Assembly (NCBI GenBank): GCA_000004985.1
Contig: GG738847.1
Direction: 5' to 3' (one strand)
Length of the DNA: 64,000 bases
Source of the DNA: Naegleria gruberi
Lineage: Eukaryota
Shown: piece after piece, positions 1-64,000 of the stretch
Layout of the letters: each line of letters begins with the position of its first letter
Position numbering within the stretch: position 1 is the first letter of the stretch
Position numbers and translations under genes: made by a program
Notes under the pieces: generated by a model
Told to the model about the DNA's origin: nothing
Seen by the model: only the letters and a program-made list of their open reading frames with translations
Database searches by the model: none

Positions 1-6
1 TTTCAA

Positions 7-3000
7 ATGTTCTCTCTATATATTGTCATTTTCCTCTCTCTGTTGGCTACTGTTGTAGGATCGGTTCTTGCCTACTTCCTCTCGTTCAATATTGCTGGTG
101 AAATACCAATGCAGTTCGATACTTGTAGAAGTACCATGTCAACCGCTGGTATTTTACGTCAACTAAGAATGCATCAATCCTCTTTACAAGTTTACAATTC
201 TAGTTACAAAACCACTTCGACACTTGATATGTTTCACAATGACTTTATGGATAATCATGATATCAGACTGGAGAATTACATCAACATGTTGAAGAGAATA
301 CCTTACTATGCTCAAGCTGCACTCTATACACCAGCCATGTACGAATTCTACACCAAGGATAATATTTCCGTGGTGGTACCATTCATTCCAGAAACATCAA
401 CTGTACAAAATTTCATTTCAAGCTTTAAGAGAAATGCCTCAATGGAAGAAATTAACAATATCATTATTAGAATCTCTGAGAATATTCTTAATAATTGGCA
501 AGACAAAGATTACAATACTCCACTTTCTAACTTCGAATTCATGTACATGTGGCAAAATAAGATTCCTTTAGGAGGTTTCTACACTACCTTTTGTGAAAGT
601 TTGATTAATGCCAACTATAGTGATAGTAGTTCAAAACTTCAAGCCATGATGATTTGTTTGCTGAGTATTTGCTTTACCTATTTTGCTCTCTTCGTTGTAT
701 TTTGTGGGCTGTCAAGATTGGAACTTACTTCCACTGAGAGAATTCTCAAACTCTATGAAAAAGTTTTAAATAAGAACGTCATTGGTAAGGCCTATCATGA
801 TTTGGGAAGCAATGATGATGCAACTATCCACCTCTCAAAGAATATCTTTCTCATTCCAAAGAATTTCATCCCACTATTCGGATTTGTTTGTGTTGTTCTA
901 GTATTTTTGAGTTTTGGTATGATGTACTATGAAACCAGTGTCAATGTTAACAATACTCATGTTTCTGGCTCAGCCATCAAGGATGGTACTGCACTTATCA
1001 GAGTTGTTCACAGAATGGTCTATAGAGTGAGTGAATACTTTACCTATTTCAGTTTGCCTTCAGGTCTTCCAAATAATGATCCACTATTAACCACTCAGAC
1101 AGAATTGATTGGTTATAGAGCTAACGTAAAGGCATATCTTACTGAATTGAACAACCGATTCAATATGCTTGTCTATGGTTATGGTGGTAAACAAGAAGTT
1201 GTTGGAACCTATGAAAAAGTAGATCAACTTTTGAAAGGAGTTGCAAATTGCTCTCATTCTTACCCAAATGCGACATTCATTGAAGAGTTCCAACACTGCT
1301 ACGGTATTGAGAAGATGATTTCCATATTTGCCTCTGATACAGCTCAATTGAACGAAAGATTTTGGAATGCTGGATTCTACAATCGAACCATTGAGGCCTA
1401 TACTCTGTTGTTCAAGCTCTTTGCTATGGGTGATAAACTCTCAGACCAGATGAACATATTCATGACAACATTTGTCCAATATGCCTCCACACCAAGTGTA
1501 ACTATTATTTCAGTCTTTACCATATTTAGTCTACTTTCCTTACTATTGCTCAATTATCAATTGTACTTATCAATGGTGTCTCACTTTAGCCACGTTCAAT
1601 CTTTAAGATCAATGCTAAATTATATCCCTCTCAATATTCTTGATAGTAATGAGCATTTGAGAAACTTTATCTTGTATAATTCTGTACCAAATGGATTGGT
1701 TGAACTCTTCCAAAGAAAGAACAAGAAACAAAATAGTGGCGACTCATCTAATGTGAGAAGTATTCTTAATGCCTCTGTAGATGGTTCCATCTTGTGTAAT
1801 GAATCTGGTTTGATTGACTTGATAAATCCTGCAGCCCAAAGAATGTTTGGTTATAAACAATCTGATATTGTAGGTGCTCAAGTATTCACAATGTTCGAAA
1901 AGAAGGATAGAGAATTACTGGAAAAGACTGTTGCCGATCTCAAAGCACAAGCCAAAGGAAATGGAGAAGCCAATGCTGGTGAGTCCTTAGAATTGGAATG
2001 TGTAAGAAGAAATCAAACAACCTTTCCATCCTCTGTGAACATCTTTGTGGCTCTCTTTGATGGTATTCCAGTTTTGGCATTCATCATTAAGGATGTAACA
2101 CAAGAAAAGAAGCACAATGCATTATTGGCTGAAGAAAAATCCAAATCCGAACATTTGTTGAGAAACATCTTACCTGAAGCTGTTGCAGCCAAGTTGAAAG
2201 CAGGAGAGACATTCATTGCCGAAAAGTTTGGAGACATTACATGTTTCTTCTCCGACATGGTGGGATTTACAAGTTTGAGTTCAGATATGAATCCTACTGA
2301 ACTGGTAGGCATGTTGAATAATATTGTTAATGGATTTGATGCCTTGACTGATAAATATCATTTGGAGAAGATTAAGACCATTGGTGACGCATATTTTGTA
2401 AGTAATTTTCACATTTCTTAACCATTCAAACATTTTTCTTCCTGTATTATGCAAAAATCTTTAAAAGGCTGTTGGTGGACTGCACGCAAATGCTACTTCT
2501 GACCATCCGGAAAGAACTCTTCGATTTGCAATAGACACTTTCACTGTTATTCATGATTACAATATTACAGCCATGAACCCAATTTCTAAACAAATTAATA
2601 TTCGTATTGGTCTCAATACTGGTGGTGTGAGTAAGTAGCAGTATTAATTATTTAGTCATCCTAATAATATATTTCCTAAATTCTTAAATTGAATTGCATT
2701 TTCACACACGTGAATTAATTTGTTTTCAACAGTTGCTGGTGTCATTGGTACGAAGAAATTTGCCTATGATTTGTGGGGAGATACCATTAATACAGCCTCT
2801 AGAATGGAATCTACTTCAAAACCAGGTCGTATTCAAGTCAGTCGATCCACCTATGAAAGAGTTTACGATTTAGGATTTGATTTTGAAGAAAGAAAAGTAG
2901 AAGTGAAAGGAAAGGGATTATGCAATACCTATCTACTCAATTCAAGACATCACACGAATGCAGTGATTGAAAATGATGAACCATCAAATATACAAATATT

Positions 3001-3148
3001 AGAATTTAAATCTCATGAATCCCATGATCACTATCAATCAAAAGTAAAAACAGCCCACTCCATAGCTACAATTGAAGAAATCAAGACAAAACCTCCAACA
3101 CCAACTACAGAAGATTTGAAAAGAGCTTCATCAGTACAACAAATGTAA
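7..3148 (+). CDS. Receptor-type class III adenylyl/guanylyl cyclase with N-terminal TM segments and a PAS domain. Three exons: 7..2397, 2468..2630, 2733..3148. May be 5' truncated by the window edge.
   Basis: N-terminal hydrophobic helix, multiple TM helices, PAS-like segment (SILCNESGLIDLINPAAQRMFGYKQSD). The cyclase catalytic motifs FSDMVGFTSL and KIKTIGDAYF continue across two introns (gtaagt at 2398 to ag at 2467; gtaagt at 2631 to ag at 2732). This gives ...GDAYFAVGGLHANATSDHPERTLRFAIDTF...[35 protein letters not shown], the classic class III cyclase signature. Confidence 0.8.
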
Positions 3149-3652
3149 AACTTCTTGGTTCATATTGAACAAAGCCAATAATGAGCATACTGGCTCGGTT
3201 TATCATGGTGGATTTCATTGTGGTTTTTTTTGGTTGAAGATTAGCATTTTGAGTTAGGCACTCCCATTAAATGTCAAACATCTTCTAATCATGAAATAAG
3301 CGATGGCTCTTCAGTAAATTCTACTCGCAACTTGCCCCACCATTGAATACTGTGAAAAAAAAACAAATCAAAAGATCAATAGTTGACTGGCTAATATAAA
3401 TACAATACACCCTTCAAATTCTTCAGACTCACCACTAATTAAATTGCATCAACAAGGAACAATTTGTTCTAAGATTCCCAACAAGTTGTTACCTGCCAAG
3501 AATATTTTTATCAACCAAACAACTGCCAAACATCAACAATCAAAAAAGAAAGCGGCCAACCAACCTTTCTTCTCATCATCTTTTTGTCATCCAACTCAAC
3601 TGCTCCACCATCAAATCAAACTCCACCATCAATATAACACTTCTCATCAAGA

Positions 3653-6409
3653 ATGGTCAAGAAACTCTTTGGCATCTCCTCCAACACTTCCAGCCACCAA
3701 CAAAACGTTCATCAACCGGCCACCACCTTCATGGTCGTTGATGATCCCTCCGTTTTGCAAGGTTTCTACAATGAACAACAACAAAATCAACAACACCACA
3801 ACGCCCTCCTCAATAATAGTACAAACAATGCCGCCTTTTTTAATACCACAGGACTCTCACAGCAACAACAACAGCAATTTCTTATTAATCAGTTCGCATC
3901 TGCTGCGTCATCAGTATCTTCTTCTTCTTCTGTTGGTGGTGGTGGAGGAGTTGGAGGAGGCTTCTCATCAAGCCTTCCGAATAATAATAACATGATGAAT
4001 ACAAGTAATAATACAAATAATAATAACTTTTCATCATTTGGTATTGGCAATAACGGTAACATTTTCATCACTAGTAATAATAATAATAATATGAATAATA
4101 ATATGAATAATAACATGATGATTAGCAATATGAATAATAATATGAATAACAATAATAATAACGTCAATAACTTTATGATGCAAACATCGTCATCATACAA
4201 TACTAATAATAATAACAATATCTTTCGTTTAGATGACAATAACAATTCACGTGCGTTCCTATTCGGCCAAGGTTCTTCATCCACTTCAACTTCCAATAAT
4301 AATAATGGTTTTATTGTAAATAATGTTAATACTAACAATAATAATACAAATATAAATACAAATACAAATACTACTACTCAACAATCACAACAACAACCAC
4401 CACAACAACTTGTAAATATCGTTCTAAATAATAATGGTGTATCTAAATATGCTCCGGTTATCAAGTGGTCAGTGGCTCCTAGTACAGCTTATTCATTTTC
4501 CAATAATCAATCAACTGCCAATATGATTAGTAATGAAGCTGACAATATCATGAGTCAAACATTGATTGATCCAGTATTTGGACCAGATGACTGCAAAATT
4601 TCTAAAGGAAACTTCTTAACTAATACGAAACTGTTTTGTCTATCTGAACAAACTTTGAGAGATTTTCAATATTTGAGACCAAGTGTTCAAACTGATAACT
4701 TGTATCACTTGGCAGAGATGGAAAATGAGAGTTCTTGGCTTCCAAATGATAGAATTGCACCAAAGAAAACTACTCATAATTGTCTAGTTAATGATTGGTT
4801 GGTTTTCTGTAGTCAAGATCCTCAATTATTGAAATTAGTTGGAAGATACATCAATGGAGCATCTAATACTGATGTTCAATTGTTTGCTGACTTTGTTCTA
4901 GTCACTAGTAATAATCACGATGAGGATAGTAGAGAATCTTTATTTGGAAAACAAAGATTCAAGGGAGGAATTCCATTACAAATGAAATTGGTCAGAAATT
5001 CTGCAAATAATGCAAATATGACACCACTCTTGTATTTTGAAAAGAGGATTAACAGAGAATCAGTTAATAATAAGGATGCACCAAGTGCAAGTGGAATGGG
5101 AGGCAAACGTGTTGCCCAACTTCGTATCTATTTGAAAGATAGTAATCAAGAGATTTGTTTGGTGCACTCTGAAGGTTTTTGGGTGAGAACCAAGAGCAGA
5201 GAGGAGATTCATAGAACTAGTCCAAGAGAACTTCAAGTTCAAGCTCCACCACAAGAAACAACTCAAAAGAAGAAGAGACATGCATTCTATGGCCTCTTCC
5301 AAGGTAATGGTGGCAGAGGAGTGAAGAGAGAGCAAAATGCAATTGTTGTCGAGACTCCTACTAGAGTTTTCATGGATCACCAAGGTAATTTCACCCAAGG
5401 TCTTACTGAAATTGTTTCAGCTCAACAATTCCAACAACAAGATTTGAGTCAAATGAGCAATAGTGCTAGCAGTTACGGATCCAACTCTTACTTGAGCAAT
5501 AGTGGTGGCTTTGTACTTCAAGGAGTTTCACCAATTTCCAATCAAATCCAAATGCAAAATAATGGAAATGAATCTGAAGTCTCCTCATTGAGTTCAACAC
5601 CAAATAATGCCAGTAACTTGTCCGTATCTCAACACAGTTTATCAACCAATGATATTGCAGAAATTTTAAGAGGATTGTCAATTTCCCTTCCAAACAATCA
5701 AGGAGGAGGTGGAGGAGGCCATCATTCTCGTAATTCTTCCTTCACATCACCAAACGGATTGGCAAGCAGTTGTAGTTCAACATCCAGCACTTCATATCTT
5801 CAAATCAATAACAATAATAATTCATCTGATATGGGACTAAATTTCCAATCACTTATTGAACCACAAGGGAGTGAATCTATTGACACTACCATTAACAAGT
5901 TGGATGCAGCCATTAACTTCTTCTCAACCATGAAAGATGCTTATATGAAGCTTAAGAATAATCAAACTTCGGATATGCCAAACATGGGAGAATTGTATGC
6001 TCAATTCAGCTCTTCATTACAAGATAAGAGAAAAGACAAGGGATTCAAGAGAGTGAGACAAGGAAATGAATCAGGAGCTGTTTCTCCACAATCCAATCAC
6101 TCTGGAAAGAGTTTGACGGTTCCTTTCAGAACAACATCAACCTCAGCTCCTAACACTTCCGCTCTTAACATGAATGGTTCAAGTCCACTAGTCAACAATG
6201 TCATTTCAAATGTTGGCTATAACCCAAGCGCCTCTTTCAGTGGTAATGGTAATAACAATAATGTTATTAATATGCCATTCCAAAATACTACCTTCATCGC
6301 CCATCCTTCAATCAACAACTTGCCAATGAAGAATTTTGATGGAGATTTGCCACATACACTGTTCAACAGTGCTGATACAGATGCCACCCAAGATATTTTC
6401 AACATGTAA
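3653..6409 (+). CDS. Asn/Gln/Ser-rich low-complexity protein of 918 aa with a central non-repetitive domain, possibly a DNA-binding or regulatory protein.
   Basis: Single long ORF. Long poly-N/poly-Q tracts are encoded by AAT/CAA runs. The central region (PVIKWSVAPS...RIYLKDSNQEICLVHSEGFWVRTKS) is of normal complexity. No family could be recognised by eye. Confidence 0.55.
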   Translation: MVKKLFGISSNTSSHQQNVHQPATTFMVVDDPSVLQGFYNEQQQNQQHHNALLNNSTNNAAFFNTTGLSQQQQQQFLINQFASAASSVSSSSSVGGGGGVGGGFSSSLPNNNNMMNTSNNTNNNNFSSFGIGNNGNIFITSNNNNNMNNNMNNNMMISNMNNNMNNNNNNVNNFMMQTSSSYNTNNNNNIFRLDDNNNSRAFLFGQGSSSTSTSNNNNGFIVNNVNTNNNNTNINTNTNTTTQQSQQQPPQQLVNIVLNNNGVSKYAPVIKWSVAPSTAYSFSNNQSTANMISNEADNIMSQTLIDPVFGPDDCKISKGNFLTNTKLFCLSEQTLRDFQYLRPSVQTDNLYHLAEMENESSWLPNDRIAPKKTTHNCLVNDWLVFCSQDPQLLKLVGRYINGASNTDVQLFADFVLVTSNNHDEDSRESLFGKQRFKGGIPLQMKLVRNSANNANMTPLLYFEKRINRESVNNKDAPSASGMGGKRVAQLRIYLKDSNQEICLVHSEGFWVRTKSREEIHRTSPRELQVQAPPQETTQKKKRHAFYGLFQGNGGRGVKREQNAIVVETPTRVFMDHQGNFTQGLTEIVSAQQFQQQDLSQMSNSASSYGSNSYLSNSGGFVLQGVSPISNQIQMQNNGNESEVSSLSSTPNNASNLSVSQHSLSTNDIAEILRGLSISLPNNQGGGGGGHHSRNSSFTSPNGLASSCSSTSSTSYLQINNNNNSSDMGLNFQSLIEPQGSESIDTTINKLDAAINFFSTMKDAYMKLKNNQTSDMPNMGELYAQFSSSLQDKRKDKGFKRVRQGNESGAVSPQSNHSGKSLTVPFRTTSTSAPNTSALNMNGSSPLVNNVISNVGYNPSASFSGNGNNNNVINMPFQNTTFIAHPSINNLPMKNFDGDLPHTLFNSADTDATQDIFNM
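3780..4400 (+). repeat. AAT/CAA codon microsatellite-like runs encoding poly-Asn/poly-Gln.
   Basis: Runs of aataataat and caacaacaa within the coding sequence. Confidence 0.7.
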
Positions 6410-6465
6410 TTTTGAAAATATTTCATAATTACCTAAGATTTTATACAACTAAATAAATTTATTTA

Positions 6466-7015
6466 TTATACACTAAACCAATTGAGGCACATTATGAATT
6501 CTCTAAAGTTGATCTTTGCATCCCCATCTTTATCTAAGCTCTTGATTAATTCTTCAAATGGATCAAGATCTTCGTATTTAGTGCAGAGTTTTTCATGGAA
6601 TACTTTGAATTCGTCCAAACTTAGCTTTTTGCTGTTATCCTTATCGAATGTTTTGAATAATTTACAAGCAGTCACAAGAAGTTTGAGATTCTCTCCTCTG
6701 AGAATTGATTTTCTTGTTGCAAGTGCTTCCCAACAATGTAAAAACTCATCAAAACCAATTGTCAAACTTCCATCATTATCCAAGTAGAGATAGATTGCTT
6801 CCAATTCTTCGTTATTGAAATTAAAACCAAGATCTGTAAATAAATTGGATGCTTCCTTCAAATCAATTTCATTATTTCCATTCTGTTTATACAATGAATA
6901 TCTTGTATTAGGTTCCAAGTTAAACAACTAAACCTACCGAATCGTATTTACTGAATAGACTCTTTATTACGTCCTTTTCCTCATCAGAGATGCTTCTTGC
7001 TTCTGTTGTAGTCAT
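6466..7015 (-). CDS. EF-hand calcium-binding protein with two exons: 6938..7015 and 6466..6882. Paralog of the gene at 9333..9956.
   Basis: Exon 1 encodes MTTTEARSISDEEKDVIKSLFSKYDS. A 55-nt intron (GTAGGT...AAACAG) follows, then exon 2 begins NGNNEIDLKEASNLFTDLGFNF with EF-hand-like loops (DKDNSKKLSLDEF, DKDGDAKINFREF). The intron sits at the same position as in the paralog. Confidence 0.7.
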
Positions 7016-7150
7016 TGTAGTTGTAATTTTTCTTAGTTTTGAAATGTTTTGAAAGTAGGTAAGATACGAGAGAAATATGAAATCCCAACAAATCTCCATC
7101 ATTTTCAATACTTTTCATTGTAAATTATTGTAATAGAAACCATGAAAGAT

Positions 7151-9055
7151 TCAATAACCTGTAAGATGTATCTTGAATTTGTGAAGCACTTCTGGATCAA
7201 CTCCAAGTTCATTCAATTCCGTCAATATACTCTCACTATCGAGTTTTTTCAACTTGATTTGTTCCTTCAAATAAACTAGTGTTTGTCTTTCCCATTCAGC
7301 TTTTAGCTTTGCACTTCCAATGACGTGAGCTAGTTTGTACAATTGATACATATCGGCATCCTCTTGTGAGACATTGTATGAAATAAAGTTCTCACATATT
7401 CTGGCAAGTTTTTGCAGATTGAACAAGTGAGAAATACTCCACAAATCAATGACATTCTGCTTTGTTGGTTGAATGGATTCAGAATAGAGATAACGAACAA
7501 CCTGCTCAAATATTTCCAGATTGTTGCATTGCTCAATGGTAATTAGAGGAATTTCATTGTTTGCTTCCTGCTTTCTAAATTCTTGCCCATCAGAAAATTC
7601 ACAATTTACAATCACATCAAAGAAGATGCTTCTATCCATCAAAAATTGCTTATTACAAAGATACCTTGGAGTTGTTTCTGTTGGATTTTCTGACTTGAAA
7701 GTGATAGCCATATTGAAGGTAAGTTTCTTTAGAGAATTCAAAGAGGATTCCTTCTCATTGTTAGGATCTTTACAAAGTGGAAGAGGATTGAACTCTTCTT
7801 TGATTTGATCATTCATAATTTTAAAAAACTCTTGTTCCATAGTTTTTATAACTTGGCAAGGGAATTTAGTGCCTTGTGGAGCAAAACTAAGGAATGTATT
7901 CTTGATATGCTCTGCCAAAGTTCTTATTCGTAGAGAGTGAGCAACTTGTGCCAATTCGTTAATGCAAGTGACAAAATTCTCTTCAAGGAAAAAGATTTTG
8001 GAATTCTTTTGCTGCATATTAACCATCTTTCCACAATACAACCATACAAGTACAATTTCAAACATTCTTCTCTCAAATGGTACGAGACCAAAATCAATAA
8101 TGGTGAAAAATTCCTTATTAAATTGCTCTAGATTTTTTTCCTTTGCCAATTCTTGATCCACCTCTTGTGTTGTTGGAATTGTGGAATATTTGAATTTTTC
8201 CTTTACATCTTTCTGTTCAATTTTCAAACGAGGTACCTTTTTTCCATATCTTGATGAGTTCTTATTTTTACTGAGTGTATCCAACTCTGTGGCTGTCAAA
8301 TTAAAAGGATATAAATCCATGTCAGAGTGTGTTAATGATTTCTTTAACTCTTCTGTAATTAGACTTGTTCTTTTCTTATTCTGACCTGCCTTTTGTTGCA
8401 ATCCAAACAATACTAATTGAGGCCACCTTGAAAGGAGTATCCACTTTGAACACTTGTACTCTGCAACAGATTTACTACCCTTAAAAGTCATTCTCAATAG
8501 AATGTCATCTTTAGGATTTTCTGTTTCTTGAAGGAAAGATTCCAAAGTAACAAGTGAACTTTCCTCTTCCAATCTCTTTTTAAACGAAGTCTCTTGTTCC
8601 GCAATACTCTTCATGGCATACGACTTCATCAAGTACTCCAAATCATCGTCATGATCTACCTCATCAGAGCCACCACCTGTTGATCGATGAGATTTGTAAT
8701 TATTGTACAATTTTAACATTCTTCTAACTTCCAATGACAAGGCATTCAGGAAACATCTTCCAAACCTATCATCACGATGACCCAAATCACTCAAATATCT
8801 GACCACATTCAATTGGCCACACAAACAAGCATAATACAACATTGAATTTCCATGGCTATCCATAAAATTCTTAGGATCACGAATTGTCGGCAGCAAAGTC
8901 TTGATTCTATTCAAATTTCCAACTTTACACATTGAGAATATTTCATGATTTTGCGAGTGATTATTGGTTGATTTGCGTTCCTTTGGCAAGAGATTTAATA
9001 TTTCTTCATCTTCATCTTTTCCCGAAGTTTGTTCTTGTTGTTGTGATGGAATCAT
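7151..9055 (-). CDS. Ankyrin-repeat plus BTB/POZ domain protein, 634 aa.
   Basis: Ankyrin-like N-terminus (HGNSMLYYACLCGQLNVVRYLSDLGH). C-terminal BTB-like block (FDVIVNCEFSDGQEFRKQEANNEIPLITIEQCNNLEIFEQVVRYLY). Single exon. Confidence 0.75.
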   Translation of the reverse strand: MIPSQQQEQTSGKDEDEEILNLLPKERKSTNNHSQNHEIFSMCKVGNLNRIKTLLPTIRDPKNFMDSHGNSMLYYACLCGQLNVVRYLSDLGHRDDRFGRCFLNALSLEVRRMLKLYNNYKSHRSTGGGSDEVDHDDDLEYLMKSYAMKSIAEQETSFKKRLEEESSLVTLESFLQETENPKDDILLRMTFKGSKSVAEYKCSKWILLSRWPQLVLFGLQQKAGQNKKRTSLITEELKKSLTHSDMDLYPFNLTATELDTLSKNKNSSRYGKKVPRLKIEQKDVKEKFKYSTIPTTQEVDQELAKEKNLEQFNKEFFTIIDFGLVPFERRMFEIVLVWLYCGKMVNMQQKNSKIFFLEENFVTCINELAQVAHSLRIRTLAEHIKNTFLSFAPQGTKFPCQVIKTMEQEFFKIMNDQIKEEFNPLPLCKDPNNEKESSLNSLKKLTFNMAITFKSENPTETTPRYLCNKQFLMDRSIFFDVIVNCEFSDGQEFRKQEANNEIPLITIEQCNNLEIFEQVVRYLYSESIQPTKQNVIDLWSISHLFNLQKLARICENFISYNVSQEDADMYQLYKLAHVIGSAKLKAEWERQTLVYLKEQIKLKKLDSESILTELNELGVDPEVLHKFKIHLTGY

Positions 9056-9332
9056 TTTTTATGATGATTTATTATTATTAAATAACTCGATTTTGATATC
9101 AAACTAGCCGTAGAGTTCATCCTTGTTCATGTTCTTTCCTCATCTTCAGAATTGATTTGTGAGGTTAAAATTTTAATTTGTAAATTGAATATTTTTTTTT
9201 AAAATTAAAAATTGAAATAAAATTTGGGCGGGAAAATTTTAATATCTCTAAAAAGTTCATTGGTTAAATAAGAGAAAACGTAAACGAATATTCTAATTTG
9301 ATGCCAAATGTCAAACAATCAAAAAAAATAAC

Positions 9333-9956
9333 ATGACATCTATCGTAAAATGTACTGATACTATGGTTATCAAGAGTTTATTTCAAAAGTATGACAAGGT
9401 GAGTTTCGAATATTTATTAAATATTAAATACAAGATATTGTATCAAAAATATACATTCTCCGATCATTAATTTTCATCCTTTAATACTCTAATGACAAAA
9501 TGACATTATTCGAAACTAAACTAAATACAAAAGAATGGGAATGGTCAAATGGGAACTGATGAATTAGGTGATATCCTTCGTGATTTGGGTTTTGATTTTT
9601 CTACTGTTGAAGTTGAAGCTTTACAAATGTATTTGGATAAGAATAATGACGGAGTTTTATCATTTGAAGAATTTTACGAATATTGGGTAAAGATTGCATC
9701 AACAAATGAACTTTCCATGATCCAAAAGAGAGTTGACTTGTTAACTGAAGCTGCAAGTTCATTTAAAGTATACGATACTAATGGAAATCATGTTTTATGT
9801 TTGGATGAATTTGAGAAATTCTACAGAGCACTTTATACTCAACGTGCTGGTGCATCCATGGCAGAAATTGAACAATGTTTGAAGAGTTTGGATTTGGATA
9901 CTAATGGTGTGATTAGTTTCCAAGAATTTATTATTTGGTTGAATTGGCTTCAATAA
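9333..9956 (+). CDS. EF-hand calcium-binding protein with two exons: 9333..9398 and 9534..9956. Paralog of 6466..7015.
   Basis: Exon 1 encodes MTSIVKCTDTMVIKSLFQKYDK. Intron runs gtgagt at 9399 to aaaag at 9533. Exon 2 begins NGNGQMGTDELGDILRDLGFDF and carries EF-hand loops (DKNNDGVLSFEEF, DLDTNGVISFQEF). Confidence 0.7.
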
Positions 9957-10051
9957 ATATTAATGAAATTTATTGCCCTATTTCACAATGCAATTGACCA
10001 ATCCAATAGTGAATCATTTGGCTTATTTTCTGCTTGATAAATGAATTCGGG

Positions 10052-12448
10052 TTACAATCTGTCAGCTAGTTCAGAATAGGTTGGGGCTGTTTCAGAGAGA
10101 CCCTTTCGAATACGAATCTTGTTAACTAATTCTGTAAATCTATCGGTGGAGCCAATAATTGGTTGCCAATAATCAAAGATAAATTGAGAAAATATTCCAT
10201 TACCAATCAATATATCATGAATTCCAAAATATTCCGATATTGGTACATATCCTTTGACTTGTATGTCTGAATGCCATTCAGTTTGTTCAAAGATTATTCC
10301 CCTTCTTCTATTTAATGTTGAATAGAGTGTTCCCAAATCCGATTCCTTACATTTAAATTCTCCTAACAAGATTGGTTCCAATAATGTTGGTTCAGAATCC
10401 AGAATACATGCATGGCAACATCGTCTCACTGTTGGAATTATCTGACCTGCTCCTCTGTGAATAGAGTCCGAGTTCATGCATACATCCTTGAGATTGATTC
10501 GTACGCCTCTGACACTTTCTCCACAGACTGGTCCTTCACTCATTGCAAATTTAAATGCACTAATTGAATTGTCCTTCATTTCATTAAGGTTCATGACACC
10601 CTTCGTTTGATTTACTAATACATTTGGACTATTTGCGTCTGGTCCGAAAGTCCAAATCTTTCCTGCATCCTCCAAACTCCAACCAAATTGATCACTCAAG
10701 TATCTAGCTCTATTATTCTCAGGTACTAATCCTCTCTCAATTTCATTTGAAAGTTCCTCTTGAAGTGGTTCCGCCTTCATAAAGAACCTATTATGTTTGT
10801 TAGGTGATTTTGCAAGTGTTTCCCTGTGTGATTCAACTGTGATACTTTCTAGCAAACGAACAATAGGTTCTTCAACTTGGATTTCAATTGAAGGATGAAT
10901 TTGTTTGAATTGACTGAGAATGGAGTGTAAATGAACTTCACTTACGACAGAAAGTACTTTCTCACCAGTATATTCATCTAAAGAAAATTTCATTAAAGGA
11001 TCACATTTGCAAATCAATTCCATTCCTTTGATAAGTTGTGGAAGATTGGCTTGTTTCTCCGGCTCTACAGAATAGCTGATCATTGAATGAGGTAATTTCA
11101 ATTCGGCAAATGATTCAGCTTCCAGATTTGAGCTTTCACTTATGGTAGCTCCACTACATGTTAGGAACTTTTCAATTCCAATTAATCCAACAATGGATCC
11201 ACAAGTTGCTTCTTCAATTGGCTCAACAATTGAACCATTGATTTTCACAATTCCAGTTACTGTCTTTTCTTCAAATACATTCTTTGGTCCTAATATTCTA
11301 ATTGGTGTCTCAATGTTTAGTTTTCCTGAAAATATTCTGCCTACAGAATAAACTATTCCATCAATAATTTCAGATTTAGTAATATGCATCATTAAGGGAC
11401 CATCGGGATCACAATCCTTGATTGCAGTTCCAAAAGTATCTGTGAGAGTACCAGTGTAGATATTTTCAACTCTGCGTGGTTGAGCCTTTTCTGGAGAAGG
11501 CAACTGCTGATAAATCATATTGAGTATAGTTTTTGAGGCAGGAAGCCACCGTTTCATAACTGATTCTGTTAATTCCAATTCATTTTCTTCTGAGGAAATA
11601 CTAATACCGAAAGGGTTTAACAATTCTTCCAGTGTTGGACTTGCATTTTCGTACAATGTTTGCAAAACTTTTTGAATAGGTTTCAAAACAAACTGGCAGA
11701 AACCTCTTTCCAAACTGTCTTGCTTTGAGTCTTTCAACCATTTACCACTCTCAGCATCAAAGTAATTATCTCCCCACAATTTTTCTGCCACAACATTCAC
11801 ATCCATTCCAAACTTTTTCGAATAAAACTTGGCAAAATCATGCAAATTAAAAGCCCAACCTCCCAATGCAGATCCAAAAGCAACATGACCATTCTGTGGA
11901 TAAATCTGTTCTGGTTGCTCAGCATAGGTACAAATCACAACATTGACAGATTCAATAATTCTCAACATGCACTGATAAATTTCCTCCAATGAAAATTCAT
12001 TCCTCAATAACAAAACTTCCAACTTGTTAATCATGAGAATGAATCCAAGTTTCTCAGTGATAGCCTGTCTCAATACCATCTCTGAATGATAACCCAAAGA
12101 ATTGTATCCCTCCAAATTGACCACCAACAAACAACCATCACTCAATCTAAGGCTTGTATTCACTTCGGAAGTTAATTCCAATCTTCCAGGACAATCCAAT
12201 ATATTGATAGTACTGTTACATTCCGAATTATTCGTCTTGGCAATGAATTTCTTGTAATGAATTTGTGTTTTAAATATTGTTCTTGTTGCTATTGTTGTAT
12301 TTTCTTCATCTTTATTCCGATGATCAACAACATCATCATTAGAATGATTGATCAATAATTTGGTGAGTGTTGATTTTCCAGATGAATACTCTCCACAAAT
12401 TGATACATTTCTAATCAGTGATCGATCCAAGAGTTGATGTTGAGACAT
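10052..12448 (-). CDS. Divergent EF-2/EF-G family translational GTPase paralog, 798 aa.
   Basis: P-loop GEYSSGKST and G3-like DCPG are present. The G4 motif is NKLE instead of NKxD. Domain II-V-like regions follow (IVGLIGIEKF..., GEKVLSVVSEVHLHSIL...). Single exon. Confidence 0.75.
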   Translation of the reverse strand: MSQHQLLDRSLIRNVSICGEYSSGKSTLTKLLINHSNDDVVDHRNKDEENTTIATRTIFKTQIHYKKFIAKTNNSECNSTINILDCPGRLELTSEVNTSLRLSDGCLLVVNLEGYNSLGYHSEMVLRQAITEKLGFILMINKLEVLLLRNEFSLEEIYQCMLRIIESVNVVICTYAEQPEQIYPQNGHVAFGSALGGWAFNLHDFAKFYSKKFGMDVNVVAEKLWGDNYFDAESGKWLKDSKQDSLERGFCQFVLKPIQKVLQTLYENASPTLEELLNPFGISISSEENELELTESVMKRWLPASKTILNMIYQQLPSPEKAQPRRVENIYTGTLTDTFGTAIKDCDPDGPLMMHITKSEIIDGIVYSVGRIFSGKLNIETPIRILGPKNVFEEKTVTGIVKINGSIVEPIEEATCGSIVGLIGIEKFLTCSGATISESSNLEAESFAELKLPHSMISYSVEPEKQANLPQLIKGMELICKCDPLMKFSLDEYTGEKVLSVVSEVHLHSILSQFKQIHPSIEIQVEEPIVRLLESITVESHRETLAKSPNKHNRFFMKAEPLQEELSNEIERGLVPENNRARYLSDQFGWSLEDAGKIWTFGPDANSPNVLVNQTKGVMNLNEMKDNSISAFKFAMSEGPVCGESVRGVRINLKDVCMNSDSIHRGAGQIIPTVRRCCHACILDSEPTLLEPILLGEFKCKESDLGTLYSTLNRRRGIIFEQTEWHSDIQVKGYVPISEYFGIHDILIGNGIFSQFIFDYWQPIIGSTDRFTELVNKIRIRKGLSETAPTYSELADRL

Positions 12449-12751
12449 TTTTTTAATAATTTAATAATTTTTAAATTATTAATTATTGGAAATATTCATT
12501 TCTAGAATGAACATTCATTCACAATCATAATACTTTCAATTTAACAGACTGAAAGATAATTCAATAGTTTCTAATTTCCTTAAATGAGATTATTATAAAG
12601 CTATTCGAAACAAATGTCCTTAATATCTTTAATTTGATTTCAATCCCAATATTTCTCATTATTATTATTCAATTATCATAATCAAACATTCACACGATTA
12701 TTATCAAATTTCCTGTCAACTGCCATTTTTCATCTAAAAAAAAACGTCAAA

Positions 12752-13930
12752 ATGCACAAAAAGACTCTCATCTTGGGCGTTGCTTTATTGCTCTTCGCCT
12801 TGTTCGCTGTTGTAGCAAGAGCTGCCGAAGAACCAGAATTCGAAATGACAGATGCCCTCGACAGATTAACTTCTGGCATGGATTGTGCCAATGAAGAAGA
12901 AGCTTTGGCTGATTCCTTGGTTGAATCTTTCATCAGATCATCAGGTGGTAGAAGCAGTGGTGGTTCCAGAGGTGGTTCCAGAGGTGGTTCTAGAGGAAGC
13001 TCCAGAGGATCATCAAGAGGAGGTTCCAGAGGTGGTTCCAGAGGATCATCATCTAGAGGATCATCAAGAGGTGGTGGTAGAAGAGGATCATCTTCTTCAT
13101 CAAGAGGTAATGGAAGAAGAGGTGCTTCTTCATCATCAAGAGGTAATGGTAGAAGATCCAATGCTAATTCTGGTGGTGGAAGAAGAGGTGGAAACACTAG
13201 AGGAGGAAACAGAAGAGGAGGAAATACTAGAGGTGGAAACAGAGGTGGAAACAGAAGAGGTGGAAATACTAGAGGAGGTAATAGAAGAGGTGGAAATACT
13301 AGAGGACCATCTAGAACTAGACCATCTACTAGACCAACCAGACCATCAACCAGACCAACTACAAGACCAACAACTAGACCAACTACTAGACCAACTGCTC
13401 CAGTAGCTGCTAGACCAACTGTCAATACTCCTGCTGGTCCAGTCGGTTCAAAGATTGCTGCTGCCATTTCTTCTAGATATGGAAATGTTGCCAAGCCAGG
13501 TGGTTATTGTGCTAGAGCTGTCAGAACTGCTGTTGAAGGTAAGTGAATTGTTGGAGTTTTTGGAGTTTTAATTCTCTATTAATATTCGAATAATTCTAGC
13601 TGCTACTGGCAAGACCATTCAAAGAACTACCAGTGCTAAGGATTATGGTCCAAGTCTTGAAAAGGCTGGATTCAAGAAGGTTTCTGGTCCACCAAAGGTT
13701 GGTGATGTTGCCATCTTTGGATCTGTTCCTGGACATCCTCACGGAGTAAGTAGTTATGAAATATTTCACACCAACTAATCTTATTAATTATGCTAATGAT
13801 GTTTCTTATATAGCATATGCAAGTATACACTGAAAAGGGATGGGTCAGTGATTTCAAACAAAGAGATCAATTCCCAGGTCAAGCTTACAGAAGTAGAAAT
13901 GCTCAAATGACAACTTACAGATCTGAATAA
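12752..13930 (+). CDS. Secreted cationic low-complexity protein with a C-terminal CHAP/NlpC-P60-like papain-fold amidase domain. Three exons: 12752..13538, 13600..13745, 13814..13930.
   Basis: Signal peptide MHKKTLILGVALLLFALFAVVARA. Long SRGG/GGNTRGGNRR repeats are followed by PTTRPTTRP linker repeats. The catalytic domain contains Cys in GGYCARAVRTAVE and His in VGDVAIFGSVPGHPHG-HMQVYTEKGW, and is split by two short introns (gtaagt at 13539; gtaagt at 13746 to tatag at 13813). Confidence 0.65.
12950..13400 (+). repeat. Coding low-complexity tandem repeats (RGGS, GGNTRGGNRR and PTTR units) within the secreted amidase gene.
   Basis: Direct repetition of agaggtggttcc, ggaaacactagaggaggaaacagaaga and ccaactactaga units. 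Confidence 0.7.
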
Positions 13931-14046
13931 ATTTTTTGTCATTTTGTCCAACAAATTCTCATAATTTATTGTAAAAACAATTCAATTATGAGGACTACAG
14001 TTTAATATTTACAACGGTCGAATATTTACTTTGAAGTTTGGTGGAA

Positions 14047-15410
14047 TCAAATCTTTTTACCTTTTTGAGATGTTTCAATAATCTCAAATTCGGATATCAT
14101 TTGAGAAATCATTGAATCAAATGTTTTGGAATTATGTTTCGTTTGTTCATGAGATAACAGTTCAGTCTTGACAGCATCAAGCTTTGCTTCCACTTCTTTC
14201 CATTCCTTTGAAAATATTGAGGTAACAGAGGTCTTGTAGCTTTCGGCAATTGCTTTGGCAAGCTGCTCCACCAAATCATCATTGGTCATGAGATCTTTCC
14301 TTACATCCATTGGTATTTCAAGTTGCAAACCTGGCATTCCCAATAAGATAGATTGATGACTAATTGTTGTTACAGTATTATCTCCCCTAATTGATAATTT
14401 CATTAATATTCGATTGTGCAAGTTTCAGTAACTTACCAATAACCACTAAGATAAGGATCTCTATCAATGGTCAACTTGAATCCAGAATATTTCTTTTTAC
14501 AAGTGCTAACTGCCTTTTGCATTCGATCACAAAAATCCTTCTTTACCTTTTCAGCAAGTTTTTGATCCTTCCACAAAGCCATCATTGGAGCTATTCCAAT
14601 ATCAATATTTCTATCGGCCTTTCTATTGATTTTACCATGAATATCAACATGAAGAGTTGGAAATCCATCGTACTGTTTCTTGAGTTTATGAAGGAAACGA
14701 TGGAATGGTGAGCTCATAAATTGTGAAGCAACCAGATAGTTTGGATCCAAATTACTTTTATCCTAATCTCGTGAATTGCTAAATATTCCACACAACAAAT
14801 ATGAAAACAAACCTTTGGTTTTGCTGTCTTTGGATTCCAAATCACAAAACTTGCCTCAATTCCCAAATACTTTTTAATCTTTAATGAGAGAAGGAGACAA
14901 ATCTCATTCGTGTACAATTCCTTGGAATGAACTCGTTCGGAATCTTGTGATTCCTCTCCTCCTCTATAAACCTGCAAGCCATGAGGTGCAGAAAACAAGA
15001 TAGGACCAGCCAAATGTTCAATATGAGAAACATAAGATCCATTTCCAGATGATTCTGATTGGATACTATACAAATCTTCTTCTGGTGTTGTGAGCTTGCC
15101 TGTCTTTGATTTAGTTTCTAATGTTGTTGATTGTTTCCCCAAAGTAGTAGTAGTAGTAGATGAAGAAGATGAAGAGGTTTTATTTACATGATCATGATGA
15201 TGATGATGAGATTTTTGGTTTTGATACAATCTTAGTAGCATCCGATACGGATGATGAATCTGAATTTAATGCTGTGGTTTTTTTAATACTACTAATTCCC
15301 GTTGTTGTTTTCTTAATGGATCCGATTGAAGATGTTGTACTCTTTGTTTTTCCCTCTGATGATGAAGCACAACTTTTGAGTGTTGGCCTTAATACGGTTG
15401 ATTTTTTCAT
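14047..15410 (-). CDS. N-formylglutamate amidohydrolase-like (FGase family) hydrolase, multi-exon. 3' exons are 14437..14762 and 14047..14386. The 5' exon ends at 14813; its start is uncertain, either 15241 or an upstream exon from 15410.
   Basis: Motifs ILFSAPHGLQ and TLHVDIHGKINRK resemble the FGase PHGG and DxHS motifs. Two 50-nt introns (GTTTGT...ATTAG and GTAAGT...ATTAG) restore a continuous frame across three ORF-track fragments. A frame change near 15192-15241 leaves the N-terminus unresolved. Confidence 0.45.
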
Positions 15411-15503
15411 TTTTTAAAAAAGATCGTAAACTTAAAGTTCATCATCACCCGATCATTCATCATCATATTCAAACACTTTTATAAAGAGATTTATAACTAA
15501 TAA

Positions 15504-16838
15504 TTAACAATCATCTTCATCATCGGGAGAAATGGAATTCCAGCAAGCATTACCATAAAAATCTCTCTTCTCAATATAAAGAGATTGTTGACTCACCTCT
15601 GCTAGTCTTGAATAGATTTCAGATAAGGCAAAACAAAGAACCATTCTACTTTCTTGTTCACCTATATGATTGAGTAAGTGTTCAATTTTTGAGGCATAGA
15701 TTGAAAACACAACCAAAATCCTCTCATCACTCTCCAAGCCCGTCGCTGTATTGTTAATAACAGCTGTAATAATATTTGAGAGTGAATGTGGATAGGTCAG
15801 AATATTTGATAGGGAGCTAATAATTGGTCTAATCATTTCAAATGCAAACAGTTTCAATGTATCACAAATTATCTTCTCTTCCTTACTATCTTGAGCAGTC
15901 ATTTCGCTAATGTACTGAATAAGATTTGAAAGGCAATAGATTTTATCTTCCCTGTCACTAATTCTTCCATTGACCAATATTGAAATTTTCAATACATCAC
16001 ATCTTTCCTTTCCAAATATCAAACCATTAATATAATCATCAAGATCCATTGGAGTTTGGGGTGTATTTAGCACGTTTAAAACATGTCTTAAAGTTTGGAG
16101 CCTTTCTTGTTTGTAATAATAGGACCTCATGATTTCCTTTTCAACAAGGTCAATAACAAATTCTAATTTAATGTTATTCATGAGAAGAGATGCAACAAAT
16201 GGCTCTATTTCATCATTAGGAATAACTTTCACAAAATCTGTAATGAACGAGAAGTATGTTTGGTCATTTGGGCAAATAGTAGAGTAAAACGAAAGATTTT
16301 TCATTGATTCCATAACAAGTTCCTCTCTACACAGTATCGTTTTTGCAAAATAAGAGAGATAGAGTTGAGATAAACCATCAATCCAGTACTTTTCATTTTC
16401 AAAGTATTCGACATCGAGTTGCTTTGAATTATAAGCAACTTCAACACCCCCAATATTTCTAAAAGTATTATAAACGCTCTTCAGTTCATTCCAAATATTG
16501 TCATTCTTTGGACTATTCTCCAATATTGTTGAATAGATTTCGTAATTGTGCATTATTTGTTTGTTTCGTTCTCCCTTAATGTTCTTGATGGACATTGAAA
16601 AAAACACCAAAGCAAGAGCTTCCCTTAGTCTTTGTTTTTGAAATAATGCAAATGATTGTTCATTCACTCTCTGTTCAAATGTTACACTGCCCTGAAGAAA
16701 CTCTGTATGTAATGCGAGAGTAGGATGTTCAATAATGCACTGACATATTATTAAGGCAGTTTGATCATCTGTGTTATCAACGGCATTTTCGGCCTGTACA
16801 GAGTAATCCTTAATATGTAATGATACTCTTTCTGACAT
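15504..16838 (-). CDS. Hypothetical alpha-helical protein, 444 aa.
   Basis: Single uninterrupted ORF with normal-complexity codon usage. No family recognised. Confidence 0.5.
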   Translation of the reverse strand: MSERVSLHIKDYSVQAENAVDNTDDQTALIICQCIIEHPTLALHTEFLQGSVTFEQRVNEQSFALFQKQRLREALALVFFSMSIKNIKGERNKQIMHNYEIYSTILENSPKNDNIWNELKSVYNTFRNIGGVEVAYNSKQLDVEYFENEKYWIDGLSQLYLSYFAKTILCREELVMESMKNLSFYSTICPNDQTYFSFITDFVKVIPNDEIEPFVASLLMNNIKLEFVIDLVEKEIMRSYYYKQERLQTLRHVLNVLNTPQTPMDLDDYINGLIFGKERCDVLKISILVNGRISDREDKIYCLSNLIQYISEMTAQDSKEEKIICDTLKLFAFEMIRPIISSLSNILTYPHSLSNIITAVINNTATGLESDERILVVFSIYASKIEHLLNHIGEQESRMVLCFALSEIYSRLAEVSQQSLYIEKRDFYGNACWNSISPDDEDDC

Positions 16839-17238
16839 TTTTTTTGTTGCAATTGTATTAATTTCTCAGAAATGAGTAGTAGCCTCCTAAGAGATGATTT
16901 CAGTCCTCTCACATATACTTTATACTATCCAGAGTTTCATCTACTCACCAGTCCTCAATTTTCTATTACACAGAAATTGTTAAGAGTTTAATAAGTAAAT
17001 GTTTTGGTATAGAAAACCTTCCATCAATATCAAGACTACAATGATCACCACTCGTAGAACCTTAGGAAGTTCAATTCTATTAAGGAGTGATATAATTTGT
17101 GTGTCCAGAATCCATGGTGTTTGGAGGTTTGGATCAATTTCTAAATTTACTACTTTCTAAAAATATTACACAACTTGTGAATTAATTTTCAATCAATCTG
17201 AAACAAATTCAAAAATACTAAAAAAAAACAAACAATAT

Positions 17239-18366
17239 ATGAATAGTTTCGATAATTTATTGTTGACAGATGATCTCTTGAGAGGAATATATGGCTATGG
17301 TTTTGAAACCATGAGTTCTATCCAACAAGAAATATTAAATCCACAACAACAACAAACACAACCATCACAACAACAACCATCAAACAGTTCAATGATCGTT
17401 CAAGGTCGATCAGGAGAGGGCAAAACCATTGGATTAATTATTAAAGTATTGAAAACAGTTGATTTTCAAAAGGATGATGATGATAATGGTGTAGAATTGC
17501 AAGGTTTAATTCTTGTTCCGAATGAATATTTAGGAAAACAAATAACCAAAGCCATGATTTACTTGGGTGAATATATTAGAAATGCAACAATTTCTGATAA
17601 TGTGAATGAAAATCCGAGAATTCTCATAACCACTCCATCAATAGTCATTGAAAAGAAGATTAATGTATCCAAATTGAAAATTCTAGCATGTGATGAAATG
17701 AATGTCATGTTACAAATTGGATCACCAACTAGAAGATGTATTAAGAGAATTTTACAACAAATTCCAAACGAAACTGAAATTATTTGTGTTGGTTCAAGTA
17801 AATTGCCACCAGAATGTTATATACATGATCAGCATTTGAAACATTCACGTATCATTCAACAAGATAGTGAATTGGGAAGAAATATTTCTGAAAGTTTTGT
17901 TTATTGTCCAAAATTGGAGCAAAAACTTGCAACATTGAAGGAACGTGTCAACACTACTTTTCCATCCAATGTAATATTTTGTAATAATTCTAAAAACAAG
18001 GAGAAATTAGAAGAGATTTTAACACAAAGTGACATACTTCCCTCCATTACAATAACACCAATGGATAGATTATTTCCATACTTTGATACCGTTGTTGGAA
18101 TTCATGATGATTGGTATGGAATTGATATGCATTCATGTGAATTTATTGTTCATTTTGATGTGATTTGTGATGCAGCACTGAGTAGAATAAGAACTGGAAG
18201 AAGTGGAAGATTTGGTAGAGTAGGAAAAGGTCTGTATCTTCCTTCAACATTGGATGAGCTTGATTTTGTGTGTGAATTATTGCTTGGATCTGCCAAATGT
18301 AAATATCAGAGAATAATGATGAAAAATTTACATTATTCAGATATTATGATCCATTGTGATAATTAA
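17239..18366 (+). CDS. eIF4A-like DEAD-box helicase paralog with degenerate catalytic motifs, 375 aa.
   Basis: Q-motif LLRGIYGYGFETMSSIQQE. Motif I is GRSGEGKT. Motif II is CDEM rather than DEAD, motif III is GSS rather than SAT, and motif VI is SRIRTGRSGRFGRVGKG. A poly-Q insert lies near the N-terminus. Confidence 0.75.
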   Translation: MNSFDNLLLTDDLLRGIYGYGFETMSSIQQEILNPQQQQTQPSQQQPSNSSMIVQGRSGEGKTIGLIIKVLKTVDFQKDDDDNGVELQGLILVPNEYLGKQITKAMIYLGEYIRNATISDNVNENPRILITTPSIVIEKKINVSKLKILACDEMNVMLQIGSPTRRCIKRILQQIPNETEIICVGSSKLPPECYIHDQHLKHSRIIQQDSELGRNISESFVYCPKLEQKLATLKERVNTTFPSNVIFCNNSKNKEKLEEILTQSDILPSITITPMDRLFPYFDTVVGIHDDWYGIDMHSCEFIVHFDVICDAALSRIRTGRSGRFGRVGKGLYLPSTLDELDFVCELLLGSAKCKYQRIMMKNLHYSDIMIHCDN

Positions 18367-18501
18367 TTGACATTCAATGTTATGTATCCTTACAATTTTG
18401 ACTCGAAATAAATATGTACTGGATTGCAAAAAGTTTTGTTGTCTGTCAACTAAAAATAAACGTGGTAAAGAATCGAACGAATTTTCCAAACAACAAAAAA
18501 A

Positions 18502-19671
18502 ATGAAAGAACGCACTTCACACCAAGAGAATAAAAGAAAAAGAACCAATCCAGAGGATGATCATCAATATGAGAGTTGGCTTAACGGAAATTTTGATCAT
18601 TCCATTCGCTCGGAAATAATTGAAACTTATGAATTAGATGAGAACACTCTAGTGATTAACCATTTTGGAATTTCGAGAGAGGAAATAATGAAAAGGTTAT
18701 TACATCAACAAGTTGTCAAACCACTAAAGGTGAGGAAAATTCATTCCTCAGAATTATCTTCAGAGAAACAAGAAGAAAAAACTCAAGTGGAAGAAATATT
18801 AACAAAGTTGACTGACCTCAATAGTGATATATGGTTGGAAATTTACGCATTCATTGGTGTTGAGAATGTACTTGTGAATGAAATATTCCTACTTAATAAG
18901 GAAATGATGAGCAACCTATATTGGAATCCTTCATTTTGGTATTCGATTGTTGGAAGAATGTGGAATGGAAATTTGAATCAATTACCAATTCTATATGATT
19001 ATGAATTCGTGAGGAAGTATTGCATTTTCAAGTCGAAACGTTTCTTGGAGCAATTACAAAAGCAAACTTACTATACGAAAGGTCAAGTTTTTCATAGTGT
19101 AATTTCAGATCTACAATCAATTCCAATATTTTCTTCAGATATGAAGGATGTTTGTTTCGTTCAAAAAGTTCTCAATGGAAACTTGAACTATTTTCACGTA
19201 AGAACGGTCCGTGCAGATTTCGTCGCCAGTATTAATGTAATATTTGATATTTTCCTAAAAGAAAAGCTTTCACACCTCAGTTTGCATGTGATACTTAATG
19301 GATCTTGCCATGTTGAATCGACACTTGTGGCAATCTATAATGGTGAGCAAATTCCAATTATCAAAAAAGCAAAATGTGTAAAGAAGGGAATTAAAGAATT
19401 GGTAAGAGTGTTGGGGATTGATGAGAGCGAAATATTCTCACATCTGGGTTTTGAATCTCATAGGTTTGAAAGATTGAAATTTGGAGCATTGATGCAAGAT
19501 GAGTATTTCTTGTGGTTTTGTAATTCTATCCTTGAGTATGTTCCTATTCCAATAGAGCATGCTTATGGATTGGTTGATTATTCGAATGATCCAAACTATG
19601 GTGTTGATGATGAGAGAAATGAGAAAATTGAGGAATACTATCAATTGAAAAACTTTCTCTGTATTCAATAA
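18502..19671 (+). CDS. Member of a lineage-specific F-box-like protein family, 389 aa. Paralog of 57518..58693.
   Basis: Shares the blocks W.EI..FIG.E, IFLKEK..HL and LKFGxLMQDxYFxWFCNSIL...PxPIE..YG..DYS......D.RNEKIE.Y.LK with the gene at 57518. Confidence 0.55.
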   Translation: MKERTSHQENKRKRTNPEDDHQYESWLNGNFDHSIRSEIIETYELDENTLVINHFGISREEIMKRLLHQQVVKPLKVRKIHSSELSSEKQEEKTQVEEILTKLTDLNSDIWLEIYAFIGVENVLVNEIFLLNKEMMSNLYWNPSFWYSIVGRMWNGNLNQLPILYDYEFVRKYCIFKSKRFLEQLQKQTYYTKGQVFHSVISDLQSIPIFSSDMKDVCFVQKVLNGNLNYFHVRTVRADFVASINVIFDIFLKEKLSHLSLHVILNGSCHVESTLVAIYNGEQIPIIKKAKCVKKGIKELVRVLGIDESEIFSHLGFESHRFERLKFGALMQDEYFLWFCNSILEYVPIPIEHAYGLVDYSNDPNYGVDDERNEKIEEYYQLKNFLCIQ

Positions 19672-19760
19672 TTGTGTGAAATAATTTCGTTACAAATATT
19701 CCAAATAATAATAATATACAATTTCTAAATATACAATGGTAACGATTTGATTTCTTCCTA

Positions 19761-20937
19761 TTAAACAGTTTTTTGATAAAAGTCATCCTTTCCATTATCA
19801 TTCTTATTCCATCCAATAACTGTCGATTTAGATTCGGTAGGTAGCACAAGTCCCTCAATGTTAGTATCGACTGGAACATCCAATCCAAGAATCTTTCTAG
19901 CTTGCTCTGCAGTTGCTACTGGTCTTTCGTTTTCCTCACATAATTGAGCTAAATGCTCAACGAGTTGTCTATTATTTTTGGCAATTACTCTTCTCTTGAT
20001 AAGGAAACTGTCCTCAAATCCTGTTCTTGGATGTCCTCCCAATTCCAATGTAATTTTCTGGAATTCAGTATGATTCCATCCTACACCAACACCACACCAC
20101 GTGTAATTTCCTGGTCCAAATAGGCTGTCACATTCTGAAATTAAAAACTTGATAAGAGAGGGTCTACCAGGCATGGCCATATAACCTCCAAATACGAACA
20201 TTAATCGGACTGGGCCTTGAATCCACCCAAGCTTGTACATCATGTGAGTTCTATACAGCATGGAGGCATCAAAGATGGCAACATCAGGTCTGACACCATT
20301 CTGCTTGAATACCTTAATAATTTGTTCAAGATCTTCATTAGTATTCCAATAAATGTCTGTACTCTTTCTAGAAGGTAACTATTTAAAACAAATAATACCA
20401 CCATTGATTAATAAACTCCAAAATAATTATTAAAAAACTTACAAAATTAACAGAACCAGGAGTCCAAGATCCCATCTCTGGTTTCTTATCCAAAGTGAAA
20501 CATTTCACTCTCTCCTCCAAGTTTGGCCAATAATTTCCAGTAGAAAATTGTAAAATCATATCAGGACAATCTCTCCTCACTCCTTCCAATACTCTTTCAT
20601 AATATTCAGCCTTACATGTTGGTTTTCCTTCATCATCCCTCACATGAACATGAATCATTCGAGCACCAGCCTCAAATACCTCACAAGCATCATGAACAAT
20701 CTCTTCAGGTGTAATCGGAACATTCATGTGTTTATTCTTTGTTGGTACATCACCCGTTAATGCTGCTGTAATCACTGCAGGAAGTTTGGAATAATTTCTT
20801 TTCAAATTCTTATCCAAATCATCATTAAGAGAAAATTTAATTGATGATGACGATGAAGATGACGGAATGGATAACAACCAATGAGAATTGATCTTTTTCA
20901 AAGGTGAGCAAATTACCCTCCTACTGATATTGATCAT
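19761..20937 (-). CDS. 3-keto-5-aminohexanoate cleavage enzyme family (BKACE/DUF849) protein. Two exons: 20443..20937 and 19761..20378.
   Basis: Signature PEEIVHDACEVFEAGARMIHVHVRDDEGKPT...ILQFSTG. A 64-nt intron (GTAAGT...AAATAG, 20379..20442) joins ...GSVNF to LPSRKSTDIYWNTNEDLEQIIKVFKQNGVRPDVAIFDASMLYRT. The N-terminus looks like an organellar targeting extension. Confidence 0.75.
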
Positions 20938-21135
20938 TTTTTTTTGTATTTTTTTATTTTTAAAATCAATTTCGTGTTCTTCACAAGTTCATAGTTATAT
21001 TAAATAGTGTTACAATACTGCAAGATTATACAATTTAATAGAAAATTACGTGTCCAACTCCATCTTTATTGGTTCTAATAAGAATCTGATGACTTGCTAT
21101 CCTTTTGCTTTGTTTACAATTTTCTTCAGAAAAAA

Positions 21136-22530
21136 ATGAAAAGATTTGGAGGAGGGATTGTTGCAGCTGGCTTACTGAAGAGTAATACTCTCACCTCAGC
21201 TAGGAATTGTAGAATGAAGAGTTTCGGAAAAAAGTCAAATAATATTATTAACAATAATAATGAATTGATGATGATGGCGAATAATTTCCAAAGACAATCA
21301 TTTCATTCTTCATTGTCTCATCATTATGCTAATCAAATATCCGATCAAATCAATGATGATCAAATGATAAAGAAAAATGGAAAAATTAAAATGATGGCCG
21401 AGATGATGTTGAATAAGAAGGGACAATTGAATGAAATGCTGGGAGTTAAAATTACAAAATTGAATATGGTGTTGAAGGAGGATCGATCAAATATTGATGA
21501 ATTGTTTGTGGAAATGTCCATGAAATTGAGTGATGTTCATATGAATGCTATTGGATTGGTTCATGGAGGTTCATTTGCAACATTGTGTGATACTGCTATT
21601 GGAACTGGTGCCTTGATTTTTGCAACACAATATTTGAAGGGAAGTGGAATGGTTGTATTGGATAATTTTAATCAATTCTTGAAGAGTGCAAGTGTTGGTG
21701 ATGAGCTTGTGGTTGTGGCAAAGCCATTGCATTTGGGAAAGTCGACACAATCATGGGAAGCTACTGTTTATTTGGGAAGCCCACCGAATGGTAAAAAGAT
21801 TGCTCTTTCAAGATCTACAATTTTGAATAAGGTAACCAGTGAGAGTGCTCAACAAAGCGAGACAGCAACATCCAATAGCAATGCTTCCAAAAAGTTGACA
21901 CCTGAAAATTTAAACAAACTTGGAAAGAATTTCAATATTGAAACCATGAGCAAGCAAGAAATTGCTGCCAAGTTTGACAAACATAGTGAGCAGTGGGAAT
22001 TTCTTACCTCAGTCTCTGATTATCAAAAGAATATGATTAGTTGGGTTGTCAATGAGTTGAAGCAATATGCTGATCAACAATTATCTTCTCCTCAATTCGC
22101 GAATGAAACATTCAAAGTTCTTGATTTGGCAACAGGAAATGGTCTTATTGGAAGATCAATTAATAATATAATTAGTCCACGTGTAAAGAAATTGGAAATG
22201 ACTGGTCTCGATCTCTCACAAGGAATGCTTAAAAAAGCAAAGGAATGGAATATTTACTCAAATTTATTTGTTCATGATTTGGATCAACCAATTAACAATC
22301 TCTCAACCAATGAATCATTCGATTTTATCACTTGCTTTGCAGTTAGTGAAATGTTAACAGATGTTGATAAGGTATTGCTGAGTGAAGTATCACGTCTCTT
22401 ATCAAGGAAACCTCATGCTCAGTGCTGGATTTCCTTCCAACTCAAAGATGAAGATGCCATTGCAACCGATCACCAAGGAATGAGAACCTATAATCTCTCT
22501 CAATTAAGCTTCCATGCTACAACAAAATAA
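21136..22530 (+). CDS. Fusion of a hotdog-fold thioesterase (PaaI/4HBT-like) and a class I SAM-dependent methyltransferase.
   Basis: Thioesterase motif NAIGLVHGGSFATLCDTAIGTGALIFA is followed by VLDLATGNGLIGRS...MTGLDLSQGMLKKA...FDFITCFAV (methyltransferase motifs I-III). First real ATG is at 21136; the track start at 21094 is TTG. Confidence 0.7.
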   Translation: MKRFGGGIVAAGLLKSNTLTSARNCRMKSFGKKSNNIINNNNELMMMANNFQRQSFHSSLSHHYANQISDQINDDQMIKKNGKIKMMAEMMLNKKGQLNEMLGVKITKLNMVLKEDRSNIDELFVEMSMKLSDVHMNAIGLVHGGSFATLCDTAIGTGALIFATQYLKGSGMVVLDNFNQFLKSASVGDELVVVAKPLHLGKSTQSWEATVYLGSPPNGKKIALSRSTILNKVTSESAQQSETATSNSNASKKLTPENLNKLGKNFNIETMSKQEIAAKFDKHSEQWEFLTSVSDYQKNMISWVVNELKQYADQQLSSPQFANETFKVLDLATGNGLIGRSINNIISPRVKKLEMTGLDLSQGMLKKAKEWNIYSNLFVHDLDQPINNLSTNESFDFITCFAVSEMLTDVDKVLLSEVSRLLSRKPHAQCWISFQLKDEDAIATDHQGMRTYNLSQLSFHATTK

Positions 22531-23136
22531 TTTGAAAATCCTCTCTCACTCAATCATTCCAAATGCATACTATCTTCCTTCGACAGATTCCAACATTAGC
22601 ACAGCTCAACGTGTTCCCTATATCATTGTAAAGTGTACTCACAATTAATATAATTTAATGTAAATATTTTATTCATTTTTTTGAACCAAAACCTAAAAGA
22701 ATTGTCTGTCATGATTGACCAATGCATGAACAATACTAACACAGCAAGTGGGATTACAACAAGTGACAAAACTTTCACGGAGATGTCCAATTCGTAGAGT
22801 AGAATTGGAGAGGCTTATGAACAGCTGATCTTGGTCCAAATCATACTCCTGATTAACTTGACATTATTCCCAGCATGATGTCCAAAATCGAGTTGAGTAA
22901 AATTTGACAACCAAAATCTCAACTTGTTGTAATTCTTTTTTCAAACCAACCAACCAAAAACCACACACCCTATTACAACTTCATGATGACCTTTCCAAGT
23001 TGACCCTTTTTAATCTCATTGTAAAATGCATTCCAATTATTGAATTGACACGTTTGACGAAAAAGTTCCAAAAGGCAACAATTTTCACCAAAAAAGTTCC
23101 AATCGTGCAACTTTCATAAAAATAAAAACAAAAAAA

Positions 23137-24240
23137 ATGCAACAACACATTTCAACTGCTGCCGTTTCCTCCTCATCACCAGCATCAGCAAATACATCTT
23201 CATTGAGTGGTGGTTTGAATCAGCTGCAGGGAGCCACCGGTGTTATGGGTGTTATGGGAAGGAGGCTATCTCTGAAAAGTTGTTCATCGGACTCGTCGAA
23301 TAATAGATTTTCGCAACAATTGGAGACGGAAGAAAAGGACAAGATTGAAAAATGGAAAGATAATTTGGAACACGAAAATCATATTTGTCCAATAAGTCAT
23401 ACATTGATGGTTGATCCTGTTGTTTTGGCTGATAGTGGAATTACGTATGAGAGAAGTTCGATTGAAAAGTGGTTGGAAAAGAGTAGAACTTGTCCGATTA
23501 GTAAGAAACGACTTGCTGGCAATGTGAATCAACTGATTCCTAATTATAGTACGAAGAATTTGATAGAGCAGGCTAAGGAAAAGTATTGTAACAAGTTGAT
23601 TGGCTTGTTGGAACAAAAGTTGGAGGACAAGAAAGGGATTGCTGATTGTCTTGATTTGATTGATAGTGATCTGTTGATTTATGTAGATAAGAATGAGAAG
23701 AGAACCATGTGGGAAAAGATCATGCTCATCAAGTTGAGAATGATGGTTCTGAAACGTGATTTGGAAATGTCGGGAAATCTTGATGAATGGTTCAACAAGT
23801 TGGAATATGAATTGTTGGAATCGACACATTTGATCATTAGAGAGGATTCATCAGCAATTTTTTCATTCGATAGTCATCAATTTAAATCTGTTAAACATAT
23901 GCTTGATCAATTAGAAACCAAATATGATACTACTCATGCACTGGCCTACCAACAAATTAAGAAACATCTCGATGAGGAGAATAAGAAACGAGAGGAATTT
24001 GAATACCGATACAGAATGAAACAATTCCAAAAAGCCAAACAAAAGGAGGAACGAAAAGTAAGGAGAGAAAGAGAGGCTGCCCTTCAAACAGCCAACAATG
24101 CTCAATCTGCCACAGAGGAACTTTCCACAACCCAATGGTTAGCTATGGGAGCAGGAATTTTAGGTGCTGGTGCTCTGATTGCTGTTGGATTATTCTCTGC
24201 ATTTAGCTCAGCATCTGGAAGAAATGATAGGAGAAAGTAG
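23137..24240 (+). CDS. U-box domain E3 ubiquitin ligase-like protein with a coiled coil and a C-terminal transmembrane anchor.
   Basis: U-box motif CPISHTLMVDPVVLADSGITYERSSIEKWLEKSRTCPISKKRL. The C-terminal hydrophobic segment is WLAMGAGILGAGALIAVGLFSAF. Confidence 0.7.
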   Translation: MQQHISTAAVSSSSPASANTSSLSGGLNQLQGATGVMGVMGRRLSLKSCSSDSSNNRFSQQLETEEKDKIEKWKDNLEHENHICPISHTLMVDPVVLADSGITYERSSIEKWLEKSRTCPISKKRLAGNVNQLIPNYSTKNLIEQAKEKYCNKLIGLLEQKLEDKKGIADCLDLIDSDLLIYVDKNEKRTMWEKIMLIKLRMMVLKRDLEMSGNLDEWFNKLEYELLESTHLIIREDSSAIFSFDSHQFKSVKHMLDQLETKYDTTHALAYQQIKKHLDEENKKREEFEYRYRMKQFQKAKQKEERKVRREREAALQTANNAQSATEELSTTQWLAMGAGILGAGALIAVGLFSAFSSASGRNDRRK

Positions 24241-24470
24241 AGATTTTGTAAATAACAATTCATTGTAAATAATAGAAAAGGAAAATTGTAAATAATATAT
24301 TGATCTAACTTGAAAGTGTATAATAAAATACTATATTTTGGAAAGTTAAATCACATCCAAGATGAATTAATGTTAAGGAAAGCTTCAATCCTTAACATCA
24401 ATTTCAATTCACTTAATAATGGATTCTCTCATTCTGAATATTCTCCACATTCAAAATAATCCAATTAAAA

Positions 24471-25496
24471 TTATTTAAAGGAAATATCCACCAAAAAGCA
24501 ATTCCTAGCCAACTTGAATAACTTGTTACAAAACCATGATAAATACGCTCCAGAAGGAGGATATTTAAAGACGAGAATTCTCTCTTGTTCAGAGCAGTAC
24601 AATTCCCCTCTCTTACTATCATAATGAATAATTGATTTCACCTTATTATCAAAATGAATCAGTGATGAACTATTCATTGAGCTTGTGAACGTTCGTTCAA
24701 TTATATTGTATAGACTCCTATAAATAAATTTGTTCTTTTCCAATAACTCTGTAATGTGACTAATCCTGCAATGACATCCTCTAATATCCCATTCATCAAA
24801 AGTAGTAAAGATTTTCAATGAATTTTCAATTGTGAAAAATTGATTATCTTTTGGAAAGTTCTTGTGAAATGCTCTAATGTAGGTGTATCTTGCATTATCA
24901 GCAAAAGTAATATAGAAATAGTCCTTAGTGGCATAAAACGAAAAAATTCCAAATGATTGTGGAATGTTATTGAAATCGAACACACCCAACAATTTGCCAC
25001 TATCAAAATCAAACACACCCACCTGCCCTCTCGGTTTTCCATTAATATTAAACATGGAATAAACTCTTCCTTCTCCATCACACGAAAGAGAATGACTAAA
25101 CTCTACCGAAACACTCTGCTTTTCACTCACAACTCTCCAACTAGCCAATCGATATGAAGAATTTAAACTTCTTCCCAATGGAATTTTAGTCATAATTCTT
25201 TTCATTTGATATTCGAGGAGGAGAATGGCTTCATCAGGTCTCGTTTCATCCACAGCAATACTAATAGCTCGGAATTGTGAGGATGATTGATCAATGTATT
25301 CCATCCATACGGAAACAGAGAATCCAATCACATATTTGAGAGAGCACGATATCAAATCGTAAATGTTAATCTTGTTATTTGTTTGATCAATGATGATTAA
25401 TTCGTTCCGAGAGGAATTCACTTGAGCCTTCTCTGCGGAGCAATTTAATGTTTTGGAAAAGAAGAGTTGAAGTTGAAGTTGTTGTTGTTTGTACAT
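24471..25496 (-). CDS. Hypothetical protein, 341 aa, possibly beta-rich.
   Basis: Single ORF. No recognisable motifs. Confidence 0.45.
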   Translation of the reverse strand: MYKQQQLQLQLFFSKTLNCSAEKAQVNSSRNELIIIDQTNNKINIYDLISCSLKYVIGFSVSVWMEYIDQSSSQFRAISIAVDETRPDEAILLLEYQMKRIMTKIPLGRSLNSSYRLASWRVVSEKQSVSVEFSHSLSCDGEGRVYSMFNINGKPRGQVGVFDFDSGKLLGVFDFNNIPQSFGIFSFYATKDYFYITFADNARYTYIRAFHKNFPKDNQFFTIENSLKIFTTFDEWDIRGCHCRISHITELLEKNKFIYRSLYNIIERTFTSSMNSSSLIHFDNKVKSIIHYDSKRGELYCSEQERILVFKYPPSGAYLSWFCNKLFKLARNCFLVDISFK

Positions 25497-27809
25497 TTTT
25501 CTTAAAGAATTAATTATATTAATATTATAATAGTATTGAAGTTGTCGGTCTCTGTACTAGAAACATTTCTAAATACGTTTTTTAATCATAATAAAGTCTT
25601 TAAAGTTTCATCAGTTACTTCAGATTCATTTGCTGATTTACTTGCTTTGAAGTAAATCACCTTACTTGTTGGTATCCTACATTGACTGTTCTCTAATAAA
25701 TCCTAAATGTTCCAAATAATTATAATATGGTTAAGGTTCAAGAATAAAATATTGGGAAAGAGTTTGTGTTCTTGATTGTTATAACAATACAGATTGTGAA
25801 AATGTTGTGGTGGTGTTGAACTTTCTTATCCAAATAGTGGTCCATCGTATGTTAAATATACCAACCAGACGTCTTCCAATACCTTCCGTACTTATACCAG
25901 ATTGTTTAATCAATGATGATTGTATTGAAAGTGGTTTATCATCAGGTAGAAGTGAATGTATCAATCAAGTTTGTTCTGTTAAAACTTGTGCATCCAATAG
26001 TGATTGTTACAGCTGATTGTGGAACAAATTCTTCATTTTCTGAATAAATCAATTGATTTCCATATTCTCCCAAGTGGATATTAGTGTATAATATCTTTGT
26101 GGATGTTTCTAGAAATATGTTATCACATCCTAACAAGATCAAGAAGTCAGATAATGATGGAGGATATGAGGAAGTGTTTAACCTTAGCTTGAAGTGATGT
26201 GTCTTATAGTATTCGAATAGCAACTTGTAGAGTTGTTTGATTTCAATCTTAAAACTGTATTTCTGAATTTGACCAATAGCAGTTGCAAGTGGAACCAATT
26301 AAATAATTTCGTTCATCAGAGTCATGTATTTAGGATGATATTTGTCATATCTGTCCACAAAGAATTTGGTAACATTTCATTGGAAAATGAGGCAGCAATT
26401 CGAGAGTTACATGAAAGAATTTCAGAATAGAAGTTCACCTCTCTTTGTGATAGATTCCAAATTTTGATTAACCTTTTCAATATAAATATCTATCAAGAGA
26501 GCTAGCAAAACACAAAATGCCATGATATTGAGAATGAGAATAGTCACAACTAGACATTTAGTGTTGGACATAGAAACTGAACCACAACATGCATTCACCT
26601 CAATACCTCCAGTTCCATCACGAGATGCATTGAAACGTTTTCTAATAGTAATTGTTGTGGGATTCGAAGAATGAGCAGGTGAAAAGGATGATGCTTTGGA
26701 AATTCTTCTTAATATCCATAAAAAGGAGGATTATGATTCTGGCCTACACCAATAAAATTCGAACTGAAGTTGAGAAAGGATACTCAAACCAATGATAGCA
26801 AAACATTGGCTTGTTTGATTCTCATTTGTTGTGTTGTTTGATGGTCTTGCCAGTTGTTATTTCATTGGTGACCTCGTTCAGTAGAGAAAAGCAAGAACGT
26901 GGCAAATTAGAAGAGCTCCTCTGGAAAGAATTGCAGAATTTTTGCAATATTAGTATTGGAAAGAGAATGACATTTCACCAATTCCACTTAAAATGATATC
27001 TCCTGAGTACTGCTGCTTGATGTTGAAATGAAGCTTTAGTGTAATTCAGGTAGTTGAGCATATCTTAATCTTGCAACAATACCAGTACCTGGTTTATGTT
27101 AAATGTTGGTATAAAGGTAGAATTAATTGTTTTAGGATATGAACAATTATGTTTCAAGCTAACATCATTATTGGATTTGTGCAATAATTGTAGGTGATGA
27201 GGTTGAAACTTTTCCCAAACTACTCTTGATGGTTGGTGGAGTATTTTGTTGTTGGTAATTTAAATTTTTGTTAACAATATCAACAACAACAACCTTGAAA
27301 CAACAATCCAACAACAATTATTACGATTTTCACGAATAGATTCAAAAATGTTTAAACCTAGAGTGTCGAGTAATCACATATGGACTCTCACCAGTGAACT
27401 CTCATCATAATCTTCTTACAATAAATATAAGGTTTGGTGATGTTGTGCATGATGTTCCGTGTAGTTGTGTTGCTGTGGTTGGTCTCATCATATTTTTGAA
27501 AAAGAGGTATTTTTTATAAAATAATAAATAATTAAAATATGTGATGAAAACTGTAAATTACGATTTTATGAAAAAAATAACAAAATTAAAGCGTATTATC
27601 ATATTCATATGTAGAATTATTTCGGAATGGTGTTAGTGGTGTTAGTGGTGTTGTGGAACAACGAACAGTAATTGTTATCATTGATAGGATTGCTACCATC
27701 CTTTAGTATTAAAACGTGATAGAATGTGTTCTTCAGTGTGTTGGTCATGTAATACCATCACGTTTCAAAAAACAAAAACAAAAAAATTCCTTTAAACATT
27801 GTTTGAACA

Positions 27810-29279
27810 ATGCTTGCACCACAGAAACGAGTTAGTGATTTTGGAGATGGTGGACAAATAGATCAAGTTCAAGTTGAAGAAACCACACCAAATCTTATAA
27901 CTTCCATCATACGATTGAAACAATTTCGCATCAAAGGACGATCATTTGAATTTCAAGAAGTGTTCGAAAATCCAAAAAGTGATACTTTGGTTTGTAAATG
28001 TTTGGGTGATGATGGACATGAATACGTTGTTAAAATTATTAAACTAATTGATGGAATATTTCCAAGTAATGATCCAAATGATACTTATTCAGATGGTTAT
28101 CAAGTAGGAGAATGGAGATTTGCTGAAACTGTGAAACAGTTGTTCGATTCTAGTGTGGTAACTTATGAGGTTTCGGAACTAATTGGTGAAGAAATTGTAC
28201 TTGTATCAGAATACAGAGGAATGGATATGAAAAAATATGGAAAGAACAAATCAGGAAAATTGTTTTTATGTGAAGCGATTCAAATTTTAATTAGAATTGC
28301 TAATGCATTATGCCAACTCTATAAGCATAATATAATTCATAGTGATATCAAACCTGCAAATATCTTTATTACTTTTGAGCCAACCAGTTATTCATTTGAT
28401 GTCATTGATGCTACATTGGGTGATTTGGGAATAGCCAGAACTGTTTTATCAAAAGGTCAGCCAATTTATTCATCTAATATATTTTCTACTCCTGATACTG
28501 CACACACATACTTAACACAGCACGGAACATGTGGTTATATTGCACCAGAATGTTTTAAAGGAGAACAATGTTTATTAAGTGCTGTGAAAAAAAATGGCTT
28601 CGCATTTGAATTTGTTGATGAATTATTAAGAAAAGATAGAGAAATTGTATTGGAAGCAGTTAAACAAAATGGATATGCACTTGAATATGCTGATAGGTCA
28701 TTTAGAAAAGATAGAGAAATTGTACTGGAAGCAGTTAAACAAAATGGACGTGCACTTGAATTTGTTGATGAATCATTAAGAAAAGATAGAGATATTGTAT
28801 TGGAAGCAGTTAAACAAAATGTCTGGGCACTTGAATGTGCTGATGAATCATTAAGAAAAGATAGAGAAATTGTATTGGAAGTAGTTAAATGAGATGGACG
28901 CGAACTTTGCTATGTTGATAAGTTATTAAGAAAAGATAGAGAAATTGTATTGGAAGCAGTTAAACAAAATGGCTGGGCACTTGAACATGTTGATAAATCA
29001 TTAAGAAAAGATAGAGAATTTGTATTGGAAGCAGTTAAACAAAATGGACGTGCACTTGAATATGCTGATGAATCATTGAGAAAAGATAGAGAATTTGTAT
29101 TGGAAGCAGTTAAACAAAATGGACATGCATTTGAATATGTTGATAAATCATTAAGAAAAGATAGAGAATTTGTATTGAAAGCAGTTAAACAAAATGGATG
29201 TGTATTTGAATATGTTGATGAGTCATTAAGAGAAATTATATTAGAAGCTGTCGTTAATGCTGAAACACAGAAATTATGA
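27810..29279 (+). CDS. Protein kinase with a C-terminal array of DUF4116-like 25-aa repeats. The reading frame carries an in-frame TGA at 28890..28892.
   Basis: Kinase motifs HSDIKPANIFI, DLGIAR and GTCGYIAPE. About nine repeats of the form REIVLEAVKQNGxALEYxDESLRKD follow. The same frame continues after the TGA for another 129 codons of repeats. Confidence 0.65.
28573..29250 (+). repeat. Coding tandem repeat with 75-bp period and about nine copies, near-identical at nucleotide level.
   Basis: The unit gaagcagttaaacaaaatgg...ttaagaaaagatagagaaattgtattg recurs directly. Confidence 0.8.
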
Positions 29280-29735
29280 AGTGTATCATTCATAAATATC
29301 AATTCTGCATAAAGTAAGACCCATCTAAAGCAATTCGTCGCCCAATTCTTTCAATTCTCTGGAGTGGATTGTTGCAAATAATAAGAAAAGATAGCACTCA
29401 ATTTAAGTTCATCAACTGTTGTTAAACTGATATCAATTTCGAGTATTTTCAATAATATTCAAAGAAAGTTATCAACCATTTCGTTTGTTGAATAGAAATA
29501 GGAAGAAATAGTCTTTATCAAGTTGATGAATTTCTCAAATACAAGCATGCTAAATTAACAGAAACATGTCAATAATTCATCATTCGAAACAAAACTAATG
29601 AAATAAACAACCACTCGGAGATTTAAGAAATAAAATCTCATTGGCACTTTCAACTAAACCAACATGCACTTGTTTTTGCCTAAATTTGGAAATTTTAAAA
29701 GACAAATTTTTTAAAAAGAAAGCCAAGACGAAACT

Positions 29736-32065
29736 ATGGGAAATCATCACACTAGTGGTTCATCAATGTTTGCATCGGTGAATGATCGTCAAGATGTGAT
29801 GAATCCGAGACAACGAAAACTTCAAGAACAACAATACGAAACTGACCAAGTTTCGAATGACGATGACGAAATGAACCAAGAATTGACTCGGATGGTCAAG
29901 GAACAGGAACAAGTCGATGAGAATGAAATTAAAAATGGTTTGCCATTTGGTGTAATTCTGTTAGGAAGTGCAGATTCAGGAAAGTGTAAGTTTGCAAATT
30001 CGAAACCTTTCTAATAATTTATTGGATGTAATTGGATGAATTTGAAATACATTTTCTAATAGCAACACTTTGGAATCGATGGAAACTACAAACTCAACCC
30101 TTGTCTCAATCAGAGAAGGTAGAATTTGCCAATTCCATCCTCACATATATTATTACATGTTTGAAACGATTACTTGATTTGGCAAAATCGACACTTTCCA
30201 AAGAAGATTATCAAAACTTGTATTCGAAACATGATTTCTCTATTGATTTGCTTTCTCAAATATCAGAATGTGGTTCAACTTTCGAATACTTATTTACGAA
30301 TCCCATTTCAAAGACGAAAATGCAATCTCTGTGGATTGATCATGATTTTATTGCACATTTACCAGCTCTCTTTATGGAACCATGTATTCAAGAGTTGTAT
30401 TTGAATCAATTTAAAGGTAAATCAGATTCGAATAATGATCATTCGAATCATCCTTACTTTCATTCGAATCAGATAGATGGCGAGGAAGGTATCGTCAATG
30501 AAATTCTATTAGGCAATTATCTGCACTACTTTTTACAAACACCTTCCTTCCTACAAGAATTATCCGAAACCTTTACACACTCTGCTGCCAACTCAATATT
30601 GAGAGATTATTCCACCTCTCCTTCAAGTGAATTGTTTTCGAAACCCATCCAATTAACTCTGAATGATATTCTCAAATCAAAGATTGTCACAACCTCAATC
30701 AACACTTTGAAATTTCAATTCTCTAAAAAATCAATCAGCACAAAAGTGATTAAAGTTATTGAGAAGAGAAAGAGAGGATTATCAGGAGCTGCTTTACCTA
30801 ATTCTGGAGTAGTTGCTTCTCCATCAGGTAATTGTCCAAATAATGAATCGATTCAAGTTCATGGAAAATGTGGAAATGTTGCAATTCCAAAATTGGTTTT
30901 GAATACAGTTCCAAAGGAGGAAAAGAGCTTGCTGCCAAAAAGTGCTCGTGGTAATTCCATGACTCCTAGAAGTAATAGTGTGAATAGTAAGCCAGTTTCA
31001 GTTTCCATTACTGCAAATGATGAGAGTGTGCAAAATTCACCACCAAAGAAGACAACCACAAAGAAATTGGTCGAATCGTTGGTTAGAAAACGATCAGGAA
31101 GCAATAATAATGCGAATGCAGCAACAACTAGCACTTCAACAAACTCAAAGGGTCCCTATTTAGTCATCTCTCCTGCAAATTCACCTCGTTCCTCAATTGC
31201 AAGTGAGGGATCTTCGTTTAGTCCATTGCTGGGAACTTCTCCATCGTCCTCATCAATGGGTATGCCTTCTCCTAATTTCAATCAGCAATCAAGTGGAAAT
31301 AATTCTGCCAACATGCAGAGTAGTTCAGGTTCGAGTGTTGTGAGGGCAATGCAAGAGAGTACATTCACTTTGGATTCATTTGAAAAGAAGAAATTACAAA
31401 AGTTTACAATACTAGATACTCCTGGAGTTATTTCTCAGAGAGATTTGGTCAGTATGACATTGAATGCATCAACTCGACCAACAGCAACATTTTCATTGAA
31501 GAGTGTAGTGTTTATGTGTTCATTGGCAGATTTTGATCTCACAACAATAGATGGAAAAGATGATAAAATTAAGAGATTGCATGACAGCTTGGCATTCTTT
31601 GAAAAGACACTTGTCATGTCAAATAATCTCAAAGAAATGAGAAGAATCCTTGTCTTTACTCATGTAGACGTTTTCGAGCATCGAATTCTCAATGAATTGA
31701 CCTCCCCAAAGAAGAAACAATTACTGGAATTGTTGGGAATTGCTGTCAATGAAGATGATTTGGAAAATTGTGAACTTGTTCACTTGACCTTCAAACACAT
31801 TGTCTCACTATTCGAAACTTTGGAAAAGAAGAATCCTCACAAGTACATTCTCGAATATTACGCCCTCAATATGATGGATACTAGAGATGTTTGCGAATTT
31901 ACCTACCACCTCACCATGAGAGATGGTTACACTAAAAAGGATTATCCATCCATGACTTCAATTAATGTCTATTCTTCACCAATAGTTTCTGGATGTGAAT
32001 ACGAGGTCATTCAAAATATCCAAATGGTCAATTCATTCTATGATATTTCTCTAATGTTCCAATAA
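29736..32065 (+). CDS. Highly divergent heterotrimeric G-protein alpha subunit-like protein. Two exons: 29736..29985 and 30063..32065.
   Basis: MGNHHT matches an N-myristoylation consensus. The P-loop-like GVILLGSADSGK|ST is split by a 77-nt intron (gtaagt at 29986 to aatag at 30062). The C-terminal region VVFMCSLADFDLTTIDGKDDKIKRLHDSLAFFEKTLVMSNNLKEMRRILVFTHVDVFEHRI aligns with the G-alpha block AIIFCVALSDYD...NRMHESMKLFDSI...ILFLNKKDLFEEKI. NKxD is changed to THVD and DVGGQ is not recognisable. A Ser/Asn-rich insert of about 300 aa is present. Confidence 0.65.
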
Positions 32066-32209
32066 ATTGGAATGAAAAGAAATTGATCTATATGTAATAG
32101 GAATAGGATGGCCTGTAAATAAAATTCCTGCCATTTAAACTTTGCAAAGATCTGAATTTAAAAGCTATTTCCATAAAATTCAACCATACTATTCCAAAAA
32201 AGTATTATT

Positions 32210-34096
32210 TTAAAATTTCCTTAATTTTGATTTTGGTGTTAAATCTTCCTCAATTTCAACATCTTCATCTTCTTGACTACCATCTTCTCTGCATCGTTTC
32301 AGAGTATCAGCAAACTCCTCTTCCCAAGAATCTACTATAGCATATTCATTATCTTTCAATTCTCTTGAAAGTTTGAGAAGTGTTCGATCCAACAGGAGTC
32401 TATCAGATGCACAATTAATACTACTTGGATTGTTCATTATAGCTGTCTTGACAATTTCGTAATCATCTTGTAAATCCTCGTGAGCCCAATCCAAAGAAGT
32501 TCCCGAATTAGAAACTGCTGCCATTACAATTTCCCTATCACACTTGAATTCATCTGATACAAACTGCAAATTTGGTCCATATCCTTGAACTGCACAAAGT
32601 GTCACCTCTCTATCACGTACATTTTCCGTATTGCTTTCTGAAAATAACCATGGACATTTGTTAACTACTTGTAATGCTATTTCCTTAGTAACAAATTGTG
32701 GGTCAATAAATTGGAAGGAAAATAGCGATTGATTGAGTGCTGCTTGGACAATTTCCTCATTCTGATAATATGCAAATTCCAAGGCAAGTCCATTTTCAGA
32801 TACTGCTTTGAGAATAATATCAGGTCTATTTCTCAATCTATTATCGGCATATTGTAAAGCCAATCCACAATTAGAAACTGCTGTCACTACAATTTCATCA
32901 TCATCTTGCAGCTCTCCTGAGGTGTATCCCAGTGCCATTCCATAATTACTCACAGCAGCTAACAATACATCTCCATCATTCCTTATTTCCCTATGAGTGT
33001 AGCAAATAATCTCTCCATTCTCTTTAGCCAAATTCAATATGAAACTCTTAAAATCGGTTTTATCTGAGTGCACAAAGGCATACTGAATAGCTTCTGGGTT
33101 ATTTCTAATTGCCTCTGCTATTATCTCATCATCAACAAGATCAATATTAGCATACTCCAAAGATTCTCCATTATTTTGAACAGCTTGGAGTATCATTTCT
33201 CTTGTTTGATTTTCATCATTAATTAAACACAGCGCATTTCCATCATATTCTATTAATTTTTCAGACTCTTCGACAGGAAATCCTTCAACATTAATACTAT
33301 CAACTATTTCTCCAGAGTATTTCACAGACAACTTGGTTAATTCGATAATTTCAGAAAGAGACAAATCGTTAACATGTTGCAAATAGTATTGAGAATATGG
33401 ATGAACTTTCATGACTTCAACAAGAATTTCCTTTCCAATACAATTGCCCATAGTATCGTGACATAATCCAAGGTACAGAGCTACCTTATTACCCACTTGT
33501 CTATCTGTCACTGCTGTTGTAGTCTTAACGAATGGATTGTCATTAGCTCCCAGGATTACAATTGCATCACTTGTAACTTCTGAACCAAGATATTCCAAAG
33601 CCATGCCATTACTTTTAACTGCTTCTGTTGTAATTACCGTGTCCCAACATCCATTATTTTCAAAGACCTTAATGGCCATTCCATCCTCTTTAACAGCTTC
33701 CAATATTAAATCTTTTGTAATATATCTCCAATCCATATCCAAAATTAACATTCCATTCTGCTGAACTGCTCTTTTCCTCACTTTATGATGATTCTGTAAT
33801 CGTTGACTTGCTTTTAAATAAAAATCTCCGTGAAAATCAATATATTTTAGCATGACTTCCATATCATCACACAGTTTTTCTTCCATTTCCTCATCATTAC
33901 ACTGTTCAATCAGCAATTCCAAAGTAGAAGCATTTAACCCAGCCAAAGACAATGCATCAATCCGAAGCTTTTGATATTTTACTTGTCGTTCGCGAGAATT
34001 TTTCATAAATTTTCGGAGGAAATTGTAGGCTTGGCTGATGTGTTGATTCCCAGCATCAAAATCGATGAGATGAATGGAACAAGAAATTTCAGACAT
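32210..34096 (-). CDS. DUF4116-like repeat protein, 628 aa.
   Basis: Repeated units of the form (I/V)(L/V)xAVxxNGxALxYA...(L/R)xxDxE, e.g. DREIVMAAVSNSGTSLDWAHEDLQDDYEIV and RPDIILKAVSENGLALEFA. Confidence 0.6.
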   Translation of the reverse strand: MSEISCSIHLIDFDAGNQHISQAYNFLRKFMKNSRERQVKYQKLRIDALSLAGLNASTLELLIEQCNDEEMEEKLCDDMEVMLKYIDFHGDFYLKASQRLQNHHKVRKRAVQQNGMLILDMDWRYITKDLILEAVKEDGMAIKVFENNGCWDTVITTEAVKSNGMALEYLGSEVTSDAIVILGANDNPFVKTTTAVTDRQVGNKVALYLGLCHDTMGNCIGKEILVEVMKVHPYSQYYLQHVNDLSLSEIIELTKLSVKYSGEIVDSINVEGFPVEESEKLIEYDGNALCLINDENQTREMILQAVQNNGESLEYANIDLVDDEIIAEAIRNNPEAIQYAFVHSDKTDFKSFILNLAKENGEIICYTHREIRNDGDVLLAAVSNYGMALGYTSGELQDDDEIVVTAVSNCGLALQYADNRLRNRPDIILKAVSENGLALEFAYYQNEEIVQAALNQSLFSFQFIDPQFVTKEIALQVVNKCPWLFSESNTENVRDREVTLCAVQGYGPNLQFVSDEFKCDREIVMAAVSNSGTSLDWAHEDLQDDYEIVKTAIMNNPSSINCASDRLLLDRTLLKLSRELKDNEYAIVDSWEEEFADTLKRCREDGSQEDEDVEIEEDLTPKSKLRKF

Positions 34097-34486
34097 TTTT
34101 TTTTAAAAAATTAAAAATTTACAATTTTATTTAATAATGTGAACTAAAGGTTTACAATATTGAAAATTTGAAAGAGATGGAATTCTTAAAGGGGAAGATT
34201 GAAGAAATTGTTAATGCACACGAGGCGAACCATTCTTTCTAATAATACTCGAAACTAAACTACCTCGGACGCTCAAATTTCATCTATCGCACATTTGTCG
34301 GTCATATTAGTAAACATTCCAGTTTAATAAATTCGCAATTTTAAGAAAATTTCAAAAAACAAAATCAAAAAAAAATTCAAAAAACGTTGAACAAAGGAAG
34401 AATTTTTCAATCTCTTCAAAATATTCATCATCATCATCAATTAAATAATAATAATAATTTTATTCATTCCGATCATCATTATCATC

Positions 34487-35434
34487 ATGTTTGTCGCAGT
34501 TACAGGAGCTTCAGGATATATTGCCGGACATATTGTTAAACAATTATTGGAAAATGGACATAGAGTGAGAGGTGTTGTCAGAGATTTATCAAACAAGAGC
34601 AAGTATGATTATTTGGAAAAGTTTGCAAACTTGGAAAATCAATTGGAATTTGTGCAAGTCAATGATCAAAATTATGAGAATGCATTTGTTGGAGTGGATG
34701 CTGTGATTCATACTGCTACTCCTTATATTTACACTGCTAAGGATCCACAGAAGGAGATTGTAGAACCAGCTGTCAATTTGACAAGAGGTGTGATTGAGGC
34801 TGCTCTTAAGAATCAAGTGAAGAGAGTTGTGATTACTTCTTCTGGAGGTGCAATTTTCAGTTTCCCAGTTCCACAAGGAAAGATCTTTACTAGCAATGAT
34901 TGGAATCTTCAAAGTAATCTCACTAATAATCCATATTTCTATTCCAAGAGATTGGCTGAAGAGGAAGCTTGGAGATTATATAAGGAAAATTCTGACAAGA
35001 TTGAAATTGTTGTTGTGAATCCAGTTTATGTTTTGGGACCAACTTTGAATCCATTTATCAATACCAGTGTTGAAAATTTGAAAAAGTACTTGTTGGGTGA
35101 ACATGAAACAGTTCAAGTTGGAGGAATTGCAATTGTTGATGTGAGAAATGTAGCAACAGCTCATGTATTGGCAGTGGAAAAGAAGGAAGCTGCTGGAAAG
35201 AGATTAATCTGTAGTGGACAAGTTTGTAATTGGTCCGATATTCCAAAAACTCTCAAACAACAATTCCCTCAATATGCTGTAAGCAAGTACACTGAATTCC
35301 CAGAAGCTACTACATATGGAATGGATACTCAACCACTCAAAGATTTGGGACTTGTTGAATATTATTCATTTGAGCAAACTATTAGGGATACTGTTGAATC
35401 TCTATTGGAACATAATTTGATCGAAAAGTTGTAA
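34487..35434 (+). CDS. NAD(P)-dependent epimerase/dehydratase-family reductase, cinnamoyl-CoA reductase / GRE2-like.
   Basis: Rossmann motif VTGASGYIAGHIVKQLLENGHRVRGVVRD. Catalytic YxxxK region YFYSKRLAEEEAW. Confidence 0.8.
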   Translation: MFVAVTGASGYIAGHIVKQLLENGHRVRGVVRDLSNKSKYDYLEKFANLENQLEFVQVNDQNYENAFVGVDAVIHTATPYIYTAKDPQKEIVEPAVNLTRGVIEAALKNQVKRVVITSSGGAIFSFPVPQGKIFTSNDWNLQSNLTNNPYFYSKRLAEEEAWRLYKENSDKIEIVVVNPVYVLGPTLNPFINTSVENLKKYLLGEHETVQVGGIAIVDVRNVATAHVLAVEKKEAAGKRLICSGQVCNWSDIPKTLKQQFPQYAVSKYTEFPEATTYGMDTQPLKDLGLVEYYSFEQTIRDTVESLLEHNLIEKL

Positions 35435-35518
35435 AATAGATAAAATTAAATAATAGTTAATAACATGTTAACCACTATTTTATTGAGGAATTGAATTTGA
35501 CTTGGTAGTGACGAATCT

Positions 35519-36057
35519 TTATAACCCAGTAAATTCTAAACAATGTTTTTCTGGTTTGAATTTATATCCAGCTTCCTCAGTATGATAAATAGTGTACTTT
35601 CCAAAAATATCATAATCAAAAATGGGTGTTACTTTGAGTTTCGAATAGATTGCTTCTGGGAGAAAATTAGTTTTCATACCAATTCCACATAGTTCACACT
35701 GGAAGAGATATTTGAATTTCTCATCTCCTTTGATACTGCTTCTTGAGATACGAAAGTGTGAACATTCAGTTTGTTTCTTCTGGATTAGTACTTTGTTTTT
35801 AAACTTTGAAAGTTCACGTTCGAGGAAGAATCTTGCATGATGCATTCGATTTTCTTCTTGAACTTCGTTTTCCTTCTGCAAACATAATAATTGATTGTGA
35901 ATATTCTGAAAATTACTTTACAATTATTGTAATCTTTCAAAGGTCTTTCCTTTTCTTGAAGAGCTTTCTTCTTAGCCATATGAGGTGACATCAGAGTATC
36001 AGAAACACTCTTGAAAAAAATCTCCTTATCAATTCCAGAAATAATCTTGAATTTCAT
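35519..36057 (-). CDS. Hypothetical small protein with two exons: 35917..36057 and 35519..35875.
   Basis: A 41-nt intron (GTAATT...TTTGCAG) joins ...ERPLKDYNNCK to KENEVQEENRMHHARFF... in frame. Contains a CELCG motif. No family recognised. Confidence 0.4.
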
Positions 36058-36159
36058 CTCTCGGTCAACCAGATTAAAAAATCCATTACAATCTCTTTTC
36101 AATAATTTTACAAAAAATTCATTCTTGTGAATTCGTGCTGATACAACTTTGAAATTGAT

Positions 36160-38313
36160 TTATTCAATTTGAATATTTCTAAGTAATTCTTGAATTTGAT
36201 AAACTTTTGTAAATTGATAACAAGGCAACGATTGGAAATATTTAATTTCCTTTACAATATCATACATTGATTCTCTCTTCATCCAATTAATAAATTCAAT
36301 TGAATTTGGTCCAATTACAAAATCATTTTGATTTTCTTCCACTAGAAATAAATCTCTTAAATGAAGTCTGACGTATGGAATGATTGATGTGTTTTCCTCA
36401 GATGATTCTTTGAGTGTTTGTCTGTATTCTTGGTAATTTGATTCTTCAGACATGAGTTGTTGGAATTTCATCTTGTTTGCTTGTTCTGATTGATTAATTT
36501 TTAAGGTTTTGACCTCGCCATATTCGAAAGCATTTAGGATAGCTTTGAGTGTGTTGAAATTATTCAATTTTTTCAAATGTTCACAAATTGAAATGCATCT
36601 CTTGATTGGATTTTTAGATTTTGGTTTACAAATTGAAAAACTAATCCATTTGGTGACATTTTCAAAATGAATTAACAATTTGTTGATATTTGGACATCTG
36701 TGTTTGAATTTCAAACGTTTCCATCCGAAACTCATTAATTCTTCCAATCCAATAGCGACAAACAAGTCATATTCATAAAGTGTTAATTGTCTTGCAATTT
36801 CCTCCTCATCTATATCATCCAATGAAAGAGTTTCACAGAAAATCTTTTGCATTGGCACTTTAGGTTCAATATAATTGACATTGACACTCGATGGATTTTT
36901 CTTTTCAGTGGATTGACCTTGTTCAATGTGTTGTAAAATATCCTTTCTCAATTTGATGAATTTAGGTGAGGAATTATTATGATTTTCATGGTTCAATAAC
37001 TTTTGCACCTTGGCAATCATGTTATTGGTGAAATGTTGCGAATGTTGTTCCATCCAATAGTGCAAGAATTTGAGAATTCCTGCCTGAATATTATTTTTCG
37101 ATTCTTGTGAATGATTCTTTGGCAAATTTTTGCATTTCTGAATGAGACGATTCAGAACAGTTTCGGCTGAAATCAGAGACAAGTAAGTATGAAGGAAAAC
37201 ATCCACAAATAGTGAACTCTGTTGATCTGTTGTTAAGGAGGTCAACTTTTCAAGAATTCTATTCAAAGTACCAGCTTGGAATTGTTCATATTTCTTAACT
37301 GGATCCACGTGGACAATTTCATTCTGACCTCCAACAATTTCCTTCCACTTACTCAAATTCTCCTTTTCAGATTCTGTCACATGTCCATATTCATTAATTC
37401 CCAAATCATTCAAACTTTCTTCCAATGCCTTCATAATTGAATTCTTATTCTTTTGTACATTGGCCGAATGTTGAAACTTGTCGAAAATGACCAAATCATG
37501 CAAACGTTCAGTTTTCTTCACTGCTTCCTTTGCCAATCCATGCAATAAACTCTGTTGAACATCAATATCCAAATACTTTCGTTTAGTTTCCTTTTCCAAT
37601 TCTGAAATAGTCCTCTTCAATCCTTCAAATCTCAAATGTTGCATCAAAATATTCAAAACAACATCTTCTGTTAAATTTTCTCTTACTTGTTTCTGACCTG
37701 CATTGTAAACTTCGCCAAATGAAATTGTTCTCCATAATGGATAGATTCTTTCTTGTAATTCTTGAATGACTGGATATTTCTCGAGAATTCTGTTTCTCCA
37801 TTTGGATTTATCTTCTGAATTTGATTTGGATGAGTCTTCGGATGGAGGAATAGTTTCGGTTGGAATAGTTTCAAGTGGTGGATTCGTTTCTGATTTTGAA
37901 CTTTCTGGAATTGCTTCAGGTTGTGATTCTTCTAAAGAAGCAGAAACTGGAAGTGAAGATGGAGAAATCAATGTGGAATTCAACAATGGACGAAACTCTT
38001 CAACATTCCAATGATCTTCATAAACATATCCTAAACTATTTTCGAATAATTTAACCGAATTGTATGGTTTCACCGAATCTTTCAAATTTTCTACATTCTC
38101 CACCACATTCTTCTTTGTAAATCCAATTCGAATAGGAATTTTGTCTTGAGAATTAAAATTTTCCTTTACAATTTTCACATTTTCCAAAATTTCCAATTCC
38201 ATTTCTGATCTTTCGAGTTTTGAATTATTTCCAGAACTGGACAAACTTGATCTCAACTTGAAAAGATTACTTCCAGGAGGTATTGGCAGTTGTGCATTAA
38301 AAGTTGGTGCCAT
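36160..38313 (-). CDS. Ras guanine nucleotide exchange factor (RasGEF N-terminal plus CDC25 catalytic domain) with a LisH-like motif. The N-terminus may extend to 38774.
   Basis: CDC25-type catalytic region (ARQLTLYEYDLFVAIGLEELMSFGW...IIPYVRLHLRDLFLVEENQNDF). The reading frame stays open upstream of the annotated Met and continues N/Q/S-rich. It is separated by a frame change from the ORF starting at 38774. Confidence 0.8.
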   Translation of the reverse strand: MAPTFNAQLPIPPGSNLFKLRSSLSSSGNNSKLERSEMELEILENVKIVKENFNSQDKIPIRIGFTKKNVVENVENLKDSVKPYNSVKLFENSLGYVYEDHWNVEEFRPLLNSTLISPSSLPVSASLEESQPEAIPESSKSETNPPLETIPTETIPPSEDSSKSNSEDKSKWRNRILEKYPVIQELQERIYPLWRTISFGEVYNAGQKQVRENLTEDVVLNILMQHLRFEGLKRTISELEKETKRKYLDIDVQQSLLHGLAKEAVKKTERLHDLVIFDKFQHSANVQKNKNSIMKALEESLNDLGINEYGHVTESEKENLSKWKEIVGGQNEIVHVDPVKKYEQFQAGTLNRILEKLTSLTTDQQSSLFVDVFLHTYLSLISAETVLNRLIQKCKNLPKNHSQESKNNIQAGILKFLHYWMEQHSQHFTNNMIAKVQKLLNHENHNNSSPKFIKLRKDILQHIEQGQSTEKKNPSSVNVNYIEPKVPMQKIFCETLSLDDIDEEEIARQLTLYEYDLFVAIGLEELMSFGWKRLKFKHRCPNINKLLIHFENVTKWISFSICKPKSKNPIKRCISICEHLKKLNNFNTLKAILNAFEYGEVKTLKINQSEQANKMKFQQLMSEESNYQEYRQTLKESSEENTSIIPYVRLHLRDLFLVEENQNDFVIGPNSIEFINWMKRESMYDIVKEIKYFQSLPCYQFTKVYQIQELLRNIQIE

Positions 38314-38943
38314 ATTTTGTTGGTAATGATGTAAACTTTGTTGTTGGAAAGTGGACGAAAGTGGAATTTGATGAGGAGGTGAAGAACTTGAAGCGACTTG
38401 TTGATTGTTACGTGGAGAAATGTTTCTCGGTGAATTGTTATTAGAATTATTGTGTAGGAGAATGTTGGTATGATAATTAGAAAGTGAGATGATGAAGGAC
38501 TGTTATTCGAATGTGTTGAAGAGGATCGGGAGCGATTATTATGAATAGGTGGAGTGCCAGAAATATTGGAAACTTGTTGTTGATGACTAGAATGATGATG
38601 ATAGGTATTAGAATAACTATTAGAATTATTATTCGAAACCATTCGTATTGGATAATTCAAGGTATAAACCAATCGATGAGGTTCAACATCCACATAATCA
38701 TAAACTCCATCACTGTACAATGTCTGTGATGTTTCTTCTTGACTTGTCTCAACATCAATTGCAGTGCTTGTCATCTTTTTTTTATTATTCGAATCTTACG
38801 GGGTAATTTGGTTCACTCCGTCGTGTGGCTATTAATAATTATAACCAACTTCTCAGATAGGCATGCCGAAATCATTTCATTCTTGATTTGGAGCGAATGA
38901 CATTGTTCTTTGTAATTTTTGAAAACTTTCGAATAGTTGGTTT

Positions 38944-40448
38944 TTACACAGTTTCTAATGGAGAGTTTGACCTTTTGAAATCTTCCACTCTGCCTTCATC
39001 TGCTCCTTCACTGCTGAAACTGTGGTGGCTTGTTTCATCATCGTCATCGTTATCGAATGCATTTCTTGGAGATTCAAGTTTCGAATTATTTCCAGAATCA
39101 TCCATTGCTTGATTTCCAAATGAAGAAATTGAAGAAACATTCTTCTTGATATAATTATATTCCAAAACATCCTTTCCATTCAAAATAATAACTGGTTTCT
39201 CAATTACTTGTTCCTTTCCAACAGTTGACTTATTCGAAACTGTTTCTTCTTTAAATTTAAAGTATGAATATAAGAATGTTCCAACTAATGCAATAGAAAG
39301 TCCAATCAAGGTATGAATTGATAAATCCTTCTCATTTCCAAAGAGGAAATATCCACCAATGAGAACTGAAACTGTTTTTGCGTGACCTAAAACTTGAAAA
39401 CTTTACAATTTTTGTAAGTGAAAAGAAATACTGAAATACTTACGTAAGTGGAGAGAGTTTACCAATAACTAGGTAACCTGAAACATTTACGAAAAATGCT
39501 GCAAATCCTGAAGCTAAAACTGCCAACTGTCAATTTAGGTAAATTTACAAAAATGGAAAATGACAAAAACTTACAAAGAATGATGAATTTCCATTAAATA
39601 AATTAACACTATATGCAATGGAATCTAATCCATCAACTGGAATGGATGCTAATGCCATCAAAATTGAAGAAAACAATGAATGGTTCAGTAACAATTCGAA
39701 ACCATTCATCTTGTACTTTTTACAGAAATAATTAATACACTATTTTGAGAACCAAATCAATATTAAGCACATAATCAATCCATTAAATCATTTCTTGACT
39801 ACTTACAATTTGAGAAGTTGCTCCTGTCAAGATTGCAAACAGACAAATGACACTTCCAAACCAATTTAACATGATATCAAATCCAATCACCAACATCATA
39901 CCCAAAACAATCAAAACCAAAGATCCAACAATTTTCTTTTCCATTTTCATGTTAAAATAAAAGAAATTAATTGCAATCAAACATGGAATGACCATTAATT
40001 TGGAAAGTTGATAGACGGAAATGGAATTGTGGATTAAACTCAAGTTTCCGAAAAGGAGAGCGGAAGAAACACTCAAACTGAAGAGAATGCCATCGGTTAA
40101 GGACATGAATTTACATTCGAATACTGAGAATATTTCAGTTTCTGAATCATTATTCGAAATATGGTTTTCTTCTTTGGAAATTATTATGGGTAATACGGTT
40201 TCTTCTTCCTTATTCACTGCCTGTTGTTTCTCACTCAGAGTTTCTTTGAGTGGATTCTTGAATAAATTATTCAAGACATACAAAATATACGAAACTATGA
40301 AACAAGTAATGAAATGGAATGCCATTAGAAGAGTTCCCGCAACTTTCTTATCATTGTAAATGTACTTGTTGATGAATATGATGGAAACACTGCTTGCATA
40401 TGAAAAGAGCAAGTATCCTAGTTGTTGCATAATAATGCCAAATGTCAT
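38944..40448 (-). CDS. Nucleotide-sugar / triose-phosphate transporter family (TPT/NST) membrane protein. Four exons: 39807..40448, 39575..39709, 39444..39526, 38944..39400.
   Basis: Multi-TM protein. The conserved block ...IGKLSPLT|FQVLGHAKTVSVLIGGYFLFGNE (equivalent to TSALTYNVVGHAKT) is restored by splicing a 43-nt intron. Introns are 97, 48 and 43 nt with GTAAGT donors. Confidence 0.7.
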
Positions 40449-40670
40449 TTTGTTTTGTTTTTTTTGAAAATGCCGAAAGGAAGTGATATCTAATGGGTAA
40501 CAATAACAGCAACGTTTCATAACATTTAACACTGTCGGTCTATTTTAGTCCAATTCCCTTTAGTTGTCCTCTTCATTCAATTTGGAAAGTTATTCGAAAG
40601 TAGTCGTTGAAATTGATAGCACTAATGCGACCAAGTTTCTAATTGGCTGTTTCAAATTCCTCTTGATAAT

Positions 40671-41952
40671 TTATTGTTGTTGTTTCTTAGTAAGTTTAGT
40701 TAAAGCATCCTTCCATTCATTTCCCATCTCCTTTTCACAATTAGGAACACATGCAGTGACAAGCCTGAATTCAATTTGATGATTAGGTGACTTTCCTTCA
40801 AGAATATCTCTATCATTCTCCCATGTGAATAGGCAAGTTCCTGCAAATTCAGCAAATGGATTCAATTCCACAATTTTCACTTGTTTTTCTCCATTCCTAT
40901 CTTGGACAATAATAATGTCGACAATGAAATTGGAAACTTGAATAGCTGGATTATTGATAATGTCCTTTTCCAAAAAGTTTCTCATTAATTGTTGAAGATC
41001 TTCCTTTTGTTTGATGAGTTGTGGAAAGTAAACAAAAGGATTGTATTGAGTAATGCCTGTCAATTTCTTATTACAAATAAATGCTCTAAATTCGTGAGCT
41101 ACATCAAATGTACACCACTATTTCCATTCATAATTTATAAAATTGATTGTGATAATTAGTTCAATATAATTGGATTAAAAGATATTAATTATAATAACAT
41201 ACCTCTCTGAGAATTAATTCATTCGTTTTAGTTGCATCTCCATAAACACCACTAGCAATCTTGTTCAACTCCTGTTGTGCTCTCTCAGATTCCACCAATA
41301 ATTGAACTGCATCCATTCCATTATTCAATTTGAGAGCAGAAGTTGAAGCCTTATACAAGGCATAGACATTTCTATTCATTTGCTCTTTAAAATCGATATT
41401 CATCTCCTTCTCCAATTTCAACAGCTCATTATAATGTTTCCACACAAGAGAAATAAATCCCAATCGATTGGTGGCAGCATCCTTTGGACTCATAGTTGCC
41501 ATTCTACAGAAGAATCCATCCTCTCTATTTGGCAAATCAACTGCACACTCATCCACTCTCTTGCACAAATTCAACAAGATCCCCCTTCTCTCATTCAACT
41601 CATGATCATCAGTATTGACATTCTTCCACTCCTCATATTGAATAACATTGTCCTCCGAATTGGCTTGTTCCGTATCTTGAGTTCTTCTGAAATTTGAAGA
41701 GAAATCCTGAAATTCAGCAATCAAAGCCTTTGCTTCTTCAACACTAATCTTCAAGCTCACCGATTGGAAGGTAAATTGTTTAATGGCTTGATAGTAGTGA
41801 TCAAAGGAAGTCTCCGATAAAAGCCTATTGTAGTCATCATCAGTTTCGCAATAGACTTTTACTTTATGATTGGCTGTATGTTGTTGTTGTTGTTGGGTAG
41901 TAGGAGTAGACTTTAAGGAAACTCCCTTGACAATATCTTGTAGGAAACTCAT
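40671..41952 (-). CDS. CDC123/D123 family protein with two exons: 41203..41952 and 40671..41117.
   Basis: D123 motifs FFCRMATMSPKDA and DIIIVQDRNGEKQVKIVELNPFAEFAGTCLFTWEND. An 85-nt intron (GTATGT...GAAATAG) joins them. Confidence 0.75.
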
Positions 41953-42263
41953 GATGATTTGGTGTTGATAATATTTAAATTAAAGTGTTGTTGATGGTGA
42001 AGAAAGAATAATATATTGTTTAATATATAGTACAGGTAATAATAATAATACAATGTTTTTTTACGGTTGTGTTGTTTGATGTTGAATACAGGCGAAGAAA
42101 TACTAGTTTCAAATCTCTTCTGTGGCTCTTCAATGAACTACGAACTCTTCATAATGTCTTCCAAGTTCATCACTGAATAATTTTTTAAATATTAATTTTC
42201 AAAATTATTTAAATTGGATTGTGGTGATGGTATTCAATATCGAGGAAATGAAATTAAATCTAT

Positions 42264-42653
42264 TTACACAATTACTCCAATAATATTCTCAATAGTTGGC
42301 ACTCCACTTCCTGAGACATGAATTTTAACTTGTTTTGTATCAAAATCAACATCCAAAGAACCACCGGCCCAGAAATTCATAAAAGCATTAAAAGCCTTCA
42401 CTGTTCCCTGATCCTCTCTCGTTCTCATAATCGAGCCAGTGTAGGCCGTTCTTGTATTGGTGGTATTTGGAGTCTTTTGTGGAGTAATAATTCTCTTGGT
42501 GCTTTGATAATTGTCGGGAATGATCTGCACAGTTCGATCTTGTCGAACAATAATGGTGCTGCTCGGATCAAGATCTAGTTGATTATTGGCAGAGAATTGA
42601 GTAAAGTTTACTCTAAAGGAATGAACAGTAGGTGATGTCGAAGTATTGCTCAT
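42264..42653 (-). CDS. Hypothetical small protein of about 129 aa.
   Basis: ORF starting MSNTSTSPTVHSF. An alternative upstream ATG lies at 42716. No family recognised. Confidence 0.35.
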   Translation of the reverse strand: MSNTSTSPTVHSFRVNFTQFSANNQLDLDPSSTIIVRQDRTVQIIPDNYQSTKRIITPQKTPNTTNTRTAYTGSIMRTREDQGTVKAFNAFMNFWAGGSLDVDFDTKQVKIHVSGSGVPTIENIIGVIV

Positions 42654-42888
42654 GATGATGATGAACTTGTTTTTTTGATTAAGATAATAATATAATAGAG
42701 AAGGGAAGATGAACATTGTGCAATCAAATTAGGAGTGTATAGTGTGGTACGATATTCTATCTTTCTTAAAAAGGTTGAATATCTTCCCTCAACAAGATAT
42801 CTGATGACCACAGTGCACCACACAAATAGTAATTCAATGTTGCAGATTTATTTACCAAAACACTTTGTAAACACTATTAGTATTATTA

Positions 42889-45800
42889 TCAAAATAACCC
42901 TTGTTGGTCCAATTCACTACTATGATAACGCCACAATTTACGTAGCAGTGATCTCTTGTAAGATCTGTAAATTGACCATACAGGATCTGCCATCTTGTCA
43001 CTATATAAGAGAATTCCTTTGAATTCACCAGTTGCCAGCATTTTAACCTTCGCTACAAGATGTGGAACTTTCTCAGTTTGACATAAGTAATAGAAGAGGG
43101 CTATATGAACTCCGTGTCCTCTCTTTCTTCCATAAATTATGCCTGCTGCTTCATAAATGTCACTAGTCGAAGCAAATAATGGACCGAGTTGATTGATTCC
43201 AGATGAATTCATTTCTGTAACGAAATTGGTATATAGCCCATTTCTTCTATTCTTGATGTGTTTTGTTATTGTGGCTCTGAGATGGTCTGTTCGTTGCTCT
43301 GGAGTGGTTGTAAATGGAGAAAGGTATTCACCCTTATCAATGGCATATCTTCTATCTGAATTCTTTTGATGATCAATGGTTTGTGTTAGTAATATTATTT
43401 TGGCAGCATTATCAAGTTCCAATGAAATTTCTGATTGTTGAGAGCCAAACATCCACTGCTTGATTTTGGTGAGATGCTTGTTAATATTCTTATTGTAAAA
43501 TTTATCAAGTTTCTGGAATAATTCTGTGGCTTTTGGAGAAAGTTGAGTCAATTCCAATACATAGTCAATTAAATCTTGATTTTCATCCACAAGTGGCTGA
43601 GAAGTAACAGTTTCAGTTTGTGAAACCTCGTCAGAAACTGTATTCTCTTCAACACCTACAAGTTTTCTCATTATCTCTCCATATTGATATATCTTATCAG
43701 ACGAATTATTTAAAAGTTCCATAAATTTCTCCTTCTTTCTAGAAACAAATTGATTAATCATTGTTTCTGTATCTACATTCAATAATTCGAACCACAAGTC
43801 AACTGAAACTTCTGGAATATTTAGCACAAAAGCTCCCTTTCTTCTCAATTCCTCCTCAGCAATATTCTTAAAGAAGAGATTTGTGTCCACTTGACTATTC
43901 GAAACATCAATCAATCCTATCTTGTTTGAACACAACAGTTGAGTGATAAATACTTCATTGTTAGGGATCACATCAAGTGTTCTACTTTCTGGCAACATGT
44001 TATACTGTGAGAAGAGTTTGGTTAAAGTTTCGGACAATTTCTCCTCCACTTTTTCTGCAGAGCATTCCTTTACAATTTGTAAACAAGTGTCCATGACTAG
44101 TTTCAATCTCAAAGCTTGGAATTCAGTGAGTTGACCTTCTGAACTTTCTTGAAGCAATTTGTACAGTACTAAAAATGGAATGGTCTTGAATTGTTCGAAA
44201 GAGTATCCCATAATATCTAATGTTGCAATGAATCCCAAAATTGGCTTCATCTTTTGTCTTGAAACCCTCCAGTGTTCTTCACTAATGTACAATGGAAGAA
44301 CTGCATTGATACTTTCTCTGGAGGCACCTGAAATAATCTTTGATTGACTGTTCGAAACTTGACCTTGACTTACAGGTACATCTTTGAAACCACCATGTGA
44401 ATCCTCAACATTATAGGCACTTCCAAGTGAGAAAGTCACAGAATCAAGGAAAGATTCGGCAGACATCATAGAGTTGGACACTGAAACAATTTGGACTCTG
44501 CTTGGATCAGCAATTGCTGCCTGAGGACGATTCACTTGTAATCCCAAACAGAGACAGTCCTTATCCTGTAATAGATCAATCCAATTTGAGGTGGTATAGA
44601 AGCATGGACCGATTTCCTCAGCTTGTTTGGAGTATTTTTCCTTAATTTCCGTAAAGTTCATTGAATCTACTGATTCTTGAATGATGTTTTCTGCCTGTTC
44701 GAATAATTCAACATTGGCTTGAGCTCTTAAATCCAATTTCTTTTGTAAGCTTCTCTTTGTGATGGATCTATAAGCAAGAGTATTCAAATTTGCAATCTTT
44801 TCATTAGATAAAGTTCCAACCATTGATTCTGCAAGAATCTTGTTAAAGTTTGCTAAAGATTCAAAAATTGGTTGAATCATTTGATAGAGAGTTCTTCTCA
44901 CTGACTTGTCACGCATCTTTCTAATGTCAGTTGTTATTGATTCAAGCTTTTCTTCAATAGCTTTACACTTGATATGAATTTCCTTAAGGGAAGAGCTGTT
45001 TTTGGTAATTAAACCAGCAGCTTCAATCAAGAACTTTTCAATTATCATGATTTGATAGGATAGTTTTTCAACTGAACTAAGTTCAGGTCTTTTAAATGCT
45101 TCATAGGAAAGTGGAATAATCAACTCATTTTCTCCAAATTCAAGATATAATTCACAATCAGGAGTAATATCAGTATTGATGAGAGATTGAATAATAAATT
45201 CAGATTTGTCATTATCTTGCTCCAACTTGACTCTTTCTCTGAATATTTCATTTCCTTCCTTATTCTTGACAATTAATTGACATGTGAATGAACTTCCCTT
45301 GACTAGTTCAGTCAAACTAGCCATACATGGGGCAATAGAAGAAACTGACTCTGCAAACTGAAAAGAACCTTGAGCAGTTCCCAATCTTGTAATATCTGTC
45401 AATAATCTTGCATCATGAACTGATGTGAAACCAATGGTATGAAATTCATAAGATTCACTCTCAGTATTTAATCGTTCTTGCAATGATTTAATTGACCCTT
45501 CTCTAGTTGAATTTGACGAATATTGATCTTGACCATCGGTAAAGAAAATAATTGCAACTTGTCCATTCAATGAACCACCATAGTTCCGAATAATTTTAAA
45601 AACAGACGAAAAGTCAGTTCCACCTCCAGCACTCACTTTCTTCACAACTTGCAACTTGTTTTCAAGTTCCATATTTGTCATGTCAATTAATTCCGAATTA
45701 CTATCAAAAACAATAAACAAAATTCTCTCATTACAACCTTCAACATTTGACAATAAAGTTTCAAGTGCCAATTTTGCTTCAGAAATTCCACTCCCAGCCA

Positions 45801-46101
45801 TCGATCCCGATTTATCCAAAGCAATAATCAATAATTTTCCTTGATTTTTCGAAGTATGCTGCTGCTGCCAGAACTCATCTCTGATCGCCAACTGAATGCG
45901 AACAATTTCAATTGGCGTTGTTGTAGTAGTATTGGTAGGATCACTCAGAGGCGAAGCAACACTGAAAAATTCTTGTTTGATGACCGACACGAAAAATGAT
46001 GCATCAGTAATTTGTGATTTTTGTTTTGCATTTTTTTTTCTTTTAAAATGTTGTAAACGTGATACGTGAACTTTGCTGATATTCATTTCTTCCACATGCA
46101 C
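42889..46101 (-). CDS. Large protein with an N-terminal von Willebrand factor A (vWA) domain, 1070 aa.
   Basis: MIDAS motifs LIIALDKSGSMAGSG and AIIFFTDGQDQ. A long alpha-helical remainder follows. Single exon. Confidence 0.75.
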   Translation of the reverse strand: MHVEEMNISKVHVSRLQHFKRKKNAKQKSQITDASFFVSVIKQEFFSVASPLSDPTNTTTTTPIEIVRIQLAIRDEFWQQQHTSKNQGKLLIIALDKSGSMAGSGISEAKLALETLLSNVEGCNERILFIVFDSNSELIDMTNMELENKLQVVKKVSAGGGTDFSSVFKIIRNYGGSLNGQVAIIFFTDGQDQYSSNSTREGSIKSLQERLNTESESYEFHTIGFTSVHDARLLTDITRLGTAQGSFQFAESVSSIAPCMASLTELVKGSSFTCQLIVKNKEGNEIFRERVKLEQDNDKSEFIIQSLINTDITPDCELYLEFGENELIIPLSYEAFKRPELSSVEKLSYQIMIIEKFLIEAAGLITKNSSSLKEIHIKCKAIEEKLESITTDIRKMRDKSVRRTLYQMIQPIFESLANFNKILAESMVGTLSNEKIANLNTLAYRSITKRSLQKKLDLRAQANVELFEQAENIIQESVDSMNFTEIKEKYSKQAEEIGPCFYTTSNWIDLLQDKDCLCLGLQVNRPQAAIADPSRVQIVSVSNSMMSAESFLDSVTFSLGSAYNVEDSHGGFKDVPVSQGQVSNSQSKIISGASRESINAVLPLYISEEHWRVSRQKMKPILGFIATLDIMGYSFEQFKTIPFLVLYKLLQESSEGQLTEFQALRLKLVMDTCLQIVKECSAEKVEEKLSETLTKLFSQYNMLPESRTLDVIPNNEVFITQLLCSNKIGLIDVSNSQVDTNLFFKNIAEEELRRKGAFVLNIPEVSVDLWFELLNVDTETMINQFVSRKKEKFMELLNNSSDKIYQYGEIMRKLVGVEENTVSDEVSQTETVTSQPLVDENQDLIDYVLELTQLSPKATELFQKLDKFYNKNINKHLTKIKQWMFGSQQSEISLELDNAAKIILLTQTIDHQKNSDRRYAIDKGEYLSPFTTTPEQRTDHLRATITKHIKNRRNGLYTNFVTEMNSSGINQLGPLFASTSDIYEAAGIIYGRKRGHGVHIALFYYLCQTEKVPHLVAKVKMLATGEFKGILLYSDKMADPVWSIYRSYKRSLLRKLWRYHSSELDQQGLF

Positions 46102-46365
46102 TCTCTAGCATTCTGCAATTGCATATGAGGCATGTGTTGATTGTGTTGCTGGTTCAGTGTGGATTTTGCATTCAATGTTAACAGTGCACTATGAGGATTG
46201 ATTGGGAATGGTGATTCAATATTTGATTTCAAATTGTTGTGTGGTTTTCAATGGTTTATTGGGATATTTCTGTATGGGATCACTATTTAATTCTAACTCA
46301 CAACTTCAGCAATATCATATGATTTGAATGTCAAGTGTCAATAGTAGAAACAAATTCATTAAAAA

Positions 46366-48475
46366 ATGTCCTCATTGACGATCATTAAAAAATGTGTCTT
46401 TGGTAGGTAGTACTCTGCTTCAATCATTCGCTCATCAACTTTAGTTGGAAGTTGTTATAGAGAAAAAACAGCACTTCTTTGTACCGTTTCGACTGGAACC
46501 TATCCGGAAGGTAAGTTTCGAATAATTATTTCACAAAAATTGATAACTTTTATAGAATATGTACCTACCGTGATGGATAATCATTATGTTACTTTGAAAT
46601 TTGAAGGAACTTCTTTTTCGTTAGGGTTGTGGGATACGGCTGGTCAAGAAGAGTAAGTTGAAAATTTGGCATTTGACAATTTGACTGTTACTAGATGGGA
46701 GTAAGTATTCAAGTAGAGATCTTTTGTGGATTGATCAAACTAGTCGTTTGAGACCACTTTCTTATCCAGAGTATGTAAAATTCTTTTCATTTCTCAAAAA
46801 CGAAACCTTTCCAATAGAACTAATGTATTTGTTGTTTGTTTTTCAATTGTAGATTACGCATCCTTCACTGATGTCAAGTATAAATGGGTTCCAGAACTCC
46901 ATCATCACTGTCCTGATGCTACAATCATCTTGTGTGCAGTCCAGATTGAACTCAGAAATGACGAAACTAGACGAATTGAAGTCACCAAAGAAATGGCAGA
47001 AGAAATGGCAAAGGAAACCAATTGTGCTGGTTATATCGAATGTTCTGCAAAAAATGGAATTGGAATTAGCGAACTACTCGAAACAATTAAGGAATTTGCA
47101 TTATTTCCTGAGAGAGCAGATAAAAAATCAAAAAAGAAATCTTCAAGCAAATCTGGAATTTTTGGAAGATTGAAGAATGTTTTCCAAGTTAAACCAACTG
47201 GTAATTCACCTAATTCATCTCCAACTATAATGGAATCGAAGCAATCTTCTGACAATTCAACAATTATTCGATTGCCAATGCTTAGTACACCAAATGTCAT
47301 GCCAGATGTCAGAACTACACCAGTAATTGAAGAGAAGCAAGCAAATAGTCCATCAATGTCAAGAGATTTCAATCAAGTTCCATTTGAGGATTGGACAGCT
47401 GAAGAAGTTTCAAAATGGCTTCAATCCAAAGGTTGCAATCAAACAGTCATTGACAGTAAGTATTTCACATGAATATTTTAACAATTGACATTTTCAAGCA
47501 TTGAAGAATAATGATTTTGGAGGAACTGCCCTGCTCTATTGTGATAAACAAGATTTAACAAGTTTGGGAATTTCTTTAGGAAATTCAATTACAATTATGA
47601 AATGGATTGAAAGTTTTAAAAAGAATTCTGACACTGGTTCAGCAACACCTTCATTGGAAAAACAATCTGTTGGAAGCAGTGTTGGTAACTCTTCATCGTC
47701 CTCCTCTGATTTCCCTTCCTCTTTCCAAATGGATTTGAAAGCTAACGAAACTTTTTCCAATAACAATGAAAAGGAGCAAGAAAATGAATTTGAAAAGAGA
47801 TATATCATTTTGGAGAAATTGGGAGAAGGTGGATTTGGAAAGGTCTATAAAGTAAAGACCAAAAAGACAAATCAAATTAGAGCTGTCAAGATTGTTTCAC
47901 CAAGTCAGGATTTCACAATCAATCAGGCCTTATCTGAAGCATTGAAACAAGCTCAATTATATAGAGATGATAATCACATTGTTCACGTGTATGATGTCTT
48001 TATTGCAGTGGAGAATTATGGGCAGATTGTTTGCATTGAAATGGATTGTATGGAGGGAAATCTACGTACAATCTTTAGAGGAAGAAAGGTTTCGGAAGGA
48101 ATGATTTGGTCAATTCTGAGGCAAATTGGAGCTGCTCTCAAGTTCCTTTCTGAGAGTGGAAAGATTGTACACAGAGATATCAAACCAGATAATATTCTTG
48201 TTAAGAAAGTGGATTTTGAAACAGACGAAATTGACGTTTATTTGAGTGATTTCGGATTGGCCAAGTCAACCCAAAATTCCATGCAAACATCACATCTTTC
48301 AGGAACCATTTTCTTCCTAGCTCCAGAAATTCTTGATTTTGGAAATTCATTGAATGGTGAGACATGTCGTACTCCTTATTCGATTGCTTCTGATATATTT
48401 GCACTAGGAGTTTCTCTCTATCAAATTATGTGTCAAACGTTGCATCGTTCCTCGCAACTAGCCAACCTTTCTTAA
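46366..48475 (+). CDS. Rho-family-like GTPase fused to a SAM domain and a Ser/Thr protein kinase. Seven exons: 46366..46402, 46445..46510, 46556..46652, 46695..46700, 46744..46770, 46818..47455, 47499..48475.
   Basis: The spliced product reads MSSLTIIKKCVFGVGSCYREKTALLCTVSTGTYPEEYVPTVMDNHYVTLKFEGTSFSLGLWDTAGQEEWDRLRPLSYPETNVFVVCFSIVDYASFTDVKYKWVPELHHHCPDATIILCAVQIELRND...YIECSAKNG. This is co-linear with RhoA. The 6-nt microexon ATGGGA supplies the EW of the QEDYD-equivalent. A SAM domain (FEDWTAEEVSKWLQSKGCNQTVID|TLKNNDFGGTALLYCDKQDLTSLGISLGNSITIMKWI) spans the last intron. The kinase carries GEGGFGKVYK, HRDIKPDNILV, SDFGLAKS and FFLAPE. Confidence 0.7.
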
Positions 48476-49249
48476 TTTCTTGAATAAATATATGTTACAT
48501 TGCAAATTAATAAAAACAAGATTGAGAACAAGTAATTATACTAATGGGTATTAAAGCTCAGGGACTGTTTCACCTTTAAGGTGATTCAGCCTTGAGACCT
48601 ACCTTAATGGATATAAATATTTATTAAAGATGTGGGCTTTCAAATATTCCCCTTTGGAATCTGACAGCCCGTTGACATTAATTGTTGTGATAATTCAACA
48701 AGAATTTCTTTTCTACTAAAATTTCTACTATATGCACTGGGACAATTCGAATTTCAATATTAAAATAGTTCAAACATTAAGCAAGACAACCATTCAAGAA
48801 TTCCTTTAATTAGTATTTCACTTCTTAAATGTTTTCTTCTTTGTCTTTTGGATCGATCTTAGTAAGTGACATATTTATTATTACTAACATTTTCAAACAG
48901 AAATATTTATTATGGCAAAATCTCTCCGTCCAGATTGTTTTAACCAATTTTTCCTGCTTTGCAGGAGTAGTTCTATTTCAATCTCGATTTTGTAAACAAC
49001 TTTTTTAACTTGCTGAATAAAGTTAATGACCTAAAAAGCAACATTCTGACCAACATATCTCATCCTTTTGGAAGAAGAATATATTGAGTAAGCTTCTACC
49101 TAATAGTTTATCAACGATTGTCTAGATTGTTTTATTGTTTCTTTTGGAGAAATAAGCTTAATACCTAAAAACAGCAGTAACCAAGTTACAAACCACCTTA
49201 TTGTATATTTATTAAATGGAATATTTTTTATGATAAATTTTTAACAAAA

Positions 49250-50404
49250 TTAAAATCCAAATTGTTCATCACTAAATGGTGACGAATACATGACATCCCA
49301 TGATCTCTTATCAACAATGCAAACGGATCCGTCTTGTTTGAAATCTTCACTACTCACACAATAAGGAGTTACCCACTCTGGTACTGATGTTAAAATATTG
49401 GCTCCCATATATCTCAAAATTGCTCTGTCAGAGCATTTAACAGACATCTCATTAAATGTAATCTCATCAAGTAAAAGTGCCAATTCCTTGTTCAATCGTT
49501 CGGTAAAATTATTCATCATGGTTGTTCCTCCAGAGAGAATTATATTATTGGAAAGATCGAGAGAATCATCATTAATTTTAGTAATGCATTCCTTGACCAA
49601 TTGTGGAATAGATGAGCAATTATTGGTAAAGAGTATTTCAGATACTTGTTTGAATTCTTCCTTACATTCTCCAATGTTAATTGTCACTGTATCAGTCACA
49701 TTGAAACTCTCATAAAGTGGGAAATTCTCACAGGTGGCACTCACATATTTTGCCTTGAGTCTATTCACAATTTCATCTGAAAAGATATTCGAATCGTGCT
49801 TTTCAAAATGTTTCTGTAAAGAATTCTTTAACTTTTCTGTCAAGTGTCTTCCACTCACACTTCCAATACACAGTGAATCCATTCTCACTTGGCCATCCAC
49901 AACAGCAATCACATACGAAGAATTCTCTCCAACATGAACAACCAATCCAGACATGAACTCCACTCCACTTGCAACCAAACTCATATAAGCAGCATCTTGA
50001 ATCGACAAGTGAGAAATCTTGAAATCTTCAAACAAGACTTTACAAATCACTTCTCTCCTTTTCAAATCATCAACATGATCCAATGGAGAATCAATAATCA
50101 AAACAGATTCCAAATTATTATCCTTTTCAATATTCAACACTTCCAAAGCCTTTGAAATATTTAATTTGAGTTCTTCCGAATATTTTACTAATTTTCCTTC
50201 AGCATCATTATCATCATCATGAAGAATATTAATTTTACGGAATGATCGGGATGGTCTATCTTCCATGATATTTGTCTTTCCACATCGAATGGTGGATTGA
50301 CTAGATAGATCAATGATAATTGCAGATGATGTTGATTGGGAATTATTTGCGAGCCAATCTTCAAAGTTTGATGAAGTAAATTCTGTGCTTTCAAAATTTT
50401 CCAT
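49250..50404 (-). CDS. Divergent actin-related protein (actin family).
   Basis: Actin-fold blocks LIIDSPLD, HVGENSSYVIAVVDGQV and NIILSGGTTMMNNFTERLNKEL. Confidence 0.75.
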   Translation of the reverse strand: MENFESTEFTSSNFEDWLANNSQSTSSAIIIDLSSQSTIRCGKTNIMEDRPSRSFRKINILHDDDNDAEGKLVKYSEELKLNISKALEVLNIEKDNNLESVLIIDSPLDHVDDLKRREVICKVLFEDFKISHLSIQDAAYMSLVASGVEFMSGLVVHVGENSSYVIAVVDGQVRMDSLCIGSVSGRHLTEKLKNSLQKHFEKHDSNIFSDEIVNRLKAKYVSATCENFPLYESFNVTDTVTINIGECKEEFKQVSEILFTNNCSSIPQLVKECITKINDDSLDLSNNIILSGGTTMMNNFTERLNKELALLLDEITFNEMSVKCSDRAILRYMGANILTSVPEWVTPYCVSSEDFKQDGSVCIVDKRSWDVMYSSPFSDEQFGF

Positions 50405-50582
50405 TTTTTTTATAAAAAATTAATTTAAAAAAATTTACAATAATTAAATATTTGTTATTAAGTAATTCAATCATTTCAGAAACAACAAATTAAAGAGCTG
50501 ATACATCTGTTTTCACAGCAAGCATTATATGATCTGATTTGTCAGACACCAACAAATTGTAAAATATCAAAATCACTATATT

Positions 50583-51653
50583 TTAATTCAAATAATCCTT
50601 GCACAAATCGAGAGAGGTTTGCCACAATGTATCTTGCAATGAAACATTATCTTCAAACTTATTTCCAAGCTTTGTAGCACAATCGGCATAATAACTTCCA
50701 GATTTCAATTTACTCTTATCCTCCAATGCAGTGTGAAGAGTGGTTTGAGCTCCTTGGAGAGCTGACTTGGTGAAATACCACATTGCTGGGAATATGATTC
50801 CACCCAAAGTGAAGCTTCTTCCGAGCAGGGACCGGACAATGCCAGGATGGCAAGCATAAGATGTAGCTTCACTTCCATTTGCCAATTCACGAGCAAGTCT
50901 CTTTGTGAATAAAAGGTTTGAGAATTTGGATCTGTAATAGAGTTCGTATGGATTGGCCAATTTGCTTCCATCTCCAATGACAACATCTGGCTTGAATGAA
51001 CAGAATCCTTCAAGATCACTTTCCTTCTTAATTCCACTAGCAGCTAATGAAGACAAGTTGACAACTCTACCATTTGATTGCTTAATCATGTCCAATAACA
51101 AGTAGGTCAATAAGAAGTGACCCAAGTGATTAGTACCGAATTGAATTTCCACATTTTGCCTTGTTGTGGCATGTGGACACATCATGATACCAGCATTATT
51201 AATCAAAATATCCAAAGTAGTGAATTTTGACTTGAATTCCTCAGTAAACTTCTTAATAGAAGCCAAATCAGTCAGATCCATCAACATGACAATCAAACGA
51301 TCAGCTCCACCTCCATTTTCCTCAGTAATCATCTTCTTGGATTCATTACCATTCTTTTCAGAACGAACTCCCAAAATAACAGTTGCTCCCAAACTATGTA
51401 AAACCTTACTAGTTTCATATCCAATACCATAAGGGCTAGCACCAGTAACAATAATAGTCTTTCCCTTCAAAGATGACTTGTTAGCCAATAATTCTCCTCT
51501 CACAACACCTCCATTGAAAAACTTCTTTCCGAAATACAATCCAAGACCACCCAAAATAGATGAACAAGCCAATTTCAAATAACCTTGTGGGGATAATCCT
51601 TGGAAATAATAAACAGCTTCAATCAATTTAGTTTCCAGAAATTCAGAAATCAT
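50583..51653 (-). CDS. Short-chain dehydrogenase/reductase (SDR), retinol dehydrogenase / WWOX-like.
   Basis: Cofactor motif TIIVTGASPYGIGYET. NNAG motif ILINNAGIMMCP. YxxxK motif YYRSKFSNLLF. Confidence 0.8.
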   Translation of the reverse strand: MISEFLETKLIEAVYYFQGLSPQGYLKLACSSILGGLGLYFGKKFFNGGVVRGELLANKSSLKGKTIIVTGASPYGIGYETSKVLHSLGATVILGVRSEKNGNESKKMITEENGGGADRLIVMLMDLTDLASIKKFTEEFKSKFTTLDILINNAGIMMCPHATTRQNVEIQFGTNHLGHFLLTYLLLDMIKQSNGRVVNLSSLAASGIKKESDLEGFCSFKPDVVIGDGSKLANPYELYYRSKFSNLLFTKRLARELANGSEATSYACHPGIVRSLLGRSFTLGGIIFPAMWYFTKSALQGAQTTLHTALEDKSKLKSGSYYADCATKLGNKFEDNVSLQDTLWQTSLDLCKDYLN

Positions 51654-52220
51654 TGTGCTGATGAGATTTAATTTTTTTTTAAATTATTAATTTTTTGTAT
51701 TGGTGTGATGATGGCGGAATTAGATGAAGAGCAAGTTCCTCCTATTGCGACACAAAATACATAGCAAAGTATCAACAATGATAGTAGTGAGATGAAGCTC
51801 TTTTGTGGTAATTAAATGATAATAAGCTCTTTTGGTACGAGTGAGGACAATATTAAGTAATTGTCATCATTTCCATTACATTATCATGTTGTTTTTTCTA
51901 ATTGTTATTGTAACACAAGCGAAGGAGTACAAGTCATCCACACAATGTAACACTTATAGTGAACACAGCCAATATTATTGTAACCTTGCCAAATATTTAT
52001 CTCCAACTGTTTTCATAGAAAGACACTTCTTATTATGATCACACATTGCGGAATCTCAAAGCTTCAAAAAACACAAAAAATCTCATCAATATTCTCTTCT
52101 ATTGTGTGTATTGGATGAAATCACAATACTCCAACTACTACTACTACTAATCATCATCATCTCATCAATATATATTAATCATCATCAAAGAAGCAAATTA
52201 ATAATTATCATCATTTAAAT

Positions 52221-52974
52221 ATGCAAAACACTAATAATATAACAGAACAACAATTGGCTGCTCTTCAAACTCTTCATAATCAAACTTGTTCCTATCTATC
52301 GGAGAATGAATGTCTCTCCTTTCTAACTTCCTCTCAGTGGAATTATTCTCATTGTGAATATTTACTTGTTACCATTCCAAAGGAAATTGAAAACAAAACT
52401 TCACTGCCACCAATACTTTCTCTGCGGATATTGGGTGATGCTCAGGTGGATTGGAGGAATTTGGAATTGTGCCAAGTAAGAATCAACATGATGGTCGATT
52501 TAAGTCAGAAAACAAGATTAAATTATTACTTGTGTCATGATTGTCTTACTCAGTCGAATTGGAATGTAGATTTAGCTTTGGAATTGTTTAATAGACATAA
52601 ATCGAATATACCCGAGAGTGGTTTTATCAATCATGTTCATCCGTAATAATAATAATTTAAATAATTTAAATAATAATAATTTGGTTAATAGTTCGGATGA
52701 GTCGAGTAATGCATTCCAAGATGTTAATCAATTACCTCCAATGATTCAAATAGATCAACAACAAATGCCTGGAGAATCTCCATCATTGGGAAATGTTTAC
52801 TTTTCTATTGGAAATCAATTGCCTAGTTCCTTCACAGATAATAGTCAATTAATGGATGGCACTGCAGCTAGTGTTGCAGTTCAACCTCATGCAAATACTC
52901 CAGAAAATTCACCAAATGAATCGGCAACGATTTTGAATACGAGTAGAATTTCAATTATTAGTAATTACTTTTAA
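52221..52974 (+). CDS. Protein with two UBA-like/TAP-C-like domains and a low-complexity tail. Two exons: 52221..52642 and 52692..52974.
   Basis: UBA-like segments EQQLAALQTLHNQTCSYLSENECLSFLTSSQWNYSHCEYLL and RLNYYLCHDCLTQSNWNVDLALELF. A 49-nt AT-rich intron (GTAATA...TTAATAG) links to ORF 52618..52974 in frame. Confidence 0.5.
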
Positions 52975-53328
52975 GAATGCATTCTTTGTAAATTTCCATC
53001 TCATGATGATGATGTTAAATATTCCTCCTCCGATTCATCACCATCATCATTAAATCTTATGAAAAATATCATGTAAATAGAGAATAATACAAGTAATTTG
53101 ATTTTCACACATATTTAAAAAGGAAATTAGTTATGTTATTTACTTTTTTATCATGATTGTGGAGTATTTCTGAAATTATACACAAAATTCTCGAATTTCT
53201 TATTGGTATCACATGGAAATTATCTCTTTTGCTCGATTATTGATTAGGAGTTGCGAGAATACATTCATCAATCAAACAAAATATTATTCCAATATTATTA
53301 TTATTATTGTTACAAAATAAGAAATTGC

Positions 53329-53943
53329 CTAGAAACTATTGAATGGATACTTTTCTTTGAGATTCTTCTCAAATTCCAATTCTTTAATTTCCTGATCCTT
53401 TTGCAAGAATTTATCCAAATCAATTCCTCCATCATCAGATTCTTCCTGATGAGACAAGTCATTCTTTTTCGATTGTTGTTGTTGTTGCTGCTGTTGTGGA
53501 ACTTGTTTGAATGAAGTGGATGGAATGAAATCCAATTTCCTCTTTGAATTCTTCTCCAGTACCAATGAAATATTATGTTCTGGCAATTCCTCATATCCTT
53601 CCATTCCATTCATTGAATAATCCTCTCCTGAATAGTTAGTGAAATCATGTTGGTCCTCCTCCTCGAAAATTGACTCTCCAGGAATGATCATTTTCGTCAG
53701 TCGAGCCCTCTCCAACTTGCCAATGTATTCTCTATCTGTAATTTTCTTATCGGAATGCAGAATGGATTCTATCGATGAGGATTCTTCTAATTTTATGGCA
53801 GTTTCGGCTGGTTGTTGATTGGTGGAAGGTCCTCCTGAGTTTTCTTCGGTTTGGGACATGGGTTTATAGAAGCACGTGTACCATCCTGTCCCAACTACTG
53901 TAGAGAAGAGAGCAATACCTCCAAAGATTAGCAATTCAGCCAT
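53329..53943 (-). CDS. Hypothetical single-pass membrane protein with an acidic C-terminal region.
   Basis: N-terminal TM segment ELLIFGGIALFSTVVGTGWYTCF. Poly-Q tract near the C-terminus. Confidence 0.45.
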   Translation of the reverse strand: MAELLIFGGIALFSTVVGTGWYTCFYKPMSQTEENSGGPSTNQQPAETAIKLEESSSIESILHSDKKITDREYIGKLERARLTKMIIPGESIFEEEDQHDFTNYSGEDYSMNGMEGYEELPEHNISLVLEKNSKRKLDFIPSTSFKQVPQQQQQQQQSKKNDLSHQEESDDGGIDLDKFLQKDQEIKELEFEKNLKEKYPFNSF

Positions 53944-54094
53944 TTTTTTTGATATTTTGTGATTAATGATGGATGACTGGAAATAGTGATTCGGTTGTTT
54001 TGTAATGTGATTGATATTCAGTGATTGTACTTTTAAAAACTTTGTTTATATTAGTATCATTTGAAATCAATTTAAATTTCATCAATAACCGAAA

Positions 54095-54448
54095 CTAATC
54101 TTCATAACATTCTCGTTCTTTCAAGATACAAACTATAGTAATATCCACAAGTCCAGATGGTGGCGATTTACCAAGAAACGGATTTGGTTTCTCTCTAAAC
54201 AATCCTCTCTCCACAGCATTCATCAATTCCGAAACAAAATTCGAAACATCTACAATAAAATCATCCAATTGATCTTTTAATACTTCTCTGACATTTAATT
54301 CGTTAGATCTTTCCATCAGTCCATCCATCAGTGCCATAATATATTGAGAAAGTATAAGAGGATTAGCCGTAGTGCACTTATCTTGTATTTTGTTAATAAT
54401 CCAATCTTGGATTTCTTGTGCTTTTGAATCATCGTAAAAGTGAGACAT
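54095..54448 (-). CDS. Hypothetical small helical protein of about 117 aa.
   Basis: First ATG gives MSHFYDDSKAQEIQDWIINKIQDK. The track start at 54472 is TTG. Confidence 0.4.
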   Translation of the reverse strand: MSHFYDDSKAQEIQDWIINKIQDKCTTANPLILSQYIMALMDGLMERSNELNVREVLKDQLDDFIVDVSNFVSELMNAVERGLFREKPNPFLGKSPPSGLVDITIVCILKERECYED

Positions 54449-54494
54449 TTTCACACCTGCTTGGTCAATCAATTTGTGGTATTTTTTTTGATGA

Positions 54495-56087
54495 TTATTT
54501 CCAGTGATAGAAAGAAATGTCGGTCAATTGATTTTGTTTGCATTTTTCGAATAATGGTTTACAATGTGAAATTAAAGAGTGAGTCAACCGAGGTGATTTT
54601 TCAATTCCAAAAATAACTCCATGATTTGTTCGTTTGATTATCAGCTCTCTATCCTGATATGAAGTAGAATTCAATTCCTGCAATGGAAATCCAATATCAA
54701 TCAAGTTGAATTTTAGAAAGGCAATCGAATACATTTTCTTATTAGAAATATAAAGTGAATAATCTTGCAATAGAAAACAAATGTGTGTGGAACCATTTCC
54801 ATCTATATCTATACATGATGGTAATGAATTGGTATCGAGTGGTGATTTTCTTTTTCTTTTGGTTGTTCTTGGAATTAATCCTAATATAGAGTGCACATTC
54901 AAATTTGTAAATTCTATTCCATTTTTAGATTTTAAGAATTGAAACTTGACTGAATAGGCTCCTTCCTTGAATATCCACTCATTAGCAATGGTTTGAATTA
55001 ATAACGTTCCACCTTCCAAAAATTTTATATTTTTAATCTTGTTTTTAATTGATTTAATTTTTGTAAATATTAAATTATTTCCTTTATGGGAAATTGTTGC
55101 TAAACTTTTATCTTCCATAATGCAATACAATAGTACTTTAAATGATTCACAGTTAAATATCTTTTTAAATTTTAAATTTGTTTTAAATTCCAAAAATTTT
55201 CTATCAATTTCATAAAATAATCTTCCAAAATTAGTAATAATAAATTTACAAAAATCTGCCTTATATACTAGACAAATGTCATCAATATACTCATTTTCCA
55301 ATAGAAATCCTCTCAAAACAGAATCAGTATCACCCAAATTAGATGCAACAATCGCTGCATGATTATTAAAATCGTACAAGCAAACAACATGAGAATGTTT
55401 TGCAAAATAGCAAAAATTATTCAATTCAGAAATTGGCAATTGTTCATTTCTCATTAAAATGTCATATCTTTCCTGACTGTACTTGTGAGTATGTTTCACT
55501 GGGCATTCATATATAATTCCATTTTTGGAAGATATTTTGCATTCGAGTAAATTGTTTTTCAGTGTATGAATCGAATTTTGCTCAATGTTGAAATATTTCC
55601 AAACATTTCCGTGTAAATAATTGATGTTATTCAATTCCAATTGATTAATTCCATTTATATTCACATAATATACTTGGTCGACATATCTATTCAAGGAAAT
55701 GTATGAATTGCTATCATACAAATCAGAGAATATATCCTTTTTAAAATTAATTGCACATTTTTCAATACCATTTCCCAATAATTCTTTGCCATTTCCTAAA
55801 AAGGCAGTATTTAAAGTATTACAATCTTGTTGTTTCCTTACAAATTCTGAATAATCATACAATGGCAATACAACCTCATCATTTTCATCAATTTCAGATA
55901 GTGAACAAACATTATTCTCATCATCAATCGTTTGTTCATTTCCATTTCCATCCAACAATATTGAAATTAATTTTTCACTATTTTTACAATTATTTAAAAA
56001 ATTATTTGCAAAATTCTTCTTCCGATCATTAATTGTCGATTGATGAAGAATAAACGAAGAATTGTTGGAGGGAAGTGGAATGAGCAT
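54495..56087 (-). CDS. Hypothetical protein, 530 aa.
   Basis: Single long ORF. No family recognised. Confidence 0.5.
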   Translation of the reverse strand: MLIPLPSNNSSFILHQSTINDRKKNFANNFLNNCKNSEKLISILLDGNGNEQTIDDENNVCSLSEIDENDEVVLPLYDYSEFVRKQQDCNTLNTAFLGNGKELLGNGIEKCAINFKKDIFSDLYDSNSYISLNRYVDQVYYVNINGINQLELNNINYLHGNVWKYFNIEQNSIHTLKNNLLECKISSKNGIIYECPVKHTHKYSQERYDILMRNEQLPISELNNFCYFAKHSHVVCLYDFNNHAAIVASNLGDTDSVLRGFLLENEYIDDICLVYKADFCKFIITNFGRLFYEIDRKFLEFKTNLKFKKIFNCESFKVLLYCIMEDKSLATISHKGNNLIFTKIKSIKNKIKNIKFLEGGTLLIQTIANEWIFKEGAYSVKFQFLKSKNGIEFTNLNVHSILGLIPRTTKRKRKSPLDTNSLPSCIDIDGNGSTHICFLLQDYSLYISNKKMYSIAFLKFNLIDIGFPLQELNSTSYQDRELIIKRTNHGVIFGIEKSPRLTHSLISHCKPLFEKCKQNQLTDISFYHWK

Positions 56088-56721
56088 TTTTTTTTGTTAA
56101 TTTCAAATTTGAAAGTTCAGTTTTTAAAAACAGTTAGAAACCTACTGTTTTATTAAAGAGTCATGAAAATAAAGTGGGTGGAAAGTGATTGAGAAGAAAC
56201 TGTAGTTACAATTCTAGTTATTGTAAACTAGACGAATCGAATAGGAAACGGAAAAATCTTTTGTGGTAACCACATCAAAGTCAACAAAAGATTCTTTTCT
56301 CTCATTATTTCACCTCCTCTCGTTCTTTTAAAAAGTAAAATTGAACTCCAACATCAACTATGCTACTTTCTCCAAAACTAAACCTTTCCAATAAGTTCAA
56401 GCTATACGAATACACTATCCAATTAACACATTTAACAAATCTTTCACACAACTAATCGTGTTAAATTAATGTATTCATCATCCACGAATGCCAAACATCA
56501 ACATTGGATTCTTCCAAGGATTCTTTCGTATAATTTTTTTTGATACGGAACTTGTCTTTAATAATTTCTTGGGCAACTTGGCTAAGAATCCTCACAATAT
56601 TTTTGTAATCCAAAGAATCCTTGAAACCCCGACCAAGAATCTTCTTGCCAGCCTATTTCACCACCTTTCGAATAACACTTTTCACATTACTTTTAACACA
56701 AAAAAAACATTCGAAACTAAC

Positions 56722-56982
56722 ATGCCTCTCCCATATAACTTTAAACTCCAAAGAACTGCTGTCTTACCACTCAAGCAAGCTGGTTTGTTCGGTCTTTCAT
56801 GTTTCTTCTCCTTGGCTGTCATTACAACTGTCAAGAACGCAATTGGTCAACCAGAAACTTTGAAGAATTTGAATGAAGAAAACATTCTTTATTGTAGACC
56901 TTTGGAAGAAAAGAGAGATATCTACTTTTTCAATTGGGCTCCATTGACTGGTGAAGCTGCTGGTAGACCAAAGAGAGATTAA
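56722..56982 (+). CDS. Small membrane protein of about 86 aa with one TM helix.
   Basis: MPLPYNFKLQRTAVLPLKQAGLFGLSCFFSLAVITTVKN... The ORF-track start at 56488 is upstream non-ATG. Confidence 0.35.
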   Translation: MPLPYNFKLQRTAVLPLKQAGLFGLSCFFSLAVITTVKNAIGQPETLKNLNEENILYCRPLEEKRDIYFFNWAPLTGEAAGRPKRD

Positions 56983-57517
56983 ATTGGTTTCTTATAGTTT
57001 TTATGAGAAACATTTTTGACGAGATACATTCGATTATTGGTTTATTTTACCTTTCTAACCACACACAAATAATAAACATTTAACACTAAGATTTTTTTGC
57101 AACTTGGAATATCATTGCTTTTAATCGTTTCGTTTTTATGGATTAAAGTGTGTGCTCAAGAGTTTCCAATAGTAGTCAGTTTTCTATCATCTTTACTATT
57201 TCTCGTAGTATCTTTCTCTATGAATTTCTCGAGAATTTCGTATAGTTCTTTTGCGATACAATCATATGGTACACAAGTTGGAAGACAAGATTCATGCCCT
57301 GTTGAGAATGTGGTACTTCAAGAGCTTGTTTTAAAGCAAACACAATCCAGAGAAACAATTGTTCATGAACGACTCCAAACCCTCCATTCGAATATGTCAT
57401 ATTAGTATTTCTAAGATTTGCATGAGAATCCAAATAATTTTTCAGAAGCAAAATTTTTAGTTTTTGGATGAAAAATAGATCGAACTTTAAAACACATTTT
57501 AAAATTTTCAAAAAAAA

Positions 57518-58693
57518 ATGAACAACACCCCAAGTGCTTCTTCATCATCCAACAACAACAACAACAAGAGAACATACTTTGACTTTTTAGATGAAGATTT
57601 TTATCACCTTTTCAATGATGAATCAATATTTGAAGACAGTGTTTTTGAAAGTGGTGCATTTCTCAATTTTACAGAACATGAAAATATACAGAGACAGATA
57701 GAGAATCAGGTTGTTTGTCCAAAGAAGATTCGTACAGTGTATGATTTGACTACTTCTCCTACAATTAGTCCAAGTGAAATGGTTTCGTCTGCTGATCGAT
57801 CTGAAAAGAGAATTATCCAACGAGTCGAAATTGAAGGATTGAATGAAAATTGTTGGTCTAACATTGTGTCATTCATTGGAAAGGAAGAATTTCTTTGGTT
57901 TAAACCATATTTGATCAATAGAGATGTCTATGAAAAGATATTCGAAAGTGAATCATTTTGGGAAGCTTTCTTCCAATCGACATGGAAAGGAGATGAACAA
58001 GTTGGTAAATGCTATGATTGGCTCTATAAGAGAGGATATTGTCTGAGAAAATTTCACTCATTCCAAACTCATAATTCCTTAAATATTCACATCTTGACAG
58101 GTCATTCACATGATAACGTTAAATACCTGTCACAAGTATATAGTGACATGTCCAGTTCGTGTTTCATCACAAAAAGTAATTCACATAACGGACAATCTTT
58201 CCACATTCAATGTCCTAATGGATGGTTAAGTGATGTCAATTGGCTTGTTGACATTTTCCTGAAAGAGAAACCAATTCATCTTTTTCTCAAATTGGAAATC
58301 AAATCCTTCTCGTCCTTTTTGTCACGTGATTTGAGTGTAGAAGCAATTCTTCCATCTGCCACTAATCAACCAATCAAAATATTTGGAAAAGATGCCATTA
58401 TCAAGAATGGTATTAGGAAATTATTTAAGGAATTGAATTTGGATGAGGAGAAGAATTTACCAAATGATGAAACTGAATTGGATTTGAGATTTTCAAATTT
58501 GAAATTTGGTCAATTGATGCAAGATAGATATTTCATTTGGTTTTGTAATTCAATTCTGAGTTGGATTCCATTTCCTATTGAGGATGTCTATGGAGTTTCT
58601 GATTATTCTGATCATTTGTGTTTCAGTGTAAATGATGCAAGAAATGAAAAAATTGAAAGATATTTCGAATTGAAGAAGGAACTTGGTTTCTAA
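57518..58693 (+). CDS. Second member of the lineage-specific F-box-like family, 391 aa. Paralog of 18502..19671.
   Basis: C-terminal block LKFGQLMQDRYFIWFCNSILSWIPFPIEDVYGVSDYSDHLCFSVNDARNEKIERYFELKK matches the paralog. N-terminal N-run. Confidence 0.55.
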   Translation: MNNTPSASSSSNNNNNKRTYFDFLDEDFYHLFNDESIFEDSVFESGAFLNFTEHENIQRQIENQVVCPKKIRTVYDLTTSPTISPSEMVSSADRSEKRIIQRVEIEGLNENCWSNIVSFIGKEEFLWFKPYLINRDVYEKIFESESFWEAFFQSTWKGDEQVGKCYDWLYKRGYCLRKFHSFQTHNSLNIHILTGHSHDNVKYLSQVYSDMSSSCFITKSNSHNGQSFHIQCPNGWLSDVNWLVDIFLKEKPIHLFLKLEIKSFSSFLSRDLSVEAILPSATNQPIKIFGKDAIIKNGIRKLFKELNLDEEKNLPNDETELDLRFSNLKFGQLMQDRYFIWFCNSILSWIPFPIEDVYGVSDYSDHLCFSVNDARNEKIERYFELKKELGF

Positions 58694-58811
58694 TAGTATG
58701 ATAGATGGCCAGTTGGTTAAATTGGTTAAATTATGTAAATAGTCTAATATTAAATATATCATGTAAATATCTCTGTATCAAATTGTTGAAATTATTAATG
58801 AAATTCCAAGT

Positions 58812-59219
58812 TTAGTTTTGATTATTTTGATTTAATTTTTCCTGATCTCTTTTCAATGCCAATTCATATCTTTCTCTAAAATCAACAATATGTTGTTCGG
58901 TTGGTTTCTTTAATTTCTTCATAATTTTCTCCAAATCATCACTTGATGGCAATAGAGGAAGTGTCAAAGCTGTCAATTGTTTAGTAATTGGAAGATTTGA
59001 TGGTGGAGGAGGAGGAACACTTCCTGGAGATGTGATGAATGTTGTACATTCCGATGAAGGTGATGGTAAATCAACTTGTTCATATTCAAATATTTTCAAG
59101 TCATCACTAAAAGAAACAGTTTTGATTATTGACATTTTTTTCAACTTGGAACTTAATACCGAATCAAATAACAAAGTGTTGAACAAGACGTTAGGCCTAT
59201 TTTTAAATAAGTTCCACAT
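58812..59219 (-). CDS. Hypothetical protein carrying a PP1-docking-like RVxF motif.
   Basis: KTVSF matches K-x-V-x-F. A proline-rich tract is present. Confidence 0.4.
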   Translation of the reverse strand: MWNLFKNRPNVLFNTLLFDSVLSSKLKKMSIIKTVSFSDDLKIFEYEQVDLPSPSSECTTFITSPGSVPPPPPSNLPITKQLTALTLPLLPSSDDLEKIMKKLKKPTEQHIVDFRERYELALKRDQEKLNQNNQN

Positions 59220-59281
59220 TCACCCAGTTTCGAATAGTTTTTTGATAATCTCTTTACAATTTTACAATTCAATTAAAAAAA

Positions 59282-61200
59282 ATGTTCATAGGTCAGTCCA
59301 CAGAAAGTTCATCATCGTTGAAAATATCATGTCATACTCTACCACAAAATAATCCACACAAATTATTATTGCAAAGAAGAGGGGTAGGTTTAGTTTACTT
59401 TCGAATATTAAACAATTCAATTTCCCACAGCATAGCACAGTGTTATTCAAAGAAAGATATTTAATTGTATTCGGAGGATGTGATATGAGAGGTAATTTCC
59501 TCTCTGATATTCTTCGTTTTGATTTATTGACATGTCAATGGTCAGAAATTAGTTCTTTTGGTGACATGCCATGTGGAAGATATGGACATTCTGCATGTAT
59601 CCACAATGATTACCTAATGTACATCTATGGTGGTTATTACAGAAACAAAACTAATGAATTGTCTTGTCTGAATTTGGAAACTGGTGAGTGGAAAGTTGTC
59701 GAATGTAGGGGAAACCAAATTCCTCCTGGAACAGATGGTCAATCGATGATTATTTACAATAATCAGTTGATAATATTTGGAGGAAGAAAGAAGAGTTGGA
59801 TTTCTATTAATTTAGTTCATGTTTTGGATTTGGAAACGTTGGAATGGAGAAGAGTGGAAATTACTGATCTTTCGAATGTTCCATGTCCTAGAACCGATCA
59901 TTGTGATGTATTCCATGATGGAAAGTTGTATATTCAAGGAGGATATGATGATGGAGGTCAATTCTTGGGAAGAAGAAATGATTTGTATGTATTTGATGTA
60001 AAAACCGAAACTTGGACTCAATTGACTGGCCAATGTAATGGTTTACCACCTCCAGAAATGTCCACTCATAGAGCAGAATGCTTGGAATTGAATGGGAAAC
60101 ATTACATGATCATGGTGGCAGGTTGGGATAATTACAAGAGACACAGGAATGAAATTTATGGATTGGAATTGGAAACTCTGACATGGATTCATTTTCCATC
60201 CATTAACCCTAATATTTTCCATGAGAGAAGACATTTTGGAATGGTAAAATTGTCATCCTCAATTCAATCTGAGTATTTCAGAGGAAATGATTTGATTGTT
60301 TATGGTGGTTGTACTGATACCTGCATGTTGAATGATGTTTGTGTATTGAGATTGAGCGATTCGTCTGTTAATGAGGATGAATTGGTGGAAGTGTCGTCTA
60401 TCTCTGAATTTGATAATGGAAAAACTGAAGAATTGTGGAAATTATTAATGAATGAACATTCGAATTGTTTCGAACGAATTCTTGAATTTGGAAATTGTTA
60501 TGACTTGTTGGATTGGAGTCTTGTGAACAAGAAACAATGGAATTCATCAATATCTAACAATAATTTACTAAAGAAAGCAGTAATTCAATACTGGAATTAC
60601 AGAAATAGACATCTCATTGACGGGAATGCCAAGATTTTGAAATTACTTCCAAAAGAAGCAACACTCAAAATATTACAAGAAGATGACGATAATATTTCAA
60701 TCACAACTGTGAAGAACTTGATACACCAACTCACTGACACATTTTTTTTTGCAGATCCTTATGAAAATATTGCCTGGACTTCCTTTCCAAAAATTAATTC
60801 CTTATTAGGTATTGCCAAGCTCAATTTCTCAAAAATTGAATCACAACTTGATAATAATTTTTCATTCTACATGGCCCTCCACTCTACCTGTTTCGACGAG
60901 TATCCCATCATAACCTCAATCATTTCTACCTCTCGAAAAACAATCAAATCTCCACGAGAAACTTTCATCCTTTTTGATCCATACATTGGCTCTCTAATCT
61001 TTACAGAAAAAGTGCAAACCAAGATGCTTAATGATTTCAAGCGATTGCTAACGACCACAATCTCACCTTCGATAACGATTCCACTCATTGATTCTCAATT
61101 ATCTGACACACCATTATCAAACTCCCAAAATGGAAGTATACTTGAGGACATTCTATCGGTACTATTAAGAAATGCCTCAATCCAAAAAGACAAACGATAG
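59282..61200 (+). CDS. Kelch-repeat beta-propeller protein with a C-terminal extension. Two exons: 59282..59383 and 59431..61200.
   Basis: Repeated W/Y...GHS...YxxGG blades (RYGHSACIHNDYLMYIYGGY, PRTDHCDVFHDGKLYIQGG). A 47-nt intron (gtaggt at 59384 to cccacag at 59430) joins ...LLLQRRG to HSTVLFKERYLIVFGG, providing the ATG that the main ORF lacks (its track start is GTG). Confidence 0.7.
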
Positions 61201-61296
61201 TGACGCACTATTACATTGAAAATTAAATAAGCGCAATAAATTTTAATATCCGCCCACATGTCCAACAAGTCCGAAAGCCAAGTCCTCGCTTGAATT

Positions 61297-63162
61297 TTGT
61301 TCAAAACCTTAAAAAAAATGAAAAAACGACAAGTTAGAGATTTCTTCACGGTGCATGATTCGAAAAAGTTGAAACTCTGTGATTCTGGAACATTGGTTGA
61401 TTCGGATGATCATGATCACGTTGATAATGATGATGATGATGGGAAGATGCATCTGACGACATGTGATGATCGCGATGAAAATATTTCATCTGATGATTTT
61501 ATTCTTCCTATTGAAATTAAATTATATATTTTGGAATTTATTCAATTTCCATTGGCTAGGTATACTTCCCTGTCGGAGGCTGGTTTTTGGAAGGAATTGA
61601 GAAAGATTACTGAGGTTAGAAATGTAAATTTGAATACAGGATGGAAAATTGCTAGAAAGATTGTTAGAGATCGAATGATCAAGGCGATGTTTGGTTATTT
61701 TGTTGGGAAGGTGACAAACTTGGTGAAGGAACGAGAAGTTCATCAACTGTATAAGCATGTAAATTATGAATACGTTGGAATTTGGGGACAAGATGAATTT
61801 TATTCGAATTTGAGGTTTAGAGACTTGAAATCGATTGAATTTTCAAATGATTATTCGTTTGCTTGTAAATTTGATTACTGGAGCTATATGCCAAACTTGG
61901 AATCGATCATTGGGTTGAATATTGAACTAGAGGGACATGAAGAAAAGTTCATTAATAATGTAAATAGAGACAAATTGACGAGTATTTCTTTTGCTAATGC
62001 TAAAGGAAAATTAATTAATGACGGAAAGAGATTCTTTCAAAGTTTACCAAATCTAACTAGGTTGAAAGTGTCTCCTGCCTACGCTTCAGATATTATGGGT
62101 TTGGAAAAGTTGAAACATCTCACATTTACTGAAGGAACAATGGGATTTGATAATTTACGATCCATAATTGAGAAAAGTGAGAATTTAGAAACTATTGATG
62201 TGAGCCAACTGAAACTAATTGCATCTCCAGACCGAGTTTTTACCAGTCCAAAGAAAAAAATCAATCTGAAAAGTATTCATGCAACCAAACATGGATTTAC
62301 ACATCGAGTCTTTACGAATCTTATCAGGAGTGTTAACTTTTTGCCAAATTTAACAGATTTACGAATTGGAATTGCACAAACTGAGTTGTTTGTAATGGAA
62401 AACTTTACTAACTATTGCCGAGAGTACTCTAATATAGAACACATCTCACTCAAAGGATTTGAATTCACTGCTGAGTGTTTTAGTGAAATGCAAAATTTAA
62501 AGAAATTGAAAAGTATTCGGGATGCTACATTGAGAAGTTGTGAGGAATTGGCAAATATTCCATCACTCAAAATACTAACAATTGATCCAAAATGTAATCA
62601 CTCAATAGATTTCTCTCCACTGCACCAATTAGAAGGGCTCTCTACAGTAGCTTCACTTTCACTTTTAAGAAATTTCAAAGATTCTAACTTTCTTCCACGT
62701 TTAGGAAAACTTTCTTTGGAAATTCAAAACGAATTGGCAATGGATTCTATTTCTAACGAATTTCTAACTTTGGGAACTTTTAGACCTCATCTGATTATCC
62801 ATCTTTCAATTGCACCTTTAATTTCTGAAGATAATTACCACAACATTTTGTCATGTCCATTAATTGAAAATTTACATGTCAAATGTAATCAAATTCCCGA
62901 ATCAATTCAATTTAATACTACTTTGAAAAAGCTAACCCAACACGTCAACTCTCTTTTCATTATACCTGACCACTTGGCATCCAATCAAACTATTGAGGAA
63001 ATTAGAATTTATGGAATGGATCCAAATTTTATGATTTCAAGTTCACAAGAATTATTTGATTTTGTGGAAAAATCAAAAGCTACTTATATTTCATTTGTGG
63101 ATCCAGATAGAGTTGGATTTATTGATAAGGGAGAACATGATCCAGATGTTTTGCTTTGGTAA
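61297..63162 (+). CDS. Leucine-rich repeat protein, F-box/LRR-like, 621 aa.
   Basis: An N-terminal acidic/His tract is followed by irregular LRRs (LxxLxxLxL/NLxxL). Confidence 0.65.
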   Translation: MFKTLKKMKKRQVRDFFTVHDSKKLKLCDSGTLVDSDDHDHVDNDDDDGKMHLTTCDDRDENISSDDFILPIEIKLYILEFIQFPLARYTSLSEAGFWKELRKITEVRNVNLNTGWKIARKIVRDRMIKAMFGYFVGKVTNLVKEREVHQLYKHVNYEYVGIWGQDEFYSNLRFRDLKSIEFSNDYSFACKFDYWSYMPNLESIIGLNIELEGHEEKFINNVNRDKLTSISFANAKGKLINDGKRFFQSLPNLTRLKVSPAYASDIMGLEKLKHLTFTEGTMGFDNLRSIIEKSENLETIDVSQLKLIASPDRVFTSPKKKINLKSIHATKHGFTHRVFTNLIRSVNFLPNLTDLRIGIAQTELFVMENFTNYCREYSNIEHISLKGFEFTAECFSEMQNLKKLKSIRDATLRSCEELANIPSLKILTIDPKCNHSIDFSPLHQLEGLSTVASLSLLRNFKDSNFLPRLGKLSLEIQNELAMDSISNEFLTLGTFRPHLIIHLSIAPLISEDNYHNILSCPLIENLHVKCNQIPESIQFNTTLKKLTQHVNSLFIIPDHLASNQTIEEIRIYGMDPNFMISSSQELFDFVEKSKATYISFVDPDRVGFIDKGEHDPDVLLW

Positions 63163-63198
63163 TATTTGAACTGTCAAGCATCAAAGAAATTAAAAAAA

Positions 63199-64000
63199 AT
63201 GTCAAGATGCCCGCAACTACATTCTATTTCCATTATTTGTTTAGTATTGTTGTTGGTTAATCAAGCCTTGTCAAGTTACATTGCTCCGAAAACTTGTTCA
63301 TCATCAACTTCATCAGATTCGTATAAATATTGTGGACGAATTTCAATAACGGAATTAGAAACTAACTTTATCTACTCACAAGTAACAACATTTCCAACAG
63401 ATTTTATATCTGCCAAACCAAATACATGCCTCTCTATCACTCCTTCTAACTTTACCCTTGATGAACAATATCCAAATCATCAAATTATTGGAAACCCTTT
63501 CTTTTCTATCGGAAAGTATTTTAACACAACTTGGTGTACATGTCGATGGAAAAACACAACCTCCATCATTTCTACACGGAGGGAAATATGTGCCACCAAT
63601 CAAGATTCCAAAATATTTTACATTATTTCAGATTCGTATAATGTTGACAAGACGAAAGGATTTATTTTGGTGGATGACATTGTGAATGAAAATTATTTTG
63701 CAAATAATACAATTTTAATGCCAACTGCTTATGATGATAGTGTATTTATTGTAAAAGGACCTAATTTTGCATTGACAAGTTGGAAAAATGGAATTATTGG
63801 AACAGTTTCGAATAATCATCCAAAACTTTTAACAGATACTTCATTTCAATTTCAAATTAGTTCTGTGGGAAGTGGAGATAAGAATGGAATAGGAATCACT
63901 CTGAAAAATCTTTATTCCAATGATTGTGTAACTGCCTCCATTGATCCATTCACATCGGGAATTAAACTCCGAATGCAAACTTGCTCTGGAGTTACAACTT
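63199..64000 (+). CDS. Secreted cysteine-containing protein, 3' partial (runs off the window end).
   Basis: ATG at 63199. Signal peptide MSRCPQLHSISIICLVLLLVNQALS. Frame is open for 267 codons to the window end. Absent from the ORF track because no stop is reached. Confidence 0.5.
   Translation, partial: MSRCPQLHSISIICLVLLLVNQALSSYIAPKTCSSSTSSDSYKYCGRISITELETNFIYSQVTTFPTDFISAKPNTCLSITPSNFTLDEQYPNHQIIGNPFFSIGKYFNTTWCTCRWKNTTSIISTRREICATNQDSKIFYIISDSYNVDKTKGFILVDDIVNENYFANNTILMPTAYDDSVFIVKGPNFALTSWKNGIIGTVSNNHPKLLTDTSFQFQISSVGSGDKNGIGITLKNLYSNDCVTASIDPFTSGIKLRMQTCSGVTT

What the first reader, a model, noticed from the sequence alone, without database searches (positions are those of the whole stretch)
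27810..29279. Kinase-DUF4116 repeat gene interrupted by an in-frame TGA that sits inside a possible 42-nt cryptic intron
After nine near-identical 75-bp repeats, the frame hits TGA at 28890-28892 (VLEVVK*DGRELCYVDK) and then continues in the same frame through four more perfect repeats to a TAA at 29279. The stop-containing copy differs at several positions from its neighbours. Its c-to-t change creates GTAGTT, and the segment up to ...TGATAAG is exactly 42 nt (28881..28922). That is a multiple of three and within this genome's intron size range, so the stop may be spliced out. Otherwise this is a fresh truncation or pseudogenisation of a rapidly homogenising repeat array. The high nucleotide identity between units indicates concerted evolution or recent expansion.
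Basis: seen in the sequence. Interest (0 to 1): 0.6.

Follow-up and report, generated by a model that had tools for sequence, protein, structure and literature searches.

The report
Stop codon in decaying kinase-repeat gene
A Naegleria gruberi gene that fuses a protein-kinase remnant to a young repeat array carries a real in-frame stop codon. The 42-base "intron" that would hide it, already drawn in the public gene model, does not look like this organism's real introns, so this is most likely an ordinary decaying gene copy.

Summary
The window is Naegleria gruberi NEG-M. The gene at 27810-29279(+) is NAEGRDRAFT_62160 (XP_002682207.1). The in-frame TGA at 28890-28892 is real, and the GT...AG segment 28881-28922 is exactly 42 nt. 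The public 475-aa model already removes exactly this segment, so the intron idea is not new.

Four repeat units precede the stop-bearing unit, not nine. The units are 80-93% identical, not perfect. The final stop is TGA, not TAA.

The intron reading is weak:
- Fourteen real introns in the same window are 39-85 nt; six of them are confirmed by domain continuity. All start GTAAGT or GTATGT, 10 of 14 end TAG, and GC is 16-33%.
- The candidate starts GTAGTT, ends AAG and has 38% GC.
- Its donor scores 0.9 bits against 5.7-11.4 for real introns.
- 21% of random coding codons can be bridged by an in-frame GT..AG at least as good.

The gene is also damaged elsewhere. Compared with three intact N. gruberi paralogs, it has lost kinase subdomains IX-XI and the linker.

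Best reading: a decaying or truncated paralog, with an annotation that papers over the stop. RNA-seq would settle it. Interest is low.

The parts
27810..29279 (+). Whole gene NAEGRDRAFT_62160 (XP_002682207.1 / EFC49463.1 / D2V040). It runs from the ATG to the terminal TGA and is interrupted by one in-frame TGA.
27810..28580 (+). Kinase remnant (aa 1-257). It holds the N-lobe and the C-lobe only up to the APE motif (GYIAPECFKGEQ). Subdomains IX-XI and the ~50-aa linker present in the paralogs are missing.
   Evidence: Pfam Pkinase covers only profile 57-173 of 263. Paralogs P0121, P0123 and P0135 cover about 9-261 of 263. The alignment shows the internal gap. PDB kinase hits are weak and stop before the C-lobe end.
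28581..28880 (+). DUF4116 units U1-U4, 75 nt (25 aa) each, upstream of the stop.
28881..28955 (+). Unit U5, the divergent unit that carries the stop. It has 13 differences from the consensus, all within nt 2-44 of the unit. Six are at columns invariant in the other eight units (A1V, Q4*, N5D, E10C).
28890..28892 (+). In-frame TGA replacing the consensus CAA (Gln). This needs two base changes.
28881..28922 (+). The hypothetical 42-nt intron (GTAGTT...GATAAG). It is removed in the public 475-aa gene model. Its splice signals are at the level of coding-sequence decoys.
28956..29276 (+). Units U6-U9 plus a short tail, in frame downstream of the TGA. They are probably untranslated relic sequence unless the stop is bypassed.
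29277..29279 (+). Terminal stop codon, TGA (not TAA).

Best explanation
This is a degenerating, or at best truncated, member of a Naegleria gruberi-specific family of kinase + DUF4116-repeat proteins.

An ancestral full-length copy had a complete kinase, a linker and diverged DUF4116 repeats, as in NAEGRDRAFT_53795, _68631 and _75119. That copy suffered an in-frame internal deletion. The deletion removed kinase subdomains IX-XI and the linker, joining ...APECFKGE to a repeat.

The 75-bp repeat was then amplified or homogenised at the DNA level, by unequal crossing-over or gene conversion. One unit (U5) picked up a cluster of changes at otherwise invariant positions, including CAA->TGA.

Translation most likely stops at this TGA. 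The product would be a 360-aa protein with a non-catalytic kinase stump and four repeats. Alternatively the locus is simply a pseudogene.

The 42-nt GT...AG intron in the public model is most likely a gene-predictor device to keep the frame open, not a spliced intron.

Shown: the stop, the deletion relative to the paralogs, the unusual DNA-level homogeneity of the array, and the non-consensus splice signals. Inferred: the order of events, the absence of splicing, and the loss of function.
For: - Identity and annotation: P0001 is 99% identical and 475 aa long, which equals 489 minus 14 codons. The junction is exactly REIVLE|LLRKD.
- Kinase truncation: Pfam Pkinase covers profile 57-173 of 263 here, against about 9-261 of 263 in the paralogs. 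The alignment shows the missing DIWSLGR...RPS block and linker.
- Real introns: 14 in the window. Six are validated independently of the splice motif, by uninterrupted Ras, SAM and G-alpha Pfam matches across the junctions. A motif-blind junction scan gave GTAAGT or GTATGT at 5 of 5 clear junctions. All 14 start GTA[A/T]GT, 10 end TAG, GC is 16-33%, and length is 39-85 nt.
- Candidate scores: donor 0.94 bits against 5.7-11.4 for real introns; acceptor 0.22 bits. 15% of GT decoys and 54% of AG decoys in coding sequence score at least as high. 21% of random codons are bridgeable by an in-frame GT..AG at least as good.
- An intact paralog is one uninterrupted 850-codon ORF in an independent environmental strain.
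- Only this gene's array shows DNA-level tandem repeats.
- AF2 of the annotated product dips to pLDDT 65 at the junction, inside repeats otherwise at 94-98.
- No SECIS or other Rfam match.
Against: - No transcript, EST or proteomic data could be consulted, so splicing is untested.
- The candidate does have GT...AG, a multiple-of-3 length and a size typical of this genome. Both terminal dinucleotides are U5-specific departures from the array majority, although U2's AGG gives the same AG at the same unit columns. All U5-specific changes lie within or 2 nt beyond the 42 nt. That pattern is what one would expect if just this segment had escaped coding constraint.
- Units downstream of the stop show no more private changes at invariant columns than upstream units (0-1 against 1-2). 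There is therefore no sign of post-stop decay.
- Eight of the 14 introns in the reference set were found by scanning for GTA[A/T]GT, which inflates the apparent donor uniformity.
- The kinase deletion is in frame, which is compatible with continued use of the gene.
Confidence: 0.72

Rival explanations
1. The 42-nt segment is a genuine intron, possibly newly born by intronisation. After or together with the nonsense change, GCA->GTA and AAA->AAG created GT...AG ends. The spliceosome removes 28881-28922 and the cell makes the 475-aa protein of the public model.
For: - GT...AG ends, 42 nt, phase 0 and a multiple of 3.
- Validated introns of 42 and 43 nt exist in the same window.
- Two of 14 real introns also end AAG.
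- All U5-specific substitutions lie in nt 2-44 of the unit, and the 31 nt after the segment are unchanged.
- Downstream units are undecayed.
- The public model uses this intron.
Against: - Donor GTAGTT lacks A4 and G5, which are invariant or near-invariant in all 14 local introns. It scores 0.94 bits, against a minimum of 5.7.
- GC is 38%, against 33% or less in real introns.
- Signals this good occur by chance around 21% of coding codons.
- The product would carry an 11-residue half-unit that AF2 models with low confidence.
- An intact paralog array is intronless.
- The annotation is an automated 'predicted protein', and no transcript support for this model was found.
Confidence: 0.13
2. The TGA is an assembly or sequencing artefact, or a null allele of a heterozygous locus. 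The real or other-haplotype gene would then have an open unit 5.
For: - Tandem repeats are error-prone to assemble.
- Established knowledge, not tested here: N. gruberi NEG-M is reported to carry allelic heterozygosity.
Against: - CAA->TGA needs two changes and sits among about 11 other unit-specific substitutions. It is therefore not a base-calling slip.
- The patch sequence occurs nowhere else in the window, so a local chimeric join within these 64 kb is unlikely.
- The whole array, about 650 bp, is about the length of a single Sanger read (established knowledge, not tested here).
Confidence: 0.08
3. The TGA is decoded, either as selenocysteine or by programmed readthrough, giving a 489-aa protein.
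For: - N. gruberi has selenocysteine machinery (recalled from the literature, not tested here).
- The frame stays open for 128 codons after the TGA.
Against: - No SECIS or any Rfam match in 27000-30200 at E<=1.
- The codon aligns with Gln or Lys of the repeat consensus, not with Cys.
- The context TGA-G is not a known readthrough context (established knowledge).
- The same gene uses TGA as its terminal stop.
Confidence: 0.02

Closest known systems
Intact N. gruberi kinase-DUF4116 paralogs NAEGRDRAFT_53795 (850 aa), _68631 (404 aa) and _75119 (691 aa)
   Same: They share the same architecture and an atypical kinase: no GxGxxG loop, HxDIKPxN and D[FL]G retained. Identity is 39-46% over the kinase part, followed by DUF4116 repeats.
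   Different: The paralogs have a complete kinase domain and a ~50-aa linker. Their repeats are diverged: TRF found no DNA-level tandem repeat in the one paralog whose DNA was available (_53795, L001). Their ORFs are uninterrupted. This gene lacks subdomains IX-XI and the linker, has a homogenised 75-bp array, and carries an in-frame TGA.
Unprocessed (duplicated) pseudogene, or decaying paralog, in a lineage-specific multigene family
   Same: It is homologous to intact paralogs in the same genome and carries two disabling lesions: a deletion of an essential domain and a premature stop.
   Different: There are no frameshifts, the downstream units are not visibly decayed, and expression status is unknown. 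It may still produce a truncated protein.
Stop-skipping mini-introns introduced by automated eukaryotic gene prediction (annotation artefact)
   Same: It is a short, phase-0, multiple-of-3 GT-AG 'intron' whose only effect is to remove an in-frame stop. Its splice signals are no better than coding-sequence decoys.
   Different: It could not be verified here whether the public model had EST support.
Intronisation: birth of an intron from exonic sequence after a nonsense mutation, proposed by Irimia et al. and Catania & Lynch (recalled, not read here)
   Same: A stop-containing coding segment is bounded by newly created GT and AG, with a length that is a multiple of three.
   Different: Splicing is not demonstrated, and the donor does not match this species' very uniform GTAAGT.

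Membership tests
Spliceosomal GT-AG intron of N. gruberi | GT...AG termini and a length within the species' range | tested here: met
   28881 is GT, 28921-28922 is AG, and the length is 42 nt. Local real introns are 39-85 nt, including 42 and 43 nt.
Spliceosomal GT-AG intron of N. gruberi | 5' splice site GTAAGT or GTATGT | tested here: not met
   The candidate is GTAGTT. 13 of 14 local introns are GTAAGT and 1 of 14 is GTATGT. The PWM score is 0.94 bits against 5.7-11.4 in leave-one-out scoring. 15% of coding-sequence GT decoys score at least as high. Caveat: part of the reference set was picked by this motif. The 6 homology-validated introns and the 5 from the motif-blind scan agree.
Spliceosomal GT-AG intron of N. 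gruberi | 3' end with an A/T-rich tract and YAG (mostly TAG), and low GC | tested here: inconclusive
   The candidate ends GTTGATAAG, scoring 0.22 bits. The true range is -2.1 to 7.4 with a median near 4.7. AAG is seen in 2 of 14 real introns. GC is 38% against 16-33%.
Spliceosomal GT-AG intron of N. gruberi | Removed from mature mRNA | not testable with these tools
   No read or EST data were accessible. Neither the 360-aa nor the 475-aa product is in the contig index.
Kinase-DUF4116 protein family (N. gruberi) | Complete protein-kinase catalytic domain | tested here: not met
   Pfam Pkinase covers profile 57-173 of 263. The paralogs cover about 9-261 of 263. Subdomains IX-XI are absent.
Kinase-DUF4116 protein family (N. 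gruberi) | C-terminal DUF4116 repeat array | tested here: met
   PF13475 scores E=8.7e-50 upstream of the stop and E=1.7e-87 downstream.
Kinase-DUF4116 protein family (N. gruberi) | Uninterrupted reading frame | tested here: not met
   TGA at 28890-28892. Paralog _53795 is a single 850-codon ORF in L001.
Pseudogene | Disabling lesions relative to intact homologues | tested here: met
   A premature stop plus loss of the kinase C-lobe.
Pseudogene | Neutral evolution or no expression | tested here: inconclusive
   Between-unit pN/pS is 0.75, and 0.95 for U5 against the others. Repeats diverge this way even when functional. There is no extra decay downstream of the stop. Expression was not testable.
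Selenoprotein gene (TGA = Sec) | SECIS element in the 3' UTR, and Sec aligned with Cys in homologues | tested here: not met
   No Rfam hit in 27000-30200. The codon aligns with Gln or Lys in all other units.

The most novel reading that the evidence does not exclude
The 42-nt segment is an intron caught at birth (intronisation). A nonsense-bearing stretch of a young coding repeat would have acquired GT and AG ends and would be spliced, at least partly, despite a non-consensus donor. That would rescue the downstream repeats. It would be a dated, sequence-resolved example of intron gain from exon sequence in a heterolobosean, with the ancestral coding state still visible in eight sister repeats.
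Probability: 0.1. Interest if true: 0.55.

Novelty: new member of a known kind. Interest (0 to 1): 0.15.

Why it matters
Mostly as a caution. The public N. gruberi protein XP_002682207.1 (D2V040) probably describes a product that is never made. It skips an in-frame stop with an intron that does not resemble the organism's real introns. It is also carried as a Pkinase-domain protein, although a third of the catalytic domain is missing.

Two points have modest biological interest. N. gruberi has a small lineage-specific family of kinase-DUF4116 proteins. One member also shows how such repeat arrays are amplified and then decay. If RNA data showed splicing, the locus would become a clean case of intron birth from coding sequence.

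Tried and rejected
- Selenocysteine or structured-RNA recoding: an Rfam scan of 27000-30200 at E<=1 found nothing.
- Gene-conversion donor for the divergent patch: the 36-nt patch has no second copy in the window, even with 3 mismatches. The rest of the genome was not searchable.
- Other in-frame single-stop ORF pairs in the window (59350, 63160, 36160) looked similar at first. They are ordinary gene boundaries, each with a new AAAAAATG start.
- Transcript or other-strain copies: exact look-ups of the 475-aa and 360-aa products found nothing. A word-index protein search with the kinase part returned nothing, not even the gene's own protein. A tblastn scan and an exact 23-mer scan of JGI metagenomes both found nothing.
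- A naive all-GT/AG junction enumeration was too noisy to define introns. It was replaced by coding-score-filtered and homology-validated sets.
- The Fritz-Laylin 2010 genome paper was not available in the library. Genome-wide intron statistics are therefore not cited.
- AF2 of the kinase part is uninformative, because there was no alignment depth there (pLDDT 30-60).
- The DUF4116 literature gives only a predicted alpha-solenoid fold and no function.

Full report
**Identity of the locus**

The window has about 33% GC. A protein search with the 360-aa ORF 27810-28889 returned one near-identical hit, P0001. It is 99% identical, 475 aa long, and named 'predicted protein [Naegleria gruberi]'. Its accessions are XP_002682207.1, EFC49463.1 and D2V040, its locus tag is NAEGRDRAFT_62160, and it lies on a 941,567-bp scaffold.

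P0001 equals the window translation with residues VVK*DGRELCYVDK removed. Its junction reads ...REIVLE|LLRKDREIVLE.... The idea is not new. Its presence in an automated model is also not evidence that splicing occurs.

**Checking the observation**

The in-frame TGA is at 28890-28892. The GT at 28881 comes from GCAGTT becoming GTAGTT. The AG is at 28921-28922, and the segment is 42 nt long. All of this is as described.

Several details are wrong:
- The 75-nt array starts at 28581 and has nine units in all. TRF reports 8.6 copies and 85% matches. Four units precede the stop-bearing unit U5, and four follow it. The last unit is degenerate.
- The units differ from each other at 5-15 of 75 positions. 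U5 differs from the others at 14-17 positions. They are not near-identical or perfect.
- The terminal stop at 29277-29279 is TGA, not TAA.

**What the gene is**

Pfam finds DUF4116 on both sides of the stop, at E=8.7e-50 and E=1.7e-87. It finds a protein-kinase match that covers only profile positions 57-173 of 263.

An exhaustive HMMER search with the kinase part (aa 1-257) found three relatives well above generic kinases: P0121, P0123 and P0135, at 39-46% identity. All three are N. gruberi proteins: NAEGRDRAFT_68631, _53795 and _75119. Each has a complete kinase domain (profile about 9-261 of 263, N-terminally shorter in P0135), then a linker of about 50 aa, then DUF4116 repeats.

In the alignment, the present gene goes straight from GYIAPECFKGE to the first repeat. 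It lacks the DIWSLGR...RPS block (subdomains IX-XI) and the linker. It is therefore an internally deleted member of a small N. gruberi-specific kinase-DUF4116 family. By established knowledge of kinase structure, a domain without the alpha-F to alpha-I helices cannot be a catalytically competent fold. That last step is an inference.

**The repeat array**

This gene's array is detectable as a DNA-level tandem repeat (score 910). Two other DUF4116 arrays are not:
- The intact paralog _53795, read from an environmental contig L001. It is 99% identical in protein and a single 850-codon ORF.
- The neighbouring DUF4116 gene at 32213-34102(-).

Between-unit pN/pS is 0.75. It is 0.4 outside the hypervariable codons, about 1.1 within them, and 0.95 for U5 against the rest. 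This is not discriminating.

U5 carries 13 differences from the consensus, all within nt 2-44 of the unit. Six are at columns invariant in the other eight units, against 0-2 for U1-4 and U6-8. Units after the stop are no more decayed than units before it.

**Is the 42-nt segment an intron?**

I assembled 14 introns from the same window. Six are validated independently of splice motifs, because their removal restores uninterrupted Pfam matches:
- Ras family 10-167 against profile 4-157 of 162, across introns 46511-46555, 46653-46694, 46701-46743 and 46771-46817.
- SAM, across 47456-47498.
- G-alpha, across 29986-30062.

A motif-blind scan looked for GT sites at the ends of strongly coding ORFs. 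It gave seven junction loci. Five clear ones offer GTAAGT or GTATGT. One, at 34694, is doubtful. The seventh is the candidate, which offers only GTATTG, GTAGTT or GTTAAA.

Across the 14 introns:
- Length is 39-85 nt, so 42 nt is indeed typical.
- Donors are GTAAGT 13 times and GTATGT once.
- Acceptors are TAG 10 times, CAG twice and AAG twice.
- GC is 16-33%.

The candidate is GTAGTT...GATAAG with 38% GC:
- Its donor scores 0.94 bits, against 5.7-11.4 for real introns in leave-one-out scoring.
- Its acceptor scores 0.22 bits, against a median near 4.7.
- 15% of GT sites and 54% of AG sites inside long ORFs score at least as well.

In a simulation over long ORFs, 84% of random codons could be bridged by some in-frame GT..AG of 27-99 nt. 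21% could be bridged by one with both sites at least as good as the candidate. Only 3% could be bridged by one reaching the weakest real intron.

One caveat applies. Eight of the 14 reference introns were found by scanning for GTA[A/T]GT, so donor uniformity is somewhat overstated. The motif-independent subsets agree.

AF2 of the annotated 475-aa product gives the repeats pLDDT 94-98. It dips to 65 at residues 351-360, which is the hypothetical exon junction. There an 11-residue half-unit breaks the 25-residue period. This is compatible with a tolerated irregularity and so counts only as mild evidence. DUF4116 is otherwise only known as a predicted alpha-solenoid (PMC8078820).

**Other ways past the stop**

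No SECIS or other Rfam family matches 27000-30200. The TGA aligns with Gln or Lys in the sister units, not with Cys. The gene also ends in TGA.

The divergent patch has no second copy in the window.

A base-calling error is unlikely, because CAA->TGA needs two changes and sits among about 11 other U5-specific substitutions. A null allele of a heterozygous locus remains possible.

**Verdict**

The most likely reading (about 0.7) is an ordinary decaying or truncated paralog. It has a kinase C-lobe deletion and a premature TGA inside a recently amplified repeat array. The public annotation bridges the stop with a non-consensus mini-intron.

The intron or intronisation reading keeps about 0.1-0.15, for three reasons:
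- The segment has the right size and termini.
- All U5-specific changes fall in or next to it.
- Downstream units are intact.

Direct evidence was unobtainable. Neither product is in the contig index, and JGI metagenome scans found no orthologue. Mapping existing N. gruberi RNA-seq (PRJEB23822, PMC6142364) across 28880|28923 would decide the matter.

Noticed in passing
window 46412-48472 (+): A Rho-like GTPase-SAM-kinase fusion gene with four tiny introns: 46511-46555 (45 nt), 46653-46694 (42 nt), 46701-46743 (43 nt) and 46771-46817 (47 nt). It also has a 6-nt micro-exon, ATGGGA, at 46695-46700, which supplies E/W/D in GQEEWDRLRPLSYP. The spliced product matches Pfam Ras in one uninterrupted stretch.
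   Followed up: partly
window 32213-34102 (-): A second DUF4116 gene of 630 aa lies 3 kb away, with 8 Pfam stretches and no kinase. It has no DNA-level tandem repeat. DUF4116 genes may be locally clustered.
   Followed up: partly
window 29736-32065 (+): A divergent G-alpha gene whose P-loop (GSADSGK|ST) is split by a 77-nt intron at 29986-30062. It carries a long low-complexity Ser/Asn-rich insert.
   Followed up: partly
window 27628-27656: A 9-nt tandem repeat, TGGTGTTAG x3.3, about 150 nt upstream of the kinase-DUF4116 start codon.
   Followed up: no
L001 107-2659 (ENA ERZ929261 / ERR1078381, PRJEB11402): A metagenome contig carries an intact, intronless copy of paralog NAEGRDRAFT_53795 (841 of 850 residues identical). 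An environmental N. gruberi strain is therefore present in that dataset and could supply the orthologue of the gene studied here.
   Followed up: partly
window 28910-29302 (-): A 130-aa antisense ORF runs through the repeat array. It is a by-product of the periodic sequence, not a gene.
   Followed up: no
(tool behaviour): The word-index protein search with the kinase part (aa 1-257) returned no hit, not even the gene's own 100%-identical protein P0001. The exhaustive HMMER search did find it. Negative results from the word-index search should be treated with care.
   Followed up: yes

What the first reader, a model, noticed from the sequence alone, without database searches (positions are those of the whole stretch)
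29736..32065. G-alpha-like protein with lost GTPase motifs and a 300-aa low-complexity insertion (pseudo-G-alpha)
The spliced product starts MGNHHT, a myristoylation-type start. It has a P-loop remnant GSADSGK|ST created only by joining two exons, and a C-terminal block that aligns convincingly with the G-alpha switch III/G4 region (VVFMCSLADFDL...RLHDSLAFFEKTL...ILVFTHVDVFEHRI versus IIFCVALSDYD...RMHESMKLFDSI...ILFLNKKDLFEEKI). NKKD is replaced by THVD and the DVGGQR switch II is unrecognisable. A large S/N-rich segment is inserted where the helical domain should be. This looks like a G-alpha paralog that kept membrane anchoring and fold but probably lost canonical nucleotide binding.
Basis: partly seen in the sequence, partly recalled or inferred. 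Interest (0 to 1): 0.6.

Follow-up and report, generated by a model that had tools for sequence, protein, structure and literature searches.

The report
Divergent G-alpha protein of Naegleria amoebae
This is a real, conserved gene of Naegleria and related amoebae for an unusual relative of the G-protein alpha subunit: it keeps the parts that hold GTP, has lost the two residues that cleave it, and carries a long floppy loop, so it is a modestly interesting natural "GTPase-dead" G-alpha rather than a protein that has lost its nucleotide pocket.

Summary
The gene is real. Exon 1 is 29736-29985, a 77-nt phase-1 intron is 29986-30062, and exon 2 is 30063-32065. The 750-aa product is identical to the N. 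gruberi "predicted protein" NAEGRDRAFT_62161. It matches Pfam G-alpha (E 7.5e-25, 88 bits, cut-off 48.8), and its AlphaFold model matches solved G-alpha structures (TM 0.71-0.78).

- The helical domain is present (aa ~99-263).
- The 226-aa Ser/Asn-rich insertion (aa 304-529) sits in the beta2-beta3 hairpin of the Ras-like domain.
- The P-loop is a complete Walker A (GSADSGKS).
- The G3 motif is recognisable as DTPG.

What is lost is the catalytic Arg (Lys290), the catalytic Gln (Val539), the RGS-contact Gly (Ser295), the switch-II Lys-Trp, part of NKxD (THVD, Asp kept), TCAT, and the receptor-coupling end of alpha5.

Orthologs with the same intron and motifs exist only in vahlkampfiid amoebae (N. 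fowleri, N. lovaniensis, Willaertia, two unnamed contigs). The C-terminal core is under strong purifying selection (dN/dS ~0.09).

It most likely binds nucleotide but cannot hydrolyse it, acting as a membrane-tethered adaptor. This parallels plant XLG proteins but arose independently. I rate it a new variant of a known kind, of modest interest.

The parts
29736..32065 (+). Whole gene NAEGRDRAFT_62161 (start codon to stop codon), 750-aa divergent G-alpha family protein
   Evidence: Spliced translation is 100% identical over 100% of its length to XP_002682208.1. Pfam G-alpha E=7.5e-25.
29736..29985 (+). Exon 1: MGNHHTS start (candidate N-myristoylation site), low-confidence N-terminus, alphaN helix (aa 24-66), beta1 and the first part of the P-loop up to GSADSGK plus the first base of the Ser84 codon
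   Evidence: AF2 secondary structure. The start motif is conserved in Nf, Nl and Willaertia.
29986..30062 (+). 77-nt phase-1 intron (GTAAGT...TAG) that splits the P-loop Ser/Thr codon
   Evidence: 24.7% GC against 36% for the CDS. An intron at the same position and phase is present in N. fowleri (182 nt), N. lovaniensis (62 nt) and the ENA contig L001.
30063..32065 (+). Exon 2, from the rest of the Ser84 codon to the stop codon
29964..30067 (+). G1/P-loop G77-S-A-D-S-G82-K83-S84-T85, interrupted by the intron; a complete GxxxxGK[ST] Walker A
   Evidence: MAFFT alignment to G-alpha-i1 G40-T48. G77, G82, K83 and T85 are nearly invariant in the 67-sequence alignment.
30107..30601 (+). All-helical domain (aa ~99-263), with a low-confidence loop at aa 208-232
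   Evidence: The Pfam match aa 47-316 covers profile positions 4-191. AF2 helices H99-H263 mostly have pLDDT 87-97. Foldseek alignments cover whole G-alpha chains.
30671..30718 (+). Switch I and beta2: L287-K-S-K290-I-V-T293-T294-S295-I296, then LKFQF. The Arg finger is replaced by Lys290, the Mg-binding Thr293 is kept, and the RGS-contact Gly is replaced by Ser295
   Evidence: In 102 conventional G-alphas the counts are R178 R 93 / K 4 and G183 G 84.
30722..31399 (+). 226-aa insertion (aa 304-529) in the beta2-beta3 hairpin: S 21%, N 10%, K 9%, net basic
   Evidence: The alignment places it between G-alpha-i1 F191 and L194. Composition. It is coding, not an intron: the chance of an open frame this long is 3.6e-8, and the other two frames hold 7 and 25 stops. 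Present in Nf, Nl, P0003 and Willaertia, absent in P0015.
30734..30790 (+). Conserved basic helix at the start of the insertion (aa 308-326, ISTKVIKVIEKRKRGLSGA), a signature of the clade members that carry the insertion
   Evidence: AF2 H308-326, pLDDT ~66-72. S307, I308, T310, V312, I313, V315, I316, E317, R319 and K320 are invariant in three orthologs. Willaertia has RSINTKVLQLIEKRKRELQ.
30893..31333 (+). Predicted disordered stretch of the insertion (aa 361-507, pLDDT <50)
   Evidence: dN/dS of the insertion is 0.53 for Nf vs Nl.
30929..30952 (+). Conserved island LLPKSARG (aa 373-380) inside the disordered loop
   Evidence: L373-R379 are invariant in Ng, Nf and P0003. Nl has LLPKSARG and Willaertia has LIPKSPR.
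31082..31102 (+). Conserved island VRKRSGS (aa 424-430), a basophilic-kinase-type candidate phosphosite
   Evidence: V424, R425, K426, R427, S428 and S430 are invariant in Ng, Nf and P0003, and also present in Nl. The kinase-site reading is inference.
31400..31441 (+). beta3 and G3/switch II start: KFTILD535-T-P-G538-V539-I-S-Q-R543. DxxG is kept, and the catalytic Gln position holds Val
   Evidence: Q204 is Q in 87 of 102 conventional G-alphas. The clade has V/L/L/I, Q in Willaertia and W in P0015. AF2 E530-535, pLDDT >90.
31658..31669 (+). G4 motif T616-H617-V618-D619 in place of NKxD; the guanine-specifying Asp is kept
   Evidence: N269 N 96 / T 6; K270 K 100; D272 102 of 102. Willaertia and P0015 have TK[IV]D.
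31859..31918 (+). beta6/G5 region Y683-A-L-N-M-M-D689 in place of the TCATD-type motif, then a shortened alpha5 (aa 690-702)
   Evidence: A326 is A in 78 of 102; the clade has M/L/L/L/V/L. AF2 E680-684 and H690-702.
31919..32062 (+). Clade-specific C-terminal extension (aa 703-750) replacing the receptor-coupling end of alpha5. It contains a confidently predicted extra strand (aa 716-721) and the conserved SP-x-V-x-G and F-x-D-[IV] motifs
   Evidence: Alignments. AF2 pLDDT is 89-94 for aa 701-720 and <50 for aa 731-746 and 748-750.

Best explanation
The locus is a real two-exon gene (NAEGRDRAFT_62161) for a very divergent member of the G-alpha family. The clade is found only in vahlkampfiid heterolobosean amoebae.

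Shown:
- It has the complete G-alpha architecture: alphaN helix, Ras-like domain and helical domain.
- It keeps the phosphate- and Mg2+-binding residues (Walker A GSADSGKS, switch-I Thr293, D535xxG538) and the guanine-reading Asp619.
- It has replaced both catalytic residues (Arg178 -> Lys290, Gln204 -> Val539), the RGS-contact Gly183 (-> Ser295), the switch-II Lys-Trp pair, Asn-Lys of NKxD (-> Thr-His) and TCAT (-> LNMM).
- The C-terminal half of alpha5 is replaced by a clade-specific tail.
- A 226-aa insertion sits in the beta2-beta3 hairpin. It starts with a conserved basic helix and continues as a disordered Ser/Asn/Pro/Lys-rich loop that holds small conserved islands (IPKL, LLPKSARG, VRKRSxS).
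- The gene is under purifying selection.

Inferred:
- The protein is N-myristoylated and sits on a membrane.
- It still binds a guanine nucleotide but hydrolyses it very slowly or not at all.
- It is not switched off by RGS proteins, and it is not driven by receptors through the alpha5 tail.
- It therefore acts as a nucleotide-loaded, essentially static G-alpha-like adaptor. Its regulation has moved to the long loop, probably through phosphorylation of the basic Ser-rich islands.

Functionally this parallels plant extra-large G proteins and the Q204L/R178C GTPase-deficient mutants of G-alpha-i1.
For: Gene model and identity.

Family and fold:
- Pfam G-alpha 88 bits, E=7.5e-25. The full-length clade members and P0015 pass Pfam's cut-off (67-125 bits); the two Willaertia half-models score 33.5 and 37.2 bits, E 3e-8 and 2e-9.
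- AF2 has 237 residues at pLDDT >=90, with both domains.
- The Foldseek top 50 hits are all G-alpha, with target-normalised TM 0.68-0.78, including N. fowleri G-alpha7 6ne6.

Motifs: residue map against a G-alpha-i1 sequence verified against the PDB, with frequencies in 102 conventional G-alphas.

The gene is real and constrained:
- Orthologs exist in N. fowleri, N. lovaniensis, Willaertia magna and two ENA contigs.
- The phase-1 intron is at the identical position.
- There is partial synteny with an epimerase gene.
- dN/dS is 0.09 for beta3-to-end, 0.33 for the N-terminal core and 0.53 for the insertion.
- P-loop, Thr/Ser, DxxG and the G4 Asp are invariant in every clade member that covers them (DxxG is ESPG in P0015), while their neighbours vary.

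Consequences of the substitutions, from the literature:
- Q204L and R178C make G-alpha-i1 GTPase-deficient, and G183S abolishes RGS binding (PMC10996109).
- XLG2, which binds nucleotide poorly, has lost the P-loop Lys and the G3 Asp, unlike this protein (bioRxiv 10.1101/795088).
Against: - No biochemistry exists for any clade member, and no paper mentions these genes.
- G4 (THVD) and G5 (bulky Met/Leu at the Ala326 position) are altered. The XLG2 paper argues that a bulky residue at A326 clashes with the nucleotide, so binding could be weak or lost.
- Lys290 might partly substitute for the Arg finger. Willaertia keeps the Gln, so some hydrolysis cannot be excluded.
- dS between the two closest species is ~1-1.4, near saturation, so the dN/dS values are rough.
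- The AF2 alignment contained conventional G-alphas, so the fold is partly inherited from them.
- Myristoylation, membrane binding and loop phosphorylation are inferred from sequence patterns only.
- No expression data for the N. gruberi gene were available.
Confidence: 0.55

Rival explanations
1. Nucleotide-free pseudo-G-alpha: the fold and membrane anchor are kept, the altered G4/G5 base-binding elements no longer hold a guanine nucleotide, and the protein acts purely as a scaffold or decoy, like Arabidopsis XLG2.
For: - NKxD is THVD. N269 is N in 96 and K270 is K in 100 of 102 conventional G-alphas.
- The Ala326 position holds Met/Leu/Val across the clade.
- A bulky residue at A326 is argued to clash with the nucleotide in XLG2.
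- The helical-domain residues aligned with D150/S151 also differ.
Against: - The full Walker A, the switch-I Thr/Ser, DxxG and the G4 Asp are invariant in the clade members that cover them, in a region with dN/dS ~0.09.
- In XLG2 exactly these residues have decayed: K46 -> A and D200 -> R.
- The more basal clade members have TKxD, which from general knowledge is the form of G4 found in GTP-binding dynamins.
- A pocket that binds nothing has no obvious reason to keep five separate ligand-contact residues.
Confidence: 0.22
2. Still an active GTPase that uses different catalytic machinery. Candidates are Lys290 as a weaker finger, the downstream Gln542 of the conserved SQR, a partner that supplies residues in trans, or a HAS-GTPase-like mechanism in which a hydrophobic residue replaces the catalytic Gln.
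For: - G3 reads DTPG followed by a hydrophobic residue (V/L/L/I), the pattern of HAS-GTPases such as Era, FeoB and YqeH, which do hydrolyse GTP (PMC2848588 and bioRxiv 10.1101/2020.08.16.253419).
- A weak Pfam MMR_HSR1 match covers this stretch in both N. gruberi and N. fowleri (18 bits, E=0.003).
- Willaertia keeps DSPGQ, and S541-Q542-R543 is invariant.
Against: - The MMR_HSR1 match is below its gathering score (21.9) and short.
- The overall homology is unambiguously G-alpha.
- No other feature of the Era-type (MMR_HSR1) families surfaced beyond this sub-threshold match; their cation-binding elements were not specifically examined.
- In G-alpha-i1, single changes at R178 or Q204 are enough to cripple hydrolysis, and here both are changed together.
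Confidence: 0.18
3. Not a functional gene: a decaying pseudogene or an annotation artefact in which an unspliced intron or non-coding low-complexity DNA is read as protein.
For: - The only names it carries are 'predicted protein' and 'uncharacterized protein'.
- It contains a long low-complexity segment.
- Gene models of the orthologs are inconsistent: Willaertia is split in two, P0003 lacks exon 1, and one N. fowleri annotation has a 1344-aa fused model.
Against: - Intact reading frames exist in at least five genomes or contigs, with the same intron position.
- dN/dS is 0.09-0.53.
- The 226-codon insertion is open with chance probability 3.6e-8, while the other frames hold 7 and 25 stops. Its GC (39%) is that of coding sequence, not of the intron (25%).
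- Conserved peptide islands lie inside the insertion.
Confidence: 0.03

Closest known systems
Canonical heterotrimeric G-protein alpha subunits (Pfam PF00503; e.g. human G-alpha-i1, N. fowleri G-alpha7 PDB 6NE6)
   Same: - Homologous over the whole length: alphaN, Ras-like domain with an inserted helical domain, Walker A, switch-I Thr, DxxG, the G4 Asp and the beta4-alpha3-beta5 block.
- An MG... N-terminus.
   Different: - Arg finger -> Lys, and catalytic Gln -> Val.
- G183 -> Ser, and K210/W211 -> Leu/Val. Bosch et al. report that this Trp is conserved in all 13 N. fowleri G-alphas they studied.
- NKxD -> THVD, and TCAT -> LNMM.
- A 226-aa insertion in the beta2-beta3 hairpin, and 9 extra residues before beta4.
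- alpha5 is truncated and followed by a new ~48-aa tail.
- It scores only 40-60 bits against any conventional G-alpha, even with a clade profile.
Plant extra-large G proteins (Arabidopsis XLG1-3; 'decoy' G-alpha XLG2)
   Same: An atypical G-alpha-family protein that has lost both the catalytic Arg and the catalytic Gln and has a bulky residue at the A326 position. It is much longer than a normal G-alpha. This is the best precedent for a G-alpha-like protein working without a GTPase cycle.
   Different: - It arose independently, in Heterolobosea rather than plants, and showed no closer affinity to any particular conventional G-alpha group in the searches; no XLG sequence was compared.
- The extra length is an internal loop, not an N-terminal Cys-rich extension.
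- The P-loop Lys and the G3 Asp/Gly are kept here, whereas XLG2 has lost them.
GTPase-deficient and RGS-insensitive mutants of G-alpha-i1 (Q204L, R178C, G183S)
   Same: The natural sequence carries substitutions at all three positions (V539, K290, S295). The mutants remain nucleotide-binding, constitutively active and, for G183S, blind to RGS proteins (PMC10996109).
   Different: - The substitutions are not identical (R -> K rather than R -> C).
- They come with many other changes in switch II, G4 and G5, so the mutant behaviour cannot simply be transferred.
N. fowleri G-alpha6, a G-alpha with a low-complexity insertion (Bosch, Jeck & Siderovski 2022, PMC9283941)
   Same: A Naegleria G-alpha with a low-complexity polypeptide insertion, which shows that such loops are tolerated in this lineage. 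Deleting the loop abolished activation.
   Different: - The Nf G-alpha6 insertion is ~75 aa and lies N-terminal to switch I, i.e. in the helical domain. Here it is 226 aa and lies after beta2.
- Nf G-alpha6 was activated by aluminium fluoride (AMF), the transition-state mimic, and is one of the 13 G-alphas reported to keep the switch-II Trp.

Membership tests
G-alpha homologous family (Pfam PF00503) | Significant match to the family profile above the curated gathering score | tested here: met
   88.2 bits against a cut-off of 48.8, E=7.5e-25. Orthologs score 67-125 bits.
G-alpha homologous family (Pfam PF00503) | Ras-like GTPase domain with an all-helical domain inserted between alpha1 and switch I, preceded by an alphaN helix | tested here: met
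   AF2 elements H24-66, E71-77, H83-94, helices 99-263 and E297-302 onward. Foldseek top hits are all G-alpha, target-normalised TM 0.68-0.78. Caveat: conventional G-alphas were in the AF2 alignment.
Canonical G-alpha GTPase switch | G1 Walker A GxxxxGK[ST] | tested here: met
   G77-SADS-G82-K83-S84.
Canonical G-alpha GTPase switch | Switch-I Mg2+-binding Thr (T181 of G-alpha-i1) | tested here: met
   T293; Thr or Ser in all clade members.
Canonical G-alpha GTPase switch | Switch-I catalytic Arg (R178) | tested here: not met
   K290, and Lys in all six clade members. Arg in 93 of 102 conventional G-alphas.
Canonical G-alpha GTPase switch | G3 DxxG | tested here: met
   D535-T-P-G538.
Canonical G-alpha GTPase switch | Catalytic Gln after DxGG (Q204) | tested here: not met
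   V539 (L, L, I in the close orthologs; Q only in Willaertia). Gln in 87 of 102 conventional G-alphas.
Canonical G-alpha GTPase switch | G4 NKxD | tested here: not met
   T616-H617-V618-D619; only the Asp is kept.
Canonical G-alpha GTPase switch | G5 (T)CA(T) with a small residue at A326 | tested here: not met
   L685-N686-M687-M688. The alignment in this short stretch could be shifted by a residue or two.
Canonical G-alpha GTPase switch | Switch-II Lys-Trp (K210/W211) and Gly183, which contact G-beta-gamma, RGS proteins and effectors | tested here: not met
   L545/V546 and S295. Trp in 100 of 102 and Gly in 84 of 102 conventional G-alphas.
Canonical G-alpha GTPase switch | Full-length alpha5 helix with a C-terminal receptor-coupling tail | tested here: not met
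   AF2 predicts alpha5 as aa 690-702 only, followed by an unrelated, clade-conserved extension.
Canonical G-alpha GTPase switch | Binds GTP/GDP, hydrolyses GTP, and binds G-beta-gamma | not testable with these tools
   Needs recombinant protein.
Canonical G-alpha GTPase switch | N-terminal lipid modification (myristoyl on Gly2) | tested here: inconclusive
   MGNHHTS fits the pattern G-{EDRKHPFYW}-x(2)-[STAGCN]-{P} (pattern recalled from general knowledge). It is kept in Nf, Nl and Willaertia, but the L001 ortholog has Phe at position 6. The modification itself is not testable here.
Plant extra-large G proteins (XLG) | Long N-terminal extension (Cys-rich, with a nuclear localisation signal) fused to a C-terminal G-alpha-like domain; plant lineage | tested here: not met
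   The N-terminus before alphaN is only ~23 aa with no Cys. The extra length is an internal loop, and the distribution is heterolobosean only. It resembles XLG in function at most.
HAS-GTPases (Era/EngA/FeoB/YqeH type) | Hydrophobic residue in place of the catalytic Gln | tested here: met
   V539 after DTPG. Definition from PMC2848588 and bioRxiv 10.1101/2020.08.16.253419.
HAS-GTPases (Era/EngA/FeoB/YqeH type) | Homology to those TRAFAC families (e.g. Pfam MMR_HSR1 above threshold) | tested here: not met
   18.1 bits against a cut-off of 21.9, E=0.003, over a short stretch only.

The most novel reading that the evidence does not exclude
A G-alpha lineage that has changed how it works rather than simply decaying. 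One reading is the first G-alpha that hydrolyses GTP by a HAS-GTPase-like route (DTPG plus a hydrophobic residue), independent of Gln and Arg. The other is a permanently GTP-loaded, receptor- and RGS-independent membrane adaptor whose on/off control has moved entirely to phosphorylation of a 226-aa loop in the beta2-beta3 hairpin. Either would have evolved independently of plant XLGs in the amoeba lineage that includes the brain-eating N. fowleri.
Probability: 0.12. Interest if true: 0.65.

Novelty: new variant of a known kind. Interest (0 to 1): 0.35.

Why it matters
- G-alpha proteins are the textbook GTPase switch. Natural family members that keep the nucleotide pocket but drop both catalytic residues are rare, and the main precedent is the plant XLG group.
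- An independent case, conserved across Naegleria and Willaertia, would show that "non-cycling" G-alpha adaptors evolved more than once.
- It would also give a natural experiment on which G-alpha features matter once the GTPase cycle is gone.
- The N. fowleri ortholog (FDP41_007793) does not appear to be among the 13 G-alphas studied biochemically. That is inferred from the statement that the switch-II Trp is conserved in all 13, so it is an unexamined part of the pathogen's G-protein system.
- This is a divergent paralog in a genome already known for a lineage-specific G-alpha expansion (PMC3971589). It is a useful footnote, not a surprise that changes the field.

Tried and rejected
1. Word-indexed homolog searches, with the full protein and with a trimmed two-species alignment, returned only near-orthologs. 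Low-complexity words and the E-value scale of a 5.8-billion-sequence database hid the conventional G-alphas. The exhaustive HMMER search solved this.
2. P0006, a 6,523-aa hit with ten matched stretches (82 bits), is a bacterial giant repeat protein of the adhesin type. I judged it a summed chance match, not a relative.
3. The Pfam MMR_HSR1 match over the DTPG region is sub-threshold. I kept it only as weak support for a rival.
4. Pseudogene or unspliced-intron explanations were rejected.
5. I tried to establish whether the N. fowleri ortholog is one of the 13 G-alphas of Bosch et al. The supplementary table uses AmoebaDB NF identifiers that cannot be mapped here, and the alignment figure is not held. 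Only an indirect argument from the switch-II Trp remains.
6. Literature searches for the gene identifiers found nothing.
7. Gene neighbourhood gave no functional clue. The flanking genes (DUF4116 repeat proteins, an epimerase, a RasGEF) are unrelated, and only the epimerase is syntenic.
8. I did not use the second structure job or further fold searches. Model coordinates cannot be inspected here, so they would not have shown where the C-terminal strand docks.
Full report
**1. What is in the sequence**

The window is AT-rich (33.4% GC) and eukaryotic. An ATG at 29736 opens a frame that ends in GSADSGK at 29984. A GTAAGT donor follows one base later, and a TAG acceptor ends at 30062. Removing this 77-nt, 24.7%-GC, phase-1 intron joins the T at 29985 to the CA at 30063-30064, giving Ser84. 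The frame then continues to the TAA at 32063-32065. The product is 750 aa. It is identical over its full length to the annotated N. gruberi "predicted protein" XP_002682208.1 / EFC49464.1 / NAEGRDRAFT_62161 / UniProt D2V041.

**2. Is it a G-alpha?**

Yes.
- Pfam G-alpha (PF00503) matches at 88.2 bits, E=7.5e-25, against a gathering score of 48.8.
- phmmer against the PDB finds only G-alpha chains.
- An AlphaFold2 model was built on a 67-sequence alignment. It has mean pLDDT 68 and pTM 0.65, with 237 residues at pLDDT >=90.
- The model contains alphaN (24-66), beta1 (71-77), alpha1 (83-94), an all-helical domain (helices 99-263), beta2 (297-302), beta3 (530-535), alpha2 (540-553), beta4 (561-570), alpha3, beta5 (610-616), alpha4, beta6 (680-684) and alpha5 (690-702).
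- The 50 best Foldseek matches in the PDB are all G-alpha subunits, with target-normalised TM-scores of 0.68-0.78. They include N. fowleri G-alpha7, 6NE6.
- One caveat: conventional G-alphas were in the alignment given to AlphaFold, so the fold is partly inherited from them.

**3.

I aligned the protein with its orthologs, 102 conventional G-alphas, and a human G-alpha-i1 sequence that I first verified as identical to the PDB chains.

- The helical domain is present. The Pfam match of aa 47-316 covers profile positions 4-191.
- The Ser/Asn-rich segment is 226 aa (aa 304-529, window 30722-31399). It lies between beta2 and beta3 of the Ras-like domain, at the position of the K192-D193 turn of G-alpha-i1.
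- The P-loop G77-SADS-G82-K83-S84-T85 is a complete GxxxxGK[ST] motif, not a remnant.
- G3 is clearly recognisable as D535-T-P-G538, followed by the invariant S541-Q542-R543.

Kept residues (G-alpha-i1 numbering first):

| G-alpha-i1 | This protein | Role |
|---|---|---|
| G40, G45, K46, S47, T48 | G77, G82, K83, S84, T85 | P-loop |
| T181 | T293 | Mg2+ binding |
| D200, G203 | D535, G538 | G3 (DxxG) |
| R208 | R543 | switch II |
| D272 | D619 | reads the guanine base |

Replaced residues, with counts in the 102 conventional G-alphas:

| G-alpha-i1 | This protein | Conventional panel |
|---|---|---|
| R178 (Arg finger) | K290 | R 93, K 4 |
| Q204 (catalytic Gln) | V539 | Q 87 |
| G183 (RGS contact) | S295 | G 84 |
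| K210 / W211 | L545 / V546 | W 100 |
| N269 / K270 | T616 / H617 | N 96 / K 100 |
| T324-C-A-T327 | L-N-M-M | A326: A 78 |

alpha5 is short and is followed by an unrelated extension of about 48 aa. That extension includes a confidently predicted strand at aa 716-721.

**4. Relatives**

I searched a three-ortholog profile with HMMER against 1.84 billion representative proteins.
- Only four hits reached E<=1e-30: N. fowleri FDP41_007793, N. lovaniensis C9374_007047, an unnamed ENA protein, and an exon-1 fragment.
- Next came Willaertia magna, whose ortholog is split into two adjacent gene models (ABK040_002243 and ABK040_002242), and P0015, a 437-aa ENA protein that lacks the insertion.
- After those, scores drop to 40-60 bits for ordinary G-alphas. 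In total 206 hits had E<=1e-3.
- All named members are vahlkampfiid heteroloboseans, and all are labelled hypothetical.
- The full-length members and P0015 pass Pfam's G-alpha cut-off; the two Willaertia half-models match below it (E ~1e-8).

Motif states across the clade:
- Every member has Lys at the Arg-finger position, Leu-Val or Leu-Ala at K210/W211, Thr at N269 and Asp at D272.
- Every member with a complete N-terminus has the Walker A motif.
- The Naegleria-like members have DTPG followed by V, L or I, and THVD.
- Willaertia has DSPGQ and TKID. P0015 has ESPGW and TKVD.
- Loss of the Arg finger and of the switch-II Trp is therefore old in the clade. Loss of the Gln and of the G4 Lys came later, in the Naegleria branch.

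**5. Is it a working gene?**

- The phase-1 intron that splits the Ser/Thr codon after GK is at the same position in N. gruberi, N. fowleri (182 nt), N. lovaniensis (62 nt) and ENA contig L001.
- An epimerase / 3-beta-HSD gene lies immediately downstream in N. fowleri and N. lovaniensis. In N. gruberi it lies one gene further away.
- Nei-Gojobori dN/dS between N. fowleri and N. lovaniensis:

| Region | dN/dS |
|---|---|
| beta3 to C-terminus | 0.09 |
| N-terminal core | 0.33 |
| Insertion | 0.53 |

- dS is about 1-1.4, near saturation, so these numbers are rough. The ranking is still clear.
- The insertion is coding. A 226-codon open frame has a chance probability of 3.6e-8 at this base composition, and the other two frames contain 7 and 25 stops. 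Its GC (39%) is that of coding sequence.
- The insertion contains islands that are invariant across species: the helix SISTKVIKVIEKRK (aa 307-320), IPKL, LLPKSAR and VRKRSxS.

**6. The insertion**

It is 21% Ser, 10% Asn and 9% Lys. Ser, Thr, Asn, Pro and Gly together make up 51%, against 29% in the rest of the protein. It has 29 Lys+Arg against 11 Asp+Glu. AlphaFold predicts a helix at aa 308-326 (pLDDT ~66-72), a weak hairpin at 346-359, disorder from 361 to 507 (pLDDT ~30) and a short helix at 522-527 before beta3. From general knowledge of G-alpha/receptor structures, the beta2-beta3 hairpin lies on the membrane- and receptor-facing side of G-alpha. A basic, Ser-rich loop there could touch the membrane or be phosphorylated. 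This is inference.

**7. How it most likely works**

The phosphate and Mg2+ site and the base-reading Asp are under strict conservation, while both catalytic residues are gone. In G-alpha-i1, Q204L or R178C alone gives a GTPase-deficient, constitutively active protein, and G183S abolishes RGS binding (PMC10996109). Arabidopsis XLG2 binds nucleotide very weakly, and it has lost the P-loop Lys and the G3 Asp as well as the catalytic pair (bioRxiv 10.1101/795088). This protein has not lost those two.

The best reading is therefore a myristoylated G-alpha-like protein that still loads a guanine nucleotide, barely hydrolyses it, ignores RGS proteins and is not coupled to receptors through alpha5. 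It would work as a static adaptor controlled through its loop. I give this about 0.55.

The rivals are:
- a nucleotide-free scaffold, because THVD and a bulky residue at the A326 position may spoil base binding (0.22);
- a GTPase with alternative catalysis, because DTPG plus a hydrophobic residue is the HAS-GTPase pattern and a sub-threshold MMR_HSR1 match covers that stretch (0.18);
- an artefact or pseudogene (0.03).

Only biochemistry can separate the first three.

**8. Comparison with what is known**

By descent this is a member of the G-alpha family. It fails six defining features of a canonical G-alpha switch: the Arg finger, the catalytic Gln, NKxD, TCAT, the switch-II Lys-Trp with Gly183, and the alpha5 tail. 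It should therefore not be filed as a conventional G-alpha subunit.

- It resembles plant XLGs in what it may do, but it is not one of them. It comes from a different lineage, has no N-terminal extension and has an intact P-loop.
- Naegleria is already known for a lineage-specific G-alpha diversification (PMC3971589).
- N. fowleri G-alpha6 also carries a low-complexity loop, at a different site (PMC9283941).
- That study reports a switch-II Trp conserved in all 13 N. fowleri G-alphas it examined. This suggests the ortholog of this gene was not among them, but I could not verify that.
- No paper in the library mentions the gene identifiers.

**9. Verdict**

The finding is a real, conserved and uncharacterised variant of a known protein family, with an independent loss of the catalytic machinery. 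It is of modest interest (0.35).

Noticed in passing
window 27810-29279 (+) and 32210-34096 (-): The G-alpha-like gene is flanked on both sides by DUF4116-repeat proteins. The upstream one (27810-28892) also has a partial protein-kinase domain, and its repeats seem to continue in the ORF at 28950-29279. The downstream one has 8 DUF4116 repeats.
   Followed up: partly
window 34487-35434 (+); L002 8961-10434 (-); L003 8613-9944 (-): An epimerase / 3-beta-HSD gene is the immediate downstream neighbour of the ortholog in N. fowleri and N. lovaniensis. In N. gruberi it is separated by the DUF4116 gene and lies on the other strand, which points to a local rearrangement or insertion in N. gruberi.
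   Followed up: partly
window 36160-38313 (-): A 717-aa RasGEF protein (RasGEF_N plus RasGEF domains) lies about 4 kb downstream. It is another small-GTPase signalling gene, but nothing links it to the G-alpha-like gene.
   Followed up: no
window 21094-22530 (+) and 23137-24240 (+): One ORF combines a 4HBT thioesterase domain with a methyltransferase domain, and the next gene encodes a U-box protein.
   Followed up: no
Willaertia magna ABK040_002243 / ABK040_002242 (P0007, P0008); L001 1280-3515; N. fowleri CAG4713844.1 (P0157): Public gene models of the orthologs are inconsistent. Willaertia is split into two adjacent genes inside the insertion. The ENA call for P0003 lacks exon 1, which was called as a separate 101-aa gene at L001 1280-1585. 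One N. fowleri annotation has a 1344-aa fused model.
   Followed up: partly
P0015 (ENA contig of 2271 bp): This is a more distant clade member with Lys at the Arg-finger position, ESPGW and TKVD, and the same type of C-terminal tail, but no beta2-beta3 insertion. The insertion may therefore be younger than the loss of the Arg finger. The source organism is unknown.
   Followed up: partly
P0006 (ENA, 6523 aa): A giant bacterial repeat protein of the adhesin type scored 82 bits against the clade profile through ten repeated weak matches to profile positions 665-711. I judged it a summed chance match.
   Followed up: yes
window aa 551-560 of the product (about 31463-31492): A 9-residue extra segment (STRPTATFS) before beta4 is present in the Naegleria-like orthologs but absent in Willaertia, P0015 and conventional G-alphas. 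AF2 gives it lower confidence.
   Followed up: no

What the first reader, a model, noticed from the sequence alone, without database searches (positions are those of the whole stretch)
46366..48475. Rho-like GTPase-SAM-protein kinase fusion gene with a 6-nt microexon and a non-canonical P-loop
Splicing seven exons reconstructs a protein co-linear with RhoA from the N-terminus through the CAAX-less end of the G domain. It then continues, with no stop, through a SAM domain (itself split by an intron) into a complete Ser/Thr kinase domain. The Rho consensus GQEDYDRLRPLSYP is only recovered if a 6-nt exon (ATGGGA, 46695..46700) flanked by a canonical AG and GTAAGT is included, giving GQEEWDRLRPLSYPE. 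The P-loop reads GVGSCYREKT instead of GDGACGKT. An alternative splice would delete it entirely, so the GTPase is probably atypical or regulatory. A covalently linked small GTPase plus kinase is reminiscent of ROCO/LRRK logic, but with a Rho-type G domain and a SAM linker. This architecture is uncommon and is a candidate self-contained signalling switch.
Basis: partly seen in the sequence, partly recalled or inferred. Interest (0 to 1): 0.75.

Follow-up and report, generated by a model that had tools for sequence, protein, structure and literature searches.

The report
Rho-like, SAM, truncated-kinase fusion gene
In the amoeba Naegleria gruberi, two neighbouring genes annotated as a "Rho GTPase" and a "protein kinase" are most likely one gene, encoding a degenerate Rho-like domain, a SAM domain and a kinase that lacks its last third; it is a lineage-specific oddity and an annotation fix, not a new kind of system.

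Summary
The observation largely holds. The window is Naegleria gruberi. Seven exons (46366-48475) with six GT..AG introns of 42-47 nt give a 615-aa product. Pfam finds Ras 9-169, SAM 269-325 and Pkinase 392-605.

The reference annotation splits the locus into two genes: XP_002682210.1 (Rho, 253 aa) and XP_002682211.1 (kinase, 292 aa). That split cuts the SAM domain in half and drops the P-loop exons, so the fusion reading is better supported.

The 6-nt microexon is well supported by sequence:
- Its splice pattern occurs only once in the window.
- It adds 10 bits to the Ras score.
- It allows a gapless alignment to Cdc42.
- It is identical in a 98%-identical environmental relative, where all indels fall in introns.

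No RNA evidence could be reached.

- The G domain is closest to Cdc42/Rac, not RhoA.
- The P-loop is the same length as normal (GSCYREKT).
- G4 is VQIE, and the Rho insert is 8 aa shorter.
- The kinase is not complete. It stops after helix alphaF, with nothing further downstream.
- There is no COR domain, so this is not a ROCO protein.

No orthologous Rho-SAM-kinase was found. It is probably a lineage-specific pseudoGTPase-kinase fusion that may be decaying.

The parts
46366..46402 (+). Exon 1: start codon and strand beta1 (MSSLTIIKKCVF-V)
   Evidence: KCVFV aligns with KCVVV of human Cdc42. Followed by donor GTAGGT. In relative L004 the donor is GTATGT.
46403..46444 (+). Intron 1 (42 nt, GT..AG, contains an in-frame TAG)
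   Evidence: It is 44 nt in L002 and 49 nt in L004, so retaining it would shift the frame there.
46445..46510 (+). Exon 2 (66 nt): degenerate P-loop GSCYREKT (46447-46470) and helix alpha1
   Evidence: Same length as GDGAVGKT of Cdc42, with all five inner residues replaced, including both glycines. Identical in L002 and L004.
46511..46555 (+). Intron 2 (45 nt, GTAAGT..TTGAT..TAG)
   Evidence: A 1-nt insertion in L002/L004.
46556..46652 (+). Exon 3: switch I (YVPTVMDNH) to DTAGQE. Holds the ATG (46573) used by reference model XP_002682210.1
46653..46694 (+). Intron 3 (42 nt, GTAAGT..TTGAC..TAG)
   Evidence: It has its own donor, a branch-like motif 10 nt from the 3' end, and an acceptor.
46695..46700 (+). 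Exon 4: 6-nt microexon ATGGGA, supplying E-W of switch II (GQE-EW-DRLRPLSYP)
   Evidence: The only TAG-N6-GTAAGT in the window. Ras score is 125.4 bits with it and 115.1 without. Gapless alignment to Cdc42 needs it. Identical in L002/L004. Skipped in the reference model. No RNA evidence.
46701..46743 (+). Intron 4 (43 nt, GTAAGT..TTGAT..TAG)
46744..46770 (+). Exon 5: DRLRPLSYPE (rest of switch II)
46771..46817 (+). Intron 5 (47 nt, GTATGT..TAG)
   Evidence: Also spliced in the reference model.
46818..47455 (+). Exon 6: one ORF spanning the second half of the G domain, a linker and the first half of SAM. The G-domain part holds G4 VQIE (46939-46950, within AVQIE 46936-46950), G5 ECSAK (47038-47052) and a Rho insert shortened by 8 aa. 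The linker holds the polybasic KKSKKKSSSK (47122-47151).
   Evidence: Shows directly, without any splicing, that the Rho-like domain and SAM are in one reading frame.
47456..47498 (+). Intron 6 (43 nt, GTAAGT..TTGAC..AAG, phase 1), splitting the SAM domain
   Evidence: Reading through it gives VIDSKYFT-stop, which is the end of the reference Rho model. Removing it restores SAM (SAM_2 31.7 bits, SAM_1 28.5 bits), while neither reference model hits SAM. Paralogue in L001 has a 44-nt phase-1 intron at the equivalent place.
47499..48475 (+). Exon 7: second half of SAM (to about 47602), a Ser-rich linker, the kinase domain (47801-48442) and the stop codon. Kinase motifs: GEGGFGKV, the VAIK-type lysine, HRDIKPDN (48170-48193), DFG (48248-48256), APE and alphaF (48389-48430). 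A 14-aa tail follows before the stop.
   Evidence: Pfam Pkinase positions 1-195 of 263 only. Reference kinase model XP_002682211.1 starts at ATG 47600.
48483..48488 (+). AATAAA 8 nt after the stop codon (possible poly(A) signal)
   Evidence: Read directly from the sequence. Its use in this organism is inferred.

Best explanation
46366-48475 is a single Naegleria gruberi gene of seven exons. The reference annotation splits it into a 'rho family small GTPase' (XP_002682210.1) and a 'protein kinase' (XP_002682211.1). The 615-aa product has three parts.

(1) A Cdc42/Rac-like G domain without a CAAX box.
- Its P-loop has lost both glycines (GSCYREKT), its G4 motif is VQIE, and its Rho insert is shortened.
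- Switch I, DTAGQE, SAK and the polybasic tail are kept.

(2) A SAM domain.

(3) A Ser/Thr kinase that has every catalytic motif but ends after helix alphaF.

Inferred origin: a Rho gene fused in frame onto a member of a Naegleria SAM-kinase family.

Inferred mechanism:
- The G domain no longer cycles GTP normally. It acts as a fixed docking or targeting module, using its Rho-type effector surface and basic patch.
- SAM mediates self-association or partner binding.
- The shortened kinase core has at best weak activity, or activity that depends on a partner.

Shown: exon structure, domain order, motif states, the truncation, and conservation in a 98%-identical relative. Inferred: splicing in vivo, nucleotide binding, kinase activity and biological role.
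For: Identity and annotation:
- The window is N. gruberi (100% identity to XP_002682211.1).
- Searches give the two reference models and their limits.

One gene:
- Exon 6 is one ORF from the G domain into SAM.
- SAM scores only across the spliced 43-nt intron. Neither reference model shows SAM even at E<=1.
- The SAM-kinase paralogue in L001 has a phase-1, 44-nt intron at the same place and no Rho domain.
- The reference Rho model covers only Ras profile positions 35-157, while the upstream exons restore positions 1-157.

Selection:
- Environmental relatives L002 and L004 are 98.1-98.4% identical.
- They have no indels in 1,562-1,765 nt of exon. Four indel events (10 nt) all lie in introns or the 5' flank.
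- All splice sites and the microexon are kept.
- pN/pS is 0.36 (binomial P = 0.02).

Microexon.

G-domain state.

Kinase state: all catalytic motifs are present (read from the sequence). Truncation.
Against: - No transcript evidence was reachable. The exact 615-aa and 613-aa products are absent from the protein collection.
- The reference annotation calls two genes and skips the microexon.
- The intron 6 acceptor is AAG, which is less usual than YAG.
- No orthologue with this architecture was found anywhere.
- The degenerate P-loop and the kinase lacking alphaG-alphaI could equally mark a decaying gene.
- With only about 2% divergence, an intact ORF is weak evidence of function. In the G domain pN/pS is 0.55.
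Confidence: 0.6

Rival explanations
1. Two separate genes, as in the reference annotation. One is a Rho-like protein ending in the unspliced 'intron 6' (253 aa or longer at its N-terminus). The other is an independent 292-aa kinase translated from ATG 47600.
For: This is the published annotation. The intron 6 acceptor is a weaker AAG. Intron retention is the commonest form of alternative splicing reported across eukaryotes, N. gruberi included (PMC6142364).
Against: - The split cuts a SAM domain in two. Neither product has a detectable SAM, but the joined sequence does.
- Only 127 nt separate the Rho model's stop from the kinase model's ATG, and 99 of those are in-frame SAM-coding sequence.
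- The paralogue has an intron at the same site and phase.
- The donor GTAAGT and the branch-like TTGAC are canonical and conserved in L002/L004.
Confidence: 0.1
2. A decaying chimeric locus. A recent, lineage-specific Rho/SAM-kinase fusion is losing function through P-loop loss and a kinase cut short by a deletion or premature stop. It makes no useful protein.
For: - The P-loop lacks both glycines, G4 is altered and the Rho insert is shortened.
- The kinase lacks about 68 of 263 profile positions, while paralogues P0122 and P0123 are complete.
- No orthologue was found.
- 13 nonsynonymous against 10 synonymous codon changes versus L004, most of them in the G domain.
Against: - The ORF is intact through 588 compared codons in the relative, and indels are confined to introns.
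- Overall pN/pS is 0.36.
- All twelve splice sites and every kinase catalytic motif are kept.
- The SAM domain has no amino-acid change.
Confidence: 0.2
3. The same single gene, but the 6-nt microexon is not used. A single 91-nt intron (46653-46743) is removed, giving a 613-aa protein with GQEDRLRPLSYPE.
For: The reference model does this. Skipping keeps the frame. Other introns inferred in the window are 50-140 nt, so 91 nt is not unusual.
Against: - Skipping would delete two residues from the otherwise gapless, highly conserved switch II and lower the Ras score by 10 bits.
- The internal TAG-ATGGGA-GTAAGT is the only such pattern in the window.
- Each half-intron has its own TTGAY branch-like motif 9-10 nt before its acceptor, and is 42-43 nt like the gene's other introns.
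- The encoded Trp sits where Rho proteins have Tyr/Phe. The L001 Rho-like gene has EF there.
Confidence: 0.2

Closest known systems
Rho-family GTPases (Cdc42/Rac1)
   Same: 46% identity to human Cdc42 over 184 aa, with Cdc42 and Rac1 as the best solved-structure matches. Conserved switch I threonine, DTAGQE, RLRPLSYP, a Cdc42-like Q in G4, SAK, and a polybasic stretch after the G domain.
   Different: P-loop is GSCYREKT instead of GDGAVGKT. G4 is VQIE instead of TQID. The Rho insert is 8 aa shorter. There is no CAAX box. It is followed by SAM and a kinase rather than ending.
ROCO proteins (LRRK2, Dictyostelium Roco/GbpC)
   Same: A Ras-superfamily G domain and a protein kinase on one polypeptide.
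   Different: No COR domain and no LRR or other repeats. The G domain is Rho-type (Ras profile 122 bits, Roc 48 bits). A SAM domain takes the place of COR. The G domain is probably not a working GTPase.
Other Rho+kinase fusions in protein databases: Anaeramoeba flamelloides M0812_27720 (P0035) and Diversispora epigaea Glove_209g31 (P0115)
   Same: A Rho-family domain plus a Pkinase domain in one predicted protein. P0035 has the same order, with Rho at the N-terminus.
   Different: Both have canonical GDGAVGKT/GDGAAGKS P-loops and no SAM. In P0115 the kinase comes first and Rho keeps a CAAX-like end. In P0035 the kinase is cut at its N-lobe. They are not orthologues, and all are unverified gene models.
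Naegleria-type SAM-kinase family (P0122 on contig L001; N. gruberi XP_002671859.1 = P0123)
   Same: Closest kinase relatives (33-34% identity). P0122 has SAM upstream of the kinase, with an intron at the same SAM position and phase.
   Different: They have complete kinase domains (profile to 259-260 of 263) and no Rho domain. P0122 carries C-terminal Sel1 repeats.
PseudoGTPases (e.g. p190RhoGAP pG1/pG2)
   Same: A GTPase-like domain lacking one or more G motifs, embedded in a larger signalling protein. The definition is in PMC5593906.
   Different: Here only G1 and G4 are degraded, while G2, G3 and G5 are intact. Nucleotide binding has not been tested.
SAM-containing MAP3Ks regulated by small GTPases (Ste11/Byr2)
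   Same: SAM N-terminal to a Ser/Thr kinase, with small-GTPase input. This comparison rests on my own knowledge, not on a tool result.
   Different: Those kinases bind a separate Ras through a Ras-binding domain. Here a GTPase-like domain is covalently attached. The kinase could not be assigned to the STE group, since the best PDB matches mix CAMK and STE20 kinases.

Membership tests
Rho family of small GTPases | Highest sequence similarity to Rho/Rac/Cdc42 within the Ras superfamily | tested here: met
   All 60 listed matches are Cdc42 or Rac1/Rac3, E about 6e-48. 46% identity to Cdc42. Pfam Ras 1.7e-35.
Rho family of small GTPases | G1 P-loop GxxxxGK[S/T] | tested here: not met
   GSCYREKT: the second glycine is Glu and Gly12 is Cys. 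Same in L002/L004.
Rho family of small GTPases | G2 threonine, G3 DxxGQ and G5 SAK | tested here: met
   YVPTVMDN, WDTAGQE and ECSAK all align with Cdc42.
Rho family of small GTPases | G4 [N/T][K/Q]xD guanine-specificity motif | tested here: not met
   VQIE against TQID in Cdc42: the Asp is replaced by Glu and the Thr by Val.
Rho family of small GTPases | Rho insert (about 13-aa helix between beta5 and alpha4) | tested here: inconclusive
   An 8-residue gap opposite Cdc42 125-132. A short remnant remains. No structure model could be made, because the tool refuses spliced sequences.
Rho family of small GTPases | C-terminal CAAX prenylation box | tested here: not met
   The G domain runs on into a linker, SAM and the kinase. 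The polybasic KKSKKKSSSK is kept.
ROCO proteins | Roc G domain followed directly by a COR domain | tested here: not met
   No COR hit at E<=0.01. Roc scores 48 bits against Ras 122 bits.
ROCO proteins | Kinase domain C-terminal to Roc-COR (in the kinase-bearing subgroup) | tested here: inconclusive
   A kinase lies C-terminal to the G domain, but it follows SAM rather than COR and is truncated.
SAM domain | Score above the Pfam gathering threshold over most of the profile | tested here: met
   SAM_2 31.7 bits (cut-off 20.5, profile 4-62 of 66) and SAM_1 28.5 bits (cut-off 23), but only on the spliced sequence.
Eukaryotic protein kinase (active) | Catalytic motifs: Gly-rich loop, beta3 Lys, HRD, DFG, APE and the alphaF Asp | tested here: met
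   GEGGFGKV, RAVKIV, HRDIKPDN, DFG, LAPE and SDIFALG.
Eukaryotic protein kinase (active) | Complete C-lobe (subdomains X-XI, helices alphaG-alphaI) | tested here: not met
   Pfam positions 1-195 of 263. The alignment to CaMK1G ends at residue 202 of the 304-residue chain. Nothing is found downstream. Paralogues are complete.
PseudoGTPase | [quoted passage not shown] | tested here: met
   G1 and G4 deviate. The definition was read.
PseudoGTPase | Loss or alteration of nucleotide binding or hydrolysis | not testable with these tools
   Needs biochemistry, such as MANT-GTP binding and a GTPase assay.
Spliced microexon | Junction reads on both sides in mRNA | not testable with these tools
   No transcript data were reachable. 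RNA-seq exists under PRJEB23822.

The most novel reading that the evidence does not exclude
The 6-nt exon is a real, alternatively used microexon. Including or skipping it (both keep the frame) lengthens or shortens switch II of a Rho-derived pseudoGTPase by two residues (Glu-Trp). That change would retune how this built-in domain docks onto, or regulates, the attached minimal kinase core. The result would be a splicing-operated switch, rather than a nucleotide-operated one, that arose independently of ROCO proteins.
Probability: 0.07. Interest if true: 0.7.

Novelty: new variant of a known kind. Interest (0 to 1): 0.4.

Why it matters
If RNA data confirm it, two N. gruberi reference genes (XP_002682210.1 and XP_002682211.1) should be merged and extended. 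The result would be a documented Rho-SAM-kinase architecture, and a 6-nt microexon in a heterolobosean with very short introns.

It adds an independent example of a small-GTPase-like domain wired covalently to a kinase. It also adds a case where both enzymatic domains look partly disabled, which is useful for studying how pseudoenzymes arise.

It does not open a long-standing question. Domain shuffling among signalling proteins is frequent in this window itself: other ORFs here combine PAS with a cyclase domain, a kinase fragment with DUF4116 repeats, and Ank with BTB.

Tried and rejected
- **Whole-product search dominated by Rho.** A search with the full 615-aa product returned mainly multi-Rho proteins and did not list even the identical reference kinase. 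The halves had to be searched separately.
- **My own error, corrected.** From I first concluded that the Rho part was unannotated. Listing the cluster members showed it is annotated as XP_002682210.1. It was hidden inside a cluster whose representative is a metagenome fragment.
- The exhaustive search refuses spliced sequences, and the structure tool's stated input rule is the same, so no full-length architecture search or G-domain structure model was possible. Only exon 6 could be searched. The multidomain hits I checked carry TIR, BTB or XK domains, not SAM-kinase.
- **Missing kinase C-terminus.** I looked with three-frame and six-frame reading, low-stringency tblastn with paralogue tails, and an HMM of subdomains IX-XI. 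Only alphaF was found.
- **Other searches.** The contig look-up for the reference kinase found nothing on record. The metagenome scan found one unrelated 31%-identical kinase.
- **Literature.** Searches on Naegleria Rho-kinase fusions, the accession numbers and Naegleria microexons found nothing relevant. The genome paper is not held.
- **Intron length as an argument for the microexon: rejected.** Other introns in the window are 50-140 nt, so a 91-nt intron would be normal.
- **A hidden canonical P-loop: rejected.** Alternative donors and acceptors around intron 1 give stops or frameshifts (read from the sequence).
- **Ciliate-type reading of the in-frame TAG in intron 1: rejected.** Intron 1 differs in length by 2 and 7 nt in the relatives.
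Full report
**Source and setting.**
The window is AT-rich (about 34% G+C) and eukaryotic. Exon 7 of the finding is 100% identical to 'protein kinase [Naegleria gruberi]' XP_002682211.1, so the window is N. gruberi nuclear DNA.

The neighbouring genes are a VWA-domain gene on the minus strand (42889-46101) and an actin-like gene on the minus strand (49250-50404). The locus therefore stands alone on the plus strand.

**Checking the observation.**
I rebuilt the gene from the sequence.
- The exons are 46366-46402, 46445-46510, 46556-46652, 46695-46700, 46744-46770, 46818-47455 and 47499-48475.
- The introns are 42, 45, 42, 43, 47 and 43 nt, and all are GT..AG.
- Pfam finds Ras (residues 9-169, 1.7e-35), SAM_2 (270-325, 3.5e-6) and Pkinase (392-605, 1.9e-38).
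- The microexon ATGGGA is exactly at 46695-46700.

**One gene or two.**
The reference annotation has two adjacent genes here.
- XP_002682210.1, 'rho family small GTPase', is 253 aa. It starts at an internal Met (ATG 46573). It removes 46653-46743 as one 91-nt intron, so it has no microexon. It reads into intron 6 and ends ...VIDSKYFT-stop.
- XP_002682211.1 is 292 aa and starts at ATG 47600, inside the SAM domain.

Four results favour a single gene.
- Exon 6 is one ORF that runs from the second half of the G domain, through the linker, into the first half of SAM.
- Neither reference protein shows any SAM hit, even at E<=1. The sequence joined across the 43-nt intron hits SAM_2 at 31.7 bits and SAM_1 at 28.5 bits, both above the curated cut-offs.
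- A related SAM-kinase-Sel1 gene on an environmental contig (L001) has a 44-nt, phase-1 GTATGT..CAG intron at the equivalent place in its SAM domain. It starts just upstream of SAM and has no Rho domain. The intron therefore belongs to the SAM-kinase family, and the Rho part was added in front.
- The reference Rho model covers only Ras profile positions 35-157. The upstream exons supply beta1, the P-loop, alpha1 and switch I in perfect register with Cdc42.

**The microexon.**
- With it, switch II reads DTAGQEEWDRLRPLSYP and aligns to human Cdc42 (DTAGQEDYDRLRPLSYP) without a gap from residue 9 to residue 128.
- Without it, two residues are missing and the Ras score falls from 125.4 to 115.1 bits.
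- TAG-N6-GTAAGT occurs once on both strands of the 64-kb window, against 0.2 expected for the whole window. That is roughly 1e-4 for a given 91-nt stretch.
- Each flanking mini-intron has its own GTAAGT donor, a TTGAC/TTGAT motif 9-10 nt before the acceptor, and a TAG acceptor. Each is 42-43 nt, like the gene's other introns.
- A 91-nt intron would not be odd for this genome, because other inferred introns in the window are 50-140 nt. Length alone therefore does not decide the matter.
- Without RNA data I put microexon use at about 70-75%.

**Comparison with a close relative.**
Two assemblies of one environmental run (ERR1078381, PRJEB11402) cover window 46292-48189 (L002) and 46292-48392 (L004). 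They are 98.4% and 98.1% identical, and their introns are present, so they are genomic DNA.
- Against L004 there are 25 exonic substitutions and no exonic indel in about 1,765 nt.
- The four indel events (10 nt in total) all lie in introns 1 and 2 and the 5' flank.
- Intron 1 is 49 nt there, with a better donor (GTATGT). Retaining it would shift the frame.
- Every splice site, the microexon and the degenerate P-loop are unchanged.
- Against L002, pN/pS is 0.36 overall (binomial P = 0.02), 0.55 in the G domain and 0 in SAM.
- This points to purifying selection on the whole reading frame, but at 2% divergence the evidence is modest.

**State of the G domain.**
- It is closest to Cdc42/Rac, not RhoA.
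- The P-loop has the normal length, but its five inner residues are replaced: GDGAVGKT becomes GSCYREKT, and both glycines are lost.
- I first read G4 as completely lost. Cdc42 itself has TQID, however, so VQIE differs only in Thr to Val and Asp to Glu.
- The Rho insert is 8 residues shorter.
- The switch I threonine, DTAGQE and SAK are intact.
- A polybasic stretch (KKSKKKSSSK) sits where Rho proteins carry theirs before the CAAX box, which is absent.
- By the definition in PMC5593906 this is a pseudoGTPase candidate. Whether it binds nucleotide cannot be told from sequence.

**State of the kinase.**
- All catalytic motifs are present.
- The domain stops 14 residues after helix alphaF. It matches Pfam positions 1-195 of 263, and the alignment to CaMK1G ends at residue 202 of the 304-residue chain.
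- Paralogues P0122 and P0123 are complete.
- I found no trace of the missing subdomains downstream, by frame reading, by tblastn or with a purpose-built HMM.
- An AATAAA follows the stop codon by 8 nt.
- The claim of a 'complete kinase domain' is therefore wrong. From general knowledge of kinase folds, losing alphaG-alphaI should compromise stability or activity.

**Distribution.**
- No protein with Rho, SAM and kinase together turned up.
- Rho+kinase predictions do exist in Anaeramoeba flamelloides and Diversispora epigaea. They have canonical P-loops, no SAM, and a different order or extent.
- There is no COR domain, so this is not a ROCO protein.

**Interpretation.**
- Best reading (about 0.6): one lineage-specific gene in which a Rho paralogue was fused in frame onto a SAM-kinase gene. 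The G domain has become a non-cycling docking module, and the kinase is a shortened core of doubtful activity.
- Main rival (about 0.2): the same locus is simply decaying.
- Two separate genes, as annotated, is unlikely (about 0.1).
- The finding is a sound annotation correction and a curious architecture. It is a new variant of known GTPase-kinase and Rho-fusion themes, of moderate interest.

**Limits.**
There is no transcript evidence, no structure model of the spliced protein (the tool refuses spliced sequences), and no access to other Naegleria genomes.

Noticed in passing
window 48829-49008 (+): In the 774-nt gap after the stop codon there is a possible small two-exon ORF (about 46 aa, hydrophobic: MFSSLSFGSIL/KYLLWQNLSVQIV...). 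It is split by a 39-nt GTAAGT..TACTAAC..CAG intron at 48862-48900. It is unrelated to the missing kinase C-terminus.
   Followed up: partly
window 27810-28892 (+): An ORF that combines a partial protein kinase domain (Pfam positions 57-173) with three DUF4116 repeats. This is another kinase fusion in the same window. A separate 628-aa DUF4116-repeat ORF lies at 32210-34096 (-).
   Followed up: no
window 30032-32065 (+): A 677-aa ORF in which only residues 489-620 match the G-protein alpha subunit (profile 207-322 of 333). The long N-terminal part has no detected domain.
   Followed up: no
window 7-2421 (+): A PAS domain followed by the start of an adenylate/guanylate cyclase domain. The ORF ends just after a GTAAGT at 2398, so the gene probably continues after an intron.
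   Followed up: no
L001 (ENA ERZ27315067 contig, 6863 nt) 832-1320 (-) and 3700-6863 (+): An environmental Naegleria-like contig carries two tandem SAM-kinase(-Sel1) genes. On the other strand, a Rho-like gene (DTFGQVEFDRLRPFSYP, TKKD kept) sits between Kelch-repeat ORFs.
   Followed up: partly
P0001 (Anaeramoeba ignava M0811_03444, 888 aa): A predicted protein with four to five tandem Rho domains, each with a degenerate P-loop (GDQESKKT). This is another protist Rho-derived domain that has lost the second P-loop glycine.
   Followed up: no
window 12730-13546: Two long ORFs overlap almost completely on opposite strands (12730-13494 minus, 254 aa; 12752-13546 plus, 264 aa). Which of them is coding was not examined.
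   Followed up: no
window 46366-48475: Database behaviour: the word-indexed search with the full product did not list the identical 292-aa reference kinase. The annotated Rho model was also hidden inside a 90% cluster represented by a metagenome fragment. 'No hit' in those searches should not be read as 'not annotated'.
   Followed up: yes
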